The notes below the pieces were generated by a model that was not told where the DNA came from, made no database searches, and saw only the letters and a list, made by a program, of their open reading frames with translations. Shown here piece after piece: positions 1-64,000 of a stretch of 64,000 nucleotides of DNA; position 1 is the first letter of the stretch; the number at the start of each line of letters is the position of its first letter. The translations under genes and the position numbers were made by a program. The DNA comes from a virus. Lineage: Duplodnaviria; Caudoviricetes. The DNA lies in IMG/VR virus record IMGVR_UViG_3300028886_000058, positions 1-64,000 of that record. The stretch is one strand, 5' to 3'.

Positions 1-290
1 TAGTTCAACATCACAAATGTTGATCAATTTATGTCATAAATTGAATAATTTTGCCCGACGAATAGACGACGCCTCCAGAGCCCTGCAGCTGAGCGGAGAA
101 CCGTCGCTGGTTATAACGAAACTCAAATATAACCTAATAATACACATAAATAAAAGAAAATTAAAATTCGAGCGATAATAAAACAGATCCAAGATAAACG
201 ATGACCAGAAAGATAACGCGAGCGGACCGGTGCCGGGCCTCCTGGAAAGACTGGAAATATTAAATTTAGTTTACGCGAGGAACAAAAGAA

Positions 291-1433
291 ATGATTTATA
301 TAACAACTTTACAGCACAGAAAACCAAGACAAATAACATGGGAAGATGTTATCGCTGATAAGTTGACACTGAACGATTTTACTTTAGACAATTCAAATTC
401 TTCTGGTACAATAACAAGAAAATATGAATCAATAGAAAAAACAATATTAGACAAAATCAATGTCAATGAAATGATTAAATGGCTTAGCCTATTTAATCAA
501 GAAAACGAAGAATTGTTTAAAGTAGATAGAAACAAATTATATTATAGTTTTAAAATACCTAAATCATCTGGCGGATTTAGACAAATTGATGCGCCAAATG
601 ATAATTTACAAAACGCATTGAGAAAACTAGTTAATTTCTTAAGCGAAGATTGCGGAGTTCTTTACCATACATCCGCATTTGCATACATTAAGAAACGTAG
701 CATAGTAGACTGTGTAGCAAAACATCAAAAAGCAGACAGTAATTGGTTTCTTAAAACTGATTTCAGCGGGTTCTTTCCTTCTACAACGCTTGATTTCGTT
801 ATGAATATGTTTTCGATGATCTTTCCACTTTCGGAAATATGTAAAATAAAAGAAGGAGAAGCGGAATTACGAAAAGCATTGTCGCTAGCCTTTAAAAATG
901 GCGGGCTTCCTCAAGGAACATGTGCATCACCTTTCATAACAAACGCCATGATGATACCCATTGATCATATATTATTTAATAAGCTTACAGAACGCAAATT
1001 AGTATACACACGTTATGCCGATGATATATATGTGTCTGGTGAAGAGTGCTTTCCTTGGAAAGATACTGTAAAACTTATCGAACAAACACTAAAAGAGTTT
1101 AACGCTCCGTTTATCATTAAAAACGAAAAGACTCATTTTGGTAAAAAGGCTGGACGATCAGCTAATTGGATGCTTGGACTTATTTTGAATAAAGATAATG
1201 CAATTACTGTATCCGCGAAGAAAAAAAACTATTTTAAGGCGGCTTTATGCTCGTTTATACTTGATACACTACATAATAAGCCATGGAGCATTGATGACGT
1301 AATGACGCTAAGAGGGCAACTATCATATTATACAATGGTAGAGCCAGATTATTTCAACAAAATAATAACGCAACAAAATAAAAAGTGGAATGTAAATGTA
1401 AAAGATATGTTCAAGAGATATTATAATGGGTAA
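291..1433 (+). CDS. Retron-type reverse transcriptase
   Basis: RT motifs in order: FKIPKSSGGFRQIDAP, HTSAFAY, FLKTDFSGFFPS, GLPQG, YTRYADD, then MLGL at the retron VTG position. About 80 aa N-terminal extension; no maturase or endonuclease domain. Confidence 0.88.
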   Translation: MIYITTLQHRKPRQITWEDVIADKLTLNDFTLDNSNSSGTITRKYESIEKTILDKINVNEMIKWLSLFNQENEELFKVDRNKLYYSFKIPKSSGGFRQIDAPNDNLQNALRKLVNFLSEDCGVLYHTSAFAYIKKRSIVDCVAKHQKADSNWFLKTDFSGFFPSTTLDFVMNMFSMIFPLSEICKIKEGEAELRKALSLAFKNGGLPQGTCASPFITNAMMIPIDHILFNKLTERKLVYTRYADDIYVSGEECFPWKDTVKLIEQTLKEFNAPFIIKNEKTHFGKKAGRSANWMLGLILNKDNAITVSAKKKNYFKAALCSFILDTLHNKPWSIDDVMTLRGQLSYYTMVEPDYFNKIITQQNKKWNVNVKDMFKRYYNG

Positions 1434-1607
1434 TGAAAAGAAATGCTGAAAAGCTCATTTAATGTTATTGGATGAATCACAATAAATAAGTCTCATGTAT
1501 ATATTTAATTAAATTTCCTCCTGAAGGCACACCTAAAGGTGAGCCTTCAGGATTAACTTTAATTAAATATATACATTTTAACTATTACATAGTTTAGTTT
1601 TCATTAC
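1430..1607 (+). ncRNA. Candidate retron msr/msd-like ncRNA, copy 1
   Basis: Terminal inverted repeat GTAATGAAAA (1430-1439)/TTTTCATTAC (1598-1607) with G1440 opposite G1597. GAAA-capped stem at 1441-1460; long hairpin at 1495-1576; followed by a terminator. Confidence 0.75.
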
Positions 1608-1609
1608 AC

Positions 1610-1638
1610 GGAGCGGGATTTTACTCGCTCCTTTTTTT
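1610..1638 (+). terminator. Intrinsic terminator after the RT-ncRNA unit
   Basis: GGAGCGGG/CTCGCTCC stem followed by T7. Confidence 0.8.
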
Positions 1639-1778
1639 AATCTCAAAGATATAAAGGAAACATAAGAAAGGAAGGAAAGCTCTCCCTGTGTGTTTCCTTT
1701 ATGCTTATTTGGAGTCGTGCACCAAATAAGCTGAGCCGTATTAAAGATTACAGTGATAATCTATACGGCTCAATATAT

Positions 1779-1864
1779 GGTGAGGTGACCGAGTGGACTA
1801 TGGTAGCTGTCTTGAAAACAGATGAGCATTCGCTCCGCAGGTTCGAATCCTGCCCTTGCCGCCA
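1779..1864 (+). tRNA. tRNA-Ser(UGA)
   Basis: Acceptor stem GGTGAGG/CCTTGCC, anticodon loop CT-TGA-AA, long variable arm, GGTTCGAATCC T-arm, discriminator G, encoded CCA. Confidence 0.92.
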
Positions 1865-2302
1865 ACAGTTGCGCGTAAGCATTAATGCAGAGCTCGCCAC
1901 TCTGCGCTGCAAATTTAATAAAAAGAGTTTTCTGGATACGAAAATAACAGACTCGTCCGGGGGAAACGCTACAACAACTCTCTTGCTTCAGTATGCTCTA
2001 TAGGCAACCATCGACTCCCTTCAAAAGCAAGTTCTCGTGTTGTTTGGGGCTGTACATTCGCGTGCTACAGTCCCTTTTTTTTCGACATTTTCGAGCGGCA
2101 GAACACTTATTGGTCATTCCGTCTGTATAGTGTCAGACGTTAAAAGTGTGTACAGCACCTCCTTTCTTAAGAAACAACCGACCAATAGGACACTGCTACT
2201 TTCGCCAGCTCAAGCATGAACCCGTAGTAGTGCATGTTTCTCGCTACGCATTAGGGTAGGCAGCTCTAAAAGGCGTTGACCATAGGGTATGGAAGGATGG
2301 TC

Positions 2303-2340
2303 TGGCTATGCGAAACGCCCATAACGCATAGTCATTTTTT
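2303..2340 (+). terminator. Terminator-like hairpin closing the non-coding cluster
   Basis: GGCTATGCG/CGCATAGTC stem followed by a T-run. Confidence 0.55.
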
Positions 2341-2342
2341 AT

Positions 2343-2387
2343 TTCGGTACCTAACTTTGAAGCCTTTCGAAAATTGGTATAAAGGAA
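2343..2387 (+). promoter_or_regulatory. Repeated phage promoter/operator motif, copy 1
   Basis: TTCGGTACC..TGAAGCCTTTCGAAA-N6-ATAAAGGA, nearly identical to 18303-18347. Confidence 0.6.
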
Positions 2388-2434
2388 AAGAAAGTAATTT
2401 CCATTTTGTGGAATTTCTACATACAACAAAATAA

Positions 2435-5260
2435 ATGAAAGGGAGGAGCGTTTTGTCTGTTAAAACCTATTTACAGGAACAAATCAGATTGGTTTCGTTA
2501 TCTAGTTATGATTTATTTACAGAAGAAGAACACGATCTGTATATGCAGATTATTGAATTAAAAAACGAACTAGATAAACTTGACGAAGATGATGAAAAAA
2601 GAAATGATATTCTTGAAGAAAAACAAGTTATAAAAAAGAAACTAGAAGATTTAATATTAAAACACGGTGAAACGCCTCGAGTCGTAAGACTTCAGTCAGT
2701 TATTTATTATCCAAAGGATGCGGACTACCCTTTCCCTGAAGGAATCACATACAAAAGCTTAAAGACTAACAAAAAAATAGCTGAGTTCTGTTGTGAATTA
2801 TCAAGAGCAATGGGATTGGAGAATTTAGATTGCACTTTGGATTTGGTTGTAGTTAAATGGAAAAACCTTGAAGTGCTTCGACAGCTCGTAATGAATGGAA
2901 TAATAATGCCTATATTAACCCAGAATGGGGTTGAAAATAGGCATTATAGATTTTTTACGGCTTCTGCTGGACAATTGAGACGAGACAAACTTGTTCTTAT
3001 TTCAGACGATGCATGGGAAAAAGTCCATAAACGCTTGGAATGCGGTATGAGTTGGGACTTGATTAACGAAAGAGGCTCGTTAAATCAAAACAAGTATCTT
3101 GCTTATCTTGCATTGTCTGCTTCTGCAACAGAAGAGTGGAAAGATTTTGATATTGATCGTTGTATTGTAATACCAGAGTTTGAAGCGCCTGTTACAGACC
3201 GTATGATGTATATTAAACCAGATTACTCATATGAAATAGGTATGAGAACTGTAACTATTGACCATACAGACGGCTGCGGAATGATGTTGCCAGAAGTATC
3301 AAAATCTAATTTTATGGTACGTGGCGATTGGATTAAAGGGTTGCTTGGAAGCTTTGATTTTATAATGTTTTGTACCGTAAATAAAGTTAAGCCGATCATA
3401 AAAGATGCCTGGGGAGTTGAACATGATTTAGTAAAAGAAAGAATTAATATAATTCTTACTACGTCGATGTTTAAACTTTGGAAGCTTTATAAATCATGGG
3501 ATGAATATAAGAAATTCTATAAAGAAAATGACTGCAGATTCTGCAGAACAAACTATGAAGAAGATTATATTAAAGACACAACAATCAATTATCAAATGTT
3601 GCAAACATGCCAATTAATGACGGATGAAGAGATAAAACAATTTACACAAAAAGAACATGATCGCATAAACAGTTTGTGTAAAGATGAAGACGCTATGTTG
3701 AAAACACTAAAAGCAGATACAGAATCTGAACAACCTTACAAAGCAGCTTTAGCGTATTATCCAGAATTATTGAGAGAAGCGTACAGCAGAGAAAGCTTAA
3801 AGAACATAAGAAGACGAATGCTTTTAGATGCTAAATCCGGAAGGTTAAAATGCAGCAACAAACGTTTGTTTGTTTTACCTGACTTTTATGCATGTTGTCA
3901 GCATTGGTTTCTTGGAGAAGAGCAGCCAAAAGGGTTGTTAGCAAAAGACGAAATTGCGTGTAAGGTTTTCAGGCTTCATGATAAAGCCGACGTTCTTCGA
4001 TCTCCTCATTTATATCTGGAACATGCAATACAAAAGATAAGCCACGATCCGAATGTTTATGAATGGTTTTATACGAATGCGGTACACACAAGTATACATT
4101 CGATGATATCACGTATTCTACAATTTGATGTCGATGGCGACCAGTTAAATGTTGTTGTAGATCCATTGTTTGTTGAAGTCGCAGAAAGAAATATAAAAGA
4201 ATTTGATATTGTTCCTTTGTTTTATGATGCTGAAAAAGCTAAAGCCGAGCCTATCACAAAAGAATCTTTATATGAAGGACTTAAACGAGCCCATGAATAT
4301 TCTAATATAGGAGAAATTTCAAATATGCTTACTCGTTTATGGAATAAAGATAATCCAGATAGAGTAGCGGCTGCCCTGTTAACATATTTGAACAATCTAA
4401 GAATTGATGGTGCTAAAACTGGCGTTGTCCATGAATATACTTCATACCCGTCTGTTGCCAAACAAATAGGAAAGGCAACTGGAGGTAAAAACGGACGTAT
4501 GCCATTCTGGTTTAAGTTCTCAAAAAATCAGCGTTCTGAAAAAGATAACAAACAAAAGAAATATGCCGAACCAAACAATTCTACAATGAATCGCATATGC
4601 AGATCGTTCGACGATATAGGGAATATTAATATGAATTACGCTGGCATTCCTCCTTTTAACTGGCAAATGTTATTAAAGGAGCCATGTGCAAATTCATATA
4701 TGGAAATTCCTGAACTATTTTGCGAAATGGATAATGCAAATCTTGCATCAGTCATAGAATCGCAAGAGAATTCATATGCGAATGAAAAACAATTGATAAA
4801 TGGTTATGCTTTAGTGGCAGAAGACATAATCGACCGTCTTGTAGAAAAATGTGGATCTTTGGAAGAAGCTTATCCTCATGTGGCAAAGTATTTATTCGCT
4901 GGTGACGGAATGAATAAGTCTGCGCATAAACAAATGTTCTGGAGAGTGTTCGGTGAGATAGCGCTGGATAATATAAAATGGAATTTAATAAGCTGTGATA
5001 TCTGTCCTGTATGTGGGATGAGAGTTCCAAGTTGGGTAAAAGTTCATAACTGTGTTAAGAATACTCAAGGTTTTTTTGAATGTATTGATTGTCATACAAT
5101 TTGCGAAAGAACAAATTCCAAACAATGTAGATGTGAAGAATGCCAGGACAAATATAAACATAATCAAAAAAGAATAAGACAACGGCAGAGAAGAGAACTG
5201 CAGAAAGAGTTGATGACAAAACGTTCTACTCGCTTGCAATTGTTCTCGACAGAGATATAA
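2435..5260 (+). CDS. YonO-like single-subunit (RdRP-related) phage RNA polymerase
   Basis: ASAGQLR, HTDGCGM, RSPH and catalytic QFDVDGD (DxDGD) motifs; C-terminal CxxC pairs; 941 aa. Confidence 0.82.
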   Translation: MKGRSVLSVKTYLQEQIRLVSLSSYDLFTEEEHDLYMQIIELKNELDKLDEDDEKRNDILEEKQVIKKKLEDLILKHGETPRVVRLQSVIYYPKDADYPFPEGITYKSLKTNKKIAEFCCELSRAMGLENLDCTLDLVVVKWKNLEVLRQLVMNGIIMPILTQNGVENRHYRFFTASAGQLRRDKLVLISDDAWEKVHKRLECGMSWDLINERGSLNQNKYLAYLALSASATEEWKDFDIDRCIVIPEFEAPVTDRMMYIKPDYSYEIGMRTVTIDHTDGCGMMLPEVSKSNFMVRGDWIKGLLGSFDFIMFCTVNKVKPIIKDAWGVEHDLVKERINIILTTSMFKLWKLYKSWDEYKKFYKENDCRFCRTNYEEDYIKDTTINYQMLQTCQLMTDEEIKQFTQKEHDRINSLCKDEDAMLKTLKADTESEQPYKAALAYYPELLREAYSRESLKNIRRRMLLDAKSGRLKCSNKRLFVLPDFYACCQHWFLGEEQPKGLLAKDEIACKVFRLHDKADVLRSPHLYLEHAIQKISHDPNVYEWFYTNAVHTSIHSMISRILQFDVDGDQLNVVVDPLFVEVAERNIKEFDIVPLFYDAEKAKAEPITKESLYEGLKRAHEYSNIGEISNMLTRLWNKDNPDRVAAALLTYLNNLRIDGAKTGVVHEYTSYPSVAKQIGKATGGKNGRMPFWFKFSKNQRSEKDNKQKKYAEPNNSTMNRICRSFDDIGNINMNYAGIPPFNWQMLLKEPCANSYMEIPELFCEMDNANLASVIESQENSYANEKQLINGYALVAEDIIDRLVEKCGSLEEAYPHVAKYLFAGDGMNKSAHKQMFWRVFGEIALDNIKWNLISCDICPVCGMRVPSWVKVHNCVKNTQGFFECIDCHTICERTNSKQCRCEECQDKYKHNQKRIRQRQRRELQKELMTKRSTRLQLFSTEI

Positions 5261-5289
5261 AAAGCGGTGAGTTCTGGCCTTCATACGTT

Positions 5290-5703
5290 TTGTGTAAAGC
5301 AAATACAACATCTACGAAAAGATCAGGATGGCGCGTATTAAAACAGTTTGGAAAAAGAAAACAACAAGACCTTAGAAAAATTCTTGTAACATCAATACAT
5401 GGGCATGAAGACATGCTTGACTATTTATCGGACTATAGAACTCAAGACAGTTTTAAAGGAAAACATTATTATCCAAGCGGAGCATTATGTTGGTTTGAGA
5501 CAAATAAATATGGAGATCCAATAGGTTCTGTTTATTATGTTCGTAAAATACCTGATCTTAATCTTCTTGCTTTGCCGCTAAAACAACGTGGATATAAAAA
5601 ACTCATTGAACAAAAAAACAAAAAGAAGAACATCAATGAGATACTTGCAAAAGAAATAGATTTAGAAGAAAGATCTTTCAAAAAACCACAAATACATCAA
5701 TAA
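5290..5703 (+). CDS. Hypothetical protein (start uncertain)
   Basis: ORF fills the gap between the RNAP and Sak genes; the frame is open back to 5164. Confidence 0.6.
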   Translation: MCKANTTSTKRSGWRVLKQFGKRKQQDLRKILVTSIHGHEDMLDYLSDYRTQDSFKGKHYYPSGALCWFETNKYGDPIGSVYYVRKIPDLNLLALPLKQRGYKKLIEQKNKKKNINEILAKEIDLEERSFKKPQIHQ

Positions 5704-5720
5704 AGAGAGGATAAAATAAA

Positions 5721-6440
5721 ATGCCTGCAAAAAAAGTTGTTGAAGAAAATACAGAAGAAAAAGACGTTGATCTCATACATCAAAATATGAGATTCTATGG
5801 TAAAGTTCAGGACACTCCTAAAGAAGCTCAGAAGTCCTTTAACAATGGTAGGTTTAGTGGTACGGATATTAATCCAATGTGGCGCATTAAGAAACTTACC
5901 GAAGTGTTTGGACCATGCGGCTTTGGATGGTGGACACAAAACGTCAAATATAATTTCGTTACTTCTGAACAGACTAACGAAGTTGCGGTATTTTGTGAAC
6001 TTGAGCTTGTTGTAGTAGATCCGGAAACAGATTTGGAAAGTCATCCAATCTATGGTGTAGGCGGAAACACGTTTGTAGCACAGAGAAAGTCTGGTCCTCA
6101 GTCTTCTGACGAGGCTATGAAGATGGCTTATACCGATGCTCTTTCCATAGCGTGTAAGGCTCTTGGTTTCAGTCATGATATTTATTATCAGGCTGATAGG
6201 ACTAAATATACTTCTATGGAAGCAGAGCCATCTCCTGAAGACTACAAGGTAATTACAGATAGAATCCAAAAGGGTATTGCATTGGTCACTAAAGACATGA
6301 GCAAAGAAGAAAAGGATAAGTTTGGTCAGGATGTAGTAGCAAAATATATTGGTTCAATCAATTATATGACATGCAAAGACATGACTAAGCTTAAGGCATT
6401 GCTCGATGCTCTGCTCGAATTGGCTAAAAAAGCTGCTTAA
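5721..6440 (+). CDS. Rad52/Rad22-family (Sak-like) single-strand annealing protein
   Basis: DINPMWRIKKLTEVFGPCGFGW and EAMKMAYTDAL..ACKALG...DIY motifs; next to ssb. Confidence 0.75.
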   Translation: MPAKKVVEENTEEKDVDLIHQNMRFYGKVQDTPKEAQKSFNNGRFSGTDINPMWRIKKLTEVFGPCGFGWWTQNVKYNFVTSEQTNEVAVFCELELVVVDPETDLESHPIYGVGGNTFVAQRKSGPQSSDEAMKMAYTDALSIACKALGFSHDIYYQADRTKYTSMEAEPSPEDYKVITDRIQKGIALVTKDMSKEEKDKFGQDVVAKYIGSINYMTCKDMTKLKALLDALLELAKKAA

Positions 6441-6606
6441 ACTATACCACCAGTTTAGGCAGTGACACTTGCATTGACCAAGAACTGGTGTTAAGTCACC
6501 CGGAGATGTGCGTCGTCTCCGGGTGTTTGTCTGAATAAAGAAATTATATTTAAGAGAAATGCATCAGACCTTATGGCGCAAATATAGAAATTAGGTGGTA
6601 AGAATT

Positions 6607-6975
6607 ATGGCAAACTGTGCTAAAGTAGGTTTACTCGGTCGTATAACAACTGAACCAGCAAAGAAAGACTGGCAAGGAACAACTGTAGTTTCTTTTTCTA
6701 TGGCAGTTAATACGACTAAAAAAGAGGGAGACAATTACATTTCGGACTTTTATAACATTTCTGTTTGGGGAAAGTCTGCTGAATTTATTCTTCCTCGCAT
6801 ATCCAAAGGCTCTATGGTTCAGGTATATGGCGACCTGATTCTACAGAAGTATACTGCCAAGGATGGCACTGAGAAACAGTCATTAAGTGTTCGTGCAACT
6901 GAAGTTATCCCGTTAAATTTCGGCAAAAAAGAAGACAAGAAAACCGAAGCTAACGACGATCCGCCTCCGTTCTAA
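6607..6975 (+). CDS. ssb: Single-stranded DNA-binding protein
   Basis: OB-fold pattern LLGRIT..., FSMAVN, VWGK.AE, KGSMVQVYG; acidic DDPPPF tail; RBS AGGTGG before ATG 6607. Confidence 0.92.
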   Translation: MANCAKVGLLGRITTEPAKKDWQGTTVVSFSMAVNTTKKEGDNYISDFYNISVWGKSAEFILPRISKGSMVQVYGDLILQKYTAKDGTEKQSLSVRATEVIPLNFGKKEDKKTEANDDPPPF

Positions 6976-7119
6976 TTTAACATGAGGCAAAGTCGAAAGA
7001 CTCTGCTAATGTTATTAACAGAAACAAGAAGGTACACATATGGACTTTTACAGCTCTCCAAAACTGAGCTGTAAAAGTCTAATTTAACACTCACATATTT
7101 AGCTCATGTAAATAGAACG
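6968..7119 (+). ncRNA. Candidate retron msr/msd-like ncRNA, copy 2 (orphan)
   Basis: Terminal stem CGTTCTA..TTTA..CATGAG / CTCATG-TAAA-TAGAACG with G6987 opposite G7102. Same GAAA stem, AATGTTATT and TTTAAC-N4-ACATA-TTTAG motifs as copy 1; 15-bp hairpin at 7042-7080. Confidence 0.72.
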
Positions 7120-7157
7120 ACAAAAGAAATAAATTAAACAAAAGAAAGGAAAACACT

Positions 7158-9023
7158 ATGGATAATATGAATGCAGCTGTCATTAATCTGGCAGAGAAAC
7201 ATAATTTTGATGAATGGCGTATTGTAGGAAACGAACTTCAGGTCAAGGGTGTATGTCCCATTTGCTTTGGAGGAAAATCCAAAGACAGAGGAACGTTTTC
7301 GATTAACACTTCTACTGGTGCCTGGAATTGCAAACGTGGAACTTGTGAAGGTATTGACGGCAAAGGTACAAAAGAAGGAAGCTTTAAACAGCTTTGTGAT
7401 TTCTTCGGTGAAGAAATGCCTACAGGATACTCTCTTCCTAAGGTTACTAAACAGCAAAAGAAAATTTACGAAAAGCCGGATACAAGCATTCTCTATCCGA
7501 TGACGGAAGAAATTGTCACATACTTTGCCACAAGAAGGATTTCAGAACAGACTCTTCTCGATTGGAAGATCGCAGCAGATGATAAAGGCAATATCGTATT
7601 TCCGTTCTATCGTGATGGCGTTTTGACATATGTTAAATATCGTAAACCCAAGCCCCATTCTAAAGCTGATGGTCCGAAAGAATGGCAGATGTCTAACACA
7701 GAGCCCATTCTGTATGGCATGGACATGACCGACTTCAATAAGCCTCTTGTAATTTGCGAAGGCGAAATTGATGCTTTGGCTCTTTACGAAGCTGGAGTTT
7801 ATAACGTAGTTTCTGTTCCGTGCGGTTGCAACAATCTTGAATGGGTTAATCTCTGCTGGGAATATCTTGAAAAGTTCAATCAGATTATTCTGTTTGGGGA
7901 TTCTGATGAACCCGGTCTTGAGATGGTATCTACACTCTCCAAGCGGCTTGGTGAAGATCGCTGCATGGTCCCCGGAGAATACCCGGAATTTGTAATGAAT
8001 GGCAAAGACTATAACCGTATTTGCAAAGATGCCAATGAGATTCTTATGTCTTGTGGGCCTGAATATCTTAAGAATATGGTTCTGTCTTGTGAACCTGCGC
8101 CTATTAAAGGTGTTCTTGAACTTTCCAAGATCCCTTTCGTTGATCCTACTACTGTTCCGAGGCTGCTTACAAAGATTCCTGCGCTTGATAACATGATCGG
8201 TGGATTTAGCGAAGGAAGCCTTTGCATTATCAGTGGTAAACGTGGCGAGGGTAAGTCTACTCTAACGGGACCGTTCTGCTTGAACGCTATTTCTCAGGGA
8301 GAAACAGTTTGTGTTTATAGCGGAGAGCTTTCTTCTTATAAATTTCTTGAGTGGATTATGCTTCAGGCAACCGAACGTAAATATATTGAATACAAGACTG
8401 ACGAACGTTCTGGTAAGAATATCTGCTGTGTAAGCGCAGAAATTCAGAAGCGTATTAAAGACTGGCTGGCTGGTAAATTCTTTCTCTACGATAACAGCAT
8501 TGTAACTGACGAAAAACAGACGGAATCTATCCTTAAAGTGTTTGAAGCTTGTGCTCGCAGGTACGGCACTAAGACTTTTGTGTGCGATAACATCATGAGC
8601 GCTTTGGTTTCTGCGGATGAAGAGAATAAAGCTCAGGCAAAGTTTACTGCACAGCTTAAAGCGTTTGCTAATAAGTATAAGGCACACGTAATTTGTGTTG
8701 CTCATCCTCGTAAAACTGCGGCGGGAGCTACCTTTAGCAATGACGATGTAAGTGGTAGTTCTGCTATAACCAATTTGGCTGATGTTGTTCTGAATGTTGA
8801 AAAATCTCCTAAAGGAATTCGAGTGACTAAGAATAGGGACTTTGGTGTAACTGGGTTTATTAATACTTGCTACGATCCTGCAAATCGAAGAATCTTCCAG
8901 TATAACACAGGCGATAAAACTGTTTATGGTTGGGATCATACCGGAATTAAAGAGCCTGAGAACCCTGCAGCTACTCTTGAAGAGTTTGCAGTAGACGACG
9001 GTATTCAGCAGCAGCCATTCTAA
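7158..9023 (+). CDS. Primase-helicase (T7 gp4/Twinkle-like)
   Basis: Zn finger CPIC..CKRGTC, TOPRIM ICEGEID and DSDEPG, Walker A GKRGEGKST, VAHPRK, SGS. Confidence 0.9.
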   Translation: MDNMNAAVINLAEKHNFDEWRIVGNELQVKGVCPICFGGKSKDRGTFSINTSTGAWNCKRGTCEGIDGKGTKEGSFKQLCDFFGEEMPTGYSLPKVTKQQKKIYEKPDTSILYPMTEEIVTYFATRRISEQTLLDWKIAADDKGNIVFPFYRDGVLTYVKYRKPKPHSKADGPKEWQMSNTEPILYGMDMTDFNKPLVICEGEIDALALYEAGVYNVVSVPCGCNNLEWVNLCWEYLEKFNQIILFGDSDEPGLEMVSTLSKRLGEDRCMVPGEYPEFVMNGKDYNRICKDANEILMSCGPEYLKNMVLSCEPAPIKGVLELSKIPFVDPTTVPRLLTKIPALDNMIGGFSEGSLCIISGKRGEGKSTLTGPFCLNAISQGETVCVYSGELSSYKFLEWIMLQATERKYIEYKTDERSGKNICCVSAEIQKRIKDWLAGKFFLYDNSIVTDEKQTESILKVFEACARRYGTKTFVCDNIMSALVSADEENKAQAKFTAQLKAFANKYKAHVICVAHPRKTAAGATFSNDDVSGSSAITNLADVVLNVEKSPKGIRVTKNRDFGVTGFINTCYDPANRRIFQYNTGDKTVYGWDHTGIKEPENPAATLEEFAVDDGIQQQPF

Positions 9024-9032
9024 GGAGAATAA

Positions 9033-9218
9033 ATGAAGTATATAGCTACTATTTTGTACAAAGATGGAACAATGAGCAAAATGTTTTCAACAACAGCGGA
9101 AGCAGAACAATGGTTGGATGAAAACAATAGTAATCTTGAACACACTACAATTATTGAAGAATATGATCAAAACTGGTGGAAAATTGGCGGTTTTATATAC
9201 ACTCAAGGAACAAGTTAA
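9033..9218 (+). CDS. Hypothetical protein
   Basis: RBS AAGGAG, in operon. Confidence 0.6.
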   Translation: MKYIATILYKDGTMSKMFSTTAEAEQWLDENNSNLEHTTIIEEYDQNWWKIGGFIYTQGTS

Positions 9219-9224
9219 GAAAGG

Positions 9225-10073
9225 GTGATTCCATTGGGATTACTAGGTGATGATCATGTATATTCTTATTCGCAGTTAAGTTCTTTTGATGAATGCAAAT
9301 ATGGGTTTTATCTTCAAAGAATTGAAGGCATTGAAGAAGAAAGCAGTAATGCATTTGCGGAGCGAGGTTCTTTAATTCATGATTTATTGGATCGTTGGGC
9401 AAAGAAAATACTTACAAAAGAACAAATGCTTGACGAATATGAACGACGATATTCAAACGAAGTAGTAACAGCATGGCCTAGATTACAAGCAGCTAAAGGG
9501 TATGCAAAAAAGGCATATGAAAACGGGATTCAGTTTTTAAAAGACTTCGATGAGTTTGAAGGGTATGAAGTTATTTCAGCAGAGGAGAAGTTTAAGCTGA
9601 ATCTTAAATTAACCAATGGAGAAGAACGCCCTTTTATTGGCATTGTCGATATGATACTAAGAGATCTTAAAACGAATGACATTATTGTATGTGATCATAA
9701 GTCAAAGTCGATGTCATCTTTTAAGAAAGACCAAGACAAAATGTATCGACAACAACTTTTATATTCTACTTATATAAAAGAAAAGTTTGGTAAGTTTCCA
9801 GAAATTTTAATGTTTCATTTATTCAATGAAAACGGTGTCAAACCTCAACGGCTTTTCTCTCAGGAAGAATACGACGAATCTTTAGAGTGGGCAACCAAAC
9901 AAATACTTGGTATCGAAGAGTGTTCGTTGATTGATTGGCTTGAGTGCAAGGAAAAGTCTGATTATTTTTGTTGGAATATTTGTGGAGCACGAAAGGCTTG
10001 TCCAAATGGAATAGAACCAACACGAAAGAAAAAGACAGAAGAATATGAAGGGTATAAAGGTGATTTATTTTGA
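9225..10073 (+). CDS. PD-(D/E)XK exonuclease (RecB/Cas4-like)
   Basis: YSYSQL...C, G...H, E, GIVD, DHKS and a C-terminal Cys cluster. Confidence 0.82.
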   Translation: MIPLGLLGDDHVYSYSQLSSFDECKYGFYLQRIEGIEEESSNAFAERGSLIHDLLDRWAKKILTKEQMLDEYERRYSNEVVTAWPRLQAAKGYAKKAYENGIQFLKDFDEFEGYEVISAEEKFKLNLKLTNGEERPFIGIVDMILRDLKTNDIIVCDHKSKSMSSFKKDQDKMYRQQLLYSTYIKEKFGKFPEILMFHLFNENGVKPQRLFSQEEYDESLEWATKQILGIEECSLIDWLECKEKSDYFCWNICGARKACPNGIEPTRKKKTEEYEGYKGDLF

Positions 10074-10720
10074 TTGAATATCATAAGATTGGCACACTGT
10101 TTCAGAGAGATGTTGAAGGTACTAAAAAACTTATTGAAGGCATGTATTGTAATGATACTGTTCGGTTTCTTAAAGATCTTTATTGGGATTGGACGGAAAA
10201 GGTAGACGGAACAAATATTAGAGTTCATTGGGATGGACACAAGGTTGAATTTGGTGGACGTACTGATAATGCTAGCATTCCAGCTTCGTTGGTTGCCAAA
10301 TTGAACGAATATTTCGGTGGAGAAACTAACGCACAATTGTTTGAACAGACATTTGGTGATCGTGACGTATACATAATGGGCGAAGGTTACGGAACCAAGA
10401 TTCAAAACGGTGGAGACTACACAGATAATAAAGGCGTAGATTTTATTATGTTTGATTTGAAGATCGGCGCTAATTATCAGGATAGGGCTTCTGTTGAAAG
10501 ATGTGCAGAAACGTTTGGAATTAAAGTGGTTCCAGTTGTTGGTTGCGGAGATCTTGATGCTGCAGTTAAGTATGTAAAATCACATCCTATGTCTTTTCTT
10601 GGTAACGGCAAACACGAAATGGAAGGTATAGTATGCAGACCGATGGTAGAACTGAATGATCGTTGTCATAATAGAGTAATTGTAAAAATAAAATGGAATG
10701 ATTTTAAGGAGTTAACATGA
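10070..10720 (+). CDS. RNA ligase (Rnl2-like nucleotidyltransferase)
   Basis: EKVDGTN (KxDG), GE, FD, EGIV and KIK motifs. Confidence 0.78.
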   Translation: MIEYHKIGTLFQRDVEGTKKLIEGMYCNDTVRFLKDLYWDWTEKVDGTNIRVHWDGHKVEFGGRTDNASIPASLVAKLNEYFGGETNAQLFEQTFGDRDVYIMGEGYGTKIQNGGDYTDNKGVDFIMFDLKIGANYQDRASVERCAETFGIKVVPVVGCGDLDAAVKYVKSHPMSFLGNGKHEMEGIVCRPMVELNDRCHNRVIVKIKWNDFKELT

Positions 10721-11109
10721 GAGTTACAAAAGCAATTCGCGAATATGTAGAAGATGAAATTTACAAGAAGTATCAAGTGAAAATCGATGAAATTGGAAAA
10801 GAATATGAACAAACTAGACGAGACATTGTCGAACATGTAAAAGATATTATGGAAAAAGCCTCTAAAGATGCAGAAAAATATATTGCGTCAAGAGGTTTTG
10901 AGTATGACTATGGATATCGTGGATGTTGTTTGTTTAGTATTACAGGAAACATACAGAAAAAGAACATTGAGGAAGCCAACTATAAAGAAAAAGATTTATT
11001 TCGAACAAAAATGAGAGAAAAGACAAAGCAGGTTTTGTTCGATCTTGAAATGGGAGAAACTGGAAAAGCAGAGCTTAAAAATGTTCTTGACAATATCACT
11101 GTTGATTAA
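10717..11109 (+). CDS. Hypothetical protein
   Basis: Overlapping start/stop, RBS. Confidence 0.65.
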   Translation: MRVTKAIREYVEDEIYKKYQVKIDEIGKEYEQTRRDIVEHVKDIMEKASKDAEKYIASRGFEYDYGYRGCCLFSITGNIQKKNIEEANYKEKDLFRTKMREKTKQVLFDLEMGETGKAELKNVLDNITVD

Positions 11110-11152
11110 CTTTTATGTTTGAGTCTTATTGACACCAAAGTGAGGAAGTAAA

Positions 11153-11398
11153 ATGGATGAAGAAGTTAATTTAACAGAACATCGTGCAATGGTGTATCTA
11201 CCTGAAAATTCTGTTGAGATCGAGATAAACTGCAAAGTATTTAACGACGGTGAACTTTTAAATGTACGCAAAGTTCTAAAAATGTCTGATATCCGTGATG
11301 CATTTCAAAAAGCAGATGACGGATATATCGACGATGAAGATAGATTTGTGCTTACTGAAAAAGGTTTGAAATGGCTGGAAGAACAAAAGGAGGAATAA
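11153..11398 (+). CDS. Hypothetical protein
   Basis: RBS GAGG, in operon. Confidence 0.6.
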   Translation: MDEEVNLTEHRAMVYLPENSVEIEINCKVFNDGELLNVRKVLKMSDIRDAFQKADDGYIDDEDRFVLTEKGLKWLEEQKEE

Positions 11399-11400
11399 TT

Positions 11401-11886
11401 ATGAACAAATTAAAACTTTCTCCCCCGTGGGCTGAATACGTAAATAAAATTAAAGCATTGTTTGAAAAAGATCATGATATCAGAGTCGAATACGACGAAG
11501 ATAAGATGAATCTTGTAATTAAAGTTGATGATACCGACAAATATGAAGCATTAACAAAGCTTCTTCCAGAAATGAAAGACTTTGGCGGTGTCGAACTTTT
11601 AATTACTATTATTCCAGCTAACACAAAAACTAAAAATAGTAGCTATTATATTAAAAAACTTTTTAGTGGAAATAACTCAGTAGTTGAAATTCAGGATGTA
11701 ACTATTGGAACAAATCCAATGACATTTGTATCTTTTGAAAAGGAAGTTATTCAATACTACAACGATAACATTGGAGATCTTCACGGTTTGAGATCTACAC
11801 TCATGGAGAATATTGCGCGTGAAGTGTTTGAAGGTTTAGACGGCGTATATTTCTGTACAGATAATGATGCATGCATGCCGTGGTAA
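11401..11886 (+). CDS. Hypothetical protein
   Basis: Strong RBS AGGAGG before ATG 11401. Confidence 0.7.
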   Translation: MNKLKLSPPWAEYVNKIKALFEKDHDIRVEYDEDKMNLVIKVDDTDKYEALTKLLPEMKDFGGVELLITIIPANTKTKNSSYYIKKLFSGNNSVVEIQDVTIGTNPMTFVSFEKEVIQYYNDNIGDLHGLRSTLMENIAREVFEGLDGVYFCTDNDACMPW

Positions 11887-11897
11887 GAGGTGATTGA

Positions 11898-12308
11898 ATG
11901 ATAACATCAAAAGCCTTTTGGGAAAACGAAGAGATTGTTTTATTTGATAAAGGATCTGGTATATGGACGTTTTATCGTAAATCAAATATCCCAGAAAACA
12001 ATCCATGGAAAGTTATAGAAGATCCTGAGAATTATATGTTGCGAATGATTGCAGTTAGATCTGGTACTGAAGTTACTAAAAAATATTATGTAACACCTCC
12101 AGACAAACTTGAATGGTGGATGGGTACATATACTTATTTACCATCTGGTGAATGTATACATTGTGATCCAATTATGTATGGAAATGATGATGCAGATGCT
12201 TATGATCCGGAAAATGATATATCTGATACAACTATGAATGTTGTATTGCACTGCGAAGGTATAATACCAACAAAAGATGAAAATGGTAAAAAACGTATTG
12301 TAAACTAA
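11898..12308 (+). CDS. Hypothetical protein
   Basis: RBS GAGGTG. Confidence 0.65.
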   Translation: MITSKAFWENEEIVLFDKGSGIWTFYRKSNIPENNPWKVIEDPENYMLRMIAVRSGTEVTKKYYVTPPDKLEWWMGTYTYLPSGECIHCDPIMYGNDDADAYDPENDISDTTMNVVLHCEGIIPTKDENGKKRIVN

Positions 12309-12332
12309 AAAACGAACCATAAAACAAAAAGG

Positions 12333-13880
12333 ATGATACGTACCATGTTGGAATACGAACCGTATCATGTTCATACATCATATTCTAATTGTTTAACGCA
12401 ACCAGATTCAACAATGTCAATTGAGGATTATGCCAAAGTATATAGAGAAAGAGGGCATCGTGTTCTATGTATTTCCGAACATGGAAACAGATCTAATGTT
12501 TGGCAACAGTTTGAACTGGCAAAAAAATATTCTGACGAAAACTTCAAGATGACTCCATTAGCAGCAGCAGAAACCTATTTTGTACCAGACAGAACGATTA
12601 AGGAACATAGAGGTTTTCATTTAATTCTTGTTGCTAAAAATATGGAAGGACTTTATCAGCTTAACGAGATTCTTTCTGAAGCGAATCTAAGTGGTTTTTA
12701 TTATCATGCCAGAATTGATTTTGATTTATTACGAAGGATAGATTATAAAAACTTCTTATGCACGAGCGCATGTGTTGCTGGTCCAACAGATGAGACAATG
12801 TTAACGGAGCTTTATAATATCTTTAGAGAGAATTTCTATCTTGAAGTGCAAGGGCATCCACAAGAAGTACAAGTAGAAAGAAATAAATGGATGCTGGAAC
12901 TGTCTAAAAAACATAGATGGCCTTTGATATATGGAACCGACAGTCATTATGTATATGAAGAAGAAAAAGATCTTCGCCGTGAATTATTGCTGGCTTCAAA
13001 AATAACTTACGGAAATGAAGACGAATTTCTGCTATTTCTTCCAACTGCGGAAATTGCTTTAAAAATGCTTAAAGATCAAGGTGTTCTAAACATGGCTCAA
13101 ATAGAAGAAGCTATGGAAAATACTTTGATTCTAAGAGAGTTTGAAGGTATTCATTTTACTAATGAGAAAAAAATACCAAATCCATATCCAGATGTGCCAT
13201 TAGACAGAAGAAACTATTTGTATAAAAAGACAGTTTGTGATGAGTATATACGAAAAGCAGGAATGCCAAATAAAGAAGAAGCTGCTGAAATACATGCTGA
13301 AATGGATACTATGACAAGCACAGGAACTGCTGATTATCCATTAATAATGAAACGCATAATAGATAAAGGAATAGAATATGGTGGAGTCTTAACTAAGACT
13401 GGAAGAGGCTCTGGGGCATCATTTGTTTCTAATTATGCGATGGGATTCAGTTCAATAAATAGACTAAAGGCTCCTGTAAAAATGTATCCTGAAAGATTTA
13501 TTTCAGCAGACAGGCTGGCAAATGGATTACCTGATTTGGATTGCAACATGGCTAATGTCGAGGCTTTTGAAAAGGCAGGAAAGGAAATACTTGGTGAGTA
13601 TGGATGTCTGCCTATGATAGCTTACGGCACAGCGAAAACTCTTTCAGCGTTTAAGCTATTGGCTCGTGCAAGAGATCTGGATTTTGAAACTGCAAATGAA
13701 GTTGCAAAACAAATTCAGAATTATGAGCTTGATGTAAAACATGCAAAAGAAAACAATGCTGACGATCCAGATTATGATGTTGATGATTATGTTAAGATAG
13801 AATCGTATGTTGAAGATAAATATCTTGAATTAATTGAAGCATCTAAAAAATATAAAGGTATCGTTACAAACCTATCGCCT
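12333..13880 (+). CDS. dnaE: DNA polymerase III alpha, exon 1 (PHP and palm)
   Basis: HVHTSYS, SEHG, TDSHY, GRGSG and PDLD motifs; ends ..NLSP at the 5' splice site. Confidence 0.9.
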
Positions 13881-14885
13881 CAGATTGGGGCTGCATAATG
13901 GCGACATTATGTGAATCATGGTGAACCTAGAAATCTAGGGTGTCGTATGAAATACGGCTAACGGGGAAAGCTAAAAGTGATAGCTTTTGGAGTGATGCGC
14001 ATGCCGCATTGGAAAGATTTGACCGGATATAGATCTGGTTATCTAGAAGCTATTGAAATAGTAGAAGGAAGCGGAGGACCAGGAAAACACACAAGATGGT
14101 TATGTAAATGCCACAGATGTGGAAAGATAGTTGATGTTGAAAGCGGACATCTTACTAGTTCTTGGAGACCGCAATTAAGTTGTTGCTTAAAAGGAAGTAT
14201 CGAATCTTCTACAAGAAAAGATTTAACAAATGAAATATTCGGATGCTTGAGAGCTGATCATGTTGCTAAAAATGGTTCAAACGGAAAACACGTTAAATGG
14301 GCATGTGAATGTATTTGTGGAAATTGGACTGTGGTTGACGCAAGCGATCTAACTAAAGGCAATATTATCAGCTGTGGTTGTAAAGCCATGTCAAAAGGTG
14401 AGTTAGCTGTGTATGCCATTCTTAAAGATATGGGAATTAAATTTGGAACACAGTATATTCTAAACGACTTGACGACTAAAGCTGGTGGGCATCCAAGAAT
14501 GGATTTTGTTATATATAACGATGATTATACGATAAAAGCTTTTATAGAATATCAAGGTGAATTACATTATATTGATACTGGAGATTTTGGGAGAACTGTT
14601 AGAGAAGAAACAGACCCAATGAAGAAGGAATATTGTAAACAAATGAACATACCTTTGTATGAAATTAAGTACACAGAAAATATTCCTCAATCTGTTACTA
14701 ATATTTTGTTATCACTCATGCTAATCCCGTGCCAAGCTCCGTAAGGAGAAGGTGTATCGACTATCCTGTAAAGGAGTAGGATCTACGTGAAATTCGTAGT
14801 TCCGAAGTGCCATGCTCTCGCAATTGCGAGATGAAGATATAGTCAAAGAGACGACAAAAGCGGATGGAAACATCCATGTCTCTTG
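13881..14885 (+). mobile_element. Group I intron 1 in dnaE
   Basis: Exon ends in U paired in a P1 stem with GGGG; core blocks shared with intron 2 (GCTAACGG, CCGTGCCAAGC, CGACTA, ATAGTC); terminal G14885; splicing restores LSP|HPCA. Confidence 0.88.
13977..14744 (+). CDS. Intron-encoded homing endonuclease (Cys-rich repeats plus Vsr/PD-(D/E)XK-like domain)
   Basis: Two DLT.....L...W.C.C.CG...SC repeats; RMDF...IEYQGELH. Confidence 0.75.
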   Translation: MIAFGVMRMPHWKDLTGYRSGYLEAIEIVEGSGGPGKHTRWLCKCHRCGKIVDVESGHLTSSWRPQLSCCLKGSIESSTRKDLTNEIFGCLRADHVAKNGSNGKHVKWACECICGNWTVVDASDLTKGNIISCGCKAMSKGELAVYAILKDMGIKFGTQYILNDLTTKAGGHPRMDFVIYNDDYTIKAFIEYQGELHYIDTGDFGRTVREETDPMKKEYCKQMNIPLYEIKYTENIPQSVTNILLSLMLIPCQAP

Positions 14886-15466
14886 CATCCCTGCGCACAT
14901 CTTCTGTCGGACAAAGATCTTCGCAGAGAGATAGGTATAATAAGGGTTAAGTCAAAGACTGGTTCAAAAGAACCTGTATATGCTGCGTACATAGATGGTA
15001 AAACAGCAGACTCTTATAATTATTTGAAAGCGGACTTTCTTCGAGTTGATGTTGTTAAAGTAATTTCTGATACATTTAAACTCATAGGACAACCCGTTAT
15101 GTCTGTAGATGAACTTTTGAATGCTGTTAAAGACGATAAAGAAGTCTGGAGATTGTATTCAGATGGATTTACGATGGGCTTAAACCAGGTAGAGCGAGCT
15201 AAGTCATCTGAACGATGTCACGTATATAAACCAAAAAACGTGACAGAGTTAGCTGCTTTTATTGCAGCTATAAGACCTGGTTTTAAATCAATGCTTCAAA
15301 CGTTCATTAACAGAGAACGGTTTTCTTATCAAATTCCTTCTTTGGATAAATTGTTAGCTACCAAAGAAATACCAGACAGCTTCTTAATGTTTGATGAACA
15401 GATCTTGCAAATTTTGAAAGCCGCTGGAATTCCTGGTCCAAAAGCATATGCAACGACAAAAGCCAT
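14886..15466 (+). CDS. dnaE: DNA polymerase III alpha, exon 2
   Basis: HPCA, LKADFL, GLNQ, IRPG, FDEQI. Confidence 0.88.
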
Positions 15467-16456
15467 TAAGAATTAGTGGCAATATACAGTAATGTATGTT
15501 GAAAATGTGGTGAACCTACAAATGTAGGGTGTCTCAAAAGAGGCTAACGGTAAAAAGCTAAATAAAACAGAAAGGAGGCGTTCATATGAAAGATATAATT
15601 GGAAACAAGTATGGAATGTTAACAGTTATCGAAAGAGCTGGGAAAGCTGGAACAGTTCAGCTAATAAAGTGTTTATGTGATTGCGGAAATACTTGTATTG
15701 TCAGATATCCAAACTTAACATCTGGAACAACTTCATCTTGCGGATGTTTGAAAAGTAAAAAATCATCTAAAAGATTTTTAAAAGATTTAACTGGTAAAAG
15801 ATTTGGAGAGCTGACAGTAAAAGGAAGAGCATCAAACATCGGTGGAAAGAAAGTGCGTTGGGTTTGCGAATGCACTTGTGGCAGTGTTTGCGTTTGCAGT
15901 GGAAGCAATTTAAAGAGTGGTAATACAAAAAGTTGTGGTTGTATGAGAGCAAGCATAAACGAAGGTATTATTATTAACTATCTTAGACATTATGGTTTTG
16001 TTTTCGAAAAAGAAGCAAAGTTCGATGATTTAAAAGCTTCTAATGGACGTCCTCTTAGGTTTGATTTTAAAATATATACAGTCGATGGGTTTTTCTTGTT
16101 AGAATATCAAGGTGAACAACATTTCAAACCAGACACCTGGTCTGATATCGGAAGAACGTCAAGAGAATACACAGACGCTATGAAGATTGAATATTGTAAA
16201 AAGAATAAAATAAACCTTGAATTTATAACATATATAGAAGATACATTATTAAAACTGGATTATATTTTAAATAAATATGAAGTTTTACATGTTGATACCG
16301 TGCCAAGCTCGCAGGTAACTGCGTGAAGGTGTAACGACTATTCCGTACGGAAGTAGCTGTATGGTGAAACTCCATCAGTGAAGCGCCACACAACCTATTG
16401 GGTTGATGAGATAGTCTACTCCCTTAATAAATATCGGGAAACCGAGGGTAATGTGG
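15467..16456 (+). mobile_element. Group I intron 2 in dnaE
   Basis: P1 GCCAT|T-aagaatt-AGTGGC with a U-G pair; core homologous to intron 1; terminal G16456; splicing gives AIKKKK in frame with ORF 16611. Confidence 0.87.
15586..16326 (+). CDS. Intron-encoded homing endonuclease, paralog of 13977-14744
   Basis: DLTGKRFGELTV..W.CECTCG..SCGC repeats; LRFDF...LEYQGEQH; RBS AGGAGG. Confidence 0.78.
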   Translation: MKDIIGNKYGMLTVIERAGKAGTVQLIKCLCDCGNTCIVRYPNLTSGTTSSCGCLKSKKSSKRFLKDLTGKRFGELTVKGRASNIGGKKVRWVCECTCGSVCVCSGSNLKSGNTKSCGCMRASINEGIIINYLRHYGFVFEKEAKFDDLKASNGRPLRFDFKIYTVDGFFLLEYQGEQHFKPDTWSDIGRTSREYTDAMKIEYCKKNKINLEFITYIEDTLLKLDYILNKYEVLHVDTVPSSQVTA

Positions 16457-17498
16457 TAAGAAAAAGAAGACTGAAAAAGTATTAGAAGCGAAAGAAGAAT
16501 TCAAGAAAGGATTTACAAAAGTTCTTCAAGAACAAGAAGGTGCATCAGAAGAAAAGGCACACCAGACAGTAGAACAGATCTGGAGAATTATAGAAGACGC
16601 GGCAAATTATATGTTTTGTGCAGCTCATGCGTTCTCAATGGCGTGTGACAGTTTATACGCTGCATGGTTAAAAGTTCATTATCCGTATGAACTATATATA
16701 ACCATGTTAAAGTTATACGATGAAAAGAAAAACACGGACAAAATATCAGCAATTATAAGCGAAATGAAACGCTATAAGAACATTAGCTTAACTGCCGGAA
16801 GATTTGGACAAGACAACAGAGACTGGGTTATGGACAAGGAACGTAAAACAATATCTCAGTCTTTATCAAGTATCCGATTTATGAGCAAGCAAGCTGCACG
16901 AGACCTACAGAAACTGGGCGTCAACTCGTACTCTACTTTCACAGACGTATTGCGGGCCATTCAGATGGAGACATGCCTCGACACAAGGCAAATCTGTATT
17001 CTGATTGAGCTTAATTACTTTGAACAGTTTGGCAAGCCAGGAAAGTTAATGAAGGTATATAAAGAATTTTTTGAAGGAAAAAACAAACTTACAAAGACTG
17101 TTAAATCATATGAAGCAAGGCTTGAACTATGCCGTAAATTTGAAAAAGAGTTGGCAGATGAAGATTTAGATGTAAAGATAAGGCTTGCTTCAGAACTTTC
17201 AAATGTTGGGTTGTGTTTATCGACAGACAATTCTCAACCAGATAATTTGTATTTTGTAAGAAACGTTGACGACAAATATGGAATTAAAACAACGCTTTAT
17301 TCTGTTAAACGTGGTACAACTGGACTTGTAAGAATAAGAAAAAATGATTTCGCAAAGAAACCCTTTGAAGAGGGAAATTGCATTACAATTAACAAACATA
17401 CTATAAGTCCGAGGTTTACATATAAAGGCGGACAAAAAGCAGAAATACCCGGAGAAAAAGATATCTGGGTAGAAAGTTATTCAGTGCTCCCACAGTAA
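16457..17498 (+). CDS. dnaE: DNA polymerase III alpha, exon 3
   Basis: KKKK...ANYMFCAAHA (equivalent of GYGFNKSHA), AWLKVHYP. Spliced CDS is 3171 nt, 1056 aa. Confidence 0.88.
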
Positions 17499-17819
17499 TT
17501 GATGGAGGCAAAAGAAATGAAACACATTTATAGTCAGGAAGGGTTGTTTGGAGAGATTAATCATTATGACGAAAATGGTTATATTGGTTATTCTCAAGAG
17601 GGACTCTTTGGTGAAATGAATCACTACGATGCAAATGGAAATTATGTAGGTTATAGTGTTGAAGGAATTATAGCCGGAGCAAATCATTATAGTACAGAAG
17701 GATATGAAGGATATAGTGTGCCTGGTATCGTAGGTGGAGAAATTCATCACACAAATTTCGGAGATGGATTTAGCGCAGTAAATATCATTGACGGGTTTGA
17801 CACATGGATTGACGAATAA
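17499..17819 (+). CDS. Small protein with internal Gly/Tyr-rich repeats
   Basis: Repeated YSxEG..GE.NHYDxNG units. Confidence 0.65.
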   Translation: MMEAKEMKHIYSQEGLFGEINHYDENGYIGYSQEGLFGEMNHYDANGNYVGYSVEGIIAGANHYSTEGYEGYSVPGIVGGEIHHTNFGDGFSAVNIIDGFDTWIDE

Positions 17820-17888
17820 GTGGGAGCATCATTCTGAGACGGTCGGCACCAAAGCCGACCGTCTCCGTTAGTAAGGAGTGAAGTTCTC

Positions 17889-18302
17889 ATGGGATATATG
17901 GTTCCTCTTCGGTTTATTCGCATCTCTAATAAGCGTAGTGATAACAGGCAGTTTGACGTATCAATTTGTGCTACTCGTATTGTGGCTATTATGTCAACAG
18001 AAATATATCAAGCAAGAAAAACAATATCAGACGAAAGAAAAAATGGGACACTGATTAACGGTTGCGGCTTAGCAAAGGCTAAGTCTGCAATTTTCCTTGA
18101 TAATGGTTCAGTTGTATCATCTCCTTTAAGCGTTAAAAGATTAATGGGATTAATAGAAAAAGCAAATGTAAAAGCAAATTCAAAGTTAGATAAACGTATG
18201 CGTGTTTATGACGTATATGATGGTGAGCCAAACGAAGATGATGAAGAAGTTGATGACATAACTTCTGAGTATGACGATTACGATGAAGATGACTTTGAAT
18301 AA
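17889..18302 (+). CDS. RemA/DUF370-like protein with acidic tail
   Basis: ATRIVAIMS...RKTISDERKNGTLIN....KAKSAIFLDNGSVVSS parallels RemA ANRIIAIVS...GMLIDAT..RTRAVIITDS. Confidence 0.65.
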   Translation: MGYMVPLRFIRISNKRSDNRQFDVSICATRIVAIMSTEIYQARKTISDERKNGTLINGCGLAKAKSAIFLDNGSVVSSPLSVKRLMGLIEKANVKANSKLDKRMRVYDVYDGEPNEDDEEVDDITSEYDDYDEDDFE

Positions 18303-18347
18303 TTCGGTACCAAATTATGAAGCCTTTCGAAAGTCAGTATAAGGGAA
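18303..18347 (+). promoter_or_regulatory. Repeated phage promoter/operator motif, copy 2
   Basis: TTCGGTACC..TGAAGCCTTTCGAAA-N6-ATAAGGGA. Confidence 0.6.
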
Positions 18348-18462
18348 AGGTGCCGACTTCAGATGATCGGTTAAATGACCAGTAACATGGCGACCGTCCG
18401 GTGTACACAAATGACGGCGAAAAGAGGTAACAGCCTTGTGATTAATATTTTTTGATTAAGGA

Positions 18463-18681
18463 GTGATGTATTTGAGTGTACACAATTACGGCAGCGAAGA
18501 CCAGAATGACTTGATGGACTTAATCGACAAAGGAGAGGTTGAACCTATGGAAACCACTAAAATTCAAGACCTTATGAAGGAAGTCGAAATTTACAAGCAA
18601 GCTATTCAGGACGCAAAAGATGCGTTAGCTTCTGCCGAAACGGAGCTGGATGAAACGCTTGACGCGGAATTCAACCAGTAA
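18463..18681 (+). CDS. Small acidic coiled-coil protein (start possibly 18547)
   Basis: RBS upstream, terminator downstream. Confidence 0.6.
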   Translation: MMYLSVHNYGSEDQNDLMDLIDKGEVEPMETTKIQDLMKEVEIYKQAIQDAKDALASAETELDETLDAEFNQ

Positions 18682-18687
18682 TGCAGT

Positions 18688-18719
18688 GGGGCAGGAATAA
18701 CATCCTGCCCCTTTTTTTT
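18688..18719 (+). terminator. Intrinsic terminator
   Basis: GGGGCAGGA/TCCTGCCCC stem plus T-run. Confidence 0.85.
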
Positions 18720-18734
18720 ATCTTAGGAGATAGT

Positions 18735-18998
18735 ATGTTTTACAATCAAAAATGGTTTGTTGTTGGAATAGATGAAAAAAACAAAGAGGCTACAATATAT
18801 AACGTTGCAAACGCATCTTTATCTGTTTCTTTGGGTCAAAATATAAACATAAGTGCCGATGTAGATAGGATAAAAAAAGTTGATTTAGAGAGATTAGCAT
18901 CAAAGTTTTTTATTAGTAACATAGAAGATGTTTCTGATGAAGAATTAATAGCATTGTTGAATGAAAATGGATGTTTAAGGAGTGAAAAAGTTGGATAA
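18735..18998 (+). CDS. Hypothetical protein
   Basis: RBS AGGAGA before ATG 18735. Confidence 0.6.
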   Translation: MFYNQKWFVVGIDEKNKEATIYNVANASLSVSLGQNINISADVDRIKKVDLERLASKFFISNIEDVSDEELIALLNENGCLRSEKVG

Positions 18999-19260
18999 AT
19001 TTTCAATTGAACTTTCCAATGGATATAAGATTGTTTCAGAACGTAACACTGGCGAGTTCGATAAGGAACTTTATGTTGGTATCGAATCTCCAAACGGTGC
19101 TTATGTGCAAGATCTAGTTATTATTCGTCCTACCTATAAATTTAAAGAAGATCATGTGGATTTTGACAGCGATAAGTTTGAAATTTTAGTGTTTGGAGAT
19201 GCGGACAAAGACGATTATACAGACAAGTATACTGTTCCGCTACACGAAGATGAAAACTGA
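18982..19260 (+). CDS. Hypothetical protein
   Basis: RBS AAGGA, in operon. Confidence 0.6.
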   Translation: MKKLDKFSIELSNGYKIVSERNTGEFDKELYVGIESPNGAYVQDLVIIRPTYKFKEDHVDFDSDKFEILVFGDADKDDYTDKYTVPLHEDEN

Positions 19261-19819
19261 AAAAATGATTTGGGATTATTTAAACAATAAATTAAATAAT
19301 CCATATGGAACTGCTGCTTTAATGGGAAACTTGTTTGCGGAAAGTTCATTTAATCCAATGCTGGCAAACAATATTAAAAAACGTGGACTTACAAATGCTG
19401 AATATACAGCTCTTGTAGATACAGGAGCATATAACAACTTTGTAAAAGATGGTATTGCTTATGGATTAGCACAATGGTGTTATCATACACGCAAGCAAGG
19501 ACTTCTCGATATAGCAAGAGAAAGAAAAATTTCTATTGGCGATCTTAATCTTCAGTTAGATTATTTATGGATTGAGCTTCAAAAATATACAACAGTTATA
19601 AAAGCTCTCTTTGAAGCTAAAAGCATAAGAGAGGCTTCTGATATTGTGCTAACAAGATACGAAAGACCTGCAAATCAATCAGAAGCAGTAAAAATAAAGC
19701 GGGCAAAGATTGGACAAGAATATTTTGATAAATACAATGTCACACAGCCCGTTATTAGTATTAAAAAAGATATAGCAAAAATGATCATTAGCGAATTACA
19801 AAAGGCCTTAGGAAATTAA
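19250..19819 (+). CDS. Phage tail-type lysozyme (Phage_lysozyme2-like)
   Basis: AALMGNL.AES, YGLAQW, QLDYLWIEL, YERPA. Confidence 0.82.
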   Translation: MKTEKMIWDYLNNKLNNPYGTAALMGNLFAESSFNPMLANNIKKRGLTNAEYTALVDTGAYNNFVKDGIAYGLAQWCYHTRKQGLLDIARERKISIGDLNLQLDYLWIELQKYTTVIKALFEAKSIREASDIVLTRYERPANQSEAVKIKRAKIGQEYFDKYNVTQPVISIKKDIAKMIISELQKALGN

Positions 19820-19883
19820 ACGCAGATCGACCACAGAATTTAATAAAAAAGACAATAAGGTTGGCTGCTCATTAAATATAGGA

Positions 19884-20129
19884 GTGGTTACCTTGGATGA
19901 CTTTGTTGTTTTTGAATTAGATGCAGCACAAAAAGGGTGGAGATGTTCTGGATGCGGCCTGCGGGTTGATGCAATCGGCAGGCCCATCTTTGGTAAGGAA
20001 ATGTTTGTAATTACTGCAAAAGGAACCGCATGGATAGAAAACAGACCTGAGTTTAAATATTGTCCACAATGCGGTAAGAGAGCAAGCAGTTTAAAGTATA
20101 TAAAGGAAGCCGGTGGCTTACATGCCTAA
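19884..20129 (+). CDS. Zn-ribbon protein
   Basis: CSGCG and YCPQCG. Confidence 0.6.
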   Translation: MVTLDDFVVFELDAAQKGWRCSGCGLRVDAIGRPIFGKEMFVITAKGTAWIENRPEFKYCPQCGKRASSLKYIKEAGGLHA

Positions 20130-20673
20130 GGCTTCGGATAATGAAGTAATAAATTTTCCTAGAATGTATAATGTTTTAGGAGCAGACCTATCACTTAAAA
20201 GGCCTGGGTTTGCTTTATTAACTGTTGATAAAACAAGCGATGAAACTAAATTAATATTAAAAAAAATAAGTTCTGTAGATAACAAAAACGATAGAAAAAA
20301 ATGTCATGGAGAATTGCTTTCTGATATTCGTATAGCTTTTTTAAATGCGGCTTTTCCGTCTTATAATACTTTTTTTGTAAGAGAGACTGAAATAATGCAT
20401 ATGAAAACTCCAGCAGAAAGAAACTTATCCAAAGTTGTCGGTTTGTTAGACTGGCAATTATGGAACTTATATAAAAAAGAATGGTACAGCATTTATCCTG
20501 TTACAATCAAGAAACTTATAACCGGGTCTGGCAAATCAGAAAAAGAAGAAGTCGCCAAATCGCTTGAAGCATATGTCGGGAAACAAGATTACAAGTGTGA
20601 TGATGAATCAGATGCTGTTGCTGTTGCAATTGCGTGGTTAATTCAGCAAGGCGAATTAAAGGAGCTTGTATGA
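20113..20673 (+). CDS. ruvC: RuvC-like Holliday junction resolvase
   Basis: LGADLS, E, P.TIKK.ITGSG.S.K, DDESDAVAVA. Confidence 0.82.
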   Translation: MAYMPKASDNEVINFPRMYNVLGADLSLKRPGFALLTVDKTSDETKLILKKISSVDNKNDRKKCHGELLSDIRIAFLNAAFPSYNTFFVRETEIMHMKTPAERNLSKVVGLLDWQLWNLYKKEWYSIYPVTIKKLITGSGKSEKEEVAKSLEAYVGKQDYKCDDESDAVAVAIAWLIQQGELKELV

Positions 20674-20939
20674 AAAGAACATACATATATAGATTAGAAG
20701 TAGGATACGATAAAAAGCCGCCAGAAGTAATCGAATTTTTTTATGCGCCAAATGCTAAACGGTTAATACAGTATGCCCAAACAATGTATCACGATAAAAA
20801 ATACAATAAATATAAACCAGTTAAAGTTGGTATTTCAAGAGATAAAGAACCCATTCGGATGATATCTTCATTTGAAGCGGCATATCTAAAAAAGAACATG
20901 AATGGGGAATTCTATTCTGAAAGGTATGAAACCGAATGA
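20670..20939 (+). CDS. Hypothetical protein
   Basis: RBS AAGGAG, overlapping start/stop. Confidence 0.6.
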   Translation: MKRTYIYRLEVGYDKKPPEVIEFFYAPNAKRLIQYAQTMYHDKKYNKYKPVKVGISRDKEPIRMISSFEAAYLKKNMNGEFYSERYETE

Positions 20940-21307
20940 AAGTAATCTTTTTTACGGTAGACAATGTTTTAAATTTCCCAGAATCTGATGCAATAGCTCC
21001 AAGTGGACGAAAAGGAGTTGCAGATTCTTGTGTAAAAAAACTTAAGAGCCTTGCTATAGAATCAGGTTCAAAAATAGTTTTAATTGGGCCTTGGAAAAAA
21101 GATTGGGATTTTGATGATACAAAATGCACTTCTGATGGAACATATTTAAATAAAAAATTAAATAAAAGAGGATTACATATTTTAGATAAAATTCGAGATG
21201 ATATGACAGACGAAGACGGTTATGCTGACTGGATTCGCAGACATCCAAACGTAACTGAATCGTGTGTTTTAACAGATATAGATAATATTAAATGGACGGA
21301 GTGGTAA
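20936..21307 (+). CDS. HAD-like protein (Swiss-Army-knife RNA-repair HAD type), degenerate motif I
   Basis: KVIFFTVDNVLN versus the usual FLDIDGVLN; KIVL...W. Confidence 0.55.
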   Translation: MKVIFFTVDNVLNFPESDAIAPSGRKGVADSCVKKLKSLAIESGSKIVLIGPWKKDWDFDDTKCTSDGTYLNKKLNKRGLHILDKIRDDMTDEDGYADWIRRHPNVTESCVLTDIDNIKWTEW

Positions 21308-21308
21308 C

Positions 21309-21494
21309 TTGGAAGAATTTAAAAGAAGGATGATTAAAGCACTTCTAAAAAAGATTAAAGAAGTCCATGATTTAGAAACAAAACTTGCTATTTACGAAAT
21401 TCTCTTAACAGACGAGGAAAAGCAAGCTGCTGATCTTTTTACTCAAGTAATACTTAAAAAATCAAAAGGAGGTGATGTAAGTGACCCCACATGA
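21309..21494 (+). CDS. Hypothetical protein
   Basis: RBS, in operon. Confidence 0.5.
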   Translation: MEEFKRRMIKALLKKIKEVHDLETKLAIYEILLTDEEKQAADLFTQVILKKSKGGDVSDPT

Positions 21495-21535
21495 ACTGAT
21501 TATAATGCTTTCAAGCTATCAGGGGCCTTGCTAGT

Positions 21536-21715
21536 ATGAGGTTTTGCGCATACTGTCCAGAAGATCATAATACAGCAGAAGTAAAAGAATGTGTTGAAAA
21601 CATGTATAAAGAAATTTATCTTTTACAACAAGATAAAGATAAACTTCTTGAAGACATAATTAAAATACGTAAAGCATACAGGGAGGCTACTGGTAATGAA
21701 TATACGTTTGATTAA
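21536..21715 (+). CDS. Small hypothetical protein MRFCAYCPED.. (not in ORF track)
   Basis: 59-aa ORF read by eye; fills the gap. Confidence 0.45.
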   Translation: MRFCAYCPEDHNTAEVKECVENMYKEIYLLQQDKDKLLEDIIKIRKAYREATGNEYTFD

Positions 21716-22331
21716 AGCTGACGGGTTTGCACCTGCGATATACGCAATGCGGTCGCCAATGTCGTCATGGCATTTAAGTGATTCGGTTTGGGAAATTACT
21801 CAAGGTGATGGAGAAACCATTGAGAAATTTGTTCTTGGTGAAAAAGACAAAGAGCTTTCTTTGAAACTTCAGAAAGCTGGTCCTGAACATTGTAAACATT
21901 TAAGGATGATTCAAGCGTGGGTTGAAATTGAAGCGCCATTGTATCTTTGGAAGCAAATTGATACATATCGCTTTGGCGTAGAAAAAGTTTCGACATCAAC
22001 CATGCACACATTAACAAGACGTCCGTTAACAGACGATGACTTTGAGCATGATAGTATGAATAATGATTATTTGCACTATGTTCTGGACAGCATCAATTCT
22101 TCAATGGAAGCATGGAGAGCCGAAGAAGACCCAGAATATAAAAAGCAAATCTGGCAAAGCATTATTCAAGCATTACCTGAATCATTTATACAAAAAAGGA
22201 CAGTAATGTTTTCTTATGCAGCATTAAGAAATATTGTTCGCCAAAGAGAAGGGCATAAATTAAAAGATTGGAAAGAGTTTATAGAGTTTTGTCACACTCT
22301 TCCTTATAGTTTTATGATATTTGATGAATAA
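21696..22331 (+). CDS. ThyX/Thy1-like flavoprotein-fold protein
   Basis: H.KHLRMI, EAPLY.WKQ.DTYR, STMH, LPES...RT...Y.ALRNI..QR..HKL..W. Confidence 0.55.
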   Translation: MNIRLIKADGFAPAIYAMRSPMSSWHLSDSVWEITQGDGETIEKFVLGEKDKELSLKLQKAGPEHCKHLRMIQAWVEIEAPLYLWKQIDTYRFGVEKVSTSTMHTLTRRPLTDDDFEHDSMNNDYLHYVLDSINSSMEAWRAEEDPEYKKQIWQSIIQALPESFIQKRTVMFSYAALRNIVRQREGHKLKDWKEFIEFCHTLPYSFMIFDE

Positions 22332-22346
22332 AAGAAAGGTTAACAA

Positions 22347-23048
22347 ATGAGAAGATATGATATTCCGTATGTTCCAAATGGGCCTGTGCATTATTATCCG
22401 GTTGTCGCATTGGAAGATATGACGCTTCAGGAAATTAAAAAGAAACATATAGACACATGCGGAAAAGCAAGAGGAGATTTTGCTGTTTGTTCAAGATGTA
22501 AAACACCTTGCGAAGCGGGGAAAAGAGCAGCACAGTTGTTGGCAAATGAAGTATATAGTGATCCACCAATACCGTTGTATGGTGGTAAAACATTGATCGA
22601 AAAAGCGAGAGAAGAAAATATAAGACGGCGTGAAATGGAAAAAGTAAAGATGGAAGAAGAAAAAGTAAAGATAGATGAGCCAAAAGTAGAAGAAAAAGCG
22701 AAGACTCGTTCCGAAGTCCCGTTTACTGGTTGGTGGGAAGTTTCGCTTCAATCCGGAGATCAAATCAAATGGCTAATGGATGAGATGGGAATTGATAAAG
22801 CAAAGGCTAAGAAAAAGATTTATCAATACAAATGGATGCATGGATTGACGGGGAAGACAGAAAAAAGAACGGAACAGAGATTTGAAAGTATCGAGACAAA
22901 GCTTGAACTTTTAATGAAGAAACAAGAAGAGCATAAGAATGCAATGGATAAGTATATGGAACTTTATAATCAGGAAAAAGAGAAATACGATACTATAAAG
23001 CAAAAGACTGATATTCTTTGTAATGCGGTGGATATTATGAATGAATGA
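22347..23048 (+). CDS. Hypothetical protein (Cys cluster, coiled coil)
   Basis: ORF with RBS. Confidence 0.65.
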   Translation: MRRYDIPYVPNGPVHYYPVVALEDMTLQEIKKKHIDTCGKARGDFAVCSRCKTPCEAGKRAAQLLANEVYSDPPIPLYGGKTLIEKAREENIRRREMEKVKMEEEKVKIDEPKVEEKAKTRSEVPFTGWWEVSLQSGDQIKWLMDEMGIDKAKAKKKIYQYKWMHGLTGKTEKRTEQRFESIETKLELLMKKQEEHKNAMDKYMELYNQEKEKYDTIKQKTDILCNAVDIMNE

Positions 23049-23123
23049 TTGGGAGAGGGCGGCATTGAAAGCCGCCCTCGACCGAAAAATATGTGGGTAA
23101 AAATGGTTAAAAAGGAGCAAAAT

Positions 23124-23330
23124 ATGTGGATTATCGTTAAAGATAAGCTTGGAAATAAACGACATGTTAATACGAAATTTTTAACTGATTTTTATTTTAA
23201 CGGGGAAGACACGATTATTTGGCTGATTAATGGTGCGCCAATAGAAGTGCCCGGAGATTACGAAAAGGATATCATGATGGCAATTCGTATGAGTGATGTT
23301 GGGTTAGGAGTGAAGCAGATTGGAGAATGA
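23124..23330 (+). CDS. Hypothetical protein
   Basis: RBS AAGGAG before ATG 23124. Confidence 0.55.
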   Translation: MWIIVKDKLGNKRHVNTKFLTDFYFNGEDTIIWLINGAPIEVPGDYEKDIMMAIRMSDVGLGVKQIGE

Positions 23331-23919
23331 CAGAATATTTGAATTTATTAAGTTGTGGAGAGATTATGCGTCTGAGGAAAGCGACGAGCTTGTTATGGCA
23401 AATAATAAGTTTATGACGTACCTTGAAAATGGTGGTTTCTTTACGGCTCCTGCTTCGACTAAATACCACGGAGCATACGAAGGCGGTCTGTATGATCACA
23501 GCAAACAGGTTTTCCTTAGACTTTGGGAGCTTACAGAAAAAAACGATTTATGTTGGCAAAGAGATGAAAGTCCTTTTATTATTGGAATGTTTCATGATTT
23601 ATGTAAGTGTGATCAATACAAAAAAGTTTATGATGAAGACTTTGATTGCACAGCAAGCGGAGAAAGAATTAGCACAAAAGAAAAATTCCATTATGAGTTT
23701 AATGCAAATACGTTGTTAAAGGGTCATGCCGTTAAATCATTAATGTTGCTATCTCAGTTTATCAATCTTACAGAAGAAGAAATGTTGTGTATCAGATATC
23801 ATATGGGGCCTTATGAAAAAGAAGAATGGGCCGAATACGATGCGGCTATTCGCAAATATCAAAATGTTCTTTGGACTCATCATGCTGACATGCTGGCATC
23901 GAAGGTTGATAATATATGA
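23320..23919 (+). CDS. HD-domain phosphohydrolase
   Basis: APASTKYH..YEGGL.DHS, HDLCK, HMG, AD. Confidence 0.85.
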   Translation: MENDRIFEFIKLWRDYASEESDELVMANNKFMTYLENGGFFTAPASTKYHGAYEGGLYDHSKQVFLRLWELTEKNDLCWQRDESPFIIGMFHDLCKCDQYKKVYDEDFDCTASGERISTKEKFHYEFNANTLLKGHAVKSLMLLSQFINLTEEEMLCIRYHMGPYEKEEWAEYDAAIRKYQNVLWTHHADMLASKVDNI

Positions 23920-24170
23920 CAGACAGATATTCGTTTGATGAAATTTTCAAAGTGTATCAGGAAGCACGTTATGGTTGGAACATGACAACCAATACGACAA
24001 CAAATAAATATATTAACAGCCTAAACACTGTAACATCTACTATATCAGATTGTTCTGGATACATACAACCTTCTCCAACAATACAATGGACAATGTTCGC
24101 AGAAGCATTCAACAAAAGAAAAGAAATAACGGAGGAAGAGATTATTGATTTGATAAAGGGTGATAAATAA
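23916..24170 (+). CDS. Hypothetical protein
   Basis: Thr-rich; C-terminal EITEEEIIDLI. Confidence 0.6.
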   Translation: MTDRYSFDEIFKVYQEARYGWNMTTNTTTNKYINSLNTVTSTISDCSGYIQPSPTIQWTMFAEAFNKRKEITEEEIIDLIKGDK

Positions 24171-24458
24171 ATGCCAACCGACTATCCAAATTTTAATTAT
24201 CCTGTTACAACAAATACTTATACCACATACGCAACAAATAATACAACACAAGGTTATTTGACATATGATCGTATTAACAACAATTTGTTATGGGATTATG
24301 ATATTGGAACAAACACCGTAAAAGTTAAGGAAAGATACATAACACAAGAAACATTGGATAATTTTGCTCATAGAATATATAAAATTATAAAAGAAAATAC
24401 ACGAATAGACATTTCCGAAGATGAATTTATGAACCTGCTTAAAGAAGGTGAAGATTGA
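24171..24458 (+). CDS. Hypothetical protein
   Basis: Thr-rich; C-terminal DISEDEFMNLL. Confidence 0.6.
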   Translation: MPTDYPNFNYPVTTNTYTTYATNNTTQGYLTYDRINNNLLWDYDIGTNTVKVKERYITQETLDNFAHRIYKIIKENTRIDISEDEFMNLLKEGED

Positions 24459-25003
24459 TGCTTGGGCGGCTGAAAGATTTAAAAATAAACCATGATGGCA
24501 CCCAAGACATTGTTGTTACTGTTCAAAGCGACTTTAGTGAAATGTTTGACGAACTTATCGAAAAGGATGTCGACATCGATATAAAAAGACACTCCAAGCG
24601 AAGATCAATGGACAGCAATAACTTAGCCTGGGCTTTAATAGATCAAATAGCAGCAAGAGTTAATAAAAAGAAAAGTGAAGTTTATCGTGAAGCAATAAAA
24701 GATATTGGCGGTGTTTCGGATATAGTATGCGCTAAAAACATCGCAGTTGAAAAATTAATAAAAGGATGGACAAGTAAAGGACTTGGATGGCAAGCCGAAA
24801 CGGAGCCGTCTAAGATTCCTGGGTGTACAAACGTTACGTTGTATTATGGAAGTTCAGTTTTTGACACAAAACAGATGAACGACTTAATCCAAAGTTTAAT
24901 CCAAGACGCAAACGCATTAGGGCTACCCGTAATAACACAAGATGAAATAGACAGATCATTGGCTATATGGGCAAGGAAGAATGAGCAAGTCCATACTGAG
25001 TAA
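24455..25003 (+). CDS. NinB-like recombination accessory protein
   Basis: RRS.DSN...WA...IA; GSS.FDTKQM..LI......ALG. Confidence 0.65.
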   Translation: MMLGRLKDLKINHDGTQDIVVTVQSDFSEMFDELIEKDVDIDIKRHSKRRSMDSNNLAWALIDQIAARVNKKKSEVYREAIKDIGGVSDIVCAKNIAVEKLIKGWTSKGLGWQAETEPSKIPGCTNVTLYYGSSVFDTKQMNDLIQSLIQDANALGLPVITQDEIDRSLAIWARKNEQVHTE

Positions 25004-25256
25004 TGAAGAAAAGTGTTATTTGTGCGGACGACAGTATAATTTAGAGCGGCATCATATTATGGCAGGCCCAAACCGTAAATGGTCGGAGAAGTATGGGGTC
25101 TGGTGTTTTTTATGTCATAATTGCCATACTGGTACAGAAGGCGCTCAATATGATAAGAACAAAAATTTACAACTGAAAGCAGAAGCCCAACAAGCGTTTG
25201 AAGAAATATATGGTCACGATAAATGGATGGAAGTTTTTAGAAAGAACTATATTTAG
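24981..25256 (+). CDS. HNH/Ref-like small nuclease
   Basis: CYLCG, ERHH, LCHNCH. Confidence 0.65.
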   Translation: MSKSILSNEEKCYLCGRQYNLERHHIMAGPNRKWSEKYGVWCFLCHNCHTGTEGAQYDKNKNLQLKAEAQQAFEEIYGHDKWMEVFRKNYI

Positions 25257-25265
25257 GAGGCTATT

Positions 25266-25475
25266 ATGAATTCCAAGGAAAGAATTAAGAATTACATGAA
25301 AACATTCGGTTCTATATCCACTATGGAAGCGTTTATGGATCTTGGGATCACAAGGCTTGGCGCAAGAATTATGGATCTTGAACGAGAAGGAATTCCAATT
25401 GAACGTAAAAGAGAGTCCTCTGTGAATAGGTTTGGCGAGAAAGTCAATTACATGAGATATTCGATTGGTGAATAA
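25266..25475 (+). CDS. Winged HTH DNA-binding protein
   Basis: GSIST.EA...GITRL.ARI.DL. Confidence 0.7.
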   Translation: MNSKERIKNYMKTFGSISTMEAFMDLGITRLGARIMDLEREGIPIERKRESSVNRFGEKVNYMRYSIGE

Positions 25476-25513
25476 ATTATCATCGACAATTTTTTTATCC
25501 TTTTATAATCGAT

Positions 25514-25717
25514 ATGACTATAGAAGATATAAAAAAAATAAATAAGGATATCTTAACACCAAATGATATAGCTCCGGTGTTAGGGTGTGATCCAAATATC
25601 ATACGCTGGCAAGCAAAGCATGATATTAAGCAATTAGGCTTTCCTGCAACTAAAATTGGTTCCAGAGTTAAAATACCTAAAATAGGTTTTATAAAATGGT
25701 TTGAGGGAAAACAATGA
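25514..25717 (+). CDS. Excisionase-like HTH protein
   Basis: LTP.DIA.VLG...GFP..KIG.RVKIP; upstream of the integrase. Confidence 0.6.
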   Translation: MTIEDIKKINKDILTPNDIAPVLGCDPNIIRWQAKHDIKQLGFPATKIGSRVKIPKIGFIKWFEGKQ

Positions 25718-25914
25718 AAACATATGCAATGTATATTGGCAAAAAAGATACAAAAGTGCCAAAATGTCGTGTGTATATAGTAGGGTTTTATCAGACTTTA
25801 AATTCATATGTTATAAGATGTATGAAAACAGAATTTGTTTATTCATCAATGAAATCTGTATTGAATGACTGGAAGTTCTTTGCTGAAGTATCTGACCCGG
25901 TTTTGTTTGAATAA
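25714..25914 (+). CDS. Hypothetical protein
   Basis: Overlapping start/stop. Confidence 0.5.
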   Translation: MKTYAMYIGKKDTKVPKCRVYIVGFYQTLNSYVIRCMKTEFVYSSMKSVLNDWKFFAEVSDPVLFE

Positions 25915-25915
25915 G

Positions 25916-25944
25916 TTTACAAGAATAAGTTTTGTTGTTATAAT
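25916..25944 (+). promoter_or_regulatory. Sigma-A type promoter for the integrase
   Basis: TTTACA-17 nt-TATAAT with extended TG. Confidence 0.65.
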
Positions 25945-25970
25945 TCTCCTACTAGTCGCAGGAGGCATGT

Positions 25971-26984
25971 ATGGGCAAGTCAAAAGCCAGAGGCAACGGT
26001 CAAGGATCTGCAATTAAAAGAGGAAAGTATTGGGAAGCACGAGTTGTTATAGGATGGAAACCAAATTCAGATAACACAAAATTACTTCCTATTATAAAGA
26101 CAAAGTGCGGGTTCAAGACCAAGAAAGAAGCCCTGGCTTTTTGCCCTACGTTAAAAGAATTGAACGGTCGTCCAACAAAGTCTCCTACGCTGGAATATTA
26201 TTGGAATTTATACAAAAATGGTGAGTACCAGAACTTATCCGACAGTAAACAATGTGCCGACAGAATAGCATGGAATAAACTTGAGAAGATACATCACCAT
26301 GAAATAGCATCGCTAACAATAGGCGATTTAAGAAATTCAATTCAAGGCTTAACTTATTATCCTGCAAGGGATGTAAAACAAGTGTTAAGTCACTTATTCA
26401 AATTAGCCGGAGCTGACAGATGGGTAGACAAAACACTACCGACTTATATAGTTCTTCCAACATTAGAAGAAAAGGAACGTAAACCATTTACGGAAGAAGA
26501 ACAGAAAGCTATTTGGAAAGTTTACGAAGAAGGAAACAAATGGGCTGGAGCTATTCTTGTAATGATTTATACCGGAATGATGACTGGGGAGATCAGAAGA
26601 TTAAAACCGGAAATGGTTGATCTTGAGAACAGACGTATAGTAGGCGTTGGCATTAAAACTAAAGTACGAAAGAAAGCTGTTATATATTTGGCAAAAGATA
26701 TTATTCCTATTCTGGAAGATGCTTTGAAAGAAGGCCTCTGGTATTGCAGCAAGGATGTCTTTTACAAGCACTATTATCAAGCCTTGAGTCAGGCTGGTTG
26801 TCGAAAGCTTAGTCCTTATTCATGCAGACATACTACTGCCACCGCACTCACAGTTACTGAGGGGGTCGCGCCACAGACAGTACAGAAGATCATGAGATGG
26901 GCTTCTACAAAAATGTTGGATCGTTATGCGCATCCGGATGAGGAAAGCGTAAGAAACGCAATAGAAGTCTTAAATAAGAAATAA
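25971..26984 (+). CDS. int: Tyrosine recombinase/integrase
   Basis: RGNGQGS arm-binding N-terminus, YTGM.TGE, K, YSCRHT, W, RYAH. Confidence 0.88.
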   Translation: MGKSKARGNGQGSAIKRGKYWEARVVIGWKPNSDNTKLLPIIKTKCGFKTKKEALAFCPTLKELNGRPTKSPTLEYYWNLYKNGEYQNLSDSKQCADRIAWNKLEKIHHHEIASLTIGDLRNSIQGLTYYPARDVKQVLSHLFKLAGADRWVDKTLPTYIVLPTLEEKERKPFTEEEQKAIWKVYEEGNKWAGAILVMIYTGMMTGEIRRLKPEMVDLENRRIVGVGIKTKVRKKAVIYLAKDIIPILEDALKEGLWYCSKDVFYKHYYQALSQAGCRKLSPYSCRHTTATALTVTEGVAPQTVQKIMRWASTKMLDRYAHPDEESVRNAIEVLNKK

Positions 26985-27157
26985 TAGTAACAATACTAGT
27001 AACAAGAAGGCTGAAGCGTATGAAATACTTGAAGAACGATTCCCAGACGAAGGGAAGAGACAATTAAATAAAACATTATATTTCAAGCATTTCATGAAAT
27101 AAAAAGTTTATACAGATGAGTAGAGATGGGTTCTACTGCATACAGTACTAGTAACAA
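26985..27157. other. Candidate attP
   Basis: Three TAGTAACAA direct repeats (26985, 26997, 27149); core TTCCC-AGACGAA-GGGAA (27040-27056); flanking inverted repeat 27020-27033/27082-27095. Confidence 0.6.
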
Positions 27158-27217
27158 TTTCTTTAATTTAGAACACCCGCTGGGTGTTTTAAGTTTTGGA
27201 AATTTTAGGAGGGAAAA

Positions 27218-27412
27218 ATGGCAAAGGAAGTTGTGAAACGAATTTGGACAGTAAAGTGCTACAAATGTGGTACGCTTTATATTCCAGAATACGTCAAAGA
27301 CGGATATTTCGAAAGATGTCCAGTTTGTGGATGCACGCTCAACGACAATCTTAATATTATATCTCCATGGAAATACAAATGGATTCGATTTTGGAGAAAT
27401 ATAAAGAGGTGA
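27218..27412 (+). CDS. Zn-ribbon protein
   Basis: CYKCG, CPVCG; RBS AGGAGG. Confidence 0.6.
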   Translation: MAKEVVKRIWTVKCYKCGTLYIPEYVKDGYFERCPVCGCTLNDNLNIISPWKYKWIRFWRNIKR

Positions 27413-27416
27413 TTCT

Positions 27417-27809
27417 ATGCCAAACGAGGTTGAACTGTTGGTTGAATGGCAAAAAAGACTTGGATTGCAAGATTGGCTTATTGAACTTCAGACAAATGTA
27501 TCTCCAGAGGAAATGGACTTACAGTATGCGGACGGATGTGTTGCTTACGAAGAGACAGTTAAAGCTGCGAGAATACAAACAATAGACCCGTCAAAGCGCT
27601 TGGAAACAAACACTGAGGAAAAAATAGTATGTCTAAGACCATTCAATTTTGAAGAGGTTTTAGTACATGAACTTTTACATTTAAAGTTTTGTTTACTTGA
27701 AAAGGGAACTAACTGGGAAAAGAAGCTTCAACTAAGAATGCTTCATCAGATAATCGACGATCTTTCGAGGGCTTTAGTTAATGCTAAGGAGTATAAGAAT
27801 GAAAAATGA
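27417..27809 (+). CDS. Zincin-like (HExxH) protein
   Basis: LVHELLH. Confidence 0.6.
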   Translation: MPNEVELLVEWQKRLGLQDWLIELQTNVSPEEMDLQYADGCVAYEETVKAARIQTIDPSKRLETNTEEKIVCLRPFNFEEVLVHELLHLKFCLLEKGTNWEKKLQLRMLHQIIDDLSRALVNAKEYKNEK

Positions 27810-28350
27810 TTTAAGTGTATGGACTTATCCGTATCGTAAAACATATTACTTAACTCATCCATGGGCATGGATAAAAGAAACCTATTGGAACTTCAGAAAC
27901 TGGTGGCACAGAGGAAGGTATGGGTTTGCTTATGTGGATGCGTGGAATTGGTGTGACTGGTGGACCAAAGTTGGAGCCGAAGCTATAAAATATCTTGCAG
28001 ATAATGGTCATGGATATCCTGGTGTTCAGCCGTGGGATACTCCAGATGTATGGAAAGATTATTTATACGATGTGGCAGAAGATCTTGAATGGTGTTCTAA
28101 ATCATGTGATTTTGACGGCGAAGAAAATAACGAATATTACAAGGCTTTTAAACATGCAATGGATAAAGCATGGCATGAAACTAAAGATGAGAACGGATTT
28201 ATTAAAATAACATTTGATTTATCTCCAGAAGACGAAGAAATAAAAGATAATTACTTTAAGAAAACAAAAGAACTAACAAAAGAAAATGAATTGAAACGTG
28301 AAAAAATATTAGGAGAAATAGGTAGAAATTTACCTAGATTTTGGGACTAA
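27781..28350 (+). CDS. Trp-rich hypothetical protein (start likely 27799)
   Basis: RBS AAGGAG. Confidence 0.65.
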   Translation: MLRSIRMKNDLSVWTYPYRKTYYLTHPWAWIKETYWNFRNWWHRGRYGFAYVDAWNWCDWWTKVGAEAIKYLADNGHGYPGVQPWDTPDVWKDYLYDVAEDLEWCSKSCDFDGEENNEYYKAFKHAMDKAWHETKDENGFIKITFDLSPEDEEIKDNYFKKTKELTKENELKREKILGEIGRNLPRFWD

Positions 28351-28730
28351 TGAAAAAAGCAACTATCGAAGATATGGAACTTGGTAACTTAATATTCGGT
28401 AACAGTCGCGGGGAATATGTAGTTCCAAGAGATGAGCATCAAGATTTGTTTCAGGAATTTCTGGAAAACAACGGCTTCGACGCGTATGGACATTATAAAA
28501 ACAAAGAATACTTTGAAAATAAGACATTTATTATAAGACCGTATTATTGGGGAGAGGACGAGGCAATAGCTCAACTCCCTAATTTTGTTTATAAACTAAT
28601 GAACTTTGAGATTAACTGGTACAAGTATCCAATGCGTGATGCTTATAGCAACCAAGATATAAACATTGAAACATTTAAAAGTATACTAAACGACTGTGAA
28701 GATTCAATGAAGGAGAATTTTAATGGATAG
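28341..28730 (+). CDS. Hypothetical protein
   Basis: ORF in operon. Confidence 0.65.
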   Translation: MGLMKKATIEDMELGNLIFGNSRGEYVVPRDEHQDLFQEFLENNGFDAYGHYKNKEYFENKTFIIRPYYWGEDEAIAQLPNFVYKLMNFEINWYKYPMRDAYSNQDINIETFKSILNDCEDSMKENFNG

Positions 28731-28911
28731 ATGTACAGATCCAGTTGGTGGATTTCGTCATGTGTGCCCTGTTTGCAATAAAGAATTTTATGCCGGTGCT
28801 GAATGGGTATACAGGAAAACCATTAGAACAAAAAAGTCTTATGCAAATTTGTATCTTTGCTCATGGACTTGTTTCAGAAAGATAGAAAGGGGTGAATGGA
28901 ATGGACTATGA
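28723..28911 (+). CDS. Small Zn-finger protein
   Basis: CPVC..CSWTC. Confidence 0.6.
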   Translation: MDRCTDPVGGFRHVCPVCNKEFYAGAEWVYRKTIRTKKSYANLYLCSWTCFRKIERGEWNGL

Positions 28912-29359
28912 ATGGATTCACGATGATATAACGTGGTGTGGTAATGAATGCCATTATTTAGAGTGCGAAAGAAACATTGCTAATAGATTAAGCAAGGAAG
29001 GCTTGTTCTCAATGGCTATGTTCAGAAATACTGAAACATGTCCGTTATATGAAAGAGAAAAATATTATTTCATTACAGTATTCAGTAGACTTGATTTGGA
29101 TGAAAAAGGATGGACTGACACAGGAAACAGAAGATGCTGGGGCTTTTATAAAGACAAGGATAGGGCTTTCCAAGCAGTTCATGAAAATTGGACAGATCTA
29201 AATGAAACTATCTATGACTATGCTTTAATCGAAGAATACGAAGAAGGAATTTCCGGACTGACTGGATTTAGACAGTTCTTTAAATTTGATGGAAAAGGAT
29301 ATGTAGAAATAGAGGAGCCAAAAGGCTATGGACTATTTAGTGGATTCGCATTGGGCTGA
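28892..29359 (+). CDS. Hypothetical protein
   Basis: ORF in operon, Cys-rich N-terminus. Confidence 0.6.
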   Translation: MNGMDYEWIHDDITWCGNECHYLECERNIANRLSKEGLFSMAMFRNTETCPLYEREKYYFITVFSRLDLDEKGWTDTGNRRCWGFYKDKDRAFQAVHENWTDLNETIYDYALIEEYEEGISGLTGFRQFFKFDGKGYVEIEEPKGYGLFSGFALG

Positions 29360-29570
29360 AGTTGAGTGTGAAGATGTGTGTGAATATGCGCCAAGAGGAT
29401 ATAAATGGCCTTGTATTGATTGCGATTATATACACTTTAGTAAGGCAAAACCAATAAGATGTTGTAACTGCGCATGGAAAGATGAATGTAATGGTGGATT
29501 TGAATTCCCTTGTTCAAGAGCATGGTTAGATCCCTTTGTACAAAACTCTAATCTTTTAAACGAAACGTAA
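29328..29570 (+). CDS. Cys-rich hypothetical protein
   Basis: RBS GAGGAG. Confidence 0.5.
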   Translation: MDYLVDSHWAEVECEDVCEYAPRGYKWPCIDCDYIHFSKAKPIRCCNCAWKDECNGGFEFPCSRAWLDPFVQNSNLLNET

Positions 29571-29577
29571 AGTCGAT

Positions 29578-29631
29578 AAAAAAAGGGGACTTACGTCCCC
29601 TCAGGGTACTACTTATGTAGTACCCTTTTTT
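29578..29631. terminator. Back-to-back terminators where the two arms converge
   Basis: A7-GGGGAC/GTCCCC and AGGGTACTAC/GTAGTACCCT-T-run. Confidence 0.85.
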
Positions 29632-29929
29632 ATTCGCTTCTAAGTGCGTTGTGAAGCATAAGCACATAAGCTTCAATTTCCGCATCAACAGAAGCTAAAT
29701 CTACATTAATCCCAGAAGCCGTTAAACGTTCCTGAACCCACTTTTTCTTTTCCGGCCCCTGATCAACAGCAAAGATCTGTTCGGCAGCTTCAACATACAT
29801 ATGAATAGTGTTGTTTACATCTTCAAGCTGTTCCCTAGTATATTTCTTTTTAAGAACCGGAATAACAAAAGCCACAAGCACAAAACATACAACCTTAAGA
29901 ACAATAGACACGATATCATTAATACTCAT
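29630..29929 (-). CDS. Holin (LL-H-like)
   Basis: N-terminal TM helix; YVEAAEQ..G.EKK, IEA.V. Confidence 0.8.
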   Translation of the reverse strand: MSINDIVSIVLKVVCFVLVAFVIPVLKKKYTREQLEDVNNTIHMYVEAAEQIFAVDQGPEKKKWVQERLTASGINVDLASVDAEIEAYVLMLHNALRSE

Positions 29930-29940
29930 AATAACCCTCC

Positions 29941-30231
29941 TTAACCGTTGCTTTCATCTTCTTCGTCTTCTTCCTGAGCATAAAGACTCTTGCGCTTACC
30001 AAAGGCAATAGCAATTTTCTCAGTAGCTGAATTAGTTGTATAAGTTCCCATGTTGACTATCATAATAGTATCAACACCAGCACTTAAATCAACTAAAGCA
30101 TTGGCTACTTCAGGACGAAAAAGGACAACAATAAAATTTAATATCCGATATAACATCCAGAAAATAGTCACACAAGTGGCTATTCTTTTAGAGTACTGTA
30201 TAAATTTCTTACTGGTATTCATTCTATTCAC
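29941..30231 (-). CDS. Membrane protein (lysis module)
   Basis: Two hydrophobic segments. Confidence 0.6.
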   Translation of the reverse strand: MNRMNTSKKFIQYSKRIATCVTIFWMLYRILNFIVVLFRPEVANALVDLSAGVDTIMIVNMGTYTTNSATEKIAIAFGKRKSLYAQEEDEEDESNG

Positions 30232-30235
30232 CAGC

Positions 30236-30913
30236 TTATTCTTCGTCTTCGTCTTCTTCGAATGGCTGACCGTTGTCCATTAAGAAGCTTCGATTCTTTT
30301 TGCAATCATGGTAGATCTCCATGATATATTCAAAGTCATCCGTATAGACATCGTTCTTCATACCATATTTAGAAATAAGAGTTTCGTATTCTTTGTTTTC
30401 TTTAATGATATTACGGAAGTCTCTTACTGTGTGTTTACGCCCGTTCATGCATGAGTTTGCGAAGTCCAGAACGTGCGTTTTAATCTGACGTATTGTTTGC
30501 ATATCGTTTGACTTTTCCATAGCATCAAGACGATCTTTTAATAACAAACAATTGTCATGTGTGCCAGACTGCATATCACCTATACTTTTGTTTGTGCTTG
30601 TTTCGAATCCGTCTAAGTCATCCCTTAGTTCTTTAATCTGCCTTTCATAATCATCTTTTAATTCTTGAATCTTTGCTTCTCTGTCTTTCTTTACACCTTC
30701 AAATTGCAAAGCCGTGCTTTTCTTTAAGTCAGCAACGTCTTTACGAACATCACGGGTGAAAGCCTTACCAAACCAGCCAATAACCCAGCCAAGAGGATCA
30801 ATTTCCTTTTTGGCTATTTTAAATAAACAAGATAATATGAATAAGAAAATAATTACAGAAAAGCCAACGTGATTTATTATCCATTGACCAACTGCTTTAG
30901 ATATTTCGCCCAT
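30236..30913 (-). CDS. Membrane-anchored coiled-coil protein (lysis module)
   Basis: N-terminal TM, IDPLGW, coiled coil. Confidence 0.6.
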   Translation of the reverse strand: MGEISKAVGQWIINHVGFSVIIFLFILSCLFKIAKKEIDPLGWVIGWFGKAFTRDVRKDVADLKKSTALQFEGVKKDREAKIQELKDDYERQIKELRDDLDGFETSTNKSIGDMQSGTHDNCLLLKDRLDAMEKSNDMQTIRQIKTHVLDFANSCMNGRKHTVRDFRNIIKENKEYETLISKYGMKNDVYTDDFEYIMEIYHDCKKNRSFLMDNGQPFEEDEDEE

Positions 30914-30925
30914 ATAGGGTCACTC

Positions 30926-31213
30926 CTATACGTTCAACGAAAGTTTTAATGCATCGTATAATTCCTTAGCAGCAGCTTTAGATATGCTGATTGTAACGAT
31001 ATCGTCTTCGCTTTCGTCTTCAAAATTTAGATACTTAGTCATTACATATCCCGTATAGGCATTGTAAACAGCTTTACACCATACAACACCTTTTTCGAGA
31101 ACCGCAATAACAGAACCGTTAGGTATGCTAGTGATTCTATTAGACTTAATATCAGTATCTTCGCGCATGTTTAAAGAGCCGCCGATGACTGTTGCGTATT
31201 CCACTAGAATCAC
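30926..31213 (-). CDS. Stand-alone SH3b cell-wall-binding protein
   Basis: LNMR, IPNG, WCK..Y....GYVM.KYL. Confidence 0.75.
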   Translation of the reverse strand: MILVEYATVIGGSLNMREDTDIKSNRITSIPNGSVIAVLEKGVVWCKAVYNAYTGYVMTKYLNFEDESEDDIVTISISKAAAKELYDALKLSLNV

Positions 31214-31222
31214 CTCCTTTAA

Positions 31223-31951
31223 TTAATAGTCTCCCTTGCCATCCCCAATTATGTCAAGGAATTTAGCCATCATATATCCAGTATATTTGTCATATGTGAC
31301 TTTGCACCACTCTTCACCGGGTGAAACAATATTTATAATTGTTCCAAGAGGAAGCCTTGTTATAAGAGATGCGCTCAAACTTGGTGCCTTACGAAGGTTA
31401 ACAGTTTTACCGGATGGTGCAACAAGAACAGCTTGAGTTCCAGAAGTAGGAATTGGAGTAGGGGATGCTTCTACAAGCTGCCTTGATTTTCCGTGATAGT
31501 TCCAAGGACATTTCCTGTTTTGGTCGAGCCTTGTATCTATTGTCATTTTAGAACTCATATGACGGATCTGGAATGGGTTTAAACTATAAACCACACCAGC
31601 GTGATAATAGTCTGTAGTATCTCCGTTGTAATACTTTCCGCCGTTACGATAACGAGACGGGAGATCCCATCCGCTCTTTCCTTGGTCTACGCCTTTCAAA
31701 ACGATATCGCCAAGTTCAAGTTGCTTAATATCTTTTATTGGTTCAAGTCCTACTATTTCTTTTCTTGCAGCCCAGTTAGAACCATGAATTCCAGTCCACT
31801 TAAGTCCCATGCGACGAATTGCACCGATTATTAAACCAATACAGTCGCAATATCCATCAGAACCATCTCCAGGCTCACGGCGCTTTGGGTTTAAATTGTA
31901 AATAACCAATACTTTAGCCAAAAACTTTTTTACAGCTTCTTCATATGTCAT
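31223..31951 (-). CDS. Endolysin (NlpC/P60-like peptidase plus SH3b)
   Basis: DCIGLI, YHAGV, C-terminal SH3b; in the lysis module with the holin. Confidence 0.78.
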   Translation of the reverse strand: MTYEEAVKKFLAKVLVIYNLNPKRREPGDGSDGYCDCIGLIIGAIRRMGLKWTGIHGSNWAARKEIVGLEPIKDIKQLELGDIVLKGVDQGKSGWDLPSRYRNGGKYYNGDTTDYYHAGVVYSLNPFQIRHMSSKMTIDTRLDQNRKCPWNYHGKSRQLVEASPTPIPTSGTQAVLVAPSGKTVNLRKAPSLSASLITRLPLGTIINIVSPGEEWCKVTYDKYTGYMMAKFLDIIGDGKGDY

Positions 31952-31975
31952 ATAGTTTCACCTCCTTTGAGAAAA

Positions 31976-32015
31976 TAAATAAAACGGTATAGTTAGTATA
32001 ACCATACCGTTTATT
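31976..32015 (-). terminator. Terminator-like hairpin
   Basis: ACGGTAT/ATACCGT stem with A/T tracts. Confidence 0.5.
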
Positions 32016-32022
32016 GCGACCT

Positions 32023-32994
32023 TTAAGTTGATAGGCATTGCACCTTAAACTCCGCAAGCTGTTCCGCTGTCATGTTAATCGGCAAGACAGCCCCAGAATC
32101 ATTTGGATCTGTTTTCCACACAACAACCACAGCGTTATATCCGCTTGGCACTTCAAACTCAAGATTGTTTTCATACGACCAAGTGTAATCGCTTGCGGTT
32201 TCTGTGTATCTCTTTCTGTCAGCGATATAATACTGCGATCCGTTTGCATTCTCGTTAGTATTATTTGCTCGTGTTGTTGTATCAAAGAATATTGCTCTTG
32301 CACCATAGCTTGCATTCAGACCGATGCATTTTATTTTTGCTGTCCCTGTCGGTATTTCCATAGGAACGGGATAACCAATGTTCTCATATACACGCTTTTG
32401 ATTAGATCCTGCATCTCCATTTGTTAATTCTGTTGGAGTTGCCATTTGATAGTTATATCCGGAATCAGCTTTGTTTATTGCCATGCTTGCACAAAGCAGC
32501 TCCCCGTCATAGCTTTGCACAGCGTTCATCATTGTCAAATAACCATTGTATTCTGTATGACCGGTGTATCCGATATTGCAGTTCGTCTTTGTGAAATTGT
32601 TGTTTCCGCTTTGGTTCGGGTCTGTTAGCGTGTTTGCTATAACAATCCCTGTCAGGTATGTGTCTACACTTACAACAACGGAACATGTATCAGAATACGA
32701 TCCACTTGTTGCATTAATTGTACAGGAACCTACACCAACTGCCGTGACAAGTCCGTTCGTTACTGTTGCCACGCTTTCATCAGAAGAACTCCATACAACA
32801 GGGTCAACAGAATTTGACGGCGTTACCGTTGCAGACAGTAATGTCGTATCTCCTATTGTAGTTATTTCTGCTGAAGAAGGTGAAACATCAATTGCAGTAG
32901 TATGCGCTCCGTCAAATGAAATGGTTGTCACCTTGTTTGTTGAAAAATCCGCGCCTTTAATAACCAAAGCCTTTGCCATGATTACTCCCTCCAA
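32023..32994 (-). CDS. Ig-like (Big_2) domain virion protein
   Basis: LSATVTP.N...VVWSSSDESVATV..G.VTAVG.G. Confidence 0.8.
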   Translation of the reverse strand: MEGVIMAKALVIKGADFSTNKVTTISFDGAHTTAIDVSPSSAEITTIGDTTLLSATVTPSNSVDPVVWSSSDESVATVTNGLVTAVGVGSCTINATSGSYSDTCSVVVSVDTYLTGIVIANTLTDPNQSGNNNFTKTNCNIGYTGHTEYNGYLTMMNAVQSYDGELLCASMAINKADSGYNYQMATPTELTNGDAGSNQKRVYENIGYPVPMEIPTGTAKIKCIGLNASYGARAIFFDTTTRANNTNENANGSQYYIADRKRYTETASDYTWSYENNLEFEVPSGYNAVVVVWKTDPNDSGAVLPINMTAEQLAEFKVQCLST

Positions 32995-34976
32995 TCCAAC
33001 TTAATGAATCCGTCACCGATTTCGTTTTCATAAACAATTCTTCCGATTGCATCCGTTGCGCTGTTTATCACAACCATGCTACCGCTGGACAAACCCACAT
33101 AATCGCCAAGATTGAAGGATGTAATCCCAACCCTGTCCGTTCTGACATAACCGCTCACTTGGATGTATGCGTCTGTGCTGTCCTCATATACGACCACGCC
33201 ATGCGCCGTATCAGCACTTGTTGCTGTTCTCCACTTCGGGCCATTTTCAGTATCGGCGTACCACTCTACAACATCCCCAACGGAAAGGTCTGTCCTCGGA
33301 TCAATCACGATATCGCCTGTGTTATAAAGCATTCCGGTTGGAAGGTCATAAAGCGGAGATTTTCCACATACACCCATAACCCTTGCGTGTGAAACGCTGT
33401 CAGGCATTGTGCTTCTGATCCACATGAAGTCGCAATCTATGAACGTATACACACTTTTCCCGGGCTGGGTTTCTTCACTGATAGAAGAATCACCAATTCT
33501 GAACCCATGCCCTTTGCAATGCACAAGCCGACATTGCAATCTGTAATTCTGTACTGCACTTGCATGAAGACCCGCATTTTCTCCGAAGTCGCAATCAATG
33601 AACTCATAGTAACCACCACTTATCGGACATCCTGCCCCGTATGTGGTTTCCGGACTGTATGCAATGTTATACCCACGGAAGATGCAGTTTTTTACCAACC
33701 GTTTCAAATGCTTCGCCCCGTTGAACTGCCAATCATCATGCACACAGTAACGGAGATTTGTTGCGATCACAGTAAGGTTTTCAATGGAACTTGTCCCTTG
33801 CAGATTAAGTGTACTGATTTGTCCTCTGTATTTTTGCGTCCATTCTGTTGTATCAAGGTATCCATTCAGCACGATTTCGGAAGGATCACCAATTCCTACA
33901 AGGCTCATACCATTTAGCAGTTTCGGGCCGACAAAGCCTTCCTGTGTTGACGGGGAAGTAGGATCGTCATCGTCATGGATATTTGCGATCTCTTCGTCCG
34001 TATAATCGTCAAGCACATCATATGTGCCTGGATAGATTTCAATCCTGTACGGATTCAGCACATCATTCGCCGTCAAACCTATTGCTTCAAGGCAATCCTT
34101 CAGATTCGTATAATTGCCCGTCCCGTCCTTTTTGATTGTTACGACAGTAGGCTCAATCGGAACATCCCCAAGAACAGACAGCTCAAATGTGATATCCAGC
34201 GTTCGAGAAAATGCAGACGATGAATAAACACCGGAAATCGAATTACAATCCGTTGTTACAATGTGTTCATAATATGCAGAATCACCCCGGACAAAAGATG
34301 CGATTTCCTTGCTACCTTCATAATATGTGACGGGCGAACCATACTCCCACGGCTTTGCTCCGTATTCCATGTGCAGAACAACCTTCTGCCCTTTTTTGAA
34401 AGATCTGTTGATTGTCAACGATAGCGCCGTCCTGTTGAACGATCCTGTTACTGAATACGTTGTGTATCTCCGTCCGTCAAACTGCTTTACAATGAAACCA
34501 CCATCGGCAAACCTTGCAATAGCGTTCCCATTCGTGTCGGTAATGTCTATATCAGGATCAGTTTCTTCCGTAGCCTTGACAATTACATCTTGCGTCCCGG
34601 CATCCGAACTGTCAAAATTCTTTGTCTGAATATGCCCGCCAGCAAGACGCAGAATAACGTTTCCGTTTGCATCCGAAATATCAAGATCAACATCTGTTTC
34701 TGTGCTGTCTTTCTGTTCCGGCAAACCGTTAATTTCGTTCAATAAATTGCTATGATCCGTCGCATGTTTGTCAGCACTAACTACCTTATCGGTATCTCCA
34801 ATACCAGCTGTGTCGTCAATTTCAACACCGCCATTCTGATCCATCCAAACAGGATTCAGACTATTATTAAGTCCGAGCACCTGACCTTCAGTCCCTACTG
34901 TGGCAGGCGCATTAAGTTTTTTTATAATATCTTTATAAAGATCTCCGCTTAATTTAATAGATCCTGTTACTGCCAT
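32982..34976 (-). CDS. Tailspike-like protein with pectin-lyase-type beta-helix
   Basis: VTIKKDGTGNYT, IEIYPGTY, IENLT, YCVHDD; shared N-terminal IDDTAG module. Confidence 0.65.
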   Translation of the reverse strand: MAVTGSIKLSGDLYKDIIKKLNAPATVGTEGQVLGLNNSLNPVWMDQNGGVEIDDTAGIGDTDKVVSADKHATDHSNLLNEINGLPEQKDSTETDVDLDISDANGNVILRLAGGHIQTKNFDSSDAGTQDVIVKATEETDPDIDITDTNGNAIARFADGGFIVKQFDGRRYTTYSVTGSFNRTALSLTINRSFKKGQKVVLHMEYGAKPWEYGSPVTYYEGSKEIASFVRGDSAYYEHIVTTDCNSISGVYSSSAFSRTLDITFELSVLGDVPIEPTVVTIKKDGTGNYTNLKDCLEAIGLTANDVLNPYRIEIYPGTYDVLDDYTDEEIANIHDDDDPTSPSTQEGFVGPKLLNGMSLVGIGDPSEIVLNGYLDTTEWTQKYRGQISTLNLQGTSSIENLTVIATNLRYCVHDDWQFNGAKHLKRLVKNCIFRGYNIAYSPETTYGAGCPISGGYYEFIDCDFGENAGLHASAVQNYRLQCRLVHCKGHGFRIGDSSISEETQPGKSVYTFIDCDFMWIRSTMPDSVSHARVMGVCGKSPLYDLPTGMLYNTGDIVIDPRTDLSVGDVVEWYADTENGPKWRTATSADTAHGVVVYEDSTDAYIQVSGYVRTDRVGITSFNLGDYVGLSSGSMVVINSATDAIGRIVYENEIGDGFIKLDWRE

Positions 34977-34992
34977 ATTCTAATCACCTTCC

Positions 34993-36480
34993 TTATTCAG
35001 GGTTAACGTCAGTAATAAACAGCGTTATTGAACCACTTGGTGCCCCCGGCAAAATCATTATGGAAATGGCTACATTCGAGCTGTTCAGCGTATAGCTAAG
35101 ACTTGTATAGTACTTTTCTGTAGCGCTGTTATATCCGATCACGTTTGACTTGTCAGACAGCCTATTCCTTACAAGGTTAACGCCCACATTTGCGTACCTC
35201 GGTGTGTCGCCAGAGTTAGCCATAACTGGAACAGTAACACTAATTACGTTCGTGTTGTCTTTCCATATAGGATTCCCGAAAGTATTTAACGAGAGAAACT
35301 GACCCGTTGTCCCTGCAACAGAAGGCGCATCAAGCTTACCGCTGATGTCTGGTATATCACTCGAATCGGCTTTATCAGATAATTCGCTTACAATCTTATC
35401 TGCACTCCAAATCTTATCAGTGTCACCAGATCCAGCCGTATCATCTATTGGAATGGAAGGGATGTCTGTAATTTTTGCTAGTTTTGTCCCACCAGAACTA
35501 TCGTCGTTACATCCGACATACACATCACCGGAAAGTCGTTCATTACCGTTCCAGTCAAGTGTACGGGCATTCTTTTTTGCTGATGAAGCTGATCCTTTAC
35601 CAACAATCTCTATATAATTTCCTCTATTAGAAGCTGAAGCCGTTGATGGGTCTGCAATGTTATATGATCCAAATGCATGCTGATATGCATGGTTCGCTAC
35701 TGTACCCATTCCTTCAGCATGTGAATATGTTCCGCTTGCGGTTGTAGTATATCCTTCTGCATGAGCAGCGGTTGCAGTCGCTTTAGTAACATATCCCTCT
35801 GCATGTGAATATTTTCCACTTGCCGTCGTAGCCATTCCTTCTGCGTGAGAATATTGTGCTGAAGCAGTCGTTGTGCCGCCTTCAGCATGTGCTCCTTCAG
35901 CAGATGCTGTTGTTGAAGTGCCTTCTGCGTGTGCTCCATCTGCAGTAGCGGATGCTCGATGTCCTTCTGCATGAGCTCCATAAGCAGAAGATCCAGATCC
36001 AGAATTCGCTCTAGTTTGATATCCTTCAGCGTGGTCAGCTTTTCCCAACGCACCACGTCCTGTATCTCCTATGCCTTCAGCGTGGCTGTATTCACCAGAA
36101 GCTATAACAGATGAACCAAACGCAAAGCTACCAGTTCCTGTGTTTCCTGATCTTCCACGACTAAGCGTAGTGTCTAAAATAGTATTTTCTTTATCTGCTT
36201 TGTTGGAAATATCTACAGTTGTCCAAGATCTTCCGCCTTCACCATCTGTAGAAAGTACCTGACCATTAGTTCCTTCTTCGGAAGGTTCATTTATTTTTGA
36301 ACTAAGTTCGTTATATGTTTTGTCTGCAGACCAGACTTTGTCTGTATCTCCTTGACCAGATTCGTCGTCAATAATTGCGACTGAAGTTTCTGATATTCTT
36401 TTACGGAGATCTTTATATAATACTTGTCCGTCTGCAAGAGTCATTAATTTTTTAAGTATATCCATATGCTCACCTCGCAT
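34993..36480 (-). CDS. Fibre protein with YadA-head-like HAEG repeats
   Basis: About 10 tandem 14-aa (S/A)HAEG..T.AS repeats. Confidence 0.75.
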   Translation of the reverse strand: MRGEHMDILKKLMTLADGQVLYKDLRKRISETSVAIIDDESGQGDTDKVWSADKTYNELSSKINEPSEEGTNGQVLSTDGEGGRSWTTVDISNKADKENTILDTTLSRGRSGNTGTGSFAFGSSVIASGEYSHAEGIGDTGRGALGKADHAEGYQTRANSGSGSSAYGAHAEGHRASATADGAHAEGTSTTASAEGAHAEGGTTTASAQYSHAEGMATTASGKYSHAEGYVTKATATAAHAEGYTTTASGTYSHAEGMGTVANHAYQHAFGSYNIADPSTASASNRGNYIEIVGKGSASSAKKNARTLDWNGNERLSGDVYVGCNDDSSGGTKLAKITDIPSIPIDDTAGSGDTDKIWSADKIVSELSDKADSSDIPDISGKLDAPSVAGTTGQFLSLNTFGNPIWKDNTNVISVTVPVMANSGDTPRYANVGVNLVRNRLSDKSNVIGYNSATEKYYTSLSYTLNSSNVAISIMILPGAPSGSITLFITDVNPE

Positions 36481-36566
36481 TATGTTATAAGAGCATAAAA
36501 AATGGCAGTTTTACGGATCTGCCAACCGAAATAAGTTAGTTATGTATTACCGTTAATTGCGACCTT

Positions 36567-36668
36567 TTAATTGCCAGAATGCCGCAGTAAAATAACTAAA
36601 CAGATTACACATTCAAGCAGAACGGTTGCAACCGCTCCCGTTATAATCCCACGGATAAAGTCCGTCAT
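36567..36668 (-). CDS. 33-aa single-TM protein (not in ORF track)
   Basis: MTDFIRGIITGAVATVLLECVICLVILLRHSGN; ATG overlaps the upstream stop. Confidence 0.5.
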   Translation of the reverse strand: MTDFIRGIITGAVATVLLECVICLVILLRHSGN

Positions 36669-37003
36669 TCTTCGGTTTCCTCATTGGGTTCCGGTTCCGG
36701 GGGTGTCATGTCCGGGAAAGCACCCTTGCTGTCACGCATGATCTGCCGTCCGTCCGCACGGGTCAGAGTGACCGTCCACATGGCACGGTTGTTCGCCGTG
36801 AGGAAAGCAGATACACGGCTGTAGAATTCTGCCTGTGCAACTTCCAAAGCACGGGATTCGTCCCCGTTGGGGTTCTGCTCTGTTGCTCCATAGTTCCGTG
36901 AATCATAGTTCTTCGGATAGTCCGGTACAACGGACATAATCCCTTCCGGGTGAGAATCGGAAACAACCACCTGCGTTGCGTTTACTGTGAAAATGTTCCT
37001 CAT
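36665..37003 (-). CDS. Hypothetical tail-associated protein (PEPEP tail)
   Basis: RBS; resembles 41088-41399. Confidence 0.65.
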   Translation of the reverse strand: MRNIFTVNATQVVVSDSHPEGIMSVVPDYPKNYDSRNYGATEQNPNGDESRALEVAQAEFYSRVSAFLTANNRAMWTVTLTRADGRQIMRDSKGAFPDMTPPEPEPNEETEE

Positions 37004-37025
37004 GTTTATTACCGTCCTTTCTGAT

Positions 37026-37712
37026 TTAAGTTACCGGAGCAACGTATGTCCCGTTCAATGTTTCATAGCCGAATTCTCCAGTACCATCGTTCGTCAAAAA
37101 TGTTCCAGTGATTATGTTGTAAACCCCGACTTTGTTGTCGGATTTTCTCATGCACGGGATAAATATCCCTTTCCCAACTACTTCAGCATATTTTAGTTTC
37201 AATCTCGTTGTGACTGAAGTTTTGCTGTTATAGTTGAATAATTGATACTGTTTAAGTGTTGGCGAATATCTGTCCCATCGACCTTCATATTCATACACAA
37301 CACCGTCAAAAGTATATGTTGTATTGATTGCGTTTGCTTCTACTTCATAAAATGTGTTGATATCCATTAGCGGTCTTGTGCCACTACCATCGCTAGCTCC
37401 TATATATATAGTTAGAGGTTTTTGTACGTATGGTGATTGTCTTGTTAATGATCCAATTCCGAGTGCCCACATACCCGTTCGTCCTGCAAAGATAGCAGAA
37501 TCTTCATTAGAACCTCCCAATGTGCAAGCAAAGGTAGCTCTTATAATATCATTCATGTCGGATTGGTAAGCATCCGTGTTTATGAAATGGTTTCCATTCG
37601 CTTCAATATATTTAAGTTCGACATATCCGGCAGGAAGCAAGCCCGTTTTCTGCATTGCCAATAACCGTCTGCGGATTCCGTTTACGTCCACGATCCCGCC
37701 ACCCCCAGACAT
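37026..37712 (-). CDS. Putative ConA/LamG-like lectin-fold fibre protein
   Basis: LP.GY.EL.YIE..G..FI.T and FIPC.RKSD..VG.Y..I.G.F.TN.G.GEF. Confidence 0.55.
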   Translation of the reverse strand: MSGGGGIVDVNGIRRRLLAMQKTGLLPAGYVELKYIEANGNHFINTDAYQSDMNDIIRATFACTLGGSNEDSAIFAGRTGMWALGIGSLTRQSPYVQKPLTIYIGASDGSGTRPLMDINTFYEVEANAINTTYTFDGVVYEYEGRWDRYSPTLKQYQLFNYNSKTSVTTRLKLKYAEVVGKGIFIPCMRKSDNKVGVYNIITGTFLTNDGTGEFGYETLNGTYVAPVT

Positions 37713-40594
37713 CCGTCCATGATGTTGATTTCATAGGTTGTGTTGGCATCCAAACTGGACGGATCGAATCCGTTCGCCCACCGCATTGTCATTCCTGTCG
37801 GTGGAGTAACTGTCAGAACTGTTGCCGTACTACCGGATTCAAATGTTACATCAATACACCCGGAAGACGGAACAACGATGGTCAAGGTTGAGACCTCGCC
37901 GCAGACGTATCTGACTCCGGCTTTCGCCGTGATGGACGGGGTAGTGCCGCTGACGGAAACAGGGGCATTGAGCATACTGCTGATTGCTGAAAGCGATTTC
38001 TCCGGGTATGTTCCAACTGTTACCGTATCATTCTTTAAGTCCTCTCCTGCCAACTTTGACAACCCATAATAAAGTGCATAGGTCAAATATGCTGGCATTA
38101 TAGGACATAACGAATTTGTCCCCTGTTTTATTTGATTAACGGTTGACCCTTCTACCTTGAGATTCCCGTTAGCATCAATATTTACACCTTTTGTTGCATC
38201 AATTTTAGCAACACCAAGAACAGAAGTCCCTGCAACAGGGACATTTGCAACACCCTGTGATACAACCGAAACATTATTAACCTTTACGTCCGAAACCCCA
38301 CCACCACCGGACGGTGTAGACCAAACAGGGTCAAGGTTGCTATCAAGGGAAAGCACCTGCCCCGCTGTCCCTGCGGTTTCCGGTGCATCCTGTTTGCCGT
38401 TTATTTGGTTCAATAAACTGCTATTCATATCAGTCAGTTTGTCGGCACTAAACGTTACATCCGTGTCTCCGGCTCCAGCAGTATCGTCAATGCGCGTTAC
38501 ACCGAGCATGCTCTGAATAGCGGATTTGGCTTCATCGGTATATGTGCCGACAGCATTGGAGGATGCGCTTTGAGTAGCATCACCTGCAGCCTTTGCTAAT
38601 CCATAAAATGCGGCCTCATGTTGTGTATTTGGAACAATAGGGCGTTTATTATTGGATGCGGGTGTTTTGATATCGCTACTTGTCGCAGGAGCAATATATA
38701 ACATATTATATGTGCCATTACGATATATGCCAGTTGTTGTACTTGAATTGTTTCCGGCACTTACAACACCAATTTGATTTAACCCGGCAAGAGGAATATT
38801 TGCCACGCCGATTTCATTAACAATGCTCGTGCCGTTAATCTGCACATCGCTAATTCCGTATATGTTTATTTGCCAATCCTGTGCCCACGGCAATTTCGAT
38901 AACATCAATGTGCTAAGACCACCAGACCTAACCGGATCAAACGCTGATCCCATAAAAGCAATAAATTGCCCAACGTTTGGTATATTTTCTATAACAGATA
39001 TCGGAAGCTCTGATTGAACATCATTGAGAACAGCTACAGCCTTGATCTTTACGCCATTATCGTGAGCAGTTACAATATCTGAGTCTGTCGTATCGCAAAC
39101 AACCGTGTAAATAGGTTCACCGGGTGGAACTACTCCGCTTCTCGACACAAGCGTAAACGTCACAGTAAGCCCGGGCTTATCTTCCTTGGTTGCGAGGGCA
39201 GTGTCTACGTAACCTTTATTGGCGGCATCTGTAGAAGCAGTTGGATTAGCAAGCTGTGCGATTTTCATGTTCTGAGCTGTATAAACACCGTTCATAGACA
39301 GCATTGGCTCAGTCTGCATTACTGGTATAGTTTCGCTTCCAGAAGAATGAGCCAAAACTATATAAATTATACCTTCAATAGTAACTGTTGTACTGACAAA
39401 GAATATATATGTGCCACGTTGTCTTAATCCAAATATTTGTGCTTTAAAACGTTGCCCGTCACCAACTATAATAGCTTCTATATTCTTTCCACTATCGTAT
39501 GCTTGTCCAATTTCTTCGATAGTCTTATCACAGGTTGCTGTATTATTACCAGTAATAGTATATGTTGCTATCAGATCGGGCTTATCTTCCTTCTCGGCAA
39601 GAGAAGTATTTACACTTGAGAATTCTGTAGTCAGTTTGTCAGCAGACCAAGTAGAGGTTGTATCTCCGGCTCCTCCGTTATCGTTTATGACTTCAAGAGA
39701 AACCGGGATATAAGTAAGTCGCCATGACGGTATGATTGAAGCGCCGAGTAATTCGATGTCGATAAATCCTTCTGAATTTACATCTATTACTCTGCCGCCA
39801 AACACCGCAAGAGTATAAGTCGGACCTCCACCGGGCAACGCTTGGGACTCCACATAAACGGTATTTAGCTCAGAAGGATAGCGCATACTATCATTTCCTG
39901 GTTCCAGAACGTTTGCGATAGCCTTTATACGCTTACCGACATTGTAAGCAGCACCTATTTCATTGAGAGTCCTGTCACACTCGACTTCTGCGGAGTCACC
40001 AGACTGGTCAGGTGTAATAGTAAACGTTACAACATACGGAGCATCCTCTTTTTCTGCAAACTCTGTAGTCAGCTTATTCGCAGACCATGCCCTGTTGGTA
40101 ACACCCGCTCCGGCTGTATCATCAATATAAGATGGTAGTTGCGAAAAAGGAATCTTTCCTTCTTCATCTAAAGTTGCAACACCGTTTGCAACACCTTTTT
40201 CTGATAAGTCTATTTTATTTAAAACTTGCGTTAAAATTTGAGAAGAAATATCGTCTCCAATGAATGGAAGATTATTTAATGGAGTGTTTCCATTTCCTAT
40301 TTTAACGCCTGGATAAGCGACATTATTTATAACATTTCTATCTGTATATATAACAATCTCACCAAGCTCTGGAGTGATTGATTGATTTTCCCAGTAAGTT
40401 GTTGTGTTAATATTCGTTTTTGACAATAGTAAATCAGCATAAGCCATATCGCCTTGTATTGTAATGCCGCCTAAAGAAGGTAGATTTCTCAATTCGTTAT
40501 AATCTGCCGATGCAACAAATGCAGATGTTCTTATTTTTATTTGAGAAGAATTTATTGGGTTGATATTAAATTTATCCATTTTATCACCCCTCAT
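37682..40594 (-). CDS. Modular tail fibre-like protein
   Basis: Repeated IDDTAG..WSA.K, DAANKGYVD, DVQ.NGTS and FYGLAK modules. Confidence 0.7.
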   Translation of the reverse strand: MRGDKMDKFNINPINSSQIKIRTSAFVASADYNELRNLPSLGGITIQGDMAYADLLLSKTNINTTTYWENQSITPELGEIVIYTDRNVINNVAYPGVKIGNGNTPLNNLPFIGDDISSQILTQVLNKIDLSEKGVANGVATLDEEGKIPFSQLPSYIDDTAGAGVTNRAWSANKLTTEFAEKEDAPYVVTFTITPDQSGDSAEVECDRTLNEIGAAYNVGKRIKAIANVLEPGNDSMRYPSELNTVYVESQALPGGGPTYTLAVFGGRVIDVNSEGFIDIELLGASIIPSWRLTYIPVSLEVINDNGGAGDTTSTWSADKLTTEFSSVNTSLAEKEDKPDLIATYTITGNNTATCDKTIEEIGQAYDSGKNIEAIIVGDGQRFKAQIFGLRQRGTYIFFVSTTVTIEGIIYIVLAHSSGSETIPVMQTEPMLSMNGVYTAQNMKIAQLANPTASTDAANKGYVDTALATKEDKPGLTVTFTLVSRSGVVPPGEPIYTVVCDTTDSDIVTAHDNGVKIKAVAVLNDVQSELPISVIENIPNVGQFIAFMGSAFDPVRSGGLSTLMLSKLPWAQDWQINIYGISDVQINGTSIVNEIGVANIPLAGLNQIGVVSAGNNSSTTTGIYRNGTYNMLYIAPATSSDIKTPASNNKRPIVPNTQHEAAFYGLAKAAGDATQSASSNAVGTYTDEAKSAIQSMLGVTRIDDTAGAGDTDVTFSADKLTDMNSSLLNQINGKQDAPETAGTAGQVLSLDSNLDPVWSTPSGGGGVSDVKVNNVSVVSQGVANVPVAGTSVLGVAKIDATKGVNIDANGNLKVEGSTVNQIKQGTNSLCPIMPAYLTYALYYGLSKLAGEDLKNDTVTVGTYPEKSLSAISSMLNAPVSVSGTTPSITAKAGVRYVCGEVSTLTIVVPSSGCIDVTFESGSTATVLTVTPPTGMTMRWANGFDPSSLDANTTYEINIMDGCLGVAGSWT

Positions 40595-40952
40595 TTGAAG
40601 CCCATGTGACTTCTCTTGTTAAGATAAATTGACCACATACTGTGGATTTTATAATGTTTTCATGAATCAACTCTATGTCAAATTCATAAGATTCATTTGA
40701 TTTACAAATTGGAAGATTGTTAGTGTCTTCTGGATTAATTTTAATTCTATAAGTTCCCGTATCGATTTTAGAAATTCCACCAGTACTTAACTTTTTTTGA
40801 ATAATAAAATTCTGATCGCTATATTTTTTCTTTACTGTAAAGAAAATTTCTTGAAAATCTATATCCATAATTTTATCAGGTTCTTCATCTATTACAGTAA
40901 ATTCTATATAATAAATATCTCCTCTAGGCATTGCAATTCTCATAACATTCAC
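40584..40952 (-). CDS. BppU-N-like baseplate/fibre adaptor
   Basis: RGD...FTV, FTVKK, I.PEDT..L, FDIEL, F.L..EVT. Confidence 0.55.
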   Translation of the reverse strand: MNVMRIAMPRGDIYYIEFTVIDEEPDKIMDIDFQEIFFTVKKKYSDQNFIIQKKLSTGGISKIDTGTYRIKINPEDTNNLPICKSNESYEFDIELIHENIIKSTVCGQFILTREVTWASNEG

Positions 40953-40960
40953 CTCTTTTT

Positions 40961-40988
40961 AAAAGGGGAGGCGGTTTCCCGCCTCCCC
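40961..40988 (-). terminator. Intrinsic terminator
   Basis: GGGGAGGCGG/CCGCCTCCCC stem with an A-run on the + strand. Confidence 0.8.
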
Positions 40989-41087
40989 AGATCGTCACGT
41001 ACCAGTAGTAGCTGGTGCACCACTACCAGCCCAAGCAACATAACGACCCATCGCAGAATCAAAACAGCAACCTAAGTTGCATGAGTG

Positions 41088-41399
41088 TTATTCGCCTTCG
41101 GGTTCAGGTTCAGGTTCGGGTTCGGGTTCAGGTTCCGGCTTCACATGCTGAAGCACTTCACGCTTGATCTTACCGGATTCGATAGTACCAAGTTCAACGG
41201 ATTCAAGTTCGACCTTCATGTTCGGATCGGCAACGTTGATCTCGTTGTTCCACATAGCGCTAACCATCAGCGCATACTGTTTCTCCGCTTCCGCACGGGT
41301 GCCATAGGGGTAGTTCGCGGGAGTCTTCCTCTCGCCATTTTCAACATACTGCCTCTGTACATAATAATTAAGTGCCATAATAGTATACCTACCTTTCAT
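41088..41399 (-). CDS. Hypothetical protein with (PE)n tail
   Basis: KPEPEPEPEPEPEPEGE. Confidence 0.65.
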   Translation of the reverse strand: MKGRYTIMALNYYVQRQYVENGERKTPANYPYGTRAEAEKQYALMVSAMWNNEINVADPNMKVELESVELGTIESGKIKREVLQHVKPEPEPEPEPEPEPEGE

Positions 41400-41404
41400 T
41401 TATT

Positions 41405-42355
41405 TTAGTCATCATATCTGATGCCATATAATTTTAAGTTAGCACCAGATGGGATTAACGATTTGCCTGTTCCGCTTTGGTATATACGTAAAGATGTTAT
41501 ATATTCAGCAATGTAACTATCTTTAGTCATCATTTGAAGATTCTGTGAACTTCCTTCTGACGAAGCAGAAATAGTCGTTGCTGAGATTGGAGCATTTGGA
41601 ATTGCCTCAACATTGACCCTTGCTGACAAGGTTGACGATGCTGTTACATATGTTATAGATGGAGCACTTGTTGATCCACCATTACCTTGTTGATTTGCAT
41701 AGCCAACTTTAATGTAAAAACTATCTTTGGTTCCTGTTGTAGACGGTCCGGATGTAAATATTGCAACTAATTTGCGAAGCTTGAAAGGCATCTCAAATTG
41801 ATCTTCATCAACACGTATTTCTGTCGAATCTTCAGAAACAGTTACATCATTTATAAGTTCCCATTTCGTATTAGGAATTCCAAGCATCTTACGAATTGCT
41901 TTCAATGCTTCGTCAGTGTACTCGCCTACTTCGTTGGAAGAAGCAGATTGGGTAGCATCACCGGCGGCTTTAGCCAAACCATAGAAAGCGGACTTATGCT
42001 GACTACTTGGCGTAACCGCCACATAAGGCCAAGACCCGTTTTTAATTTGTGTATCAGACGGAGGTTGAAGGACAATATGACGGTTTGTCATATAATGCCC
42101 ATAAGTAGGATTGACGATTACAACCCCGGCTTTGCTTTGCGTTGCTGCGGTTATTTTTGCAACGCCGTTTTCAAGCACGGAAGTGCCGTCAACCAGCACA
42201 TCTTCAACCGGATATTCTTGCGGGGTTACATACAGATCGTCCGGAGAATAATTGACAGTAACGCCGTCAACCGTGATTGTTCCGTTTGCAAAAAGCTGTT
42301 GAGCCTGTGCATTAGTAAGATAAACCACTTTTTGTAAACTCATGCTACTGTCCAC
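41405..42355 (-). CDS. Modular tail fibre-like protein
   Basis: DV.VDGTSV and FYGLAKAAGD modules; paralog of 46780-47676. Confidence 0.65.
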   Translation of the reverse strand: MDSSMSLQKVVYLTNAQAQQLFANGTITVDGVTVNYSPDDLYVTPQEYPVEDVLVDGTSVLENGVAKITAATQSKAGVVIVNPTYGHYMTNRHIVLQPPSDTQIKNGSWPYVAVTPSSQHKSAFYGLAKAAGDATQSASSNEVGEYTDEALKAIRKMLGIPNTKWELINDVTVSEDSTEIRVDEDQFEMPFKLRKLVAIFTSGPSTTGTKDSFYIKVGYANQQGNGGSTSAPSITYVTASSTLSARVNVEAIPNAPISATTISASSEGSSQNLQMMTKDSYIAEYITSLRIYQSGTGKSLIPSGANLKLYGIRYDD

Positions 42356-43494
42356 CCCTTTGCTGTTGCTACTGCAAGTTCTGATGAAGATAATTTTGCT
42401 TCGGAAATATTGCTTAAAGTAAGCGTTTTTCCAGATACTTCTCCAAGTTTTGCAATTATTCCATTAACAAGACTATCATGGCTTAAACTAACGCACGCTG
42501 CCAAATTTATTGATTCGACTATATTATCTCCCAAATAGCAATCTTCAAGAGCATAGCAAGAACTAAACATTGCTCCTGTACTCGTACATTCAGACATATC
42601 ACATCCAGACATATCTAAAGATTTTAATAGTCTACAACCAGAAAATGTGTAATACGTGCTAGTGATTTTAAGTCCATCGGTACGAATGCTTATACTTTTA
42701 ACGTTTTGGTTATCCTGAAAAGTTTGCCCCAATGTTATACTACCAGTTGTACTTGACAAGCCATCAATATTTATAGACTTTGAACTTCTGCTTCCAAATG
42801 TTCTGCCATTAACAGATTTAATATTTTTCGCAACAATATCTATATTATCCCCATTAATGCCGCAACTACCACTATTTATTAATCGCCCAGCATTTTCAAA
42901 ATCTCCATCATTGATGATTATAGATTTCAAGTTAGGGCAAGGAGCAAATCCGTAGCCTATAGACATAAGAGGTGAAATATATAATCTTGCCCGTTCAAGC
43001 ATAATAGTGGATATTCCACCGCTGCCATTTGAATATAAATCAATAGCAGTAGCTGAATATGTTTTTCCATACATCCATAGACATGGTTGATTACTACCAT
43101 TATTATTGCTTGTATTATACATTTTTTTTGCAGCATTTGTTGCGAAACAAAATTGTCCGTTATTCAAATTAGACAATTTTACAACAGCATATTTACAATC
43201 ATCTGGTAAGCTTACAAACACATTAGGACTGGAACGTTCAATTGTAGAGTCATCGAATTCTGATAAAACCCCATTCTTATACGATGCAACAGATAGACTT
43301 GCTGTAGAATAACCGCCAACTGAGAATCCAGCATGCTTAACTTCGGTCTCACAATCATATAAGAAATAAATGCATGCTTCATTACCAGACGGAAGAGGCA
43401 AAGCTTCAATATCTGGCCAATCTTCAGGCTTAACCCATACATTAGGATCAGTCTTTGTCACGACACCAACCGGACTATTCCCAAGATATATCAT
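42340..43494 (-). CDS. BspA/DUF285-like LRR surface protein
   Basis: W.KP.DWPDI; TFSGC..LKSLD; MFSSC.AL. Confidence 0.6.
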   Translation of the reverse strand: MIYLGNSPVGVVTKTDPNVWVKPEDWPDIEALPLPSGNEACIYFLYDCETEVKHAGFSVGGYSTASLSVASYKNGVLSEFDDSTIERSSPNVFVSLPDDCKYAVVKLSNLNNGQFCFATNAAKKMYNTSNNNGSNQPCLWMYGKTYSATAIDLYSNGSGGISTIMLERARLYISPLMSIGYGFAPCPNLKSIIINDGDFENAGRLINSGSCGINGDNIDIVAKNIKSVNGRTFGSRSSKSINIDGLSSTTGSITLGQTFQDNQNVKSISIRTDGLKITSTYYTFSGCRLLKSLDMSGCDMSECTSTGAMFSSCYALEDCYLGDNIVESINLAACVSLSHDSLVNGIIAKLGEVSGKTLTLSNISEAKLSSSELAVATAKGWTVA

Positions 43495-46400
43495 GCCAAT
43501 CTCACCACCTCTACGTTGTGGATGCCAATCATGCTCTGAATAGCGGCTTTAGCGTCATCGGTGTATGTTCCCACAGGATTGGAGCTTGCAGATTGTGTGC
43601 TATCTCCTGCCGCCTTTGCAAGTCCGTAAAATGTTGCATTGTGCTGATTTGACGGAACAATCGGCATATTCGTATTTGCCCCGGCTTTTATTCGATCGTC
43701 TGTTGCCTTTGCCGTTGCAATGACTCCTTCATTGCCAGAGGATGTCATTATCAGAATTCCTGTAGCCCCCGTATTTGTTGGGTGCTGTCGAACAACCCCT
43801 AATGCGGACAAACTCGCAATCGGAATATTTGCAACACCAGACGAAACAACGCTCGTACCATTCACCTGTACGTCCCCAACCTTACCAGATAATGCCGTAT
43901 TCATTTCGGCAACTGTCGGTACGGAGTATTCGGCTACGTCATCGTTGTTAATCCATAGCTTATTCTCTTCTTCAGTAGGCTCGGTATCAGAAACGATAAC
44001 CACATTGGATGCTTCTTCGGTGGAAGGAACATCGAGCATGGACTGGATAGCGGTTTTAGCGCCATCTGTGTAAGTACCGACAGGGTTGGAAGATTCGCTT
44101 TGTGTTGAATCGCCACTCGCTTTTGCAAGCCCATAGAAAACAGAAATGTCTTGGTTATACGGAGTGATTGAACGATTATTTGAATTCCCTGTTTTAAGCG
44201 TTGCGTCATTTCTATTTGCGCCTTGCACAGATAGAATTCCGCTCGACGACATTGCTAATCCATTTCCTATATAAGCAACACCGGGAGTCGAACTGCTCGC
44301 AATTGGAATATTCGCCACACCATTACTGACGATGCTTGTACCATTGATCTGAATATCAGTGGGATTTTTGAAACTTATACTCCAGTCTTGCTGTCCCATA
44401 AATGAAGCTTTTGTAAGAACAACATCGCTGAATCCAACATTGCTCAAACCAGAACCAATAGAGTAAAGATCGATAGATCTTCCCATGAACATTATAAGTG
44501 ACCCGACATTCGGAACTGTTTCTATCATGTATAATGGCAACTCAACGCGCATTCCAGCAATATCTGCAACGGCTCTTATTTTTTCTCCATTATCATGAGC
44601 ATTCACGATATCGGAGTCAGTTGTATCACATGTAACCGTATAAGGGTCAGTCTCTTCTTGACCTGGCGCAGTAATAGTTTTATTTGTTATAACAGTAAAC
44701 GTCACTTCAAGTCCGGGTTTATCTTCCTTGGTTGCAAGAGCAGTGTCTACATAATTTTTCGTAGTAGCATCTCCGGAATCAGTTGGCTCTCCAAGATATG
44801 ATATTCTTTTGGAATACGCGATAAATGAAGAGTTTCTATCAAGCATGTCTGTTGCTATAGTTTGATAGAAATAAACTTCCCAAGTTGCACTTGAAGTATT
44901 GCCAAATACTCTTATGAAAACTGGAGCGTCTTCTGGGCTATATGTCGAATCCGCCATAATAGTAGTAACTTGCCCACTTTGACTAAAAAGTAAACGCGCA
45001 GGTAAGGCTGTTTGACCGTATAGAGAAAAGAACGCTTCTACCTTCTTATTATTGGCATACGCTTGTGCAAGTTCTGCTTGAGTTTTGTCACACGACACAG
45101 TAAAAGCAGGAGTCTGCGATGACAAATCCGGAGTAAATGTGAATATCGCCGTAAGATCAGCTTTATCTTCCTTTGTCGCAAGAGCCGTGTCAACATAACC
45201 TTTATTGGCAGCGTCTGCGGAATTAGTCGGATTTGCAAGCTGCGTAATTTTCATGTTCTCTGCTGAATAAACGCCATTCGCAGATAGCATTGGTCTAAAT
45301 TGTATCGCAGGTATAGTTTCACTCCCGGAAGAATGCATCAAAACAATGTGTATAATTCCTTCAAAACCTATCGTTGCACTAACAGCGCACAAATATATAT
45401 CAGGGCGTGGGTTCAATATCATTGGTTGTGCATTAACTCGTAGCCTGTCAGCAACTATAACAGCTTCTATTGTTTTCCCACTGCTATATGCTTGTCCAAT
45501 TTCTTCGATAGTTTTATCGCAAGTTGCTGTATCCGTTCCAGTAATAGTATATGTTGCTATTAGATCGGGTTTGTCTTCTTTTCCATCAAGTGCGGAAGAG
45601 ATAGTTGTCTGAATGCAATTTGTATTCGGAAGTATATAATCATTTACAGCAATATTAGAAGTTGCCTTATAAAGCTTGTTATCATAAATGAAAATATCCC
45701 CAATAGCATATGCGTTGTCAGAAGTATTATCTTCTTCTATAGTTGCAATCATTGCATTGCTGTTTGAAGCAATTGTTTTTAATTCATTTCCAACAGTGAC
45801 TTCGTTCCATTTTGATGAATTAAAAGCTTCGAAAGCAGCGATATCCGTATTTGCTTTATAAAATTTATTTTCATTTATACAATAGTCTCCAGCTTTAACC
45901 GGGAAAAGACCAGTATTAAAAGCGTATGTTTTAGCGAAAAGTCTTAAAATATCTAATTGTGTTTTCTCTCGACTTATGCTTCCATCGCTATTATAACCTA
46001 AGGATATTGTTGAAAAACCGCCTTCCATTGAAGCTGTTTTTACAAAACTTACCATGCTCGGAAGGACAGCCATAAGCTCAAGTCCCATCCCCATGCCCGG
46101 GGCAACTTGAACTATGCACCCATCACATTTTCCATTTGAAGCAGCATCATAAACTTCTTGGAAAGTTAAATTACATACATATTCACCAAGATTAGATCCT
46201 GGAGAGAACACAGGTGTGATATGAAGTTCCGTTTTATCCGCTTTAGAGCTGATGTCAACTTCAGTACTACCAATCATTTCCCATGAATTATTTACATAAA
46301 TGTATTCATCGTAAATATCATGAGTGTCCGGAATCTTAGGCACAAAATAGATAGTATGCGTTTTGATATTTTGTGTCGGAAGTTCCTGCACGATCTGAAC

Positions 46401-46757
46401 ATCGAATGAATTAATATCTTCAAGCACAGAGGATATCTTATTAGCAGACCATGTTTTATTTAGCCCATTAGAATTATCATCAATAATTCTCGTGGCATAG
46501 TCGGACATCTCGTCATCAACACTAGTGGATGCCCAATGGGTATTATCCCATTCTTCAGACGATGGGATATCCACGGTTGCTCTATATAAACCGCCGTCAT
46601 AAATACACAGCGTTCCTCTATTTACTGGAAAAGTAACGTCTTCGTATTTTGGAGCGATTATACTATATAAATCATCTCCTACTTGATTTAAAGAGATAAA
46701 TTCCCCAGTAATGGGATTTTTGTATTTCAGTACCCCAGTTTTAATTGATACTGGCAT
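43491..46757 (-). CDS. Modular tail fibre-like protein
   Basis: Shares multiple modules with 37682-40594. Confidence 0.7.
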   Translation of the reverse strand: MPVSIKTGVLKYKNPITGEFISLNQVGDDLYSIIAPKYEDVTFPVNRGTLCIYDGGLYRATVDIPSSEEWDNTHWASTSVDDEMSDYATRIIDDNSNGLNKTWSANKISSVLEDINSFDVQIVQELPTQNIKTHTIYFVPKIPDTHDIYDEYIYVNNSWEMIGSTEVDISSKADKTELHITPVFSPGSNLGEYVCNLTFQEVYDAASNGKCDGCIVQVAPGMGMGLELMAVLPSMVSFVKTASMEGGFSTISLGYNSDGSISREKTQLDILRLFAKTYAFNTGLFPVKAGDYCINENKFYKANTDIAAFEAFNSSKWNEVTVGNELKTIASNSNAMIATIEEDNTSDNAYAIGDIFIYDNKLYKATSNIAVNDYILPNTNCIQTTISSALDGKEDKPDLIATYTITGTDTATCDKTIEEIGQAYSSGKTIEAVIVADRLRVNAQPMILNPRPDIYLCAVSATIGFEGIIHIVLMHSSGSETIPAIQFRPMLSANGVYSAENMKITQLANPTNSADAANKGYVDTALATKEDKADLTAIFTFTPDLSSQTPAFTVSCDKTQAELAQAYANNKKVEAFFSLYGQTALPARLLFSQSGQVTTIMADSTYSPEDAPVFIRVFGNTSSATWEVYFYQTIATDMLDRNSSFIAYSKRISYLGEPTDSGDATTKNYVDTALATKEDKPGLEVTFTVITNKTITAPGQEETDPYTVTCDTTDSDIVNAHDNGEKIRAVADIAGMRVELPLYMIETVPNVGSLIMFMGRSIDLYSIGSGLSNVGFSDVVLTKASFMGQQDWSISFKNPTDIQINGTSIVSNGVANIPIASSSTPGVAYIGNGLAMSSSGILSVQGANRNDATLKTGNSNNRSITPYNQDISVFYGLAKASGDSTQSESSNPVGTYTDGAKTAIQSMLDVPSTEEASNVVIVSDTEPTEEENKLWINNDDVAEYSVPTVAEMNTALSGKVGDVQVNGTSVVSSGVANIPIASLSALGVVRQHPTNTGATGILIMTSSGNEGVIATAKATDDRIKAGANTNMPIVPSNQHNATFYGLAKAAGDSTQSASSNPVGTYTDDAKAAIQSMIGIHNVEVVRLA

Positions 46758-46779
46758 ATAATCTCTCCTTTCTAATTAA

Positions 46780-47676
46780 TTATTCCCATTTACGTTTACC
46801 AAATAGATAATAGTTGCATGTTCCTTTTACAGCATCAATCCTTATTTTTGTATAAGTTTTCTTTGTTAATTGCCACTGTGAATTCATTCCGGGCTCAAAC
46901 GCATTGTTTGCAAGAATTGATGGAGAATTTCCGCTTGTATTTCCGTTCGTATAATGTCTTATAATCATTCCGCCCTCTTGTATAATCTCAGCTGTACCAC
47001 CTTTTGCAGTTCCCCCAGGAGCTTGTGTCCATGCTGAAATATAGCAAGCATCATTTGCATTATCGTCATAGTAAAATTTAATTCTTCCATACGCCCCAAT
47101 GCTTGCTTCATTATCCTGTTGCGGAAGAGATATCATAATTCGACAATCTGTTAATTCAAAAGGAGAACCGTTATTATCCGTTGAAATATCAAAATACGTT
47201 TCAGTTTCATTTGTGAACGTACCATTCTTTATCAATTCCCACGGAGCTTCATATAGTCCAAGCATCTTCTGAATAGCAATTTTAGCTTCATCAGTAAACT
47301 CACCAACAGAATTAGATGAGTTCTTCATGTCTGCTCCAGCGAGCTTTGCGAGGGCGTAAAAAACCGATTCGTGCTGATTGTATGGGCAAATTACATCATA
47401 TGAGTTTTCTCCACTTTTAATTAATGAAGAAGTCGCTTTTTTTGTAAAAATTTGACCATTTGAATTTACTTGTATCCCACTATTGCTTGGCTTAACTACA
47501 CCAAGTATATTGCTTGTAGCCATTGGTACATTCGCCACATTATCCGTAACAACACTTGTCCCATTCACCTGCACATCTGTAACATGTGCAGTATCTCCGA
47601 CAGCATTAACTTCTACATAGTCTCCGGTATCGGGGTCTTTGTAGTTAATAACCGCTGATTTAATTGTTAAGGGCAT
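46780..47676 (-). CDS. Modular tail fibre-like protein
   Basis: DVQVNGTSVV, FYALAKLAG. Confidence 0.65.
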   Translation of the reverse strand: MPLTIKSAVINYKDPDTGDYVEVNAVGDTAHVTDVQVNGTSVVTDNVANVPMATSNILGVVKPSNSGIQVNSNGQIFTKKATSSLIKSGENSYDVICPYNQHESVFYALAKLAGADMKNSSNSVGEFTDEAKIAIQKMLGLYEAPWELIKNGTFTNETETYFDISTDNNGSPFELTDCRIMISLPQQDNEASIGAYGRIKFYYDDNANDACYISAWTQAPGGTAKGGTAEIIQEGGMIIRHYTNGNTSGNSPSILANNAFEPGMNSQWQLTKKTYTKIRIDAVKGTCNYYLFGKRKWE

Positions 47677-47689
47677 ACGACCCCTCCTT

Positions 47690-47947
47690 TCAAAAATTCA
47701 AATCAAAAAACATCTCTATGTCAGTAGAGACGCTGTCTTCATTTTCGCCTTTAGTAGTAACAGTCACTTTATCGCCTTGAAGGATGTTTAACATTATCAT
47801 TCCCATAAGGTTCATTACATTAGCACTATTCGTGCCTTTAGTGACCACAACCTTGCATTTAGATTCGGAAACTATGCCTTGTAAGTCCATGATAGGTCTA
47901 ACGTGTATCCCTCTCGGATTACGGATAGTATAGTCAAACGTCCTCAT
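47690..47947 (-). CDS. HPr-like phosphocarrier protein
   Basis: N..GIHVRP with His at position 15; 85 aa; G..V.V..KGE.E; residue 46 is Asn. Confidence 0.8.
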   Translation of the reverse strand: MRTFDYTIRNPRGIHVRPIMDLQGIVSESKCKVVVTKGTNSANVMNLMGMIMLNILQGDKVTVTTKGENEDSVSTDIEMFFDLNF

Positions 47948-48089
47948 CGTCTTTCTCTTCTTCTTCTTCTTTGATTATCAGTTTTTCACGATCACGTATC
48001 CACGCTTCACGAATAAACTGCCTCATTTCTTCCGTAAGTCTTCCTTTCCTTACGGTATTCATAACAGCCATGTATTCTTTCTCTGTCAT
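47934..48089 (-). CDS. Small hypothetical protein MTEKEYMAVM.. (not in ORF track)
   Basis: Overlaps both neighbouring genes. Confidence 0.5.
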   Translation of the reverse strand: MTEKEYMAVMNTVRKGRLTEEMRQFIREAWIRDREKLIIKEEEEEKDDEDV

Positions 48090-49003
48090 GACGCTACCCC
48101 CAAATCTGTGTAAATGGCAATGCCACCGATTATTTCCACTTCGTACATATGACCTGCTTGAAGAGTTTTATCTCCAACGCTTATAATGTTATCTATACCG
48201 TTGATAGTAATAGAAGTGACCGAACTTGAAGGACATGAGAACAGGAATTTGTAGACAGTATTTTCCGGAGTAAGGCTCTCACTCGCTGTATAAAGTGTCA
48301 AAGTAATAGATTGCTTCTCGCCAAACATCTTTATAAATGGGTATGGATACAGTCCTGCTGTAATTGTTGTTCCACCATGCCGTGATATATAAGGCGTTCC
48401 CTGTGTATTCATTGACATCATCGTTGGATAGAATTCTTCTGGATAACCATGTTCTTCATCAGCAGCATAACAAATGACACTTATAACAAGTAAGTTGACA
48501 TAGGTTTGGATATCCGGGTTTGTACTTTGGAATACAATTCTATCATCAACATAAAACGTTGCCTGTATAATAAAAGGTAATGTTTTTTCTGCTCCGGGAT
48601 ATTGCGAAAAGGGATTAAGTATGGCGTAAGAACATTTTCCTGCACGAATTGCTTCCAGTATCTCATTGAATGTTAGATTACATTCAAGTTCATAGTTTTC
48701 GTTTTCTGTAAAAACAGGGACTACTATCGAGTCTCCCCAGACGGGATTGAGATTATCGTCAAGCTTGAGAATTTGTCCGCTTGTACCCATAGCAGATGGA
48801 GCATCTTGCTTTGTTTGGAACTCTCGGTATGTTGGAACTTCGTAGTCTTCACCAGTTTCATCAGTATCAATCCAAAGTTTAGTGGTTGAAGTCTGTGGCT
48901 CACTATTCCCAACAACAACTTGGCTTTCTGCTCGTCCACGGAGGTCGTCATACAGGAGCATGCCGTCTCCGAGATTCATGTTTTTATTTACTTGTACGCT
49001 CAT
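48086..49003 (-). CDS. Modular tail-associated protein
   Basis: Shares KLWI...Y.VPT, GT.GQ.L.LD.NL.PVW and CNLTF.E modules. Confidence 0.65.
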   Translation of the reverse strand: MSVQVNKNMNLGDGMLLYDDLRGRAESQVVVGNSEPQTSTTKLWIDTDETGEDYEVPTYREFQTKQDAPSAMGTSGQILKLDDNLNPVWGDSIVVPVFTENENYELECNLTFNEILEAIRAGKCSYAILNPFSQYPGAEKTLPFIIQATFYVDDRIVFQSTNPDIQTYVNLLVISVICYAADEEHGYPEEFYPTMMSMNTQGTPYISRHGGTTITAGLYPYPFIKMFGEKQSITLTLYTASESLTPENTVYKFLFSCPSSSVTSITINGIDNIISVGDKTLQAGHMYEVEIIGGIAIYTDLGVAS

Positions 49004-50697
49004 GCTCCCACCCTCGTTTCATATTCATCTATAATTGCCTGTGTCTCTTGAAGTGTCGCAACTTCAGGGACATCTTCCATAGTCGCAAGTTTAGTTCCGC
49101 CAGTAAAGTCATTGTTACAATTAACATATACATCACCAGTGAAAAGTCCATTGCCTGTTAATTCAGGATTGGCTTTAGGAGCTTTCAAATCAAATTCGCT
49201 TGTTAACTTATCTGCAGACCAAGTAAGAGTTGTGATTCCAGCTCCAGTAGTGTCGTCTATTATTCCTTCGCTAGGAATATATACACCGGTAAGCCATCCA
49301 GGCATAAAAGTTACACCAACTATTGAGATGTCATGCGGACCCTGTCTCTCATATATTTTACCAAAAAACGCAACAGTGTATTGGTTTACATCAAAAGAAG
49401 TCGCCGAAATACTAGATAGTTCTGTTGAAATTGTTGCCATACCATCCGAATACGTTGCAATTGCTTTTATGGTTTTTCCCTCGTTATATGCATTCCAAAC
49501 TTCAACAAGTGTTTTGTCACATGTTGTCGGATAAGACCCATGTTCATTGTCGTACGTAATACTAAAAGTGACTATAAATGGAGAGTCTTCTTTTCCAGCA
49601 AGAGCTGTGTCTATATATCCTTTTGTAGCTGCATCAGATGAAACTGTCGGAGCAGAAAGAGATGTAATTTTCTTATTTTCAGCAGAGAAGTTTCCACCAT
49701 CTATACTCGTTATTTGTCTAGCTGGTCTTACGATCCACGTATTATTTGGTGCACCAACGATACTAATATCAATTGCATAATCATCAAAAAATCTTCCAGT
49801 AACAATAGCCATATACATGGTAACTGTGCCACCCTGAGGATCTGGAAACTCATTAGACATCACATACAGTCCAGGTAGCTCAATTTGCATTTTTGGTAAG
49901 TCTTGATCGATTTCTAATTGCGCTATTGCTTTTATCTTTTTCCCTGAAAAAAAAGCTTCGCCAATTTCTGTAATTGTTTTATCTGCTGTTGCGGTAAGTG
50001 CATTACCATCTTGAACAAGTTCAAACGTAACAACAAGATCTGGTATATCTTCTTTTGTGTTTAATCTTGTTACTAAGTTATCTGCTGACCATGTTTTATT
50101 TAAAACACCAGTATCAGCTGTATCGTCTATTAAGTCTGTATATTCAGGATCTTTAATTGATGCAGTAGTAGTACCATTAACATCGGTAATGGAAATAGTA
50201 GTTACTTTGTCTTCTTTGGTTACTGTAGCAATAGGAGAGAAGCCGTCAAACTCACCTGACTCTTTAGCTTCTTCCAACGCTTCATTAATCGTATGCGGAA
50301 TATCTGCTAATGCAGCTTCCGCTCTTGTAATCCAGTCATCTATTGGATCAGGTATTTCACCAGATGGTAAAATACTTTTAAGAACTCTGTATTGTCCAAC
50401 ATATGACTTGACTACAACTTCGTCTTCAACAAAAGACAGTTGAAGCTCACCTTTTCCTTCATGAATCAAGTCCGAGTTTGTTACATCCCAGACTACTTCA
50501 TCCCCGTCTCTGGTTACAATAGTAGGGTAGGGTTCGCCTTCTGGAGGCTGAACTGTTAATGTAGCGAGAGCGTCGGGGTATTCTTCGAATATTTTTAGAC
50601 AGTCTATTCGAACCTGTGTGTGCAGATTTTCACCAGCAAAGCCTACGGGGATAGTAGCTTTAGCCAAGTCTGCAAGCCGTATGCTAACGGATCTCAT
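49000..50697 (-). CDS. BppU-like baseplate/fibre protein
   Basis: GFAGEN...VRID, W.VT..DL...G.GELQL; shared modules. Confidence 0.65.
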   Translation of the reverse strand: MRSVSIRLADLAKATIPVGFAGENLHTQVRIDCLKIFEEYPDALATLTVQPPEGEPYPTIVTRDGDEVVWDVTNSDLIHEGKGELQLSFVEDEVVVKSYVGQYRVLKSILPSGEIPDPIDDWITRAEAALADIPHTINEALEEAKESGEFDGFSPIATVTKEDKVTTISITDVNGTTTASIKDPEYTDLIDDTADTGVLNKTWSADNLVTRLNTKEDIPDLVVTFELVQDGNALTATADKTITEIGEAFFSGKKIKAIAQLEIDQDLPKMQIELPGLYVMSNEFPDPQGGTVTMYMAIVTGRFFDDYAIDISIVGAPNNTWIVRPARQITSIDGGNFSAENKKITSLSAPTVSSDAATKGYIDTALAGKEDSPFIVTFSITYDNEHGSYPTTCDKTLVEVWNAYNEGKTIKAIATYSDGMATISTELSSISATSFDVNQYTVAFFGKIYERQGPHDISIVGVTFMPGWLTGVYIPSEGIIDDTTGAGITTLTWSADKLTSEFDLKAPKANPELTGNGLFTGDVYVNCNNDFTGGTKLATMEDVPEVATLQETQAIIDEYETRVGA

Positions 50698-50719
50698 AGT
50701 CTCTCACTTCCCCTTTAGT

Positions 50720-50962
50720 TTACATGTTATTCAATTGATTTATTATTACATTAGGGTCTTTGCCCTTTTGTTTTGCCATGTCGTAAAATAACTGTTTAGC
50801 ATTTCCACCGTTTTGATTTATATAATTTAAAACTTGTCCTAACTGTGAATTATTTTGCGCCAGAGACATAAGTAAAGCGCCCGGGTTTTGAGCATTCCGG
50901 ACGCTTTTAAACATGTTCATTATGCTGTTTCCGCTAAATAGCTGGTTAATTATTGGGTTCAT
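50720..50962 (-). CDS. Hypothetical protein (Asn/Gln-rich)
   Basis: ORF in operon. Confidence 0.65.
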   Translation of the reverse strand: MNPIINQLFSGNSIMNMFKSVRNAQNPGALLMSLAQNNSQLGQVLNYINQNGGNAKQLFYDMAKQKGKDPNVIINQLNNM

Positions 50963-51263
50963 CGAGCAACGCCTCCTCTAAACTTTTCAGTCGTTTATCG
51001 ATAGATGCAAAACGTTCATCCATTCTCATTTCGACAGTTGGTTCAGGAGTGTGTAAAGAAATATCATAAGGAGTCTTAGTTTTATATCCAGCGCCATCAG
51101 TTTGAACAAACCATATAATAGGAGCAGTTTCATCTAATAATAAGACATCGCTGTTTGGTGCCATCTGAAATGCATCAACACCTTGTTCACCGCTTACTCT
51201 GATAATGTGCATCTGCTGTGCTGGCATTTGCATAGCCATTGCATATGGGTTATTCATAATCAT
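50946..51263 (-). CDS. Hypothetical protein
   Basis: PNSDVLLLD..PI...TDGAG. Confidence 0.65.
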   Translation of the reverse strand: MIMNNPYAMAMQMPAQQMHIIRVSGEQGVDAFQMAPNSDVLLLDETAPIIWFVQTDGAGYKTKTPYDISLHTPEPTVEMRMDERFASIDKRLKSLEEALLDEPNN

Positions 51264-51293
51264 ATTGTTTCCCCAGTTAATGCCGTTTATAGC

Positions 51294-51605
51294 TTACACT
51301 CCTTTGTACATCGAGATAGCAGCTTTAGCTTCTGCCGCTTTGTCTATATGTCTCCTATGTAAAATATCGTATACCATTTTCATGGCTTCAGAAGGTTCAC
51401 CGTTTTTACGTTTATAATCTTCAATAATTGATACAACTTGAGAATGCAGAGTCATCATGTGCTTCATCTCTTCATCGGCTAAACGGCTGAACATGTCTGC
51501 TAAAGCTACGTTTTCTTCTTTATAAGCTAAAGCACATTTAGCATATTTCATTGCGTCTGCAATTTCTTCATCGATCATAGAGGATAATTTCTCAATAATT
51601 TGCAT
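51294..51605 (-). CDS. Ferritin-like four-helix protein
   Basis: EEIADA.KY ... EEMKH. Confidence 0.55.
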   Translation of the reverse strand: MQIIEKLSSMIDEEIADAMKYAKCALAYKEENVALADMFSRLADEEMKHMMTLHSQVVSIIEDYKRKNGEPSEAMKMVYDILHRRHIDKAAEAKAAISMYKGV

Positions 51606-51624
51606 GGGAAAGTCTCCTTTCAGA

Positions 51625-51726
51625 TTATTCTTCCAACGCCTTCCTTACTTGTTCACGCCATTTTTCAGGAACATCATTGAGGCTCATTTTGCCTTCTCTA
51701 ATTCTTTTAACATATATCTTAACCAT
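51625..51726 (-). CDS. CD1375/XkdX-like small protein (not in ORF track)
   Basis: MVKIYVKRIREGKMSLNDVPEKWREQVRKALEE. Confidence 0.6.
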   Translation of the reverse strand: MVKIYVKRIREGKMSLNDVPEKWREQVRKALEE

Positions 51727-51728
51727 AA

Positions 51729-52220
51729 TTAAGCCCCCTTGTTCTCAAGTGCAGCTACACGATCTGCAAGACGATTATAAAAACTCCAAAGACGATTAAG
51801 ACTATCATGCATATTAGTTGCAAGAGCAGATGTACTATCAACAGTTGTTTGCATACTATTTACGGAATCAAGAGCGTCTGCAACAAGATCAGCTATCTCA
51901 ATAATACCGTCTATACATTCATCAATGTTTCCTTGAAGGACTTGTTCTGTCCCATCATTAATAACACTCATACGAAACACAGTAGTAACGGTACGATTCT
52001 CAATATTTGTTTCTGCGATAGAAACAACGCATGCATTATACCATTTCATTTTTTCAACATCGTTATCGTCATATTCAATAATTTCATTGCCTTCTCCAAA
52101 CTCATCAAGAAGCTCTGCAAGAGATGCATTAGTCATTATATCAAGAGTTCCAGTTCCATTAATTGGATCAAATCTCCAATCAACATTGTTAAATATAGTA
52201 TCATTGATTTTTATTTTCAT
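51729..52220 (-). CDS. Hypothetical tail-associated protein
   Basis: RBS GGAGG, coiled-coil C-terminus. Confidence 0.65.
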   Translation of the reverse strand: MKIKINDTIFNNVDWRFDPINGTGTLDIMTNASLAELLDEFGEGNEIIEYDDNDVEKMKWYNACVVSIAETNIENRTVTTVFRMSVINDGTEQVLQGNIDECIDGIIEIADLVADALDSVNSMQTTVDSTSALATNMHDSLNRLWSFYNRLADRVAALENKGA

Positions 52221-52238
52221 ATATTTCCCTCCATTTCA

Positions 52239-52892
52239 TCATGCGGTTCTTTGCCATGTATATACAGCAAGATAAGGCGGAAGCGTATCAATAGTTGTCT
52301 GACCACTTATTGTAAAAGGATGATCGTGTGCAAGTCCGTCACCACTTACACCAGTAGTGTCGTTACTCTTGCCAGAACTTCCGGATAAAGTATGTGTATG
52401 TTCACCTTTATAGCCAATGCCGTTGAGATCGTCGTCTGGACCACCAGTATTTACCCCAGAATCAGATTTAATGTATGCCTTGCGTAAATTTATACAATTT
52501 GTAGAAGCGCTATTAAGACCAACTTCTGCCTTAATTTCATGTTGATGACTACCGTTGGTAGATGTACTAAGTGCCTCATTACTTTCATGAGTATGATAAT
52601 ATATATTATGCGCATGACTTGGTATTTCTTCTATTTTTAATCTATGCCCGTCAACAACACCTGTAATGGAATAATTTTTGCTTGCAGATCCGGTTGACTC
52701 ATTGATTGTTAAAGTGCTTCCAGCAGCAGCAATGAATTTATCTTGTATTTGACTCCATTGTGTGTTTTTAAACAAAGTACTTGGATTTATATTTTCCACA
52801 CTCATGTAAATCGATCCAATTGGATAGATTAAGTTTACTATATATTCTTCTGGAAAATCTCTATAAAAAGTGTTTGTAGCCACATTATTCAC
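52239..52892 (-). CDS. Gp10/tail-collar-like short fibre, paralog 3
   Basis: YPIGSIYMS..NP; HxH repeats; LPPYLAVY.W.R. Confidence 0.75.
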   Translation of the reverse strand: MNNVATNTFYRDFPEEYIVNLIYPIGSIYMSVENINPSTLFKNTQWSQIQDKFIAAAGSTLTINESTGSASKNYSITGVVDGHRLKIEEIPSHAHNIYYHTHESNEALSTSTNGSHQHEIKAEVGLNSASTNCINLRKAYIKSDSGVNTGGPDDDLNGIGYKGEHTHTLSGSSGKSNDTTGVSGDGLAHDHPFTISGQTTIDTLPPYLAVYTWQRTA

Positions 52893-52899
52893 CTCCAGA

Positions 52900-53535
52900 T
52901 TACTCTATGCGTTTCCACACATTCACAGCTAAATAAGGTGGAAGTGTATCTATAGAAATAGTAGAGCCAATAAAATCATGATTATGCGATTGACCCTCGC
53001 CTGTACTGTCTGTGTTTACATCAGAAATTTGTTCATTTACAAGACCAGAAATTTTAGCATAACCTGTTGTCCCTGTAACTGTATGAGAATGGCTGCCGCT
53101 TGAAAGAATAGATGTTCCTTCGTGCGAACCAGAACTTGCGTGTCTTGCCGCCCAAAATGTAACGCCAGACCCTGACGAATAATATCCATACCATGTGTGA
53201 ATATGAGTAGATGTATTTTGATCAATAGTATATGATCCTTTATCGTGAAGATGCTGTCCAAGATCGTGTTCATGACTCGGCATTTCTTCTTCTCTAAGAG
53301 TATAATTTCCAACTGTTCCAGCAGGTGTATATTCTTTAGAAAAAACACCTCCGCTATTTATATATGTATTGCCAGCACCAACTAAAAACGTATCTGTTAT
53401 CTGTTGCCACCTTGTTCCCTCAAAAAGATTTGAAGGGTTTACGTTTCCGACATTCATATAAATAGAACCAATAGGATGAAGCAGATCAATTAAGTTCTGC
53501 TTTGTTAATTTATCTTCAAATACAGTACTTGACAT
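52900..53535 (-). CDS. Gp10/tail-collar-like short fibre, paralog 2
   Basis: HPIGSIYM; HxH; LPPYLAVNVWKR. Confidence 0.75.
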   Translation of the reverse strand: MSSTVFEDKLTKQNLIDLLHPIGSIYMNVGNVNPSNLFEGTRWQQITDTFLVGAGNTYINSGGVFSKEYTPAGTVGNYTLREEEMPSHEHDLGQHLHDKGSYTIDQNTSTHIHTWYGYYSSGSGVTFWAARHASSGSHEGTSILSSGSHSHTVTGTTGYAKISGLVNEQISDVNTDSTGEGQSHNHDFIGSTISIDTLPPYLAVNVWKRIE

Positions 53536-53550
53536 ATATCTGCTCCTTTC

Positions 53551-54183
53551 TTATCTTGTACGTCTCCACATATAAACAGGTAAGTATGGTGGCAAAACAT
53601 TTACTGTTTCAGTTATGCCTGTAAAAGGATGTGCATGAGAATTTCCTTGCCCATATGAACCTGTATTTCCATCTGCTTGTTTCACCGTATAATTATCATT
53701 TAATGTATGACTATGTAAACCAGAAGCAGCCATACCATCATCATTTGGTACTTTCCAGCCGCCACCACCACTTGCTCTTTTTTGCGTTCTTGCTTCGTTA
53801 CCAGATCCGTTTAAACTTGCAGTTGCATTACCTTTTGTATCGTGCGTATGGCTACCAGTTGCATTTGTCTTTAAGGTTCCTGCACCATGCGAGTGTTCAT
53901 TTAAAAGATGTGAATGGCTTGGAATTTGTTCTGTTGACAAATAAGTTCCTTCAACTGTACCAGAAGGAGTTATATCTACTGTTGCGCTACCACCCGTAGT
54001 TCCACCTTCATATGTTTGACCAGCTGCAATCAAAAACCTATCTTGTAATTGAACCCACTCTGTATTAATGAATATTGTTTCCGGATTAACGTTGCTTACG
54101 CTCATATATATAGAACCAACAGGATAAGCAATGTTAGTAATTATAGATCTGTTTATTGGGCGCTCAAATATACGTACTCCCAT
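53551..54183 (-). CDS. Gp10/tail-collar-like short fibre, paralog 1
   Basis: YPVGSIYMS; HxH; LPPYLPVYMWRR. Confidence 0.75.
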   Translation of the reverse strand: MGVRIFERPINRSIITNIAYPVGSIYMSVSNVNPETIFINTEWVQLQDRFLIAAGQTYEGGTTGGSATVDITPSGTVEGTYLSTEQIPSHSHLLNEHSHGAGTLKTNATGSHTHDTKGNATASLNGSGNEARTQKRASGGGGWKVPNDDGMAASGLHSHTLNDNYTVKQADGNTGSYGQGNSHAHPFTGITETVNVLPPYLPVYMWRRTR

Positions 54184-54194
54184 TATATATCACC

Positions 54195-55391
54195 TCAAGG
54201 CTCTTCCTGAGGCTCTTCTTGAGATTCCTCTTGAGATTCTTCTTGAGATTCTTCAATTTGCTGGTTCATCAGCAAAACAGATACTGTAGAAGTTCCAATA
54301 ACATCAGAACATGTTAACGTTACTGAATTTAAACCAGTAGTAATAGTAACAGAATCTCTAAAAATTTGAGGAGCGCTATATTCAATTCCGATTGGTTTCA
54401 TGTCGTCTGTTACGCCTTGAATTGTAGTGCTATGAGAATATGATCCGCTTTCATTTGTAACCGTATCTAATGTAACAGAAAATGTTTTATTAGATTCTAT
54501 TTCGGCTTGTAAAGCAGACACAGCATCGTCTAGCTCTTCTTGTAAAGCATCTATAGCAGTTCCAACATCAGTACCAATACTTCCAAAAGAGGATGATATT
54601 TTATCAGCTGACCAAGTTTTATCAGTGTCTCCAGCGCCAGAATTATCATTAATAACATCAGAAATTGCCTCCATCATACCTCTATTATCATCAGCACTTA
54701 CTTTGATATTGTCTGCATAAAGTACTACATCTCCTGTTTGTGTGTTAACAGAAGACACTCTACCTTCACCATCTTGACCTTGATATGTTACAGCATATGT
54801 TTCAACAGTATTCTCATTCCAAGTATAGGTTGTCTTAGCCCAAACATATTTACCTTTTTCTGGAGTCGGAGTAGAAGTCCATGTTCCTCCTATAGGGTGA
54901 TTACTTCCATCAGTACTTGTTTGATAAGTTGTGACAGCTCCGGTCAATGCTTGATTAAAAGACGCAATTTCTTCTGCTGTTAACTCTAAATAATATTTGG
55001 AATTATTATGATACGCAGGATCAGTTGATTCGACATCAATCCCAGAACGCTTACCATTAGCCCAAGACTCTGAGTCTTTGGAGCTGTTTAAAGAGTTTTG
55101 AGCATATTGCGCAGATTCATTTTTATAATTGTATGCAGCTTGAGCATTTATAGTTGAATCGACTAATGTGTCTACCCATTCTTCTACTGTTCCTGTATAT
55201 CCATGTGCAACTGCATAAATATAGTCAGATGCATGTCCAAGTTCCTGTATTTCTCCAGTTCTATATTCGGCTTTTAGTTTTCCTGCGTCTTCGCCTTCTT
55301 CTTCAAGCCACACTCTTATTACTCCGCGATATAAGGCTACATCTTCGTTGAACTCAGCTGTAAAATCAAAAGGAGTAGCATCAAAACTCAT
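54195..55391 (-). CDS. Tail fibre-like protein
   Basis: GYTGT.EEW, VSSVN..TGDV.L, IND..G.GDTDKTWSADK; QEES repeats. Confidence 0.65.
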   Translation of the reverse strand: MSFDATPFDFTAEFNEDVALYRGVIRVWLEEEGEDAGKLKAEYRTGEIQELGHASDYIYAVAHGYTGTVEEWVDTLVDSTINAQAAYNYKNESAQYAQNSLNSSKDSESWANGKRSGIDVESTDPAYHNNSKYYLELTAEEIASFNQALTGAVTTYQTSTDGSNHPIGGTWTSTPTPEKGKYVWAKTTYTWNENTVETYAVTYQGQDGEGRVSSVNTQTGDVVLYADNIKVSADDNRGMMEAISDVINDNSGAGDTDKTWSADKISSSFGSIGTDVGTAIDALQEELDDAVSALQAEIESNKTFSVTLDTVTNESGSYSHSTTIQGVTDDMKPIGIEYSAPQIFRDSVTITTGLNSVTLTCSDVIGTSTVSVLLMNQQIEESQEESQEESQEEPQEEP

Positions 55392-55960
55392 TATGTTTCA
55401 CCCCCTTCTTGATCGATATATCCGTCAATAATTGTTTGTGTTTCTTCCTCTGTGGCAACTTCATGATCTTCTGCTACATCAGGCATTGTACCGTCAACAA
55501 TATGATCTCCGATATTTGTGTCATAATGTTGTACACCTGTAGAATCTATTATTTCTTTGCTTGCCATTCTTGACTCGTCTTTCATATATACGTTCAACTG
55601 TATGCGATATTTAGACTTTTCTTTAAAGAGTAACGACTCGCCTTGCGATAAAGTAAGCAATACTCTAGTTTTATGTATTTCATCCCAATGCTCATTATTC
55701 CATTGTTCTGCTATTTCAATTTTCTGATTTGATTTGTATAATTTATTTTCGTGCTCACATAATGTACCTTCTGTAATAGGCACCTCTAGAGCAGAATAGT
55801 TTAAAACATAATCTGGAATATATTCTTCGAAATTAGAAGTGATTTTTTTAATAAGAATTACATCATTGTTTTGCTTATAAGTAACAATAACACTATCAAT
55901 TTGATCTGCTACAAATGGAACAGTAAATTGTTGCGCAATAGTTTCTCCTGGATTAAACAC
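55391..55960 (-). CDS. Tail-associated hypothetical protein
   Basis: Shares LY.....I...E.W...HW and VAT.EETQ.IID modules. Confidence 0.6.
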   Translation of the reverse strand: MFNPGETIAQQFTVPFVADQIDSVIVTYKQNNDVILIKKITSNFEEYIPDYVLNYSALEVPITEGTLCEHENKLYKSNQKIEIAEQWNNEHWDEIHKTRVLLTLSQGESLLFKEKSKYRIQLNVYMKDESRMASKEIIDSTGVQHYDTNIGDHIVDGTMPDVAEDHEVATEEETQTIIDGYIDQEGGET

Positions 55961-58900
55961 TTAAATCACTCCTTTCTTGTTTTCCAGATATTCTATTCTT
56001 CTACGCAATGATTGAATTTCTTTAAGTAAAACAGGAATTAATTGAGTATAGTCAATTGCCTTATTATTATCGTTTTTTGTGCATATTTCAGGCAACACTT
56101 TTATTGCTTCTTCGTATATTAAACCAAACTTAGTTTCTTCATTTGGGTCGTTATTATACACGAAAGATACAGGGTTAAGATTATCAATAGTTTTCCCTAC
56201 ATCATTTAATGGCTTGATGTTATGTTTTACATCTTTTGATGATGCGCTGTGAACAGTACCATAGAAATGTAAGGGTTGTCCGCTTCCTATTATATTGATA
56301 ACTTGATTAGAAATATCAGCTATAAAATCACAAGAATAATTTTGATTTGTATTATCTGGGCGAATAGACACTTGATAATCTTTACCATTAATTTCTAAAG
56401 CACTAAGTTTTCCGTCTCTTGTTACATAAAAATCTGGTTTTGCGCTAGTGGATAAATCATCTGTATATTCTCCTCCTGCCCAAAACACGATACCTTCTCT
56501 GTTTGCAAACCCAAAAGTACTGTTTGTAATTTCAGTATTGTTTCCGATATGAGTCTCTCCGATTTGCATGTTTGCAATAGAAGATCCTTCTGTAGAAGAT
56601 AATACGCCATCTACAGAGACGTTATGTGCTGTTAATATTCCATCGCTTGTTACATTAAAATTAGTAACGTTATTATCATCCTTTATATCAATTATTCCAC
56701 CATTAATTAATATACTGTCTGTCTTAGCTGTACCATCTTTGTTGATAATAAATTTTCCAGCACCAAGATTAATTCCATTTGTACCAACATAAATACCATT
56801 ATGCGTGGTATCATCAATGCTCATAACGCCATTTCGGATATAAGTGTTTGAAGCATCAGACCCAATATCTAAGTTATTTCCACTTCCAACTGATATTTCA
56901 CCAGGGAGATCAATATTTAATGTTTCATTTCCTAACACTCTTGCGTTACCAGTGTCAGCATCTAAAGTAAATTTTTGACCAGTTATGCTTTTTTGTGCAT
57001 TTTCAAGCTTGGTTTTTAATATCGCACCATCGCTTAAAAATGTTTTTCCGTCATCCATATGGACACTTTCATCGTCGTCGCGATAAATAAAGTCTCCACC
57101 AAAGTTAACACCATCTGTGCCTAAATACACACCAGGTTCTGTGCTTGATAAACTGTCTGTGCCAGCATACATATAGTCTCTCTTAACAATTTCAGGGTTT
57201 TCTTCGTCAACTTCTTGACCCAAAGTAAACCCAGCGATCATAGCACCGGAAGTGTTAATGTTGCCAGAAATAATAACTTCGCCTTGACCGTCTAAATTAA
57301 CTTTTAAATTAGGAGAGTCGAGCTTAAACGTTGCTTCTGCTGTAACATCCAATATGCCTTCTGTGCTAATTGATAAGCTACCTCCGGCTTTAATAGCCAT
57401 GCTACCGCCGGATTCGATATTTAAATTGCCGCCAGACTGAACATTAACTTCTCCGCCAGATTTTACATCAATCTTTCCTGGGTTTTCAGCGTCTCCTGCG
57501 CGAATCTCAATCATGGAGTCGCCGTCTCCTAAAGCCCCAGCTGGTCTGGTACCGTCTGTAGTTGCAAATAAAACCAAAGCTTTATTACTGCTAATTTCAA
57601 GTTCTTCACCAACAGTAGCGTCAATTTTATCAGCAGTAATACTTCCAGTCTCGATTAATTTAGCTGATAATGTTCCTGCCGTTATAGCATCGGCAGAGAT
57701 ACCTTGTCCAGTAGCAATAGTCCTAAACACTGGTTCACCTTGGGCGTCCTTTGTGTCACTTAACATCCAGCCGTCACCAGATAACATCATAGAAGATTTA
57801 CCGTCAGAAGACTCGAACACCATTCTTCCTTTGTCATCTGTGTACCAGTTGGCTGCTCCACCTACCAGTTTGTTTTTACCAGTTTCCAATGAACCTTCAA
57901 GTTTATCTGCTGATAATTTACCAGATCCGCTTAAAGCTGCAGCTCTTTCATAAAGAGTCTGCTTGTTCTTTGTTTCATTAGAAACTTCAGCAATACGAGC
58001 CATAACGTCAGAAAAGTCATGTTGACCAATGAGACTTAAATTAGTGTTTACTTCTATTTTAGTCTGCCATGGTTTGTCATAACATTTCTCAAGTTTGTCT
58101 ATATAAGCCCAGCAGTTTATTTTGATTTCTGGATCTATTAAATGAACAGCATCAGTAACCTCTATATCCGGATATTCAATCTCTTCTATTTTAGTATCAT
58201 CATCCGGTTCTTCGTCTAATTCATGACCTTTTTTAAAGCCAAACGAACTTCCATATTGATCAACAAAAGTAAACGAATAACTTACTTCGGGTTTAGCAAC
58301 CTTCTCAAAGTTATCTAAAGCATCAGCGTAAAGCTTATCTTCGTCTCCTTCGATATACGAGTCATCAGACCAGAAACCTTCTCGAAGCATATCGCCAAGG
58401 AAAATATTTAAGTTATTTGTCTTTTCTTCTATAGCTTGTTGAGCATCTACCATTGCTTGGTATTCTTGCTCATATGCTCTGTCCGAAATTTCTCCGAATT
58501 TCTTTACCAGATTATTTATTCCGATAAGTTCTCCATCATTAGTGATAGGATATAATTTAGTGTATTGCTTATCAGATAAGAACATTTTATCCTGATAGTC
58601 TTTAACTTGGATATAATCTGTATCATAAAACTGTTCAGTACTCATTGCACGAACATATCTTGCATTTGCTGGTGTTGTAATAGTTCCAATACCATTAACA
58701 GGTTCAGAATTAATAAATGTTTTTGTGTTTGTATAGAAAAATAGTTTCGTACTAGAAGAAAAACTATATTTATATAACGTATTTTCGTATACAATAGAAT
58801 GACCAGTAATATAAGCTTCTCCACCTGTAGCAACGCCACTGTCGTCAATTTCTCCACGGTTTACTTTGGAAAAATCAATAATGTTTTCAGTAGGGAAGGT

Positions 58901-61225
58901 TATTGTATCATATGTCCTTGTTGTTGCTGTTGAAACAATGTTAGAAGAAGGAGAATCAACATATACATATCCTTTTATTGTATCTAATGTTAATGTAGTT
59001 CCAGCCGGCAAATCTGCATGAGTTGAAAATACCCAATAAAAGTCATAATCAGAATTAATAGCATAATTCCCTTGATCTAAAGGATTGACTATTTCATAAA
59101 GATATTTTTCGTAATACCCATGGTATGCCATATCTCTAGAGCGACATGAATGGAATACGATATTGGTTCTTGCACCAACACGCTGCTCTTCTAACGATTC
59201 AAGAAGCTTCCATTCCCCGCCTTCTCCATGATAGAACTTTTTCATCTTGCGGTCGTAGAAATATTCATTGTCTACTTCATCAGGAGTTTCTTCTTGAACA
59301 TATAACCTATGCCATTCTGTGTCTCCGCGTTCTGCCCAGCAGAAATAAAGTTCACCATCTTGAATAGTGTGTTTATAATACTTATAAAACCAACCGTAAT
59401 TAGCCAGTTCGACTTCAGGGAATTCTTCTCCAAATAAAATAGGATGGTATATCGTATCATCCTTAACAGCTTCTGAAAGCTTATCAGGCAAAGCATCATC
59501 TGTAGAAATAGCTGTGCCTAATCTTCCAGACATACTATCGGTACAGAACAGATAAAACTTATCATCTTCCGACCAGGTAGGCACTTCGTCTACACTACAC
59601 CAAAGAGTTATCTTCGTTGGCTCATCATCTTGCAAACTATAGTCAAAATCTCCGGGTTCGCCTTCTGAATTTAAATAATAGTTTCCTTCGGAGTCCATAA
59701 TAGCTTTTACATAGAACTTTTCAAAAGTAACAGGTTCTGTGTTGTGTAAAATATATAAAATACTGGCGCTTGAAGGAATTGGCAAACCATTGTCTTTAAT
59801 TTGTTTTGCAACGTGCCATCTGAAATAATTCTTTTTAGCTTCACGATAATCTGAGCGATAAACAACTCCATTATCTCCGACACTATTGTTTATAACAAGC
59901 CGCAGATGTCCATCGTCAGATTCATAGCCGCTTGTAGTCGAAGCTTTAGAAACTGAAAGCTTTAAGAAACCAGTATTTGATTGAGCTAAGTCACTTAACT
60001 CCGTAAGACTGTTTACGAAAGCAGTAGAGTTTTCAATGCTTGTTTTATAATACTTAGGCATTTCCCTTTGATACTTAGCAACTTCCTGAAGATGTTCATC
60101 AGTAAATAAACCAACATCGTCATAATAATCAAAGTTGAAAAGCTCTGGAGTTAAATTGTCTACAAGCTTAACGGTAGGGGAGGGAAGTTCTGTTCCAAGC
60201 TGTGCATCGCATTTGTGATACGCATGACCAGATGTATCATCCCACAAATAAGATCTGGACGTAAAGTCTTTTCTGGACCAAATTAATTTATTACCTTCTG
60301 GCACATCTTGTGTAAGTTTGAAATACTGATTAATGCCGTCGTCATCTTCAAACCAAACAACATCACCATTATTATATCCTTCAGATATAAATTCATATTC
60401 TTTATGTTGGCACGTTTGAATACTGCACATACCTAGATTGGCATCACCATAAGCTCCGTAAGCATAAAACTTGGTTGCCATATTCTCGGTGTTTGTCGTT
60501 CTTGTTAAACTATGAATATTCCTATCGTAATGAAGCTCAATTATATCAGATAAGCCTTCTTTTACTTGATCTGGAATTTGTCCTGCCGGAGTTTTTGAAA
60601 ATGGGTTCATCGGAAGAATGTCTACTTTATGTGTATCTCCGTGATAAATAGCTTTTGCTTCGAATAGATCACACATGTCAGATACCATCTTGAAAGCCCC
60701 AGTTTTCAATGGTGCAGTCAGGCTCCGTACTTTGGTTGACCCATCTTCCTCTTTAAAGTCTGCAACCTCACCTGGTTCCCAGCCACTGCCTTTCAGAATT
60801 GCGTCAAGTAATTGATATGCAGTACCGACATTATTTCCTTCGTCATCTGAAAACTCAAGGTTAAGATTTTTCGTCTTTAACAGTTGGCTGATATGACCAG
60901 CCGTAACTTCAACAGTCTTAGAGAAGTTATTATGGTTTATCTTGTTTTCTGAAATTAAAAACCAGTCAGTTTCATAATCGTCAACCAAACGAATTCGATA
61001 ATCAGCGATCAGATAATTAAGACGATAATTAGGTTCTTCATCATTTTCTCCATAACATACTGATGGGATAGAAAAGTTTATAGTTTTCCATCCGTTACGT
61101 TCATGCGTAACAACTACATTTGTAGCTTGTCCTGAGATATCAGAATTATTGTCATAAAGATTGCATAACACTTTATTAGTATAATCGCATATATCAAGTG
61201 TTAATTTCCTTGTTCGCCCCTTCAA
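55961..61225 (-). CDS. Tal/tail endopeptidase-like central spike with C-terminal S74 chaperone
   Basis: Follows Dit; ITADKI beta-helix; SS...KHNI, L.PV.F.Y, GLI.EE. Confidence 0.75.
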   Translation of the reverse strand: MKGRTRKLTLDICDYTNKVLCNLYDNNSDISGQATNVVVTHERNGWKTINFSIPSVCYGENDEEPNYRLNYLIADYRIRLVDDYETDWFLISENKINHNNFSKTVEVTAGHISQLLKTKNLNLEFSDDEGNNVGTAYQLLDAILKGSGWEPGEVADFKEEDGSTKVRSLTAPLKTGAFKMVSDMCDLFEAKAIYHGDTHKVDILPMNPFSKTPAGQIPDQVKEGLSDIIELHYDRNIHSLTRTTNTENMATKFYAYGAYGDANLGMCSIQTCQHKEYEFISEGYNNGDVVWFEDDDGINQYFKLTQDVPEGNKLIWSRKDFTSRSYLWDDTSGHAYHKCDAQLGTELPSPTVKLVDNLTPELFNFDYYDDVGLFTDEHLQEVAKYQREMPKYYKTSIENSTAFVNSLTELSDLAQSNTGFLKLSVSKASTTSGYESDDGHLRLVINNSVGDNGVVYRSDYREAKKNYFRWHVAKQIKDNGLPIPSSASILYILHNTEPVTFEKFYVKAIMDSEGNYYLNSEGEPGDFDYSLQDDEPTKITLWCSVDEVPTWSEDDKFYLFCTDSMSGRLGTAISTDDALPDKLSEAVKDDTIYHPILFGEEFPEVELANYGWFYKYYKHTIQDGELYFCWAERGDTEWHRLYVQEETPDEVDNEYFYDRKMKKFYHGEGGEWKLLESLEEQRVGARTNIVFHSCRSRDMAYHGYYEKYLYEIVNPLDQGNYAINSDYDFYWVFSTHADLPAGTTLTLDTIKGYVYVDSPSSNIVSTATTRTYDTITFPTENIIDFSKVNRGEIDDSGVATGGEAYITGHSIVYENTLYKYSFSSSTKLFFYTNTKTFINSEPVNGIGTITTPANARYVRAMSTEQFYDTDYIQVKDYQDKMFLSDKQYTKLYPITNDGELIGINNLVKKFGEISDRAYEQEYQAMVDAQQAIEEKTNNLNIFLGDMLREGFWSDDSYIEGDEDKLYADALDNFEKVAKPEVSYSFTFVDQYGSSFGFKKGHELDEEPDDDTKIEEIEYPDIEVTDAVHLIDPEIKINCWAYIDKLEKCYDKPWQTKIEVNTNLSLIGQHDFSDVMARIAEVSNETKNKQTLYERAAALSGSGKLSADKLEGSLETGKNKLVGGAANWYTDDKGRMVFESSDGKSSMMLSGDGWMLSDTKDAQGEPVFRTIATGQGISADAITAGTLSAKLIETGSITADKIDATVGEELEISSNKALVLFATTDGTRPAGALGDGDSMIEIRAGDAENPGKIDVKSGGEVNVQSGGNLNIESGGSMAIKAGGSLSISTEGILDVTAEATFKLDSPNLKVNLDGQGEVIISGNINTSGAMIAGFTLGQEVDEENPEIVKRDYMYAGTDSLSSTEPGVYLGTDGVNFGGDFIYRDDDESVHMDDGKTFLSDGAILKTKLENAQKSITGQKFTLDADTGNARVLGNETLNIDLPGEISVGSGNNLDIGSDASNTYIRNGVMSIDDTTHNGIYVGTNGINLGAGKFIINKDGTAKTDSILINGGIIDIKDDNNVTNFNVTSDGILTAHNVSVDGVLSSTEGSSIANMQIGETHIGNNTEITNSTFGFANREGIVFWAGGEYTDDLSTSAKPDFYVTRDGKLSALEINGKDYQVSIRPDNTNQNYSCDFIADISNQVINIIGSGQPLHFYGTVHSASSKDVKHNIKPLNDVGKTIDNLNPVSFVYNNDPNEETKFGLIYEEAIKVLPEICTKNDNNKAIDYTQLIPVLLKEIQSLRRRIEYLENKKGVI

Positions 61226-61239
61226 TCTTATCGCCTCCT

Positions 61240-62376
61240 TTATGCGAACGTTGGTTTATACGAAAAATTCAGTTTGTCTAAATTCATTGTTGTCTTTGGA
61301 GTAATAATAAGTTCGTTCATAGACACGACCATTGTTTTTTCATTTCCAGAATGTTCAATTTCAGGAGTAACAGTAAACCTATCAACATCGCTGTTAATTT
61401 GTTCGACGATCTTTCTCCACCTGTTATCAATATAAATATATTTACCAATCAAATTAATATGAACCTGATTAGTTAGCATAACAGTATTTCCCGGTTCATA
61501 ACAAGCAAACAACTGTCTCATTGGTTCTCCAGCTGGCTCCAGTTCGATAAACCCTTCGTCATGGTACATAAAAGCTAATTCGCTTTCGGAAGATCCTCTG
61601 AGGAGCGTTTTGCCGCTGACACCGTCTATGTAAACTTCTTTATCAGAGTCAGTTGTATCAGCTCTGGAAATAGCTACTAAGCCACAAGTTTGGTTCGTTG
61701 TTTTGTTATAGATAGTAACTCCGTCACCAACATCACCAGCTACGATAATGCTGACATGAGCACGTTCAGTTCCGGGGTTTAACAACAGAATTTCTGTTTG
61801 TTCTGTTAAGTTAGTAAAAGAAGTTTGCGGAACCATGTCTTCGTTTTCTGGCATAGCTGTATTGCGCATAACTCTAAAATGATCAACATCCGTTAGTTCG
61901 TTGTACATTTTATCGCTTCTTGCATATGGATAGTATGCTTTCATGTTGATAGTAACTAATCCGTTCATATAGTTATTCAGTTCAGGATGAGGCACGCTTG
62001 TTACAGTTGCATAGTAATAACACCAAGGTCTACGTGCAAATATAAGTTTACCCGCCTTACCAATTCTGAATAGATTATGTATTTTAGCCATAACACCTTC
62101 ATCCAACGAAGATTCTTCAAACAAACAACGAAGTCTAAACTCCTTTGGTTGTTTTGAAGATCCATAATAGTATCCGCCATTATGTCCTTCGAAGGTTTCT
62201 TCGTAGATGTTTGTTTCGGCGGGAGCATATACATATGTATCTTCTTTTTCCGGCACATAGGTTAAGCCGAGATCAGCAATATCTATACCGCAAAAAGAAA
62301 AGCCGCCTTCAATTAACTTGTCGCACTGCACAAGTTTGCCCTCCTTCCTATGAATGTGGAGAGAGAAGAGCGTCAA
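61240..62376 (-). CDS. Distal tail protein (Dit)
   Basis: GFSF.G, GKLIF...P..YY.A, PYA.S; lies between TMP and Tal. Confidence 0.72.
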   Translation of the reverse strand: MTLFSLHIHRKEGKLVQCDKLIEGGFSFCGIDIADLGLTYVPEKEDTYVYAPAETNIYEETFEGHNGGYYYGSSKQPKEFRLRCLFEESSLDEGVMAKIHNLFRIGKAGKLIFARRPWCYYYATVTSVPHPELNNYMNGLVTINMKAYYPYARSDKMYNELTDVDHFRVMRNTAMPENEDMVPQTSFTNLTEQTEILLLNPGTERAHVSIIVAGDVGDGVTIYNKTTNQTCGLVAISRADTTDSDKEVYIDGVSGKTLLRGSSESELAFMYHDEGFIELEPAGEPMRQLFACYEPGNTVMLTNQVHINLIGKYIYIDNRWRKIVEQINSDVDRFTVTPEIEHSGNEKTMVVSMNELIITPKTTMNLDKLNFSYKPTFA

Positions 62377-62387
62377 GCCCTTCTCTC

Positions 62388-62416
62388 TCCTTTATGTCTT
62401 TTTTCGAATGGTCACA
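62388..62416 (-). promoter_or_regulatory. Repeated phage promoter/operator motif, copy 3
   Basis: Minus strand TGTGACCATTCGAAA-N6-ATAAAGGA, same spacing as copies 1 and 2. Confidence 0.5.
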
Positions 62417-62455
62417 TTTTAAACAATACGAAAAGAAATTATAACAATACGTAAA

Positions 62456-64000
62456 TTACCAAGCATATGCAGCTAAATTGAACCCGTCTTTTTGCAATTC
62501 TTTAGTGAATGCTTTACCAACTCTACGAGCGACCTCATCGTAATCAGCATCGCTCTCAAGACGAGCTTCATAAAGATTGACGTTAACATCTCCAACATTA
62601 ATACCGCCTTTTCCAAATGCGCTTTCATCAAGATGTGTCATGTAAGGTGAAGTTTTAATATACGTAAATTCATCAAGCATTGCACGTAGTAAAGCAGTGT
62701 CAGTAGAATCAAGGAAAGCTTCTGGTTTAGTTTTAGTTCCGTCAACCCAAGCTGGTCCAGTATAGTCTACAAGACCGCCGTTTAAGAACGTTCCTACGTT
62801 TTTCGCTTTTCTGCCACCCGCATTCACAGTTCCGTTTTTGTCTTCTTGATATATATTACCTGTTTGACGTTGAACGCCACCTTTTTTTGCAAATTCAGAT
62901 ATGGCTGCGTCTTTAGCAGCATTTTTAGATGATTTCCATCCTCCACCAGCCAACAACGTTGTATTATCAGATTTTAAACCAAATGCTGTTGCATAGTAAT
63001 TTGCATATCCACTAGGACTACTACTAGAACTGCTGCTACTGCTGCTACTTGAACTTTTCTTTTTCTTTGGTTCATCTTTTTTCCCAATACCTTCATATTC
63101 ACTAAATTGGCTCATGAAGTCAGTATACAAGTCTTTATGGGGTCCGCCGATAATAGCGTCAAAATAATCTTTAAGATTGCCAAAATCAGAATCAGCACTG
63201 TCCCATTCAACTTTGTAGGTCCAATCTTGCATATCGTCAATCTTGTCTAATATTTCATGAGTATCGTATAGTTCATATTTATCGTCTTTATCTGCAGCAA
63301 TCATACGATCATACATATAGTCAAGATTCATTTCAATTGCTTTTTTACCAGCTTCAGAAGCCATTGCATAAGAATCGCTGCCAAGCATATAATCCATAAA
63401 GCTTTCTTTAGAAGAACCATATCCTTCTACTTCATCCCAATAGGTTTGAAGCTCATGTTTCATTACATGCCAAGTATCTTCCCAACCTTGTTCAAGCTGT
63501 TTGCGACGTTCTTCAGAAGCATTTTTATATTCTTCATCGTCTTGAGCCATGAAATTAACAAAGTCATCAAAAGTACCGGATAAAAGTTCAGTTACTTTAT
63601 CTCTAAATGTATCATAGTGACTTAGTCTTTCATTTAAATTTTCTTCTTCTGTGGATACGAATTCATCCAGCGCTTTTATCTGATCTTCATAAAGCTTATT
63701 TTGAGCAGCAGCTTGTTCATCAGCAATGTTCCAAGCAAGATCTCGTTCAATTTCTTCGATCTTCTTAGAAAGTTCTTTAGCGTCTTTTGTACGAGATTGA
63801 TCTGCCTGAATTAATGCTAACTGTTGTTTGAGCCGAGAAAGTTCTTCCATTTTATCTTCTTGGTTCATAGCATCTTTCTTTGCTTTTATTCTTTCGTTTA
63901 ACAAAGCCTTCTGTTCGTTCAAAGCTTCTTTCTGTTTTTGAATTGTTTTCTTAATCAAGGCCCATTCATCTTGGTAATTCTTTTTAATTACGTTTATTAT
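62456..64000 (-). CDS. Tape measure protein, C-terminal part (truncated by window)
   Basis: Long coiled coil; GGLVDYTGPAWVDG...PEA.L; upstream of Dit. Confidence 0.78.
   Translation of the reverse strand: MINVIKKNYQDEWALIKKTIQKQKEALNEQKALLNERIKAKKDAMNQEDKMEELSRLKQQLALIQADQSRTKDAKELSKKIEEIERDLAWNIADEQAAAQNKLYEDQIKALDEFVSTEEENLNERLSHYDTFRDKVTELLSGTFDDFVNFMAQDDEEYKNASEERRKQLEQGWEDTWHVMKHELQTYWDEVEGYGSSKESFMDYMLGSDSYAMASEAGKKAIEMNLDYMYDRMIAADKDDKYELYDTHEILDKIDDMQDWTYKVEWDSADSDFGNLKDYFDAIIGGPHKDLYTDFMSQFSEYEGIGKKDEPKKKKSSSSSSSSSSSSSPSGYANYYATAFGLKSDNTTLLAGGGWKSSKNAAKDAAISEFAKKGGVQRQTGNIYQEDKNGTVNAGGRKAKNVGTFLNGGLVDYTGPAWVDGTKTKPEAFLDSTDTALLRAMLDEFTYIKTSPYMTHLDESAFGKGGINVGDVNVNLYEARLESDADYDEVARRVGKAFTKELQKDGFNLAAYAW

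Follow-up and report, generated by a model that had tools for sequence, protein, structure and literature searches.

In an uncultured cattle-rumen phage (genome of 124.6 kb), the receptor-binding end of the tail module has a modular anatomy and shares its parts as a mosaic with unrelated phages, and the junctions of these parts scatter around short conserved motifs instead of falling at them. We infer from these patterns that fibre modules have probably been exchanged by general recombination at conserved junction sequences. The window referred to below is the whole stretch of DNA analysed (64,000 nucleotides); a distant prophage relative suggests Clostridia as the host.

The tail module consists of two gene sets, both on the minus strand. 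Set 1 comprises a 970-aa long tail fibre (37682..40594), a 228-aa variable protein overlapping the end of the fibre gene (37026..37712), a conserved 112-aa partner of the fibre tip (36665..37003) and a 33-aa hydrophobic ORF (36567..36668). Set 2 is formed by a 495-aa YadA-like fibre (34993..36480), a 664-aa beta-helix tailspike (32982..34976) and its 323-aa Ig-domain partner (32023..32994). Each set ends in a related element, where a boundary motif just past the last gene is followed by a hairpin; these are termed exit B (36497..36573, minus strand) for set 1 and exit A (31977..32030, minus strand) for set 2. The first lysis gene beyond exit A encodes a 242-aa endolysin with SH3 domain (31223..31951, minus strand), and the holin gene is located at 29630-29929.

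Two further sites, entry A (34726..34746) and entry B (38397..38417), lie on the minus strand within the tailspike and the 970-aa fibre genes. A sequence-only reading of this DNA had noticed that entry and exit sites share CCGTTWATT in direct orientation, and indeed exactly four occurrences are found in the window (32007, 34726, 36550 and 38397), all on the plus strand and therefore on the antisense strand of the tail genes. From this it had proposed an integron- or shufflon-like capture of receptor-binding cassettes.

The entry sites were correctly placed by that reading directly after an IDDTAG..SADK neck module, and they represent its last codons (LLNxING): LLNEING in entry A (aa 78-84 of the tailspike) and LLNQING in entry B (aa 726-732 of the 970-aa fibre, closing its third neck module). 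This module occurs at least nine times in the tail proteins of the phage, with six copies in the three fibres, namely the 970-aa (40073-40126, 39635-39688 and 38438-38491), the 495-aa (36319-36372 and 35395-35448) and the 664-aa protein (34767-34820), and at least three more in upstream tail proteins. In an AlphaFold2 model of the tailspike (pLDDT 82), the predicted neck helix (residues 68-83) stops at LLNEING, i.e. entry A encodes its C-terminal end. The two entry sites are identical in 25 of 28 nt, and identity at synonymous codons is not higher there (5/7) than in the remainder of the neck module (8/14). Their likeness is thus due to protein homology, not to chance, and the entry sites, rather than being DNA sites, correspond to the seven codons that close a helical neck peptide, a common fibre building block.

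Repetition of this kind extends beyond the neck. A repeated domain of the 970-aa fibre is also present in tail proteins of 1088 and 316 aa, and the 970-aa and 1088-aa genes have patches of 76-80% identity in common, pointing at paralogy inside the genome. The 970-aa fibre ends in a C-terminal tip of about 100 aa. The 228-aa protein, a candidate distal adhesin or adaptor, is variable except for its conserved N-terminus (MSGGGGIVD..RRR), and proteins of 126-388 aa with a similar N-terminus occupy the same position in related phages. Homologs of the 112-aa protein adjoin the tip domain at ten IMG/VR loci. In set 2, the 495-aa fibre carries YadA/Hep_Hag-like head repeats with a 42-nt period. The tailspike, for which 136 homologs were found, is composed of a short N-terminal anchor, a GQVL..W knob motif, the neck module, two DxDxSDxxGN repeats, a beta-sandwich and a right-handed beta-helix; Foldseek matched it to pectin methylesterases, GH87 glucanases and phage depolymerase tailspikes. 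The 323-aa protein has a Big_2 Ig-like domain (Pfam, E = 3e-12) and an uncharacterised C-terminal domain. It is a conserved partner of the tailspike, and its homolog directly follows a tailspike homolog in four other phages.

Comparison with other phages supports the reading of C-terminal receptor-binding modules and accessory genes as exchangeable units carried on different N-terminal anchors, on the basis of P0241, of the phage G001 and of relatives of the 112-aa, tailspike and fibre-tip genes. P0241 is a natural variant of the tailspike, about 97% identical from aa 94 on, and bears a different N-terminus. G001, a 62-kb phage otherwise unrelated to the source phage, shares with it a series of mosaic islands: the fibre tip (37682-37990; 81% identity at DNA level), the 112-aa and 33-aa genes (76%; the proteins being 67% identical and 87% identical over 31 aa, respectively), the exit B element (95%), the spike neck (80%) and, where the 384-aa and 316-aa genes meet, 33 nt that match exactly. 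The part of the sequence-only reading that concerned exchangeable receptor-binding cassettes is thus supported; its site-specific capture is not, since no dedicated recombinase was revealed among the families searched and the junctions lie off the site cores.

The positions of these junctions argue against the sites as breakpoints. In P0241 the swap junction is at aa 93-100 (approx. 34680-34700), 30-45 nt beyond entry A, and four of the nine residues directly after ING differ from those of the 664-aa protein. The DNA homology of the tailspike to a 151-aa gene of G001 ends at about 34716-34722, three homologs (P0071, P0073 and P0074) align through LLNEING, and alignment starts of tailspike homologs cluster at residues 72-91, 129-142 and 272-278. 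Among 55 relatives of the 970-aa fibre, junctions were located mainly around aa 767 and 870 (26 at aa 760-769 and 15 at aa 860-899), with five more at aa 581, and homology begins at entry B in a single case (aa 727); the swap junctions of this family are thus 25-140 codons off the entry B core. The block holding entry B is unbroken in at least 11 homologs, the family consensus being contiguous on both sides, and the alignments of P0145, P0146, P0161 and P0164 start at aa 698-705, cross LLNQING and extend to the end of the fibre (61-71% identity). Composition points the same way. As had been noticed by eye, the DNA enclosed by the sites is richer in CCG/CGG (25-74 per kb, vs 11-15 per kb in the flanks), but the compositional shift does not coincide with entry B: in the 970-aa gene, GC3 changes at codon 862 (support 835-879) from 0.31 to 0.58. 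This point is some 390 nt away from entry B and fits the start of DNA identity to G001 (37990), and in the 664-aa gene the change point is ill-defined (codons 30-180).

The exit sites are of a different nature. Both contain the stop codon of the last gene of their set, as had been read from the sequence: that of the 323-aa gene in exit A (32023-32025; motif core 32013-32024) and that of the 33-aa ORF in exit B (36567-36569; core 36556-36567). Exit A has a 14-pair intrinsic terminator (31982-32012) with a T run, and exit B a degenerate hairpin followed by a GGCAG..CTGCC stem-loop with a T run. They are identical in 18 of 19 nt, a match unique in the 124.6-kb genome, and form one of only 21 pairs of 19-nt direct repeats with no more than one mismatch, where simulated genomes have 0-7; the exit sites are paralogous elements. 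Furthermore, a 75-nt island at exit B is 94.7% identical to G001 between flanking genes at 76% (P = 2e-5 for at most four mismatches). The 12-nt core AAAGGTCGCAAT was found in five rumen phages that are otherwise unrelated, in at least seven copies; it always lies past the last gene of a fibre set (7/7 copies), in most cases followed by a hairpin and usually just ahead of lysis genes, so that it marks set ends in other phages as well. The core is identical in the seven copies, both flanks vary, and four unrelated genes upstream of it use its TAA as stop codon. It should be added that the motif is rare: these five phages were the only ones among 2.9 million viral contigs, a JGI metagenome scan with a longer motif pattern gave no match, and 401 Oscillospirales genomes had none in fibre context. 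An Rfam search returned no match.

According to the preferred reading, co-infecting phages or prophages would swap fibre modules by general (homologous or illegitimate) recombination, for which the neck codons, the gene-junction sequences and the boundary motif may serve as short patches of homology, and selection would keep only joints at structural domain boundaries. Two observations sit uneasily with it. In both two-copy phages, the source phage and G001, an extra fibre cassette lies exactly between the motif copies, which is the pattern predicted by site-directed insertion, and the exit B island is better conserved than the adjacent genes. Moreover, a letter-perfect core in five phages that share nothing else, with differing flanks, implies that general recombination is insufficient and that a direct function is needed. 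The motif would act mainly as transcription-unit punctuation and as a recombination linker only by way of by-product.

Dedicated docking of cassettes, with the boundary motif, perhaps together with look-alike neck-end codons, as recognition site, appears unlikely. It is similarly doubtful that a site-specific or short-homology-guided enzyme inserts and excises whole sets, giving set-site-set-site arrays, even though a single fibre set precedes the motif in the one-copy phages and both two-copy phages have an extra set between copies. Also in its favour, G001 set against the window resembles an occupied site, with a direct repeat of 17 nt, and the window an empty one, and the stop codons of the four unrelated genes come from the motif itself. 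Read in another frame, the exit motif gives LKVAING, a neck-end peptide, and in a genome-wide 27-mer scan the exits were the top matches to entry A outside its family (20/27 and 19/27; the rest at most 18), but the entry-exit match of 17/24 falls inside the range of shuffled controls once the whole spike gene is scanned. The likeness is thus borderline, and the two site types may be related. Likewise, one 11-mer of G001 is confined to three places, exit B and both LLNAIN codon sites, but is inherited from the same homologous sites and is not independent evidence. Enzymology is also against docking. A 337-aa tyrosine recombinase (25971..26984, plus strand; PF00589, 52.7 bits) is the sole one in the genome of the two families searched and lies 5 kb off the sites; it scored 39.6 bits on the XerA/integron-integrase model, vs a cut-off of 220 bits, had no match to dedicated integron-integrase models and is a generic phage integrase. 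No serine invertase or other Resolvase-family gene is encoded in the genome, and the four sites are all direct, without an inverted pair or a consistent dyad, only entry B having a perfect one (7-6-7). The N-terminal swaps that were observed have their junctions away from the entry cores, the spike-partner pair of L035-L038 lacks the motif at its ends, and the rarity of the motif adds to this. Integrons often have the stop codon in or beside the attC hairpin, and the imperfect hairpin after most motif copies is loosely similar. Integrons, the R64 shufflon and the invertible fibres of Mu (Gin) and P1 (Cin) also place variable C-terminal or whole-gene cassettes behind a constant part. However, enzymes of the IntI, Rci or Gin type are absent here, as are inverted sites, the attC core pair RYYYAAC/GTTRRRY is unmatched, and the cassettes are multi-gene and start inside a gene. 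The integron- or shufflon-like mechanism was not borne out.

It is improbable, to about the same degree, that the exit motifs are decayed neck-end coding sequence left by a Campbell-type single crossover in the neck motif, and equally so that such a crossover duplicated the motif as direct repeats around an insert, with the old C-terminus later deleted down to the terminator. Exit A can be read as N-L-K-V-A-I-N-G, exit B gives the same peptide except that a stop codon has replaced the Leu codon, the TDHSNLLNEING stretch of the spike has its counterpart in the last part of the 33-aa ORF together with exit B, and the direct orientation is as predicted. A functionless copy should drift, yet the core is invariant between variable flanks; two precise deletions each would be needed for five of the seven copies, and no disrupted fibre is apparent in the genes ahead of the copies in G002 and L176. 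Finally, coincidence among ordinary coding and terminator sequence is very improbable and largely refuted: the shared 9-mer alone is not significant (1.43 copies expected, four reached in 7 of 100 shuffles) and the entry-exit match is within shuffle range, but the place of the exit pair among only 21 such direct pairs (0-7 in simulated genomes), with both its copies on stop codons that end fibre sets, the recurrence of the core in four further phages in a matching context and the protein homology behind the entry pair speak against it.

General recombination between conserved stretches is known from other systems. In Neisseria pilE/pilS, variable cassettes lie between conserved coding stretches on the 5' side and a conserved non-coding repeat (Sma/Cla) past the stop codon. 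They are exchanged by general recombination, in a programmed, RecA-dependent gene conversion that occurs at high frequency and draws on silent copies in the same genome. The bracketing of cassettes between coding and non-coding stretches is similar here; silent copies and high frequency are Neisseria features not indicated in this phage. In T-even phages, the distal tail-fibre and adhesin genes gp37/gp38 recombine between conserved motifs (Trojet et al. 2011, PMC3157838; for tail-fibre recombination at such motifs, Tetart et al. 1998, as cited in PMC3157838). Common to the T-even phages and the present locus are variable receptor-binding segments between short conserved coding motifs, exchanges in or near these motifs, repeated interchangeable fibrous blocks and no dedicated recombinase. 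The present locus differs in belonging to phages of rumen Clostridia, in its motifs (the IDDTAG..SADK..LLNxING neck and GQVL..W knob), in the movement of whole multi-gene sets and not just segments of one gene, and in a non-coding motif at the 3' boundary.

Receptor-binding proteins typically show recent shuffling of domains between phage families (2023, PMC10684548), and unrelated phages share whole host-recognition modules (Gonzalez-Serrano et al. 2023, PMC10579305). The near-identical beta-helix spike on unrelated N-termini (P0241 and the 664-aa protein) and the fibre tip and small partner genes common to phages of very different genome size conform to this; a conserved non-coding boundary motif at module ends is not described in those two studies. 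Modular exchange of receptor-binding genes is a known kind of evolution, to which the boundary motif is a small addition, and its outcome would be new receptor specificities, as in other phages.

The stretch of interest lies within the tail module of this rumen phage, where every gene is encoded on the minus strand. In reading order it begins with a gene for a 970-aa fibre (37682-40594), followed by genes for a 228-aa protein (37026-37712) and a 112-aa protein (36665-37003), a 33-aa hydrophobic ORF (36567-36668) and an intergenic element with a terminator. The second set consists of a 495-aa fibre with YadA/Hep_Hag-like head repeats (34993-36480), a 664-aa spike (32982-34976) and a 323-aa protein with a Big_2 Ig-like domain (32023-32994). 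Between the 323-aa gene and the lysis genes, namely those for endolysin (31223-31951) and holin (29630-29929), lies another intergenic element, whose terminator (31982-32012) is strong. The model of the 664-aa protein (pLDDT 82) comprises a neck helix, beta repeats, a beta-sandwich and a right-handed beta-helix, with pectin methylesterases, GH87 glucanases and phage depolymerase tailspikes as top structural matches. In our view, this locus is probably a receptor-binding region built as a mosaic of modules and evolving through general recombination at conserved sequences where the modules join, which is a known kind of system.

The sequence-only reading had proposed an integron- or shufflon-like exchange of receptor-binding cassettes, based on four copies of a CCGTTWATT core. 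All four were indeed present on one strand: two entry sites, A at 34726 in the spike gene and B at 38397 in the 970-aa fibre gene, both located directly after an IDDTAG..SADK module and encoding LLNEING and LLNQING, and two exit sites, A at 32007 and B at 36550, holding the stop codon of the last gene in each set. The enclosed DNA was also found to be richer in CCG/CGG, as had been noted by eye, and in GC3 as well. The exchange of cassettes behind different anchors and the exit sequence as a meaningful boundary were correctly recognised, whereas neither a core common to all sites, nor the role given to the entry sites, nor a site-specific mechanism found support. The shared 9-mer alone was not significant, as four copies were found against 1.43 expected and 7 of 100 shuffles reached four.

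No DGR-type template/variable repeat pair was seen in the fibre region. Shufflons (Rci/sfx) and the Gin/Cin systems have inverted sites and a recombinase beside the segment, whereas here the four cores share one strand, no inverted repeats bounding the cassettes were found, the 124.6-kb genome yielded no match to the Resolvase (serine invertase) family, and the single tyrosine recombinase is distant and generic. The integron comparison fails on several points. Instead of an IntI gene next to the array, the sole PF00589 match (25971-26984) is 5 kb away and on the other strand; with the XerA/integron model, this 337-aa tyrosine recombinase reached 39.6 bits where the cut-off is 220 bits, and it had no match among integron-integrase models. 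Judged by eye, the sites do not fit the attC cores RYYYAAC/GTTRRRY, and the hairpins here are unlike in sequence and resemble terminators. Furthermore, integron cassettes carry single ORFs, while those described here hold 2.5 to 4 genes. A tyrosine-recombinase core with inverted arms around a 6-8 bp spacer would be expected in every partner site, but the best 7-6-7 dyad was complete (7/7) only at entry B and paired 5/7 positions at entry A and 4/7 at each exit, against a genome background mode of 4-5. By comparison, mosaic tail-fibre loci resemble this one in three respects: conserved motifs recur in and among the fibre genes, bracketing variable segments, and are also present in homologs from many contigs, homology breakpoints among relatives fall at or near motif or domain boundaries but at no fixed nucleotide, and composition shifts match the foreign segments, as with GC3 at codon 862 of the 970-aa fibre gene.

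A 741-aa homolog of the spike from another sample (P0241), belonging to the same 90% cluster, was approximately 97% identical to it from residue 94 to the end, and the N-terminal 160 residues were unrelated. Mismatches were dense up to residue 93 and sparse beyond it, with four of the nine residues right after ING being different, and this pattern places the swap junction 30-45 nt downstream of the entry A core. For this one recent event that is visible, a crossover within the entry A core was therefore excluded. For the 970-aa fibre, we considered the 55 IMG/VR loci with a match extending to its C-terminus: 26 of these matches started at aa 760-769, 15 at aa 860-899, five at aa 581 and one at aa 727. 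GC3 of the same gene was 0.31 before and 0.58 after codon 862 (change-point support 835-879), and the 112-aa gene had a GC3 of 0.58 against a genome GC of 0.377. DNA identity to G001, a complete 62-kb phage with terminal repeats, begins at 37990, in agreement with the GC3 change point, and both are located about 390 nt from entry B. The only junction coinciding with a site was that in G001, where homology to the spike neck stops some 5-10 nt past entry A; this is also the natural end of the neck helix.

The entry sites are features of the protein rather than of the DNA. The IDDTAG..SADK neck module occurs in six copies in three fibres and in at least three further copies in upstream tail proteins, and the GQVL..W knob motif is present at least five times. 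In the predicted structure of the 664-aa protein, the helix of residues 68-83 ends with LLNEING. Where residues were identical, the codons agreed in 5 of 7 cases at the entry site and in 8 of 14 elsewhere in the module, so that nothing indicates an extra constraint at the DNA level. Several spike homologs have the same neck followed by the same repeats, running through entry A, and at least 11 fibre homologs carry the neck, LLxAING, the KQDAPETAG..GQVL knob and the tip in one contiguous block through entry B.

In a genome-wide 27-mer scan, entry A was matched best by entry B and next by the two exits (20/27 and 19/27, with 18 or less everywhere else); exit B, in turn, was matched best by exit A and next by entry A. 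Translated in another frame, exit A gives N-L-K-V-A-I-N-G, which would make a good neck end, and in exit B a stop replaces the Leu. A scan of the whole spike gene speaks against a relation between the two site types, as the entry-exit match there did not exceed shuffled controls. An 11-mer shared by sites in G001 was discounted as independent support for a common core, because the sites in G001 are homologous to those in the window.

At the exits, the two elements are paralogous over about 50 nt, including the motif and a hairpin. The genome contains only 21 direct repeat pairs that good, this one included, compared with 0-7 in simulated genomes. The 12-nt core AAAGGTCGCAAT was found in at least seven copies in at least five phages: two in the window phage, two in G001 and one each in L051, L176 and the small siphovirus-like contig G002; these counts are lower bounds, as 80 of at least 118 matching IMG/VR stretches were read in the last scan. 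Both flanks of the copies are variable, with a hairpin close behind in most of them. Four of the seven supply, with the TAA of the motif, the stop codon of the gene before them; these four genes, of 33, 323, 29 and 55 aa, are unrelated. Lysis genes come next after the motif in G002, L176, at exit B of G001 and at exit A of the window. The exit B island is conserved significantly more than the adjacent genes (P = 2e-5). The motif is most likely a punctuation signal of transcription units. A letter-perfect 12-mer at the ends of fibre sets in otherwise unrelated phages would be expected to play a direct part in transcription, RNA handling or recombination.

In both phages with two copies, an extra fibre set lies exactly between them. 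The set in G001 measures 2.3 kb and is placed between a copy after a 34-aa ORF and a copy joined to a terminator 95% identical to that of exit B in the window; next to the window, G001 thus has the appearance of a filled site bounded by a 17-nt direct repeat. We considered whether the 12-nt core, the stop codon and the hairpin together make a portable docking or punctuation site common to unrelated rumen phages, into or out of which whole receptor-binding gene sets are plugged. Such a site would explain the extra cassette between copies in two-copy phages and the likeness of the motif to the neck-end codons joining the first gene of a cassette to its anchor, yet we regard it as improbable.

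It should be added that the middle motif copy of G001 (8322-8382 on its locus L017) lies inside an 8-bp inverted repeat, AATTGTAA .. TTACAATT, and has a small hairpin ahead of the motif, not behind it. By eye, the motif fitted neither sigma-70 nor sigma-54 nor extended -10 elements. Folding revealed no structure common to the motif itself, no Rfam family matched over 30000-42000, and an HMM of the exit element detected no further copies in the genome. Among 401 Oscillospirales genomes, the 14-nt motif gave four matches, none in a fibre context, against 22 for the reversed control; it is not enriched there. The 17-nt exit pattern retrieved one true relative (G001) and five chance matches from IMG/VR, the 19-nt exit pattern only five chance matches from JGI metagenomes, and the entry pattern G001 alone from IMG/VR. 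A scan of genome contigs with the 112-aa alignment produced one distant Acutalibacteraceae prophage, lacking the motif.

The mosaic partner G001 was found by the exit-motif pattern scan and has only short islands in common with the window phage: the fibre tip (81% identity), the 112-aa and 33-aa genes (76%), the exit B element (94.7% over 75 nt) and the spike neck (80%). Within the window phage, patches of 76-80% identity also connect the 970-aa gene with the 1088-aa gene. Two modules recur in many otherwise different phages, i.e. the tip with the variable protein and the 112-aa gene, and the spike with its Ig-domain partner; the movement of receptor-binding modules between phages is the usual picture (PMC10684548; PMC10579305). 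Searches elsewhere were largely unproductive. Megablast and blastn against GenBank phages gave no match, tblastn matches of the 970-aa fibre came only from crAss-like and Chryseobacterium phages and were confined to an N-terminal motif of some 80 aa (aa 104-186), tblastn with the 664-aa spike gave no match, and neither did single-protein IMG/VR scans with the 122-aa and 316-aa neighbours.

Several further observations were made on these genomes. Another short island shared with G001 is a 33-nt exact match (42342-42374 versus L017 6725-6757) at the translationally coupled junction of the 384-aa and 316-aa genes. It takes in the end of the 384-aa gene (..VATAKGWTVA, stop) together with the start of the gene that follows and overlaps it; elsewhere, identity between the two proteins is only about 45%. 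In G001, the fibre genes at L017 7879-8334 and 9557-10597 are near-identical for about 100 nt from LLNAIN onward; homologous exchange inside the G001 genome could make use of this internal duplication. Paralogous segments with 71-80% DNA identity (38507-39592 versus 43530-45581 and 41907-42010) are found in the genes of the 970-aa fibre and the 1088-aa and 316-aa proteins, and include a roughly 115-aa domain that is repeated in many relatives. The motif ..LYDDLR.R(I/V)E.. is common to the N-termini of P0241 (residues 10-26), the 495-aa fibre (36400-36470) and the 346-aa fibre of G001 (L017 10520-10590), with a weaker version in the 664-aa protein; this shared peptide may attach the proteins to the baseplate or to another fibre. 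At 37026-37712, as at loci L018-L024 and L051 of other phages, a protein of 126-388 aa is encoded directly after the fibre tip gene, overlapping its end; its N-terminus is constant (MSGGGGIVD.. or MD.M..RR..L), its body is unrelated between phages, and the conserved 112-aa gene always comes next in related phages. The pair looks like an adhesin with a constant anchor and a variable head, together with its partner. Finally, positions 1-54 of the genome are repeated at 124420-124473, 182 nt before the end of the record, which suggests an imperfect terminal overlap or repeat, though IMG/VR classes the record as linear.

If the reading of the locus as a modular mosaic is true, it would add a further case of LEGO-like evolution of receptor-binding proteins, from uncultured rumen phages with few characterised fibres. 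The neck and knob motifs, the module of tip, variable protein and 112-aa gene, and the pair of spike and Ig-domain partner can be used in annotation, and in this phage group the boundary motif could be a simple marker of where host-range modules end on their 3' side.
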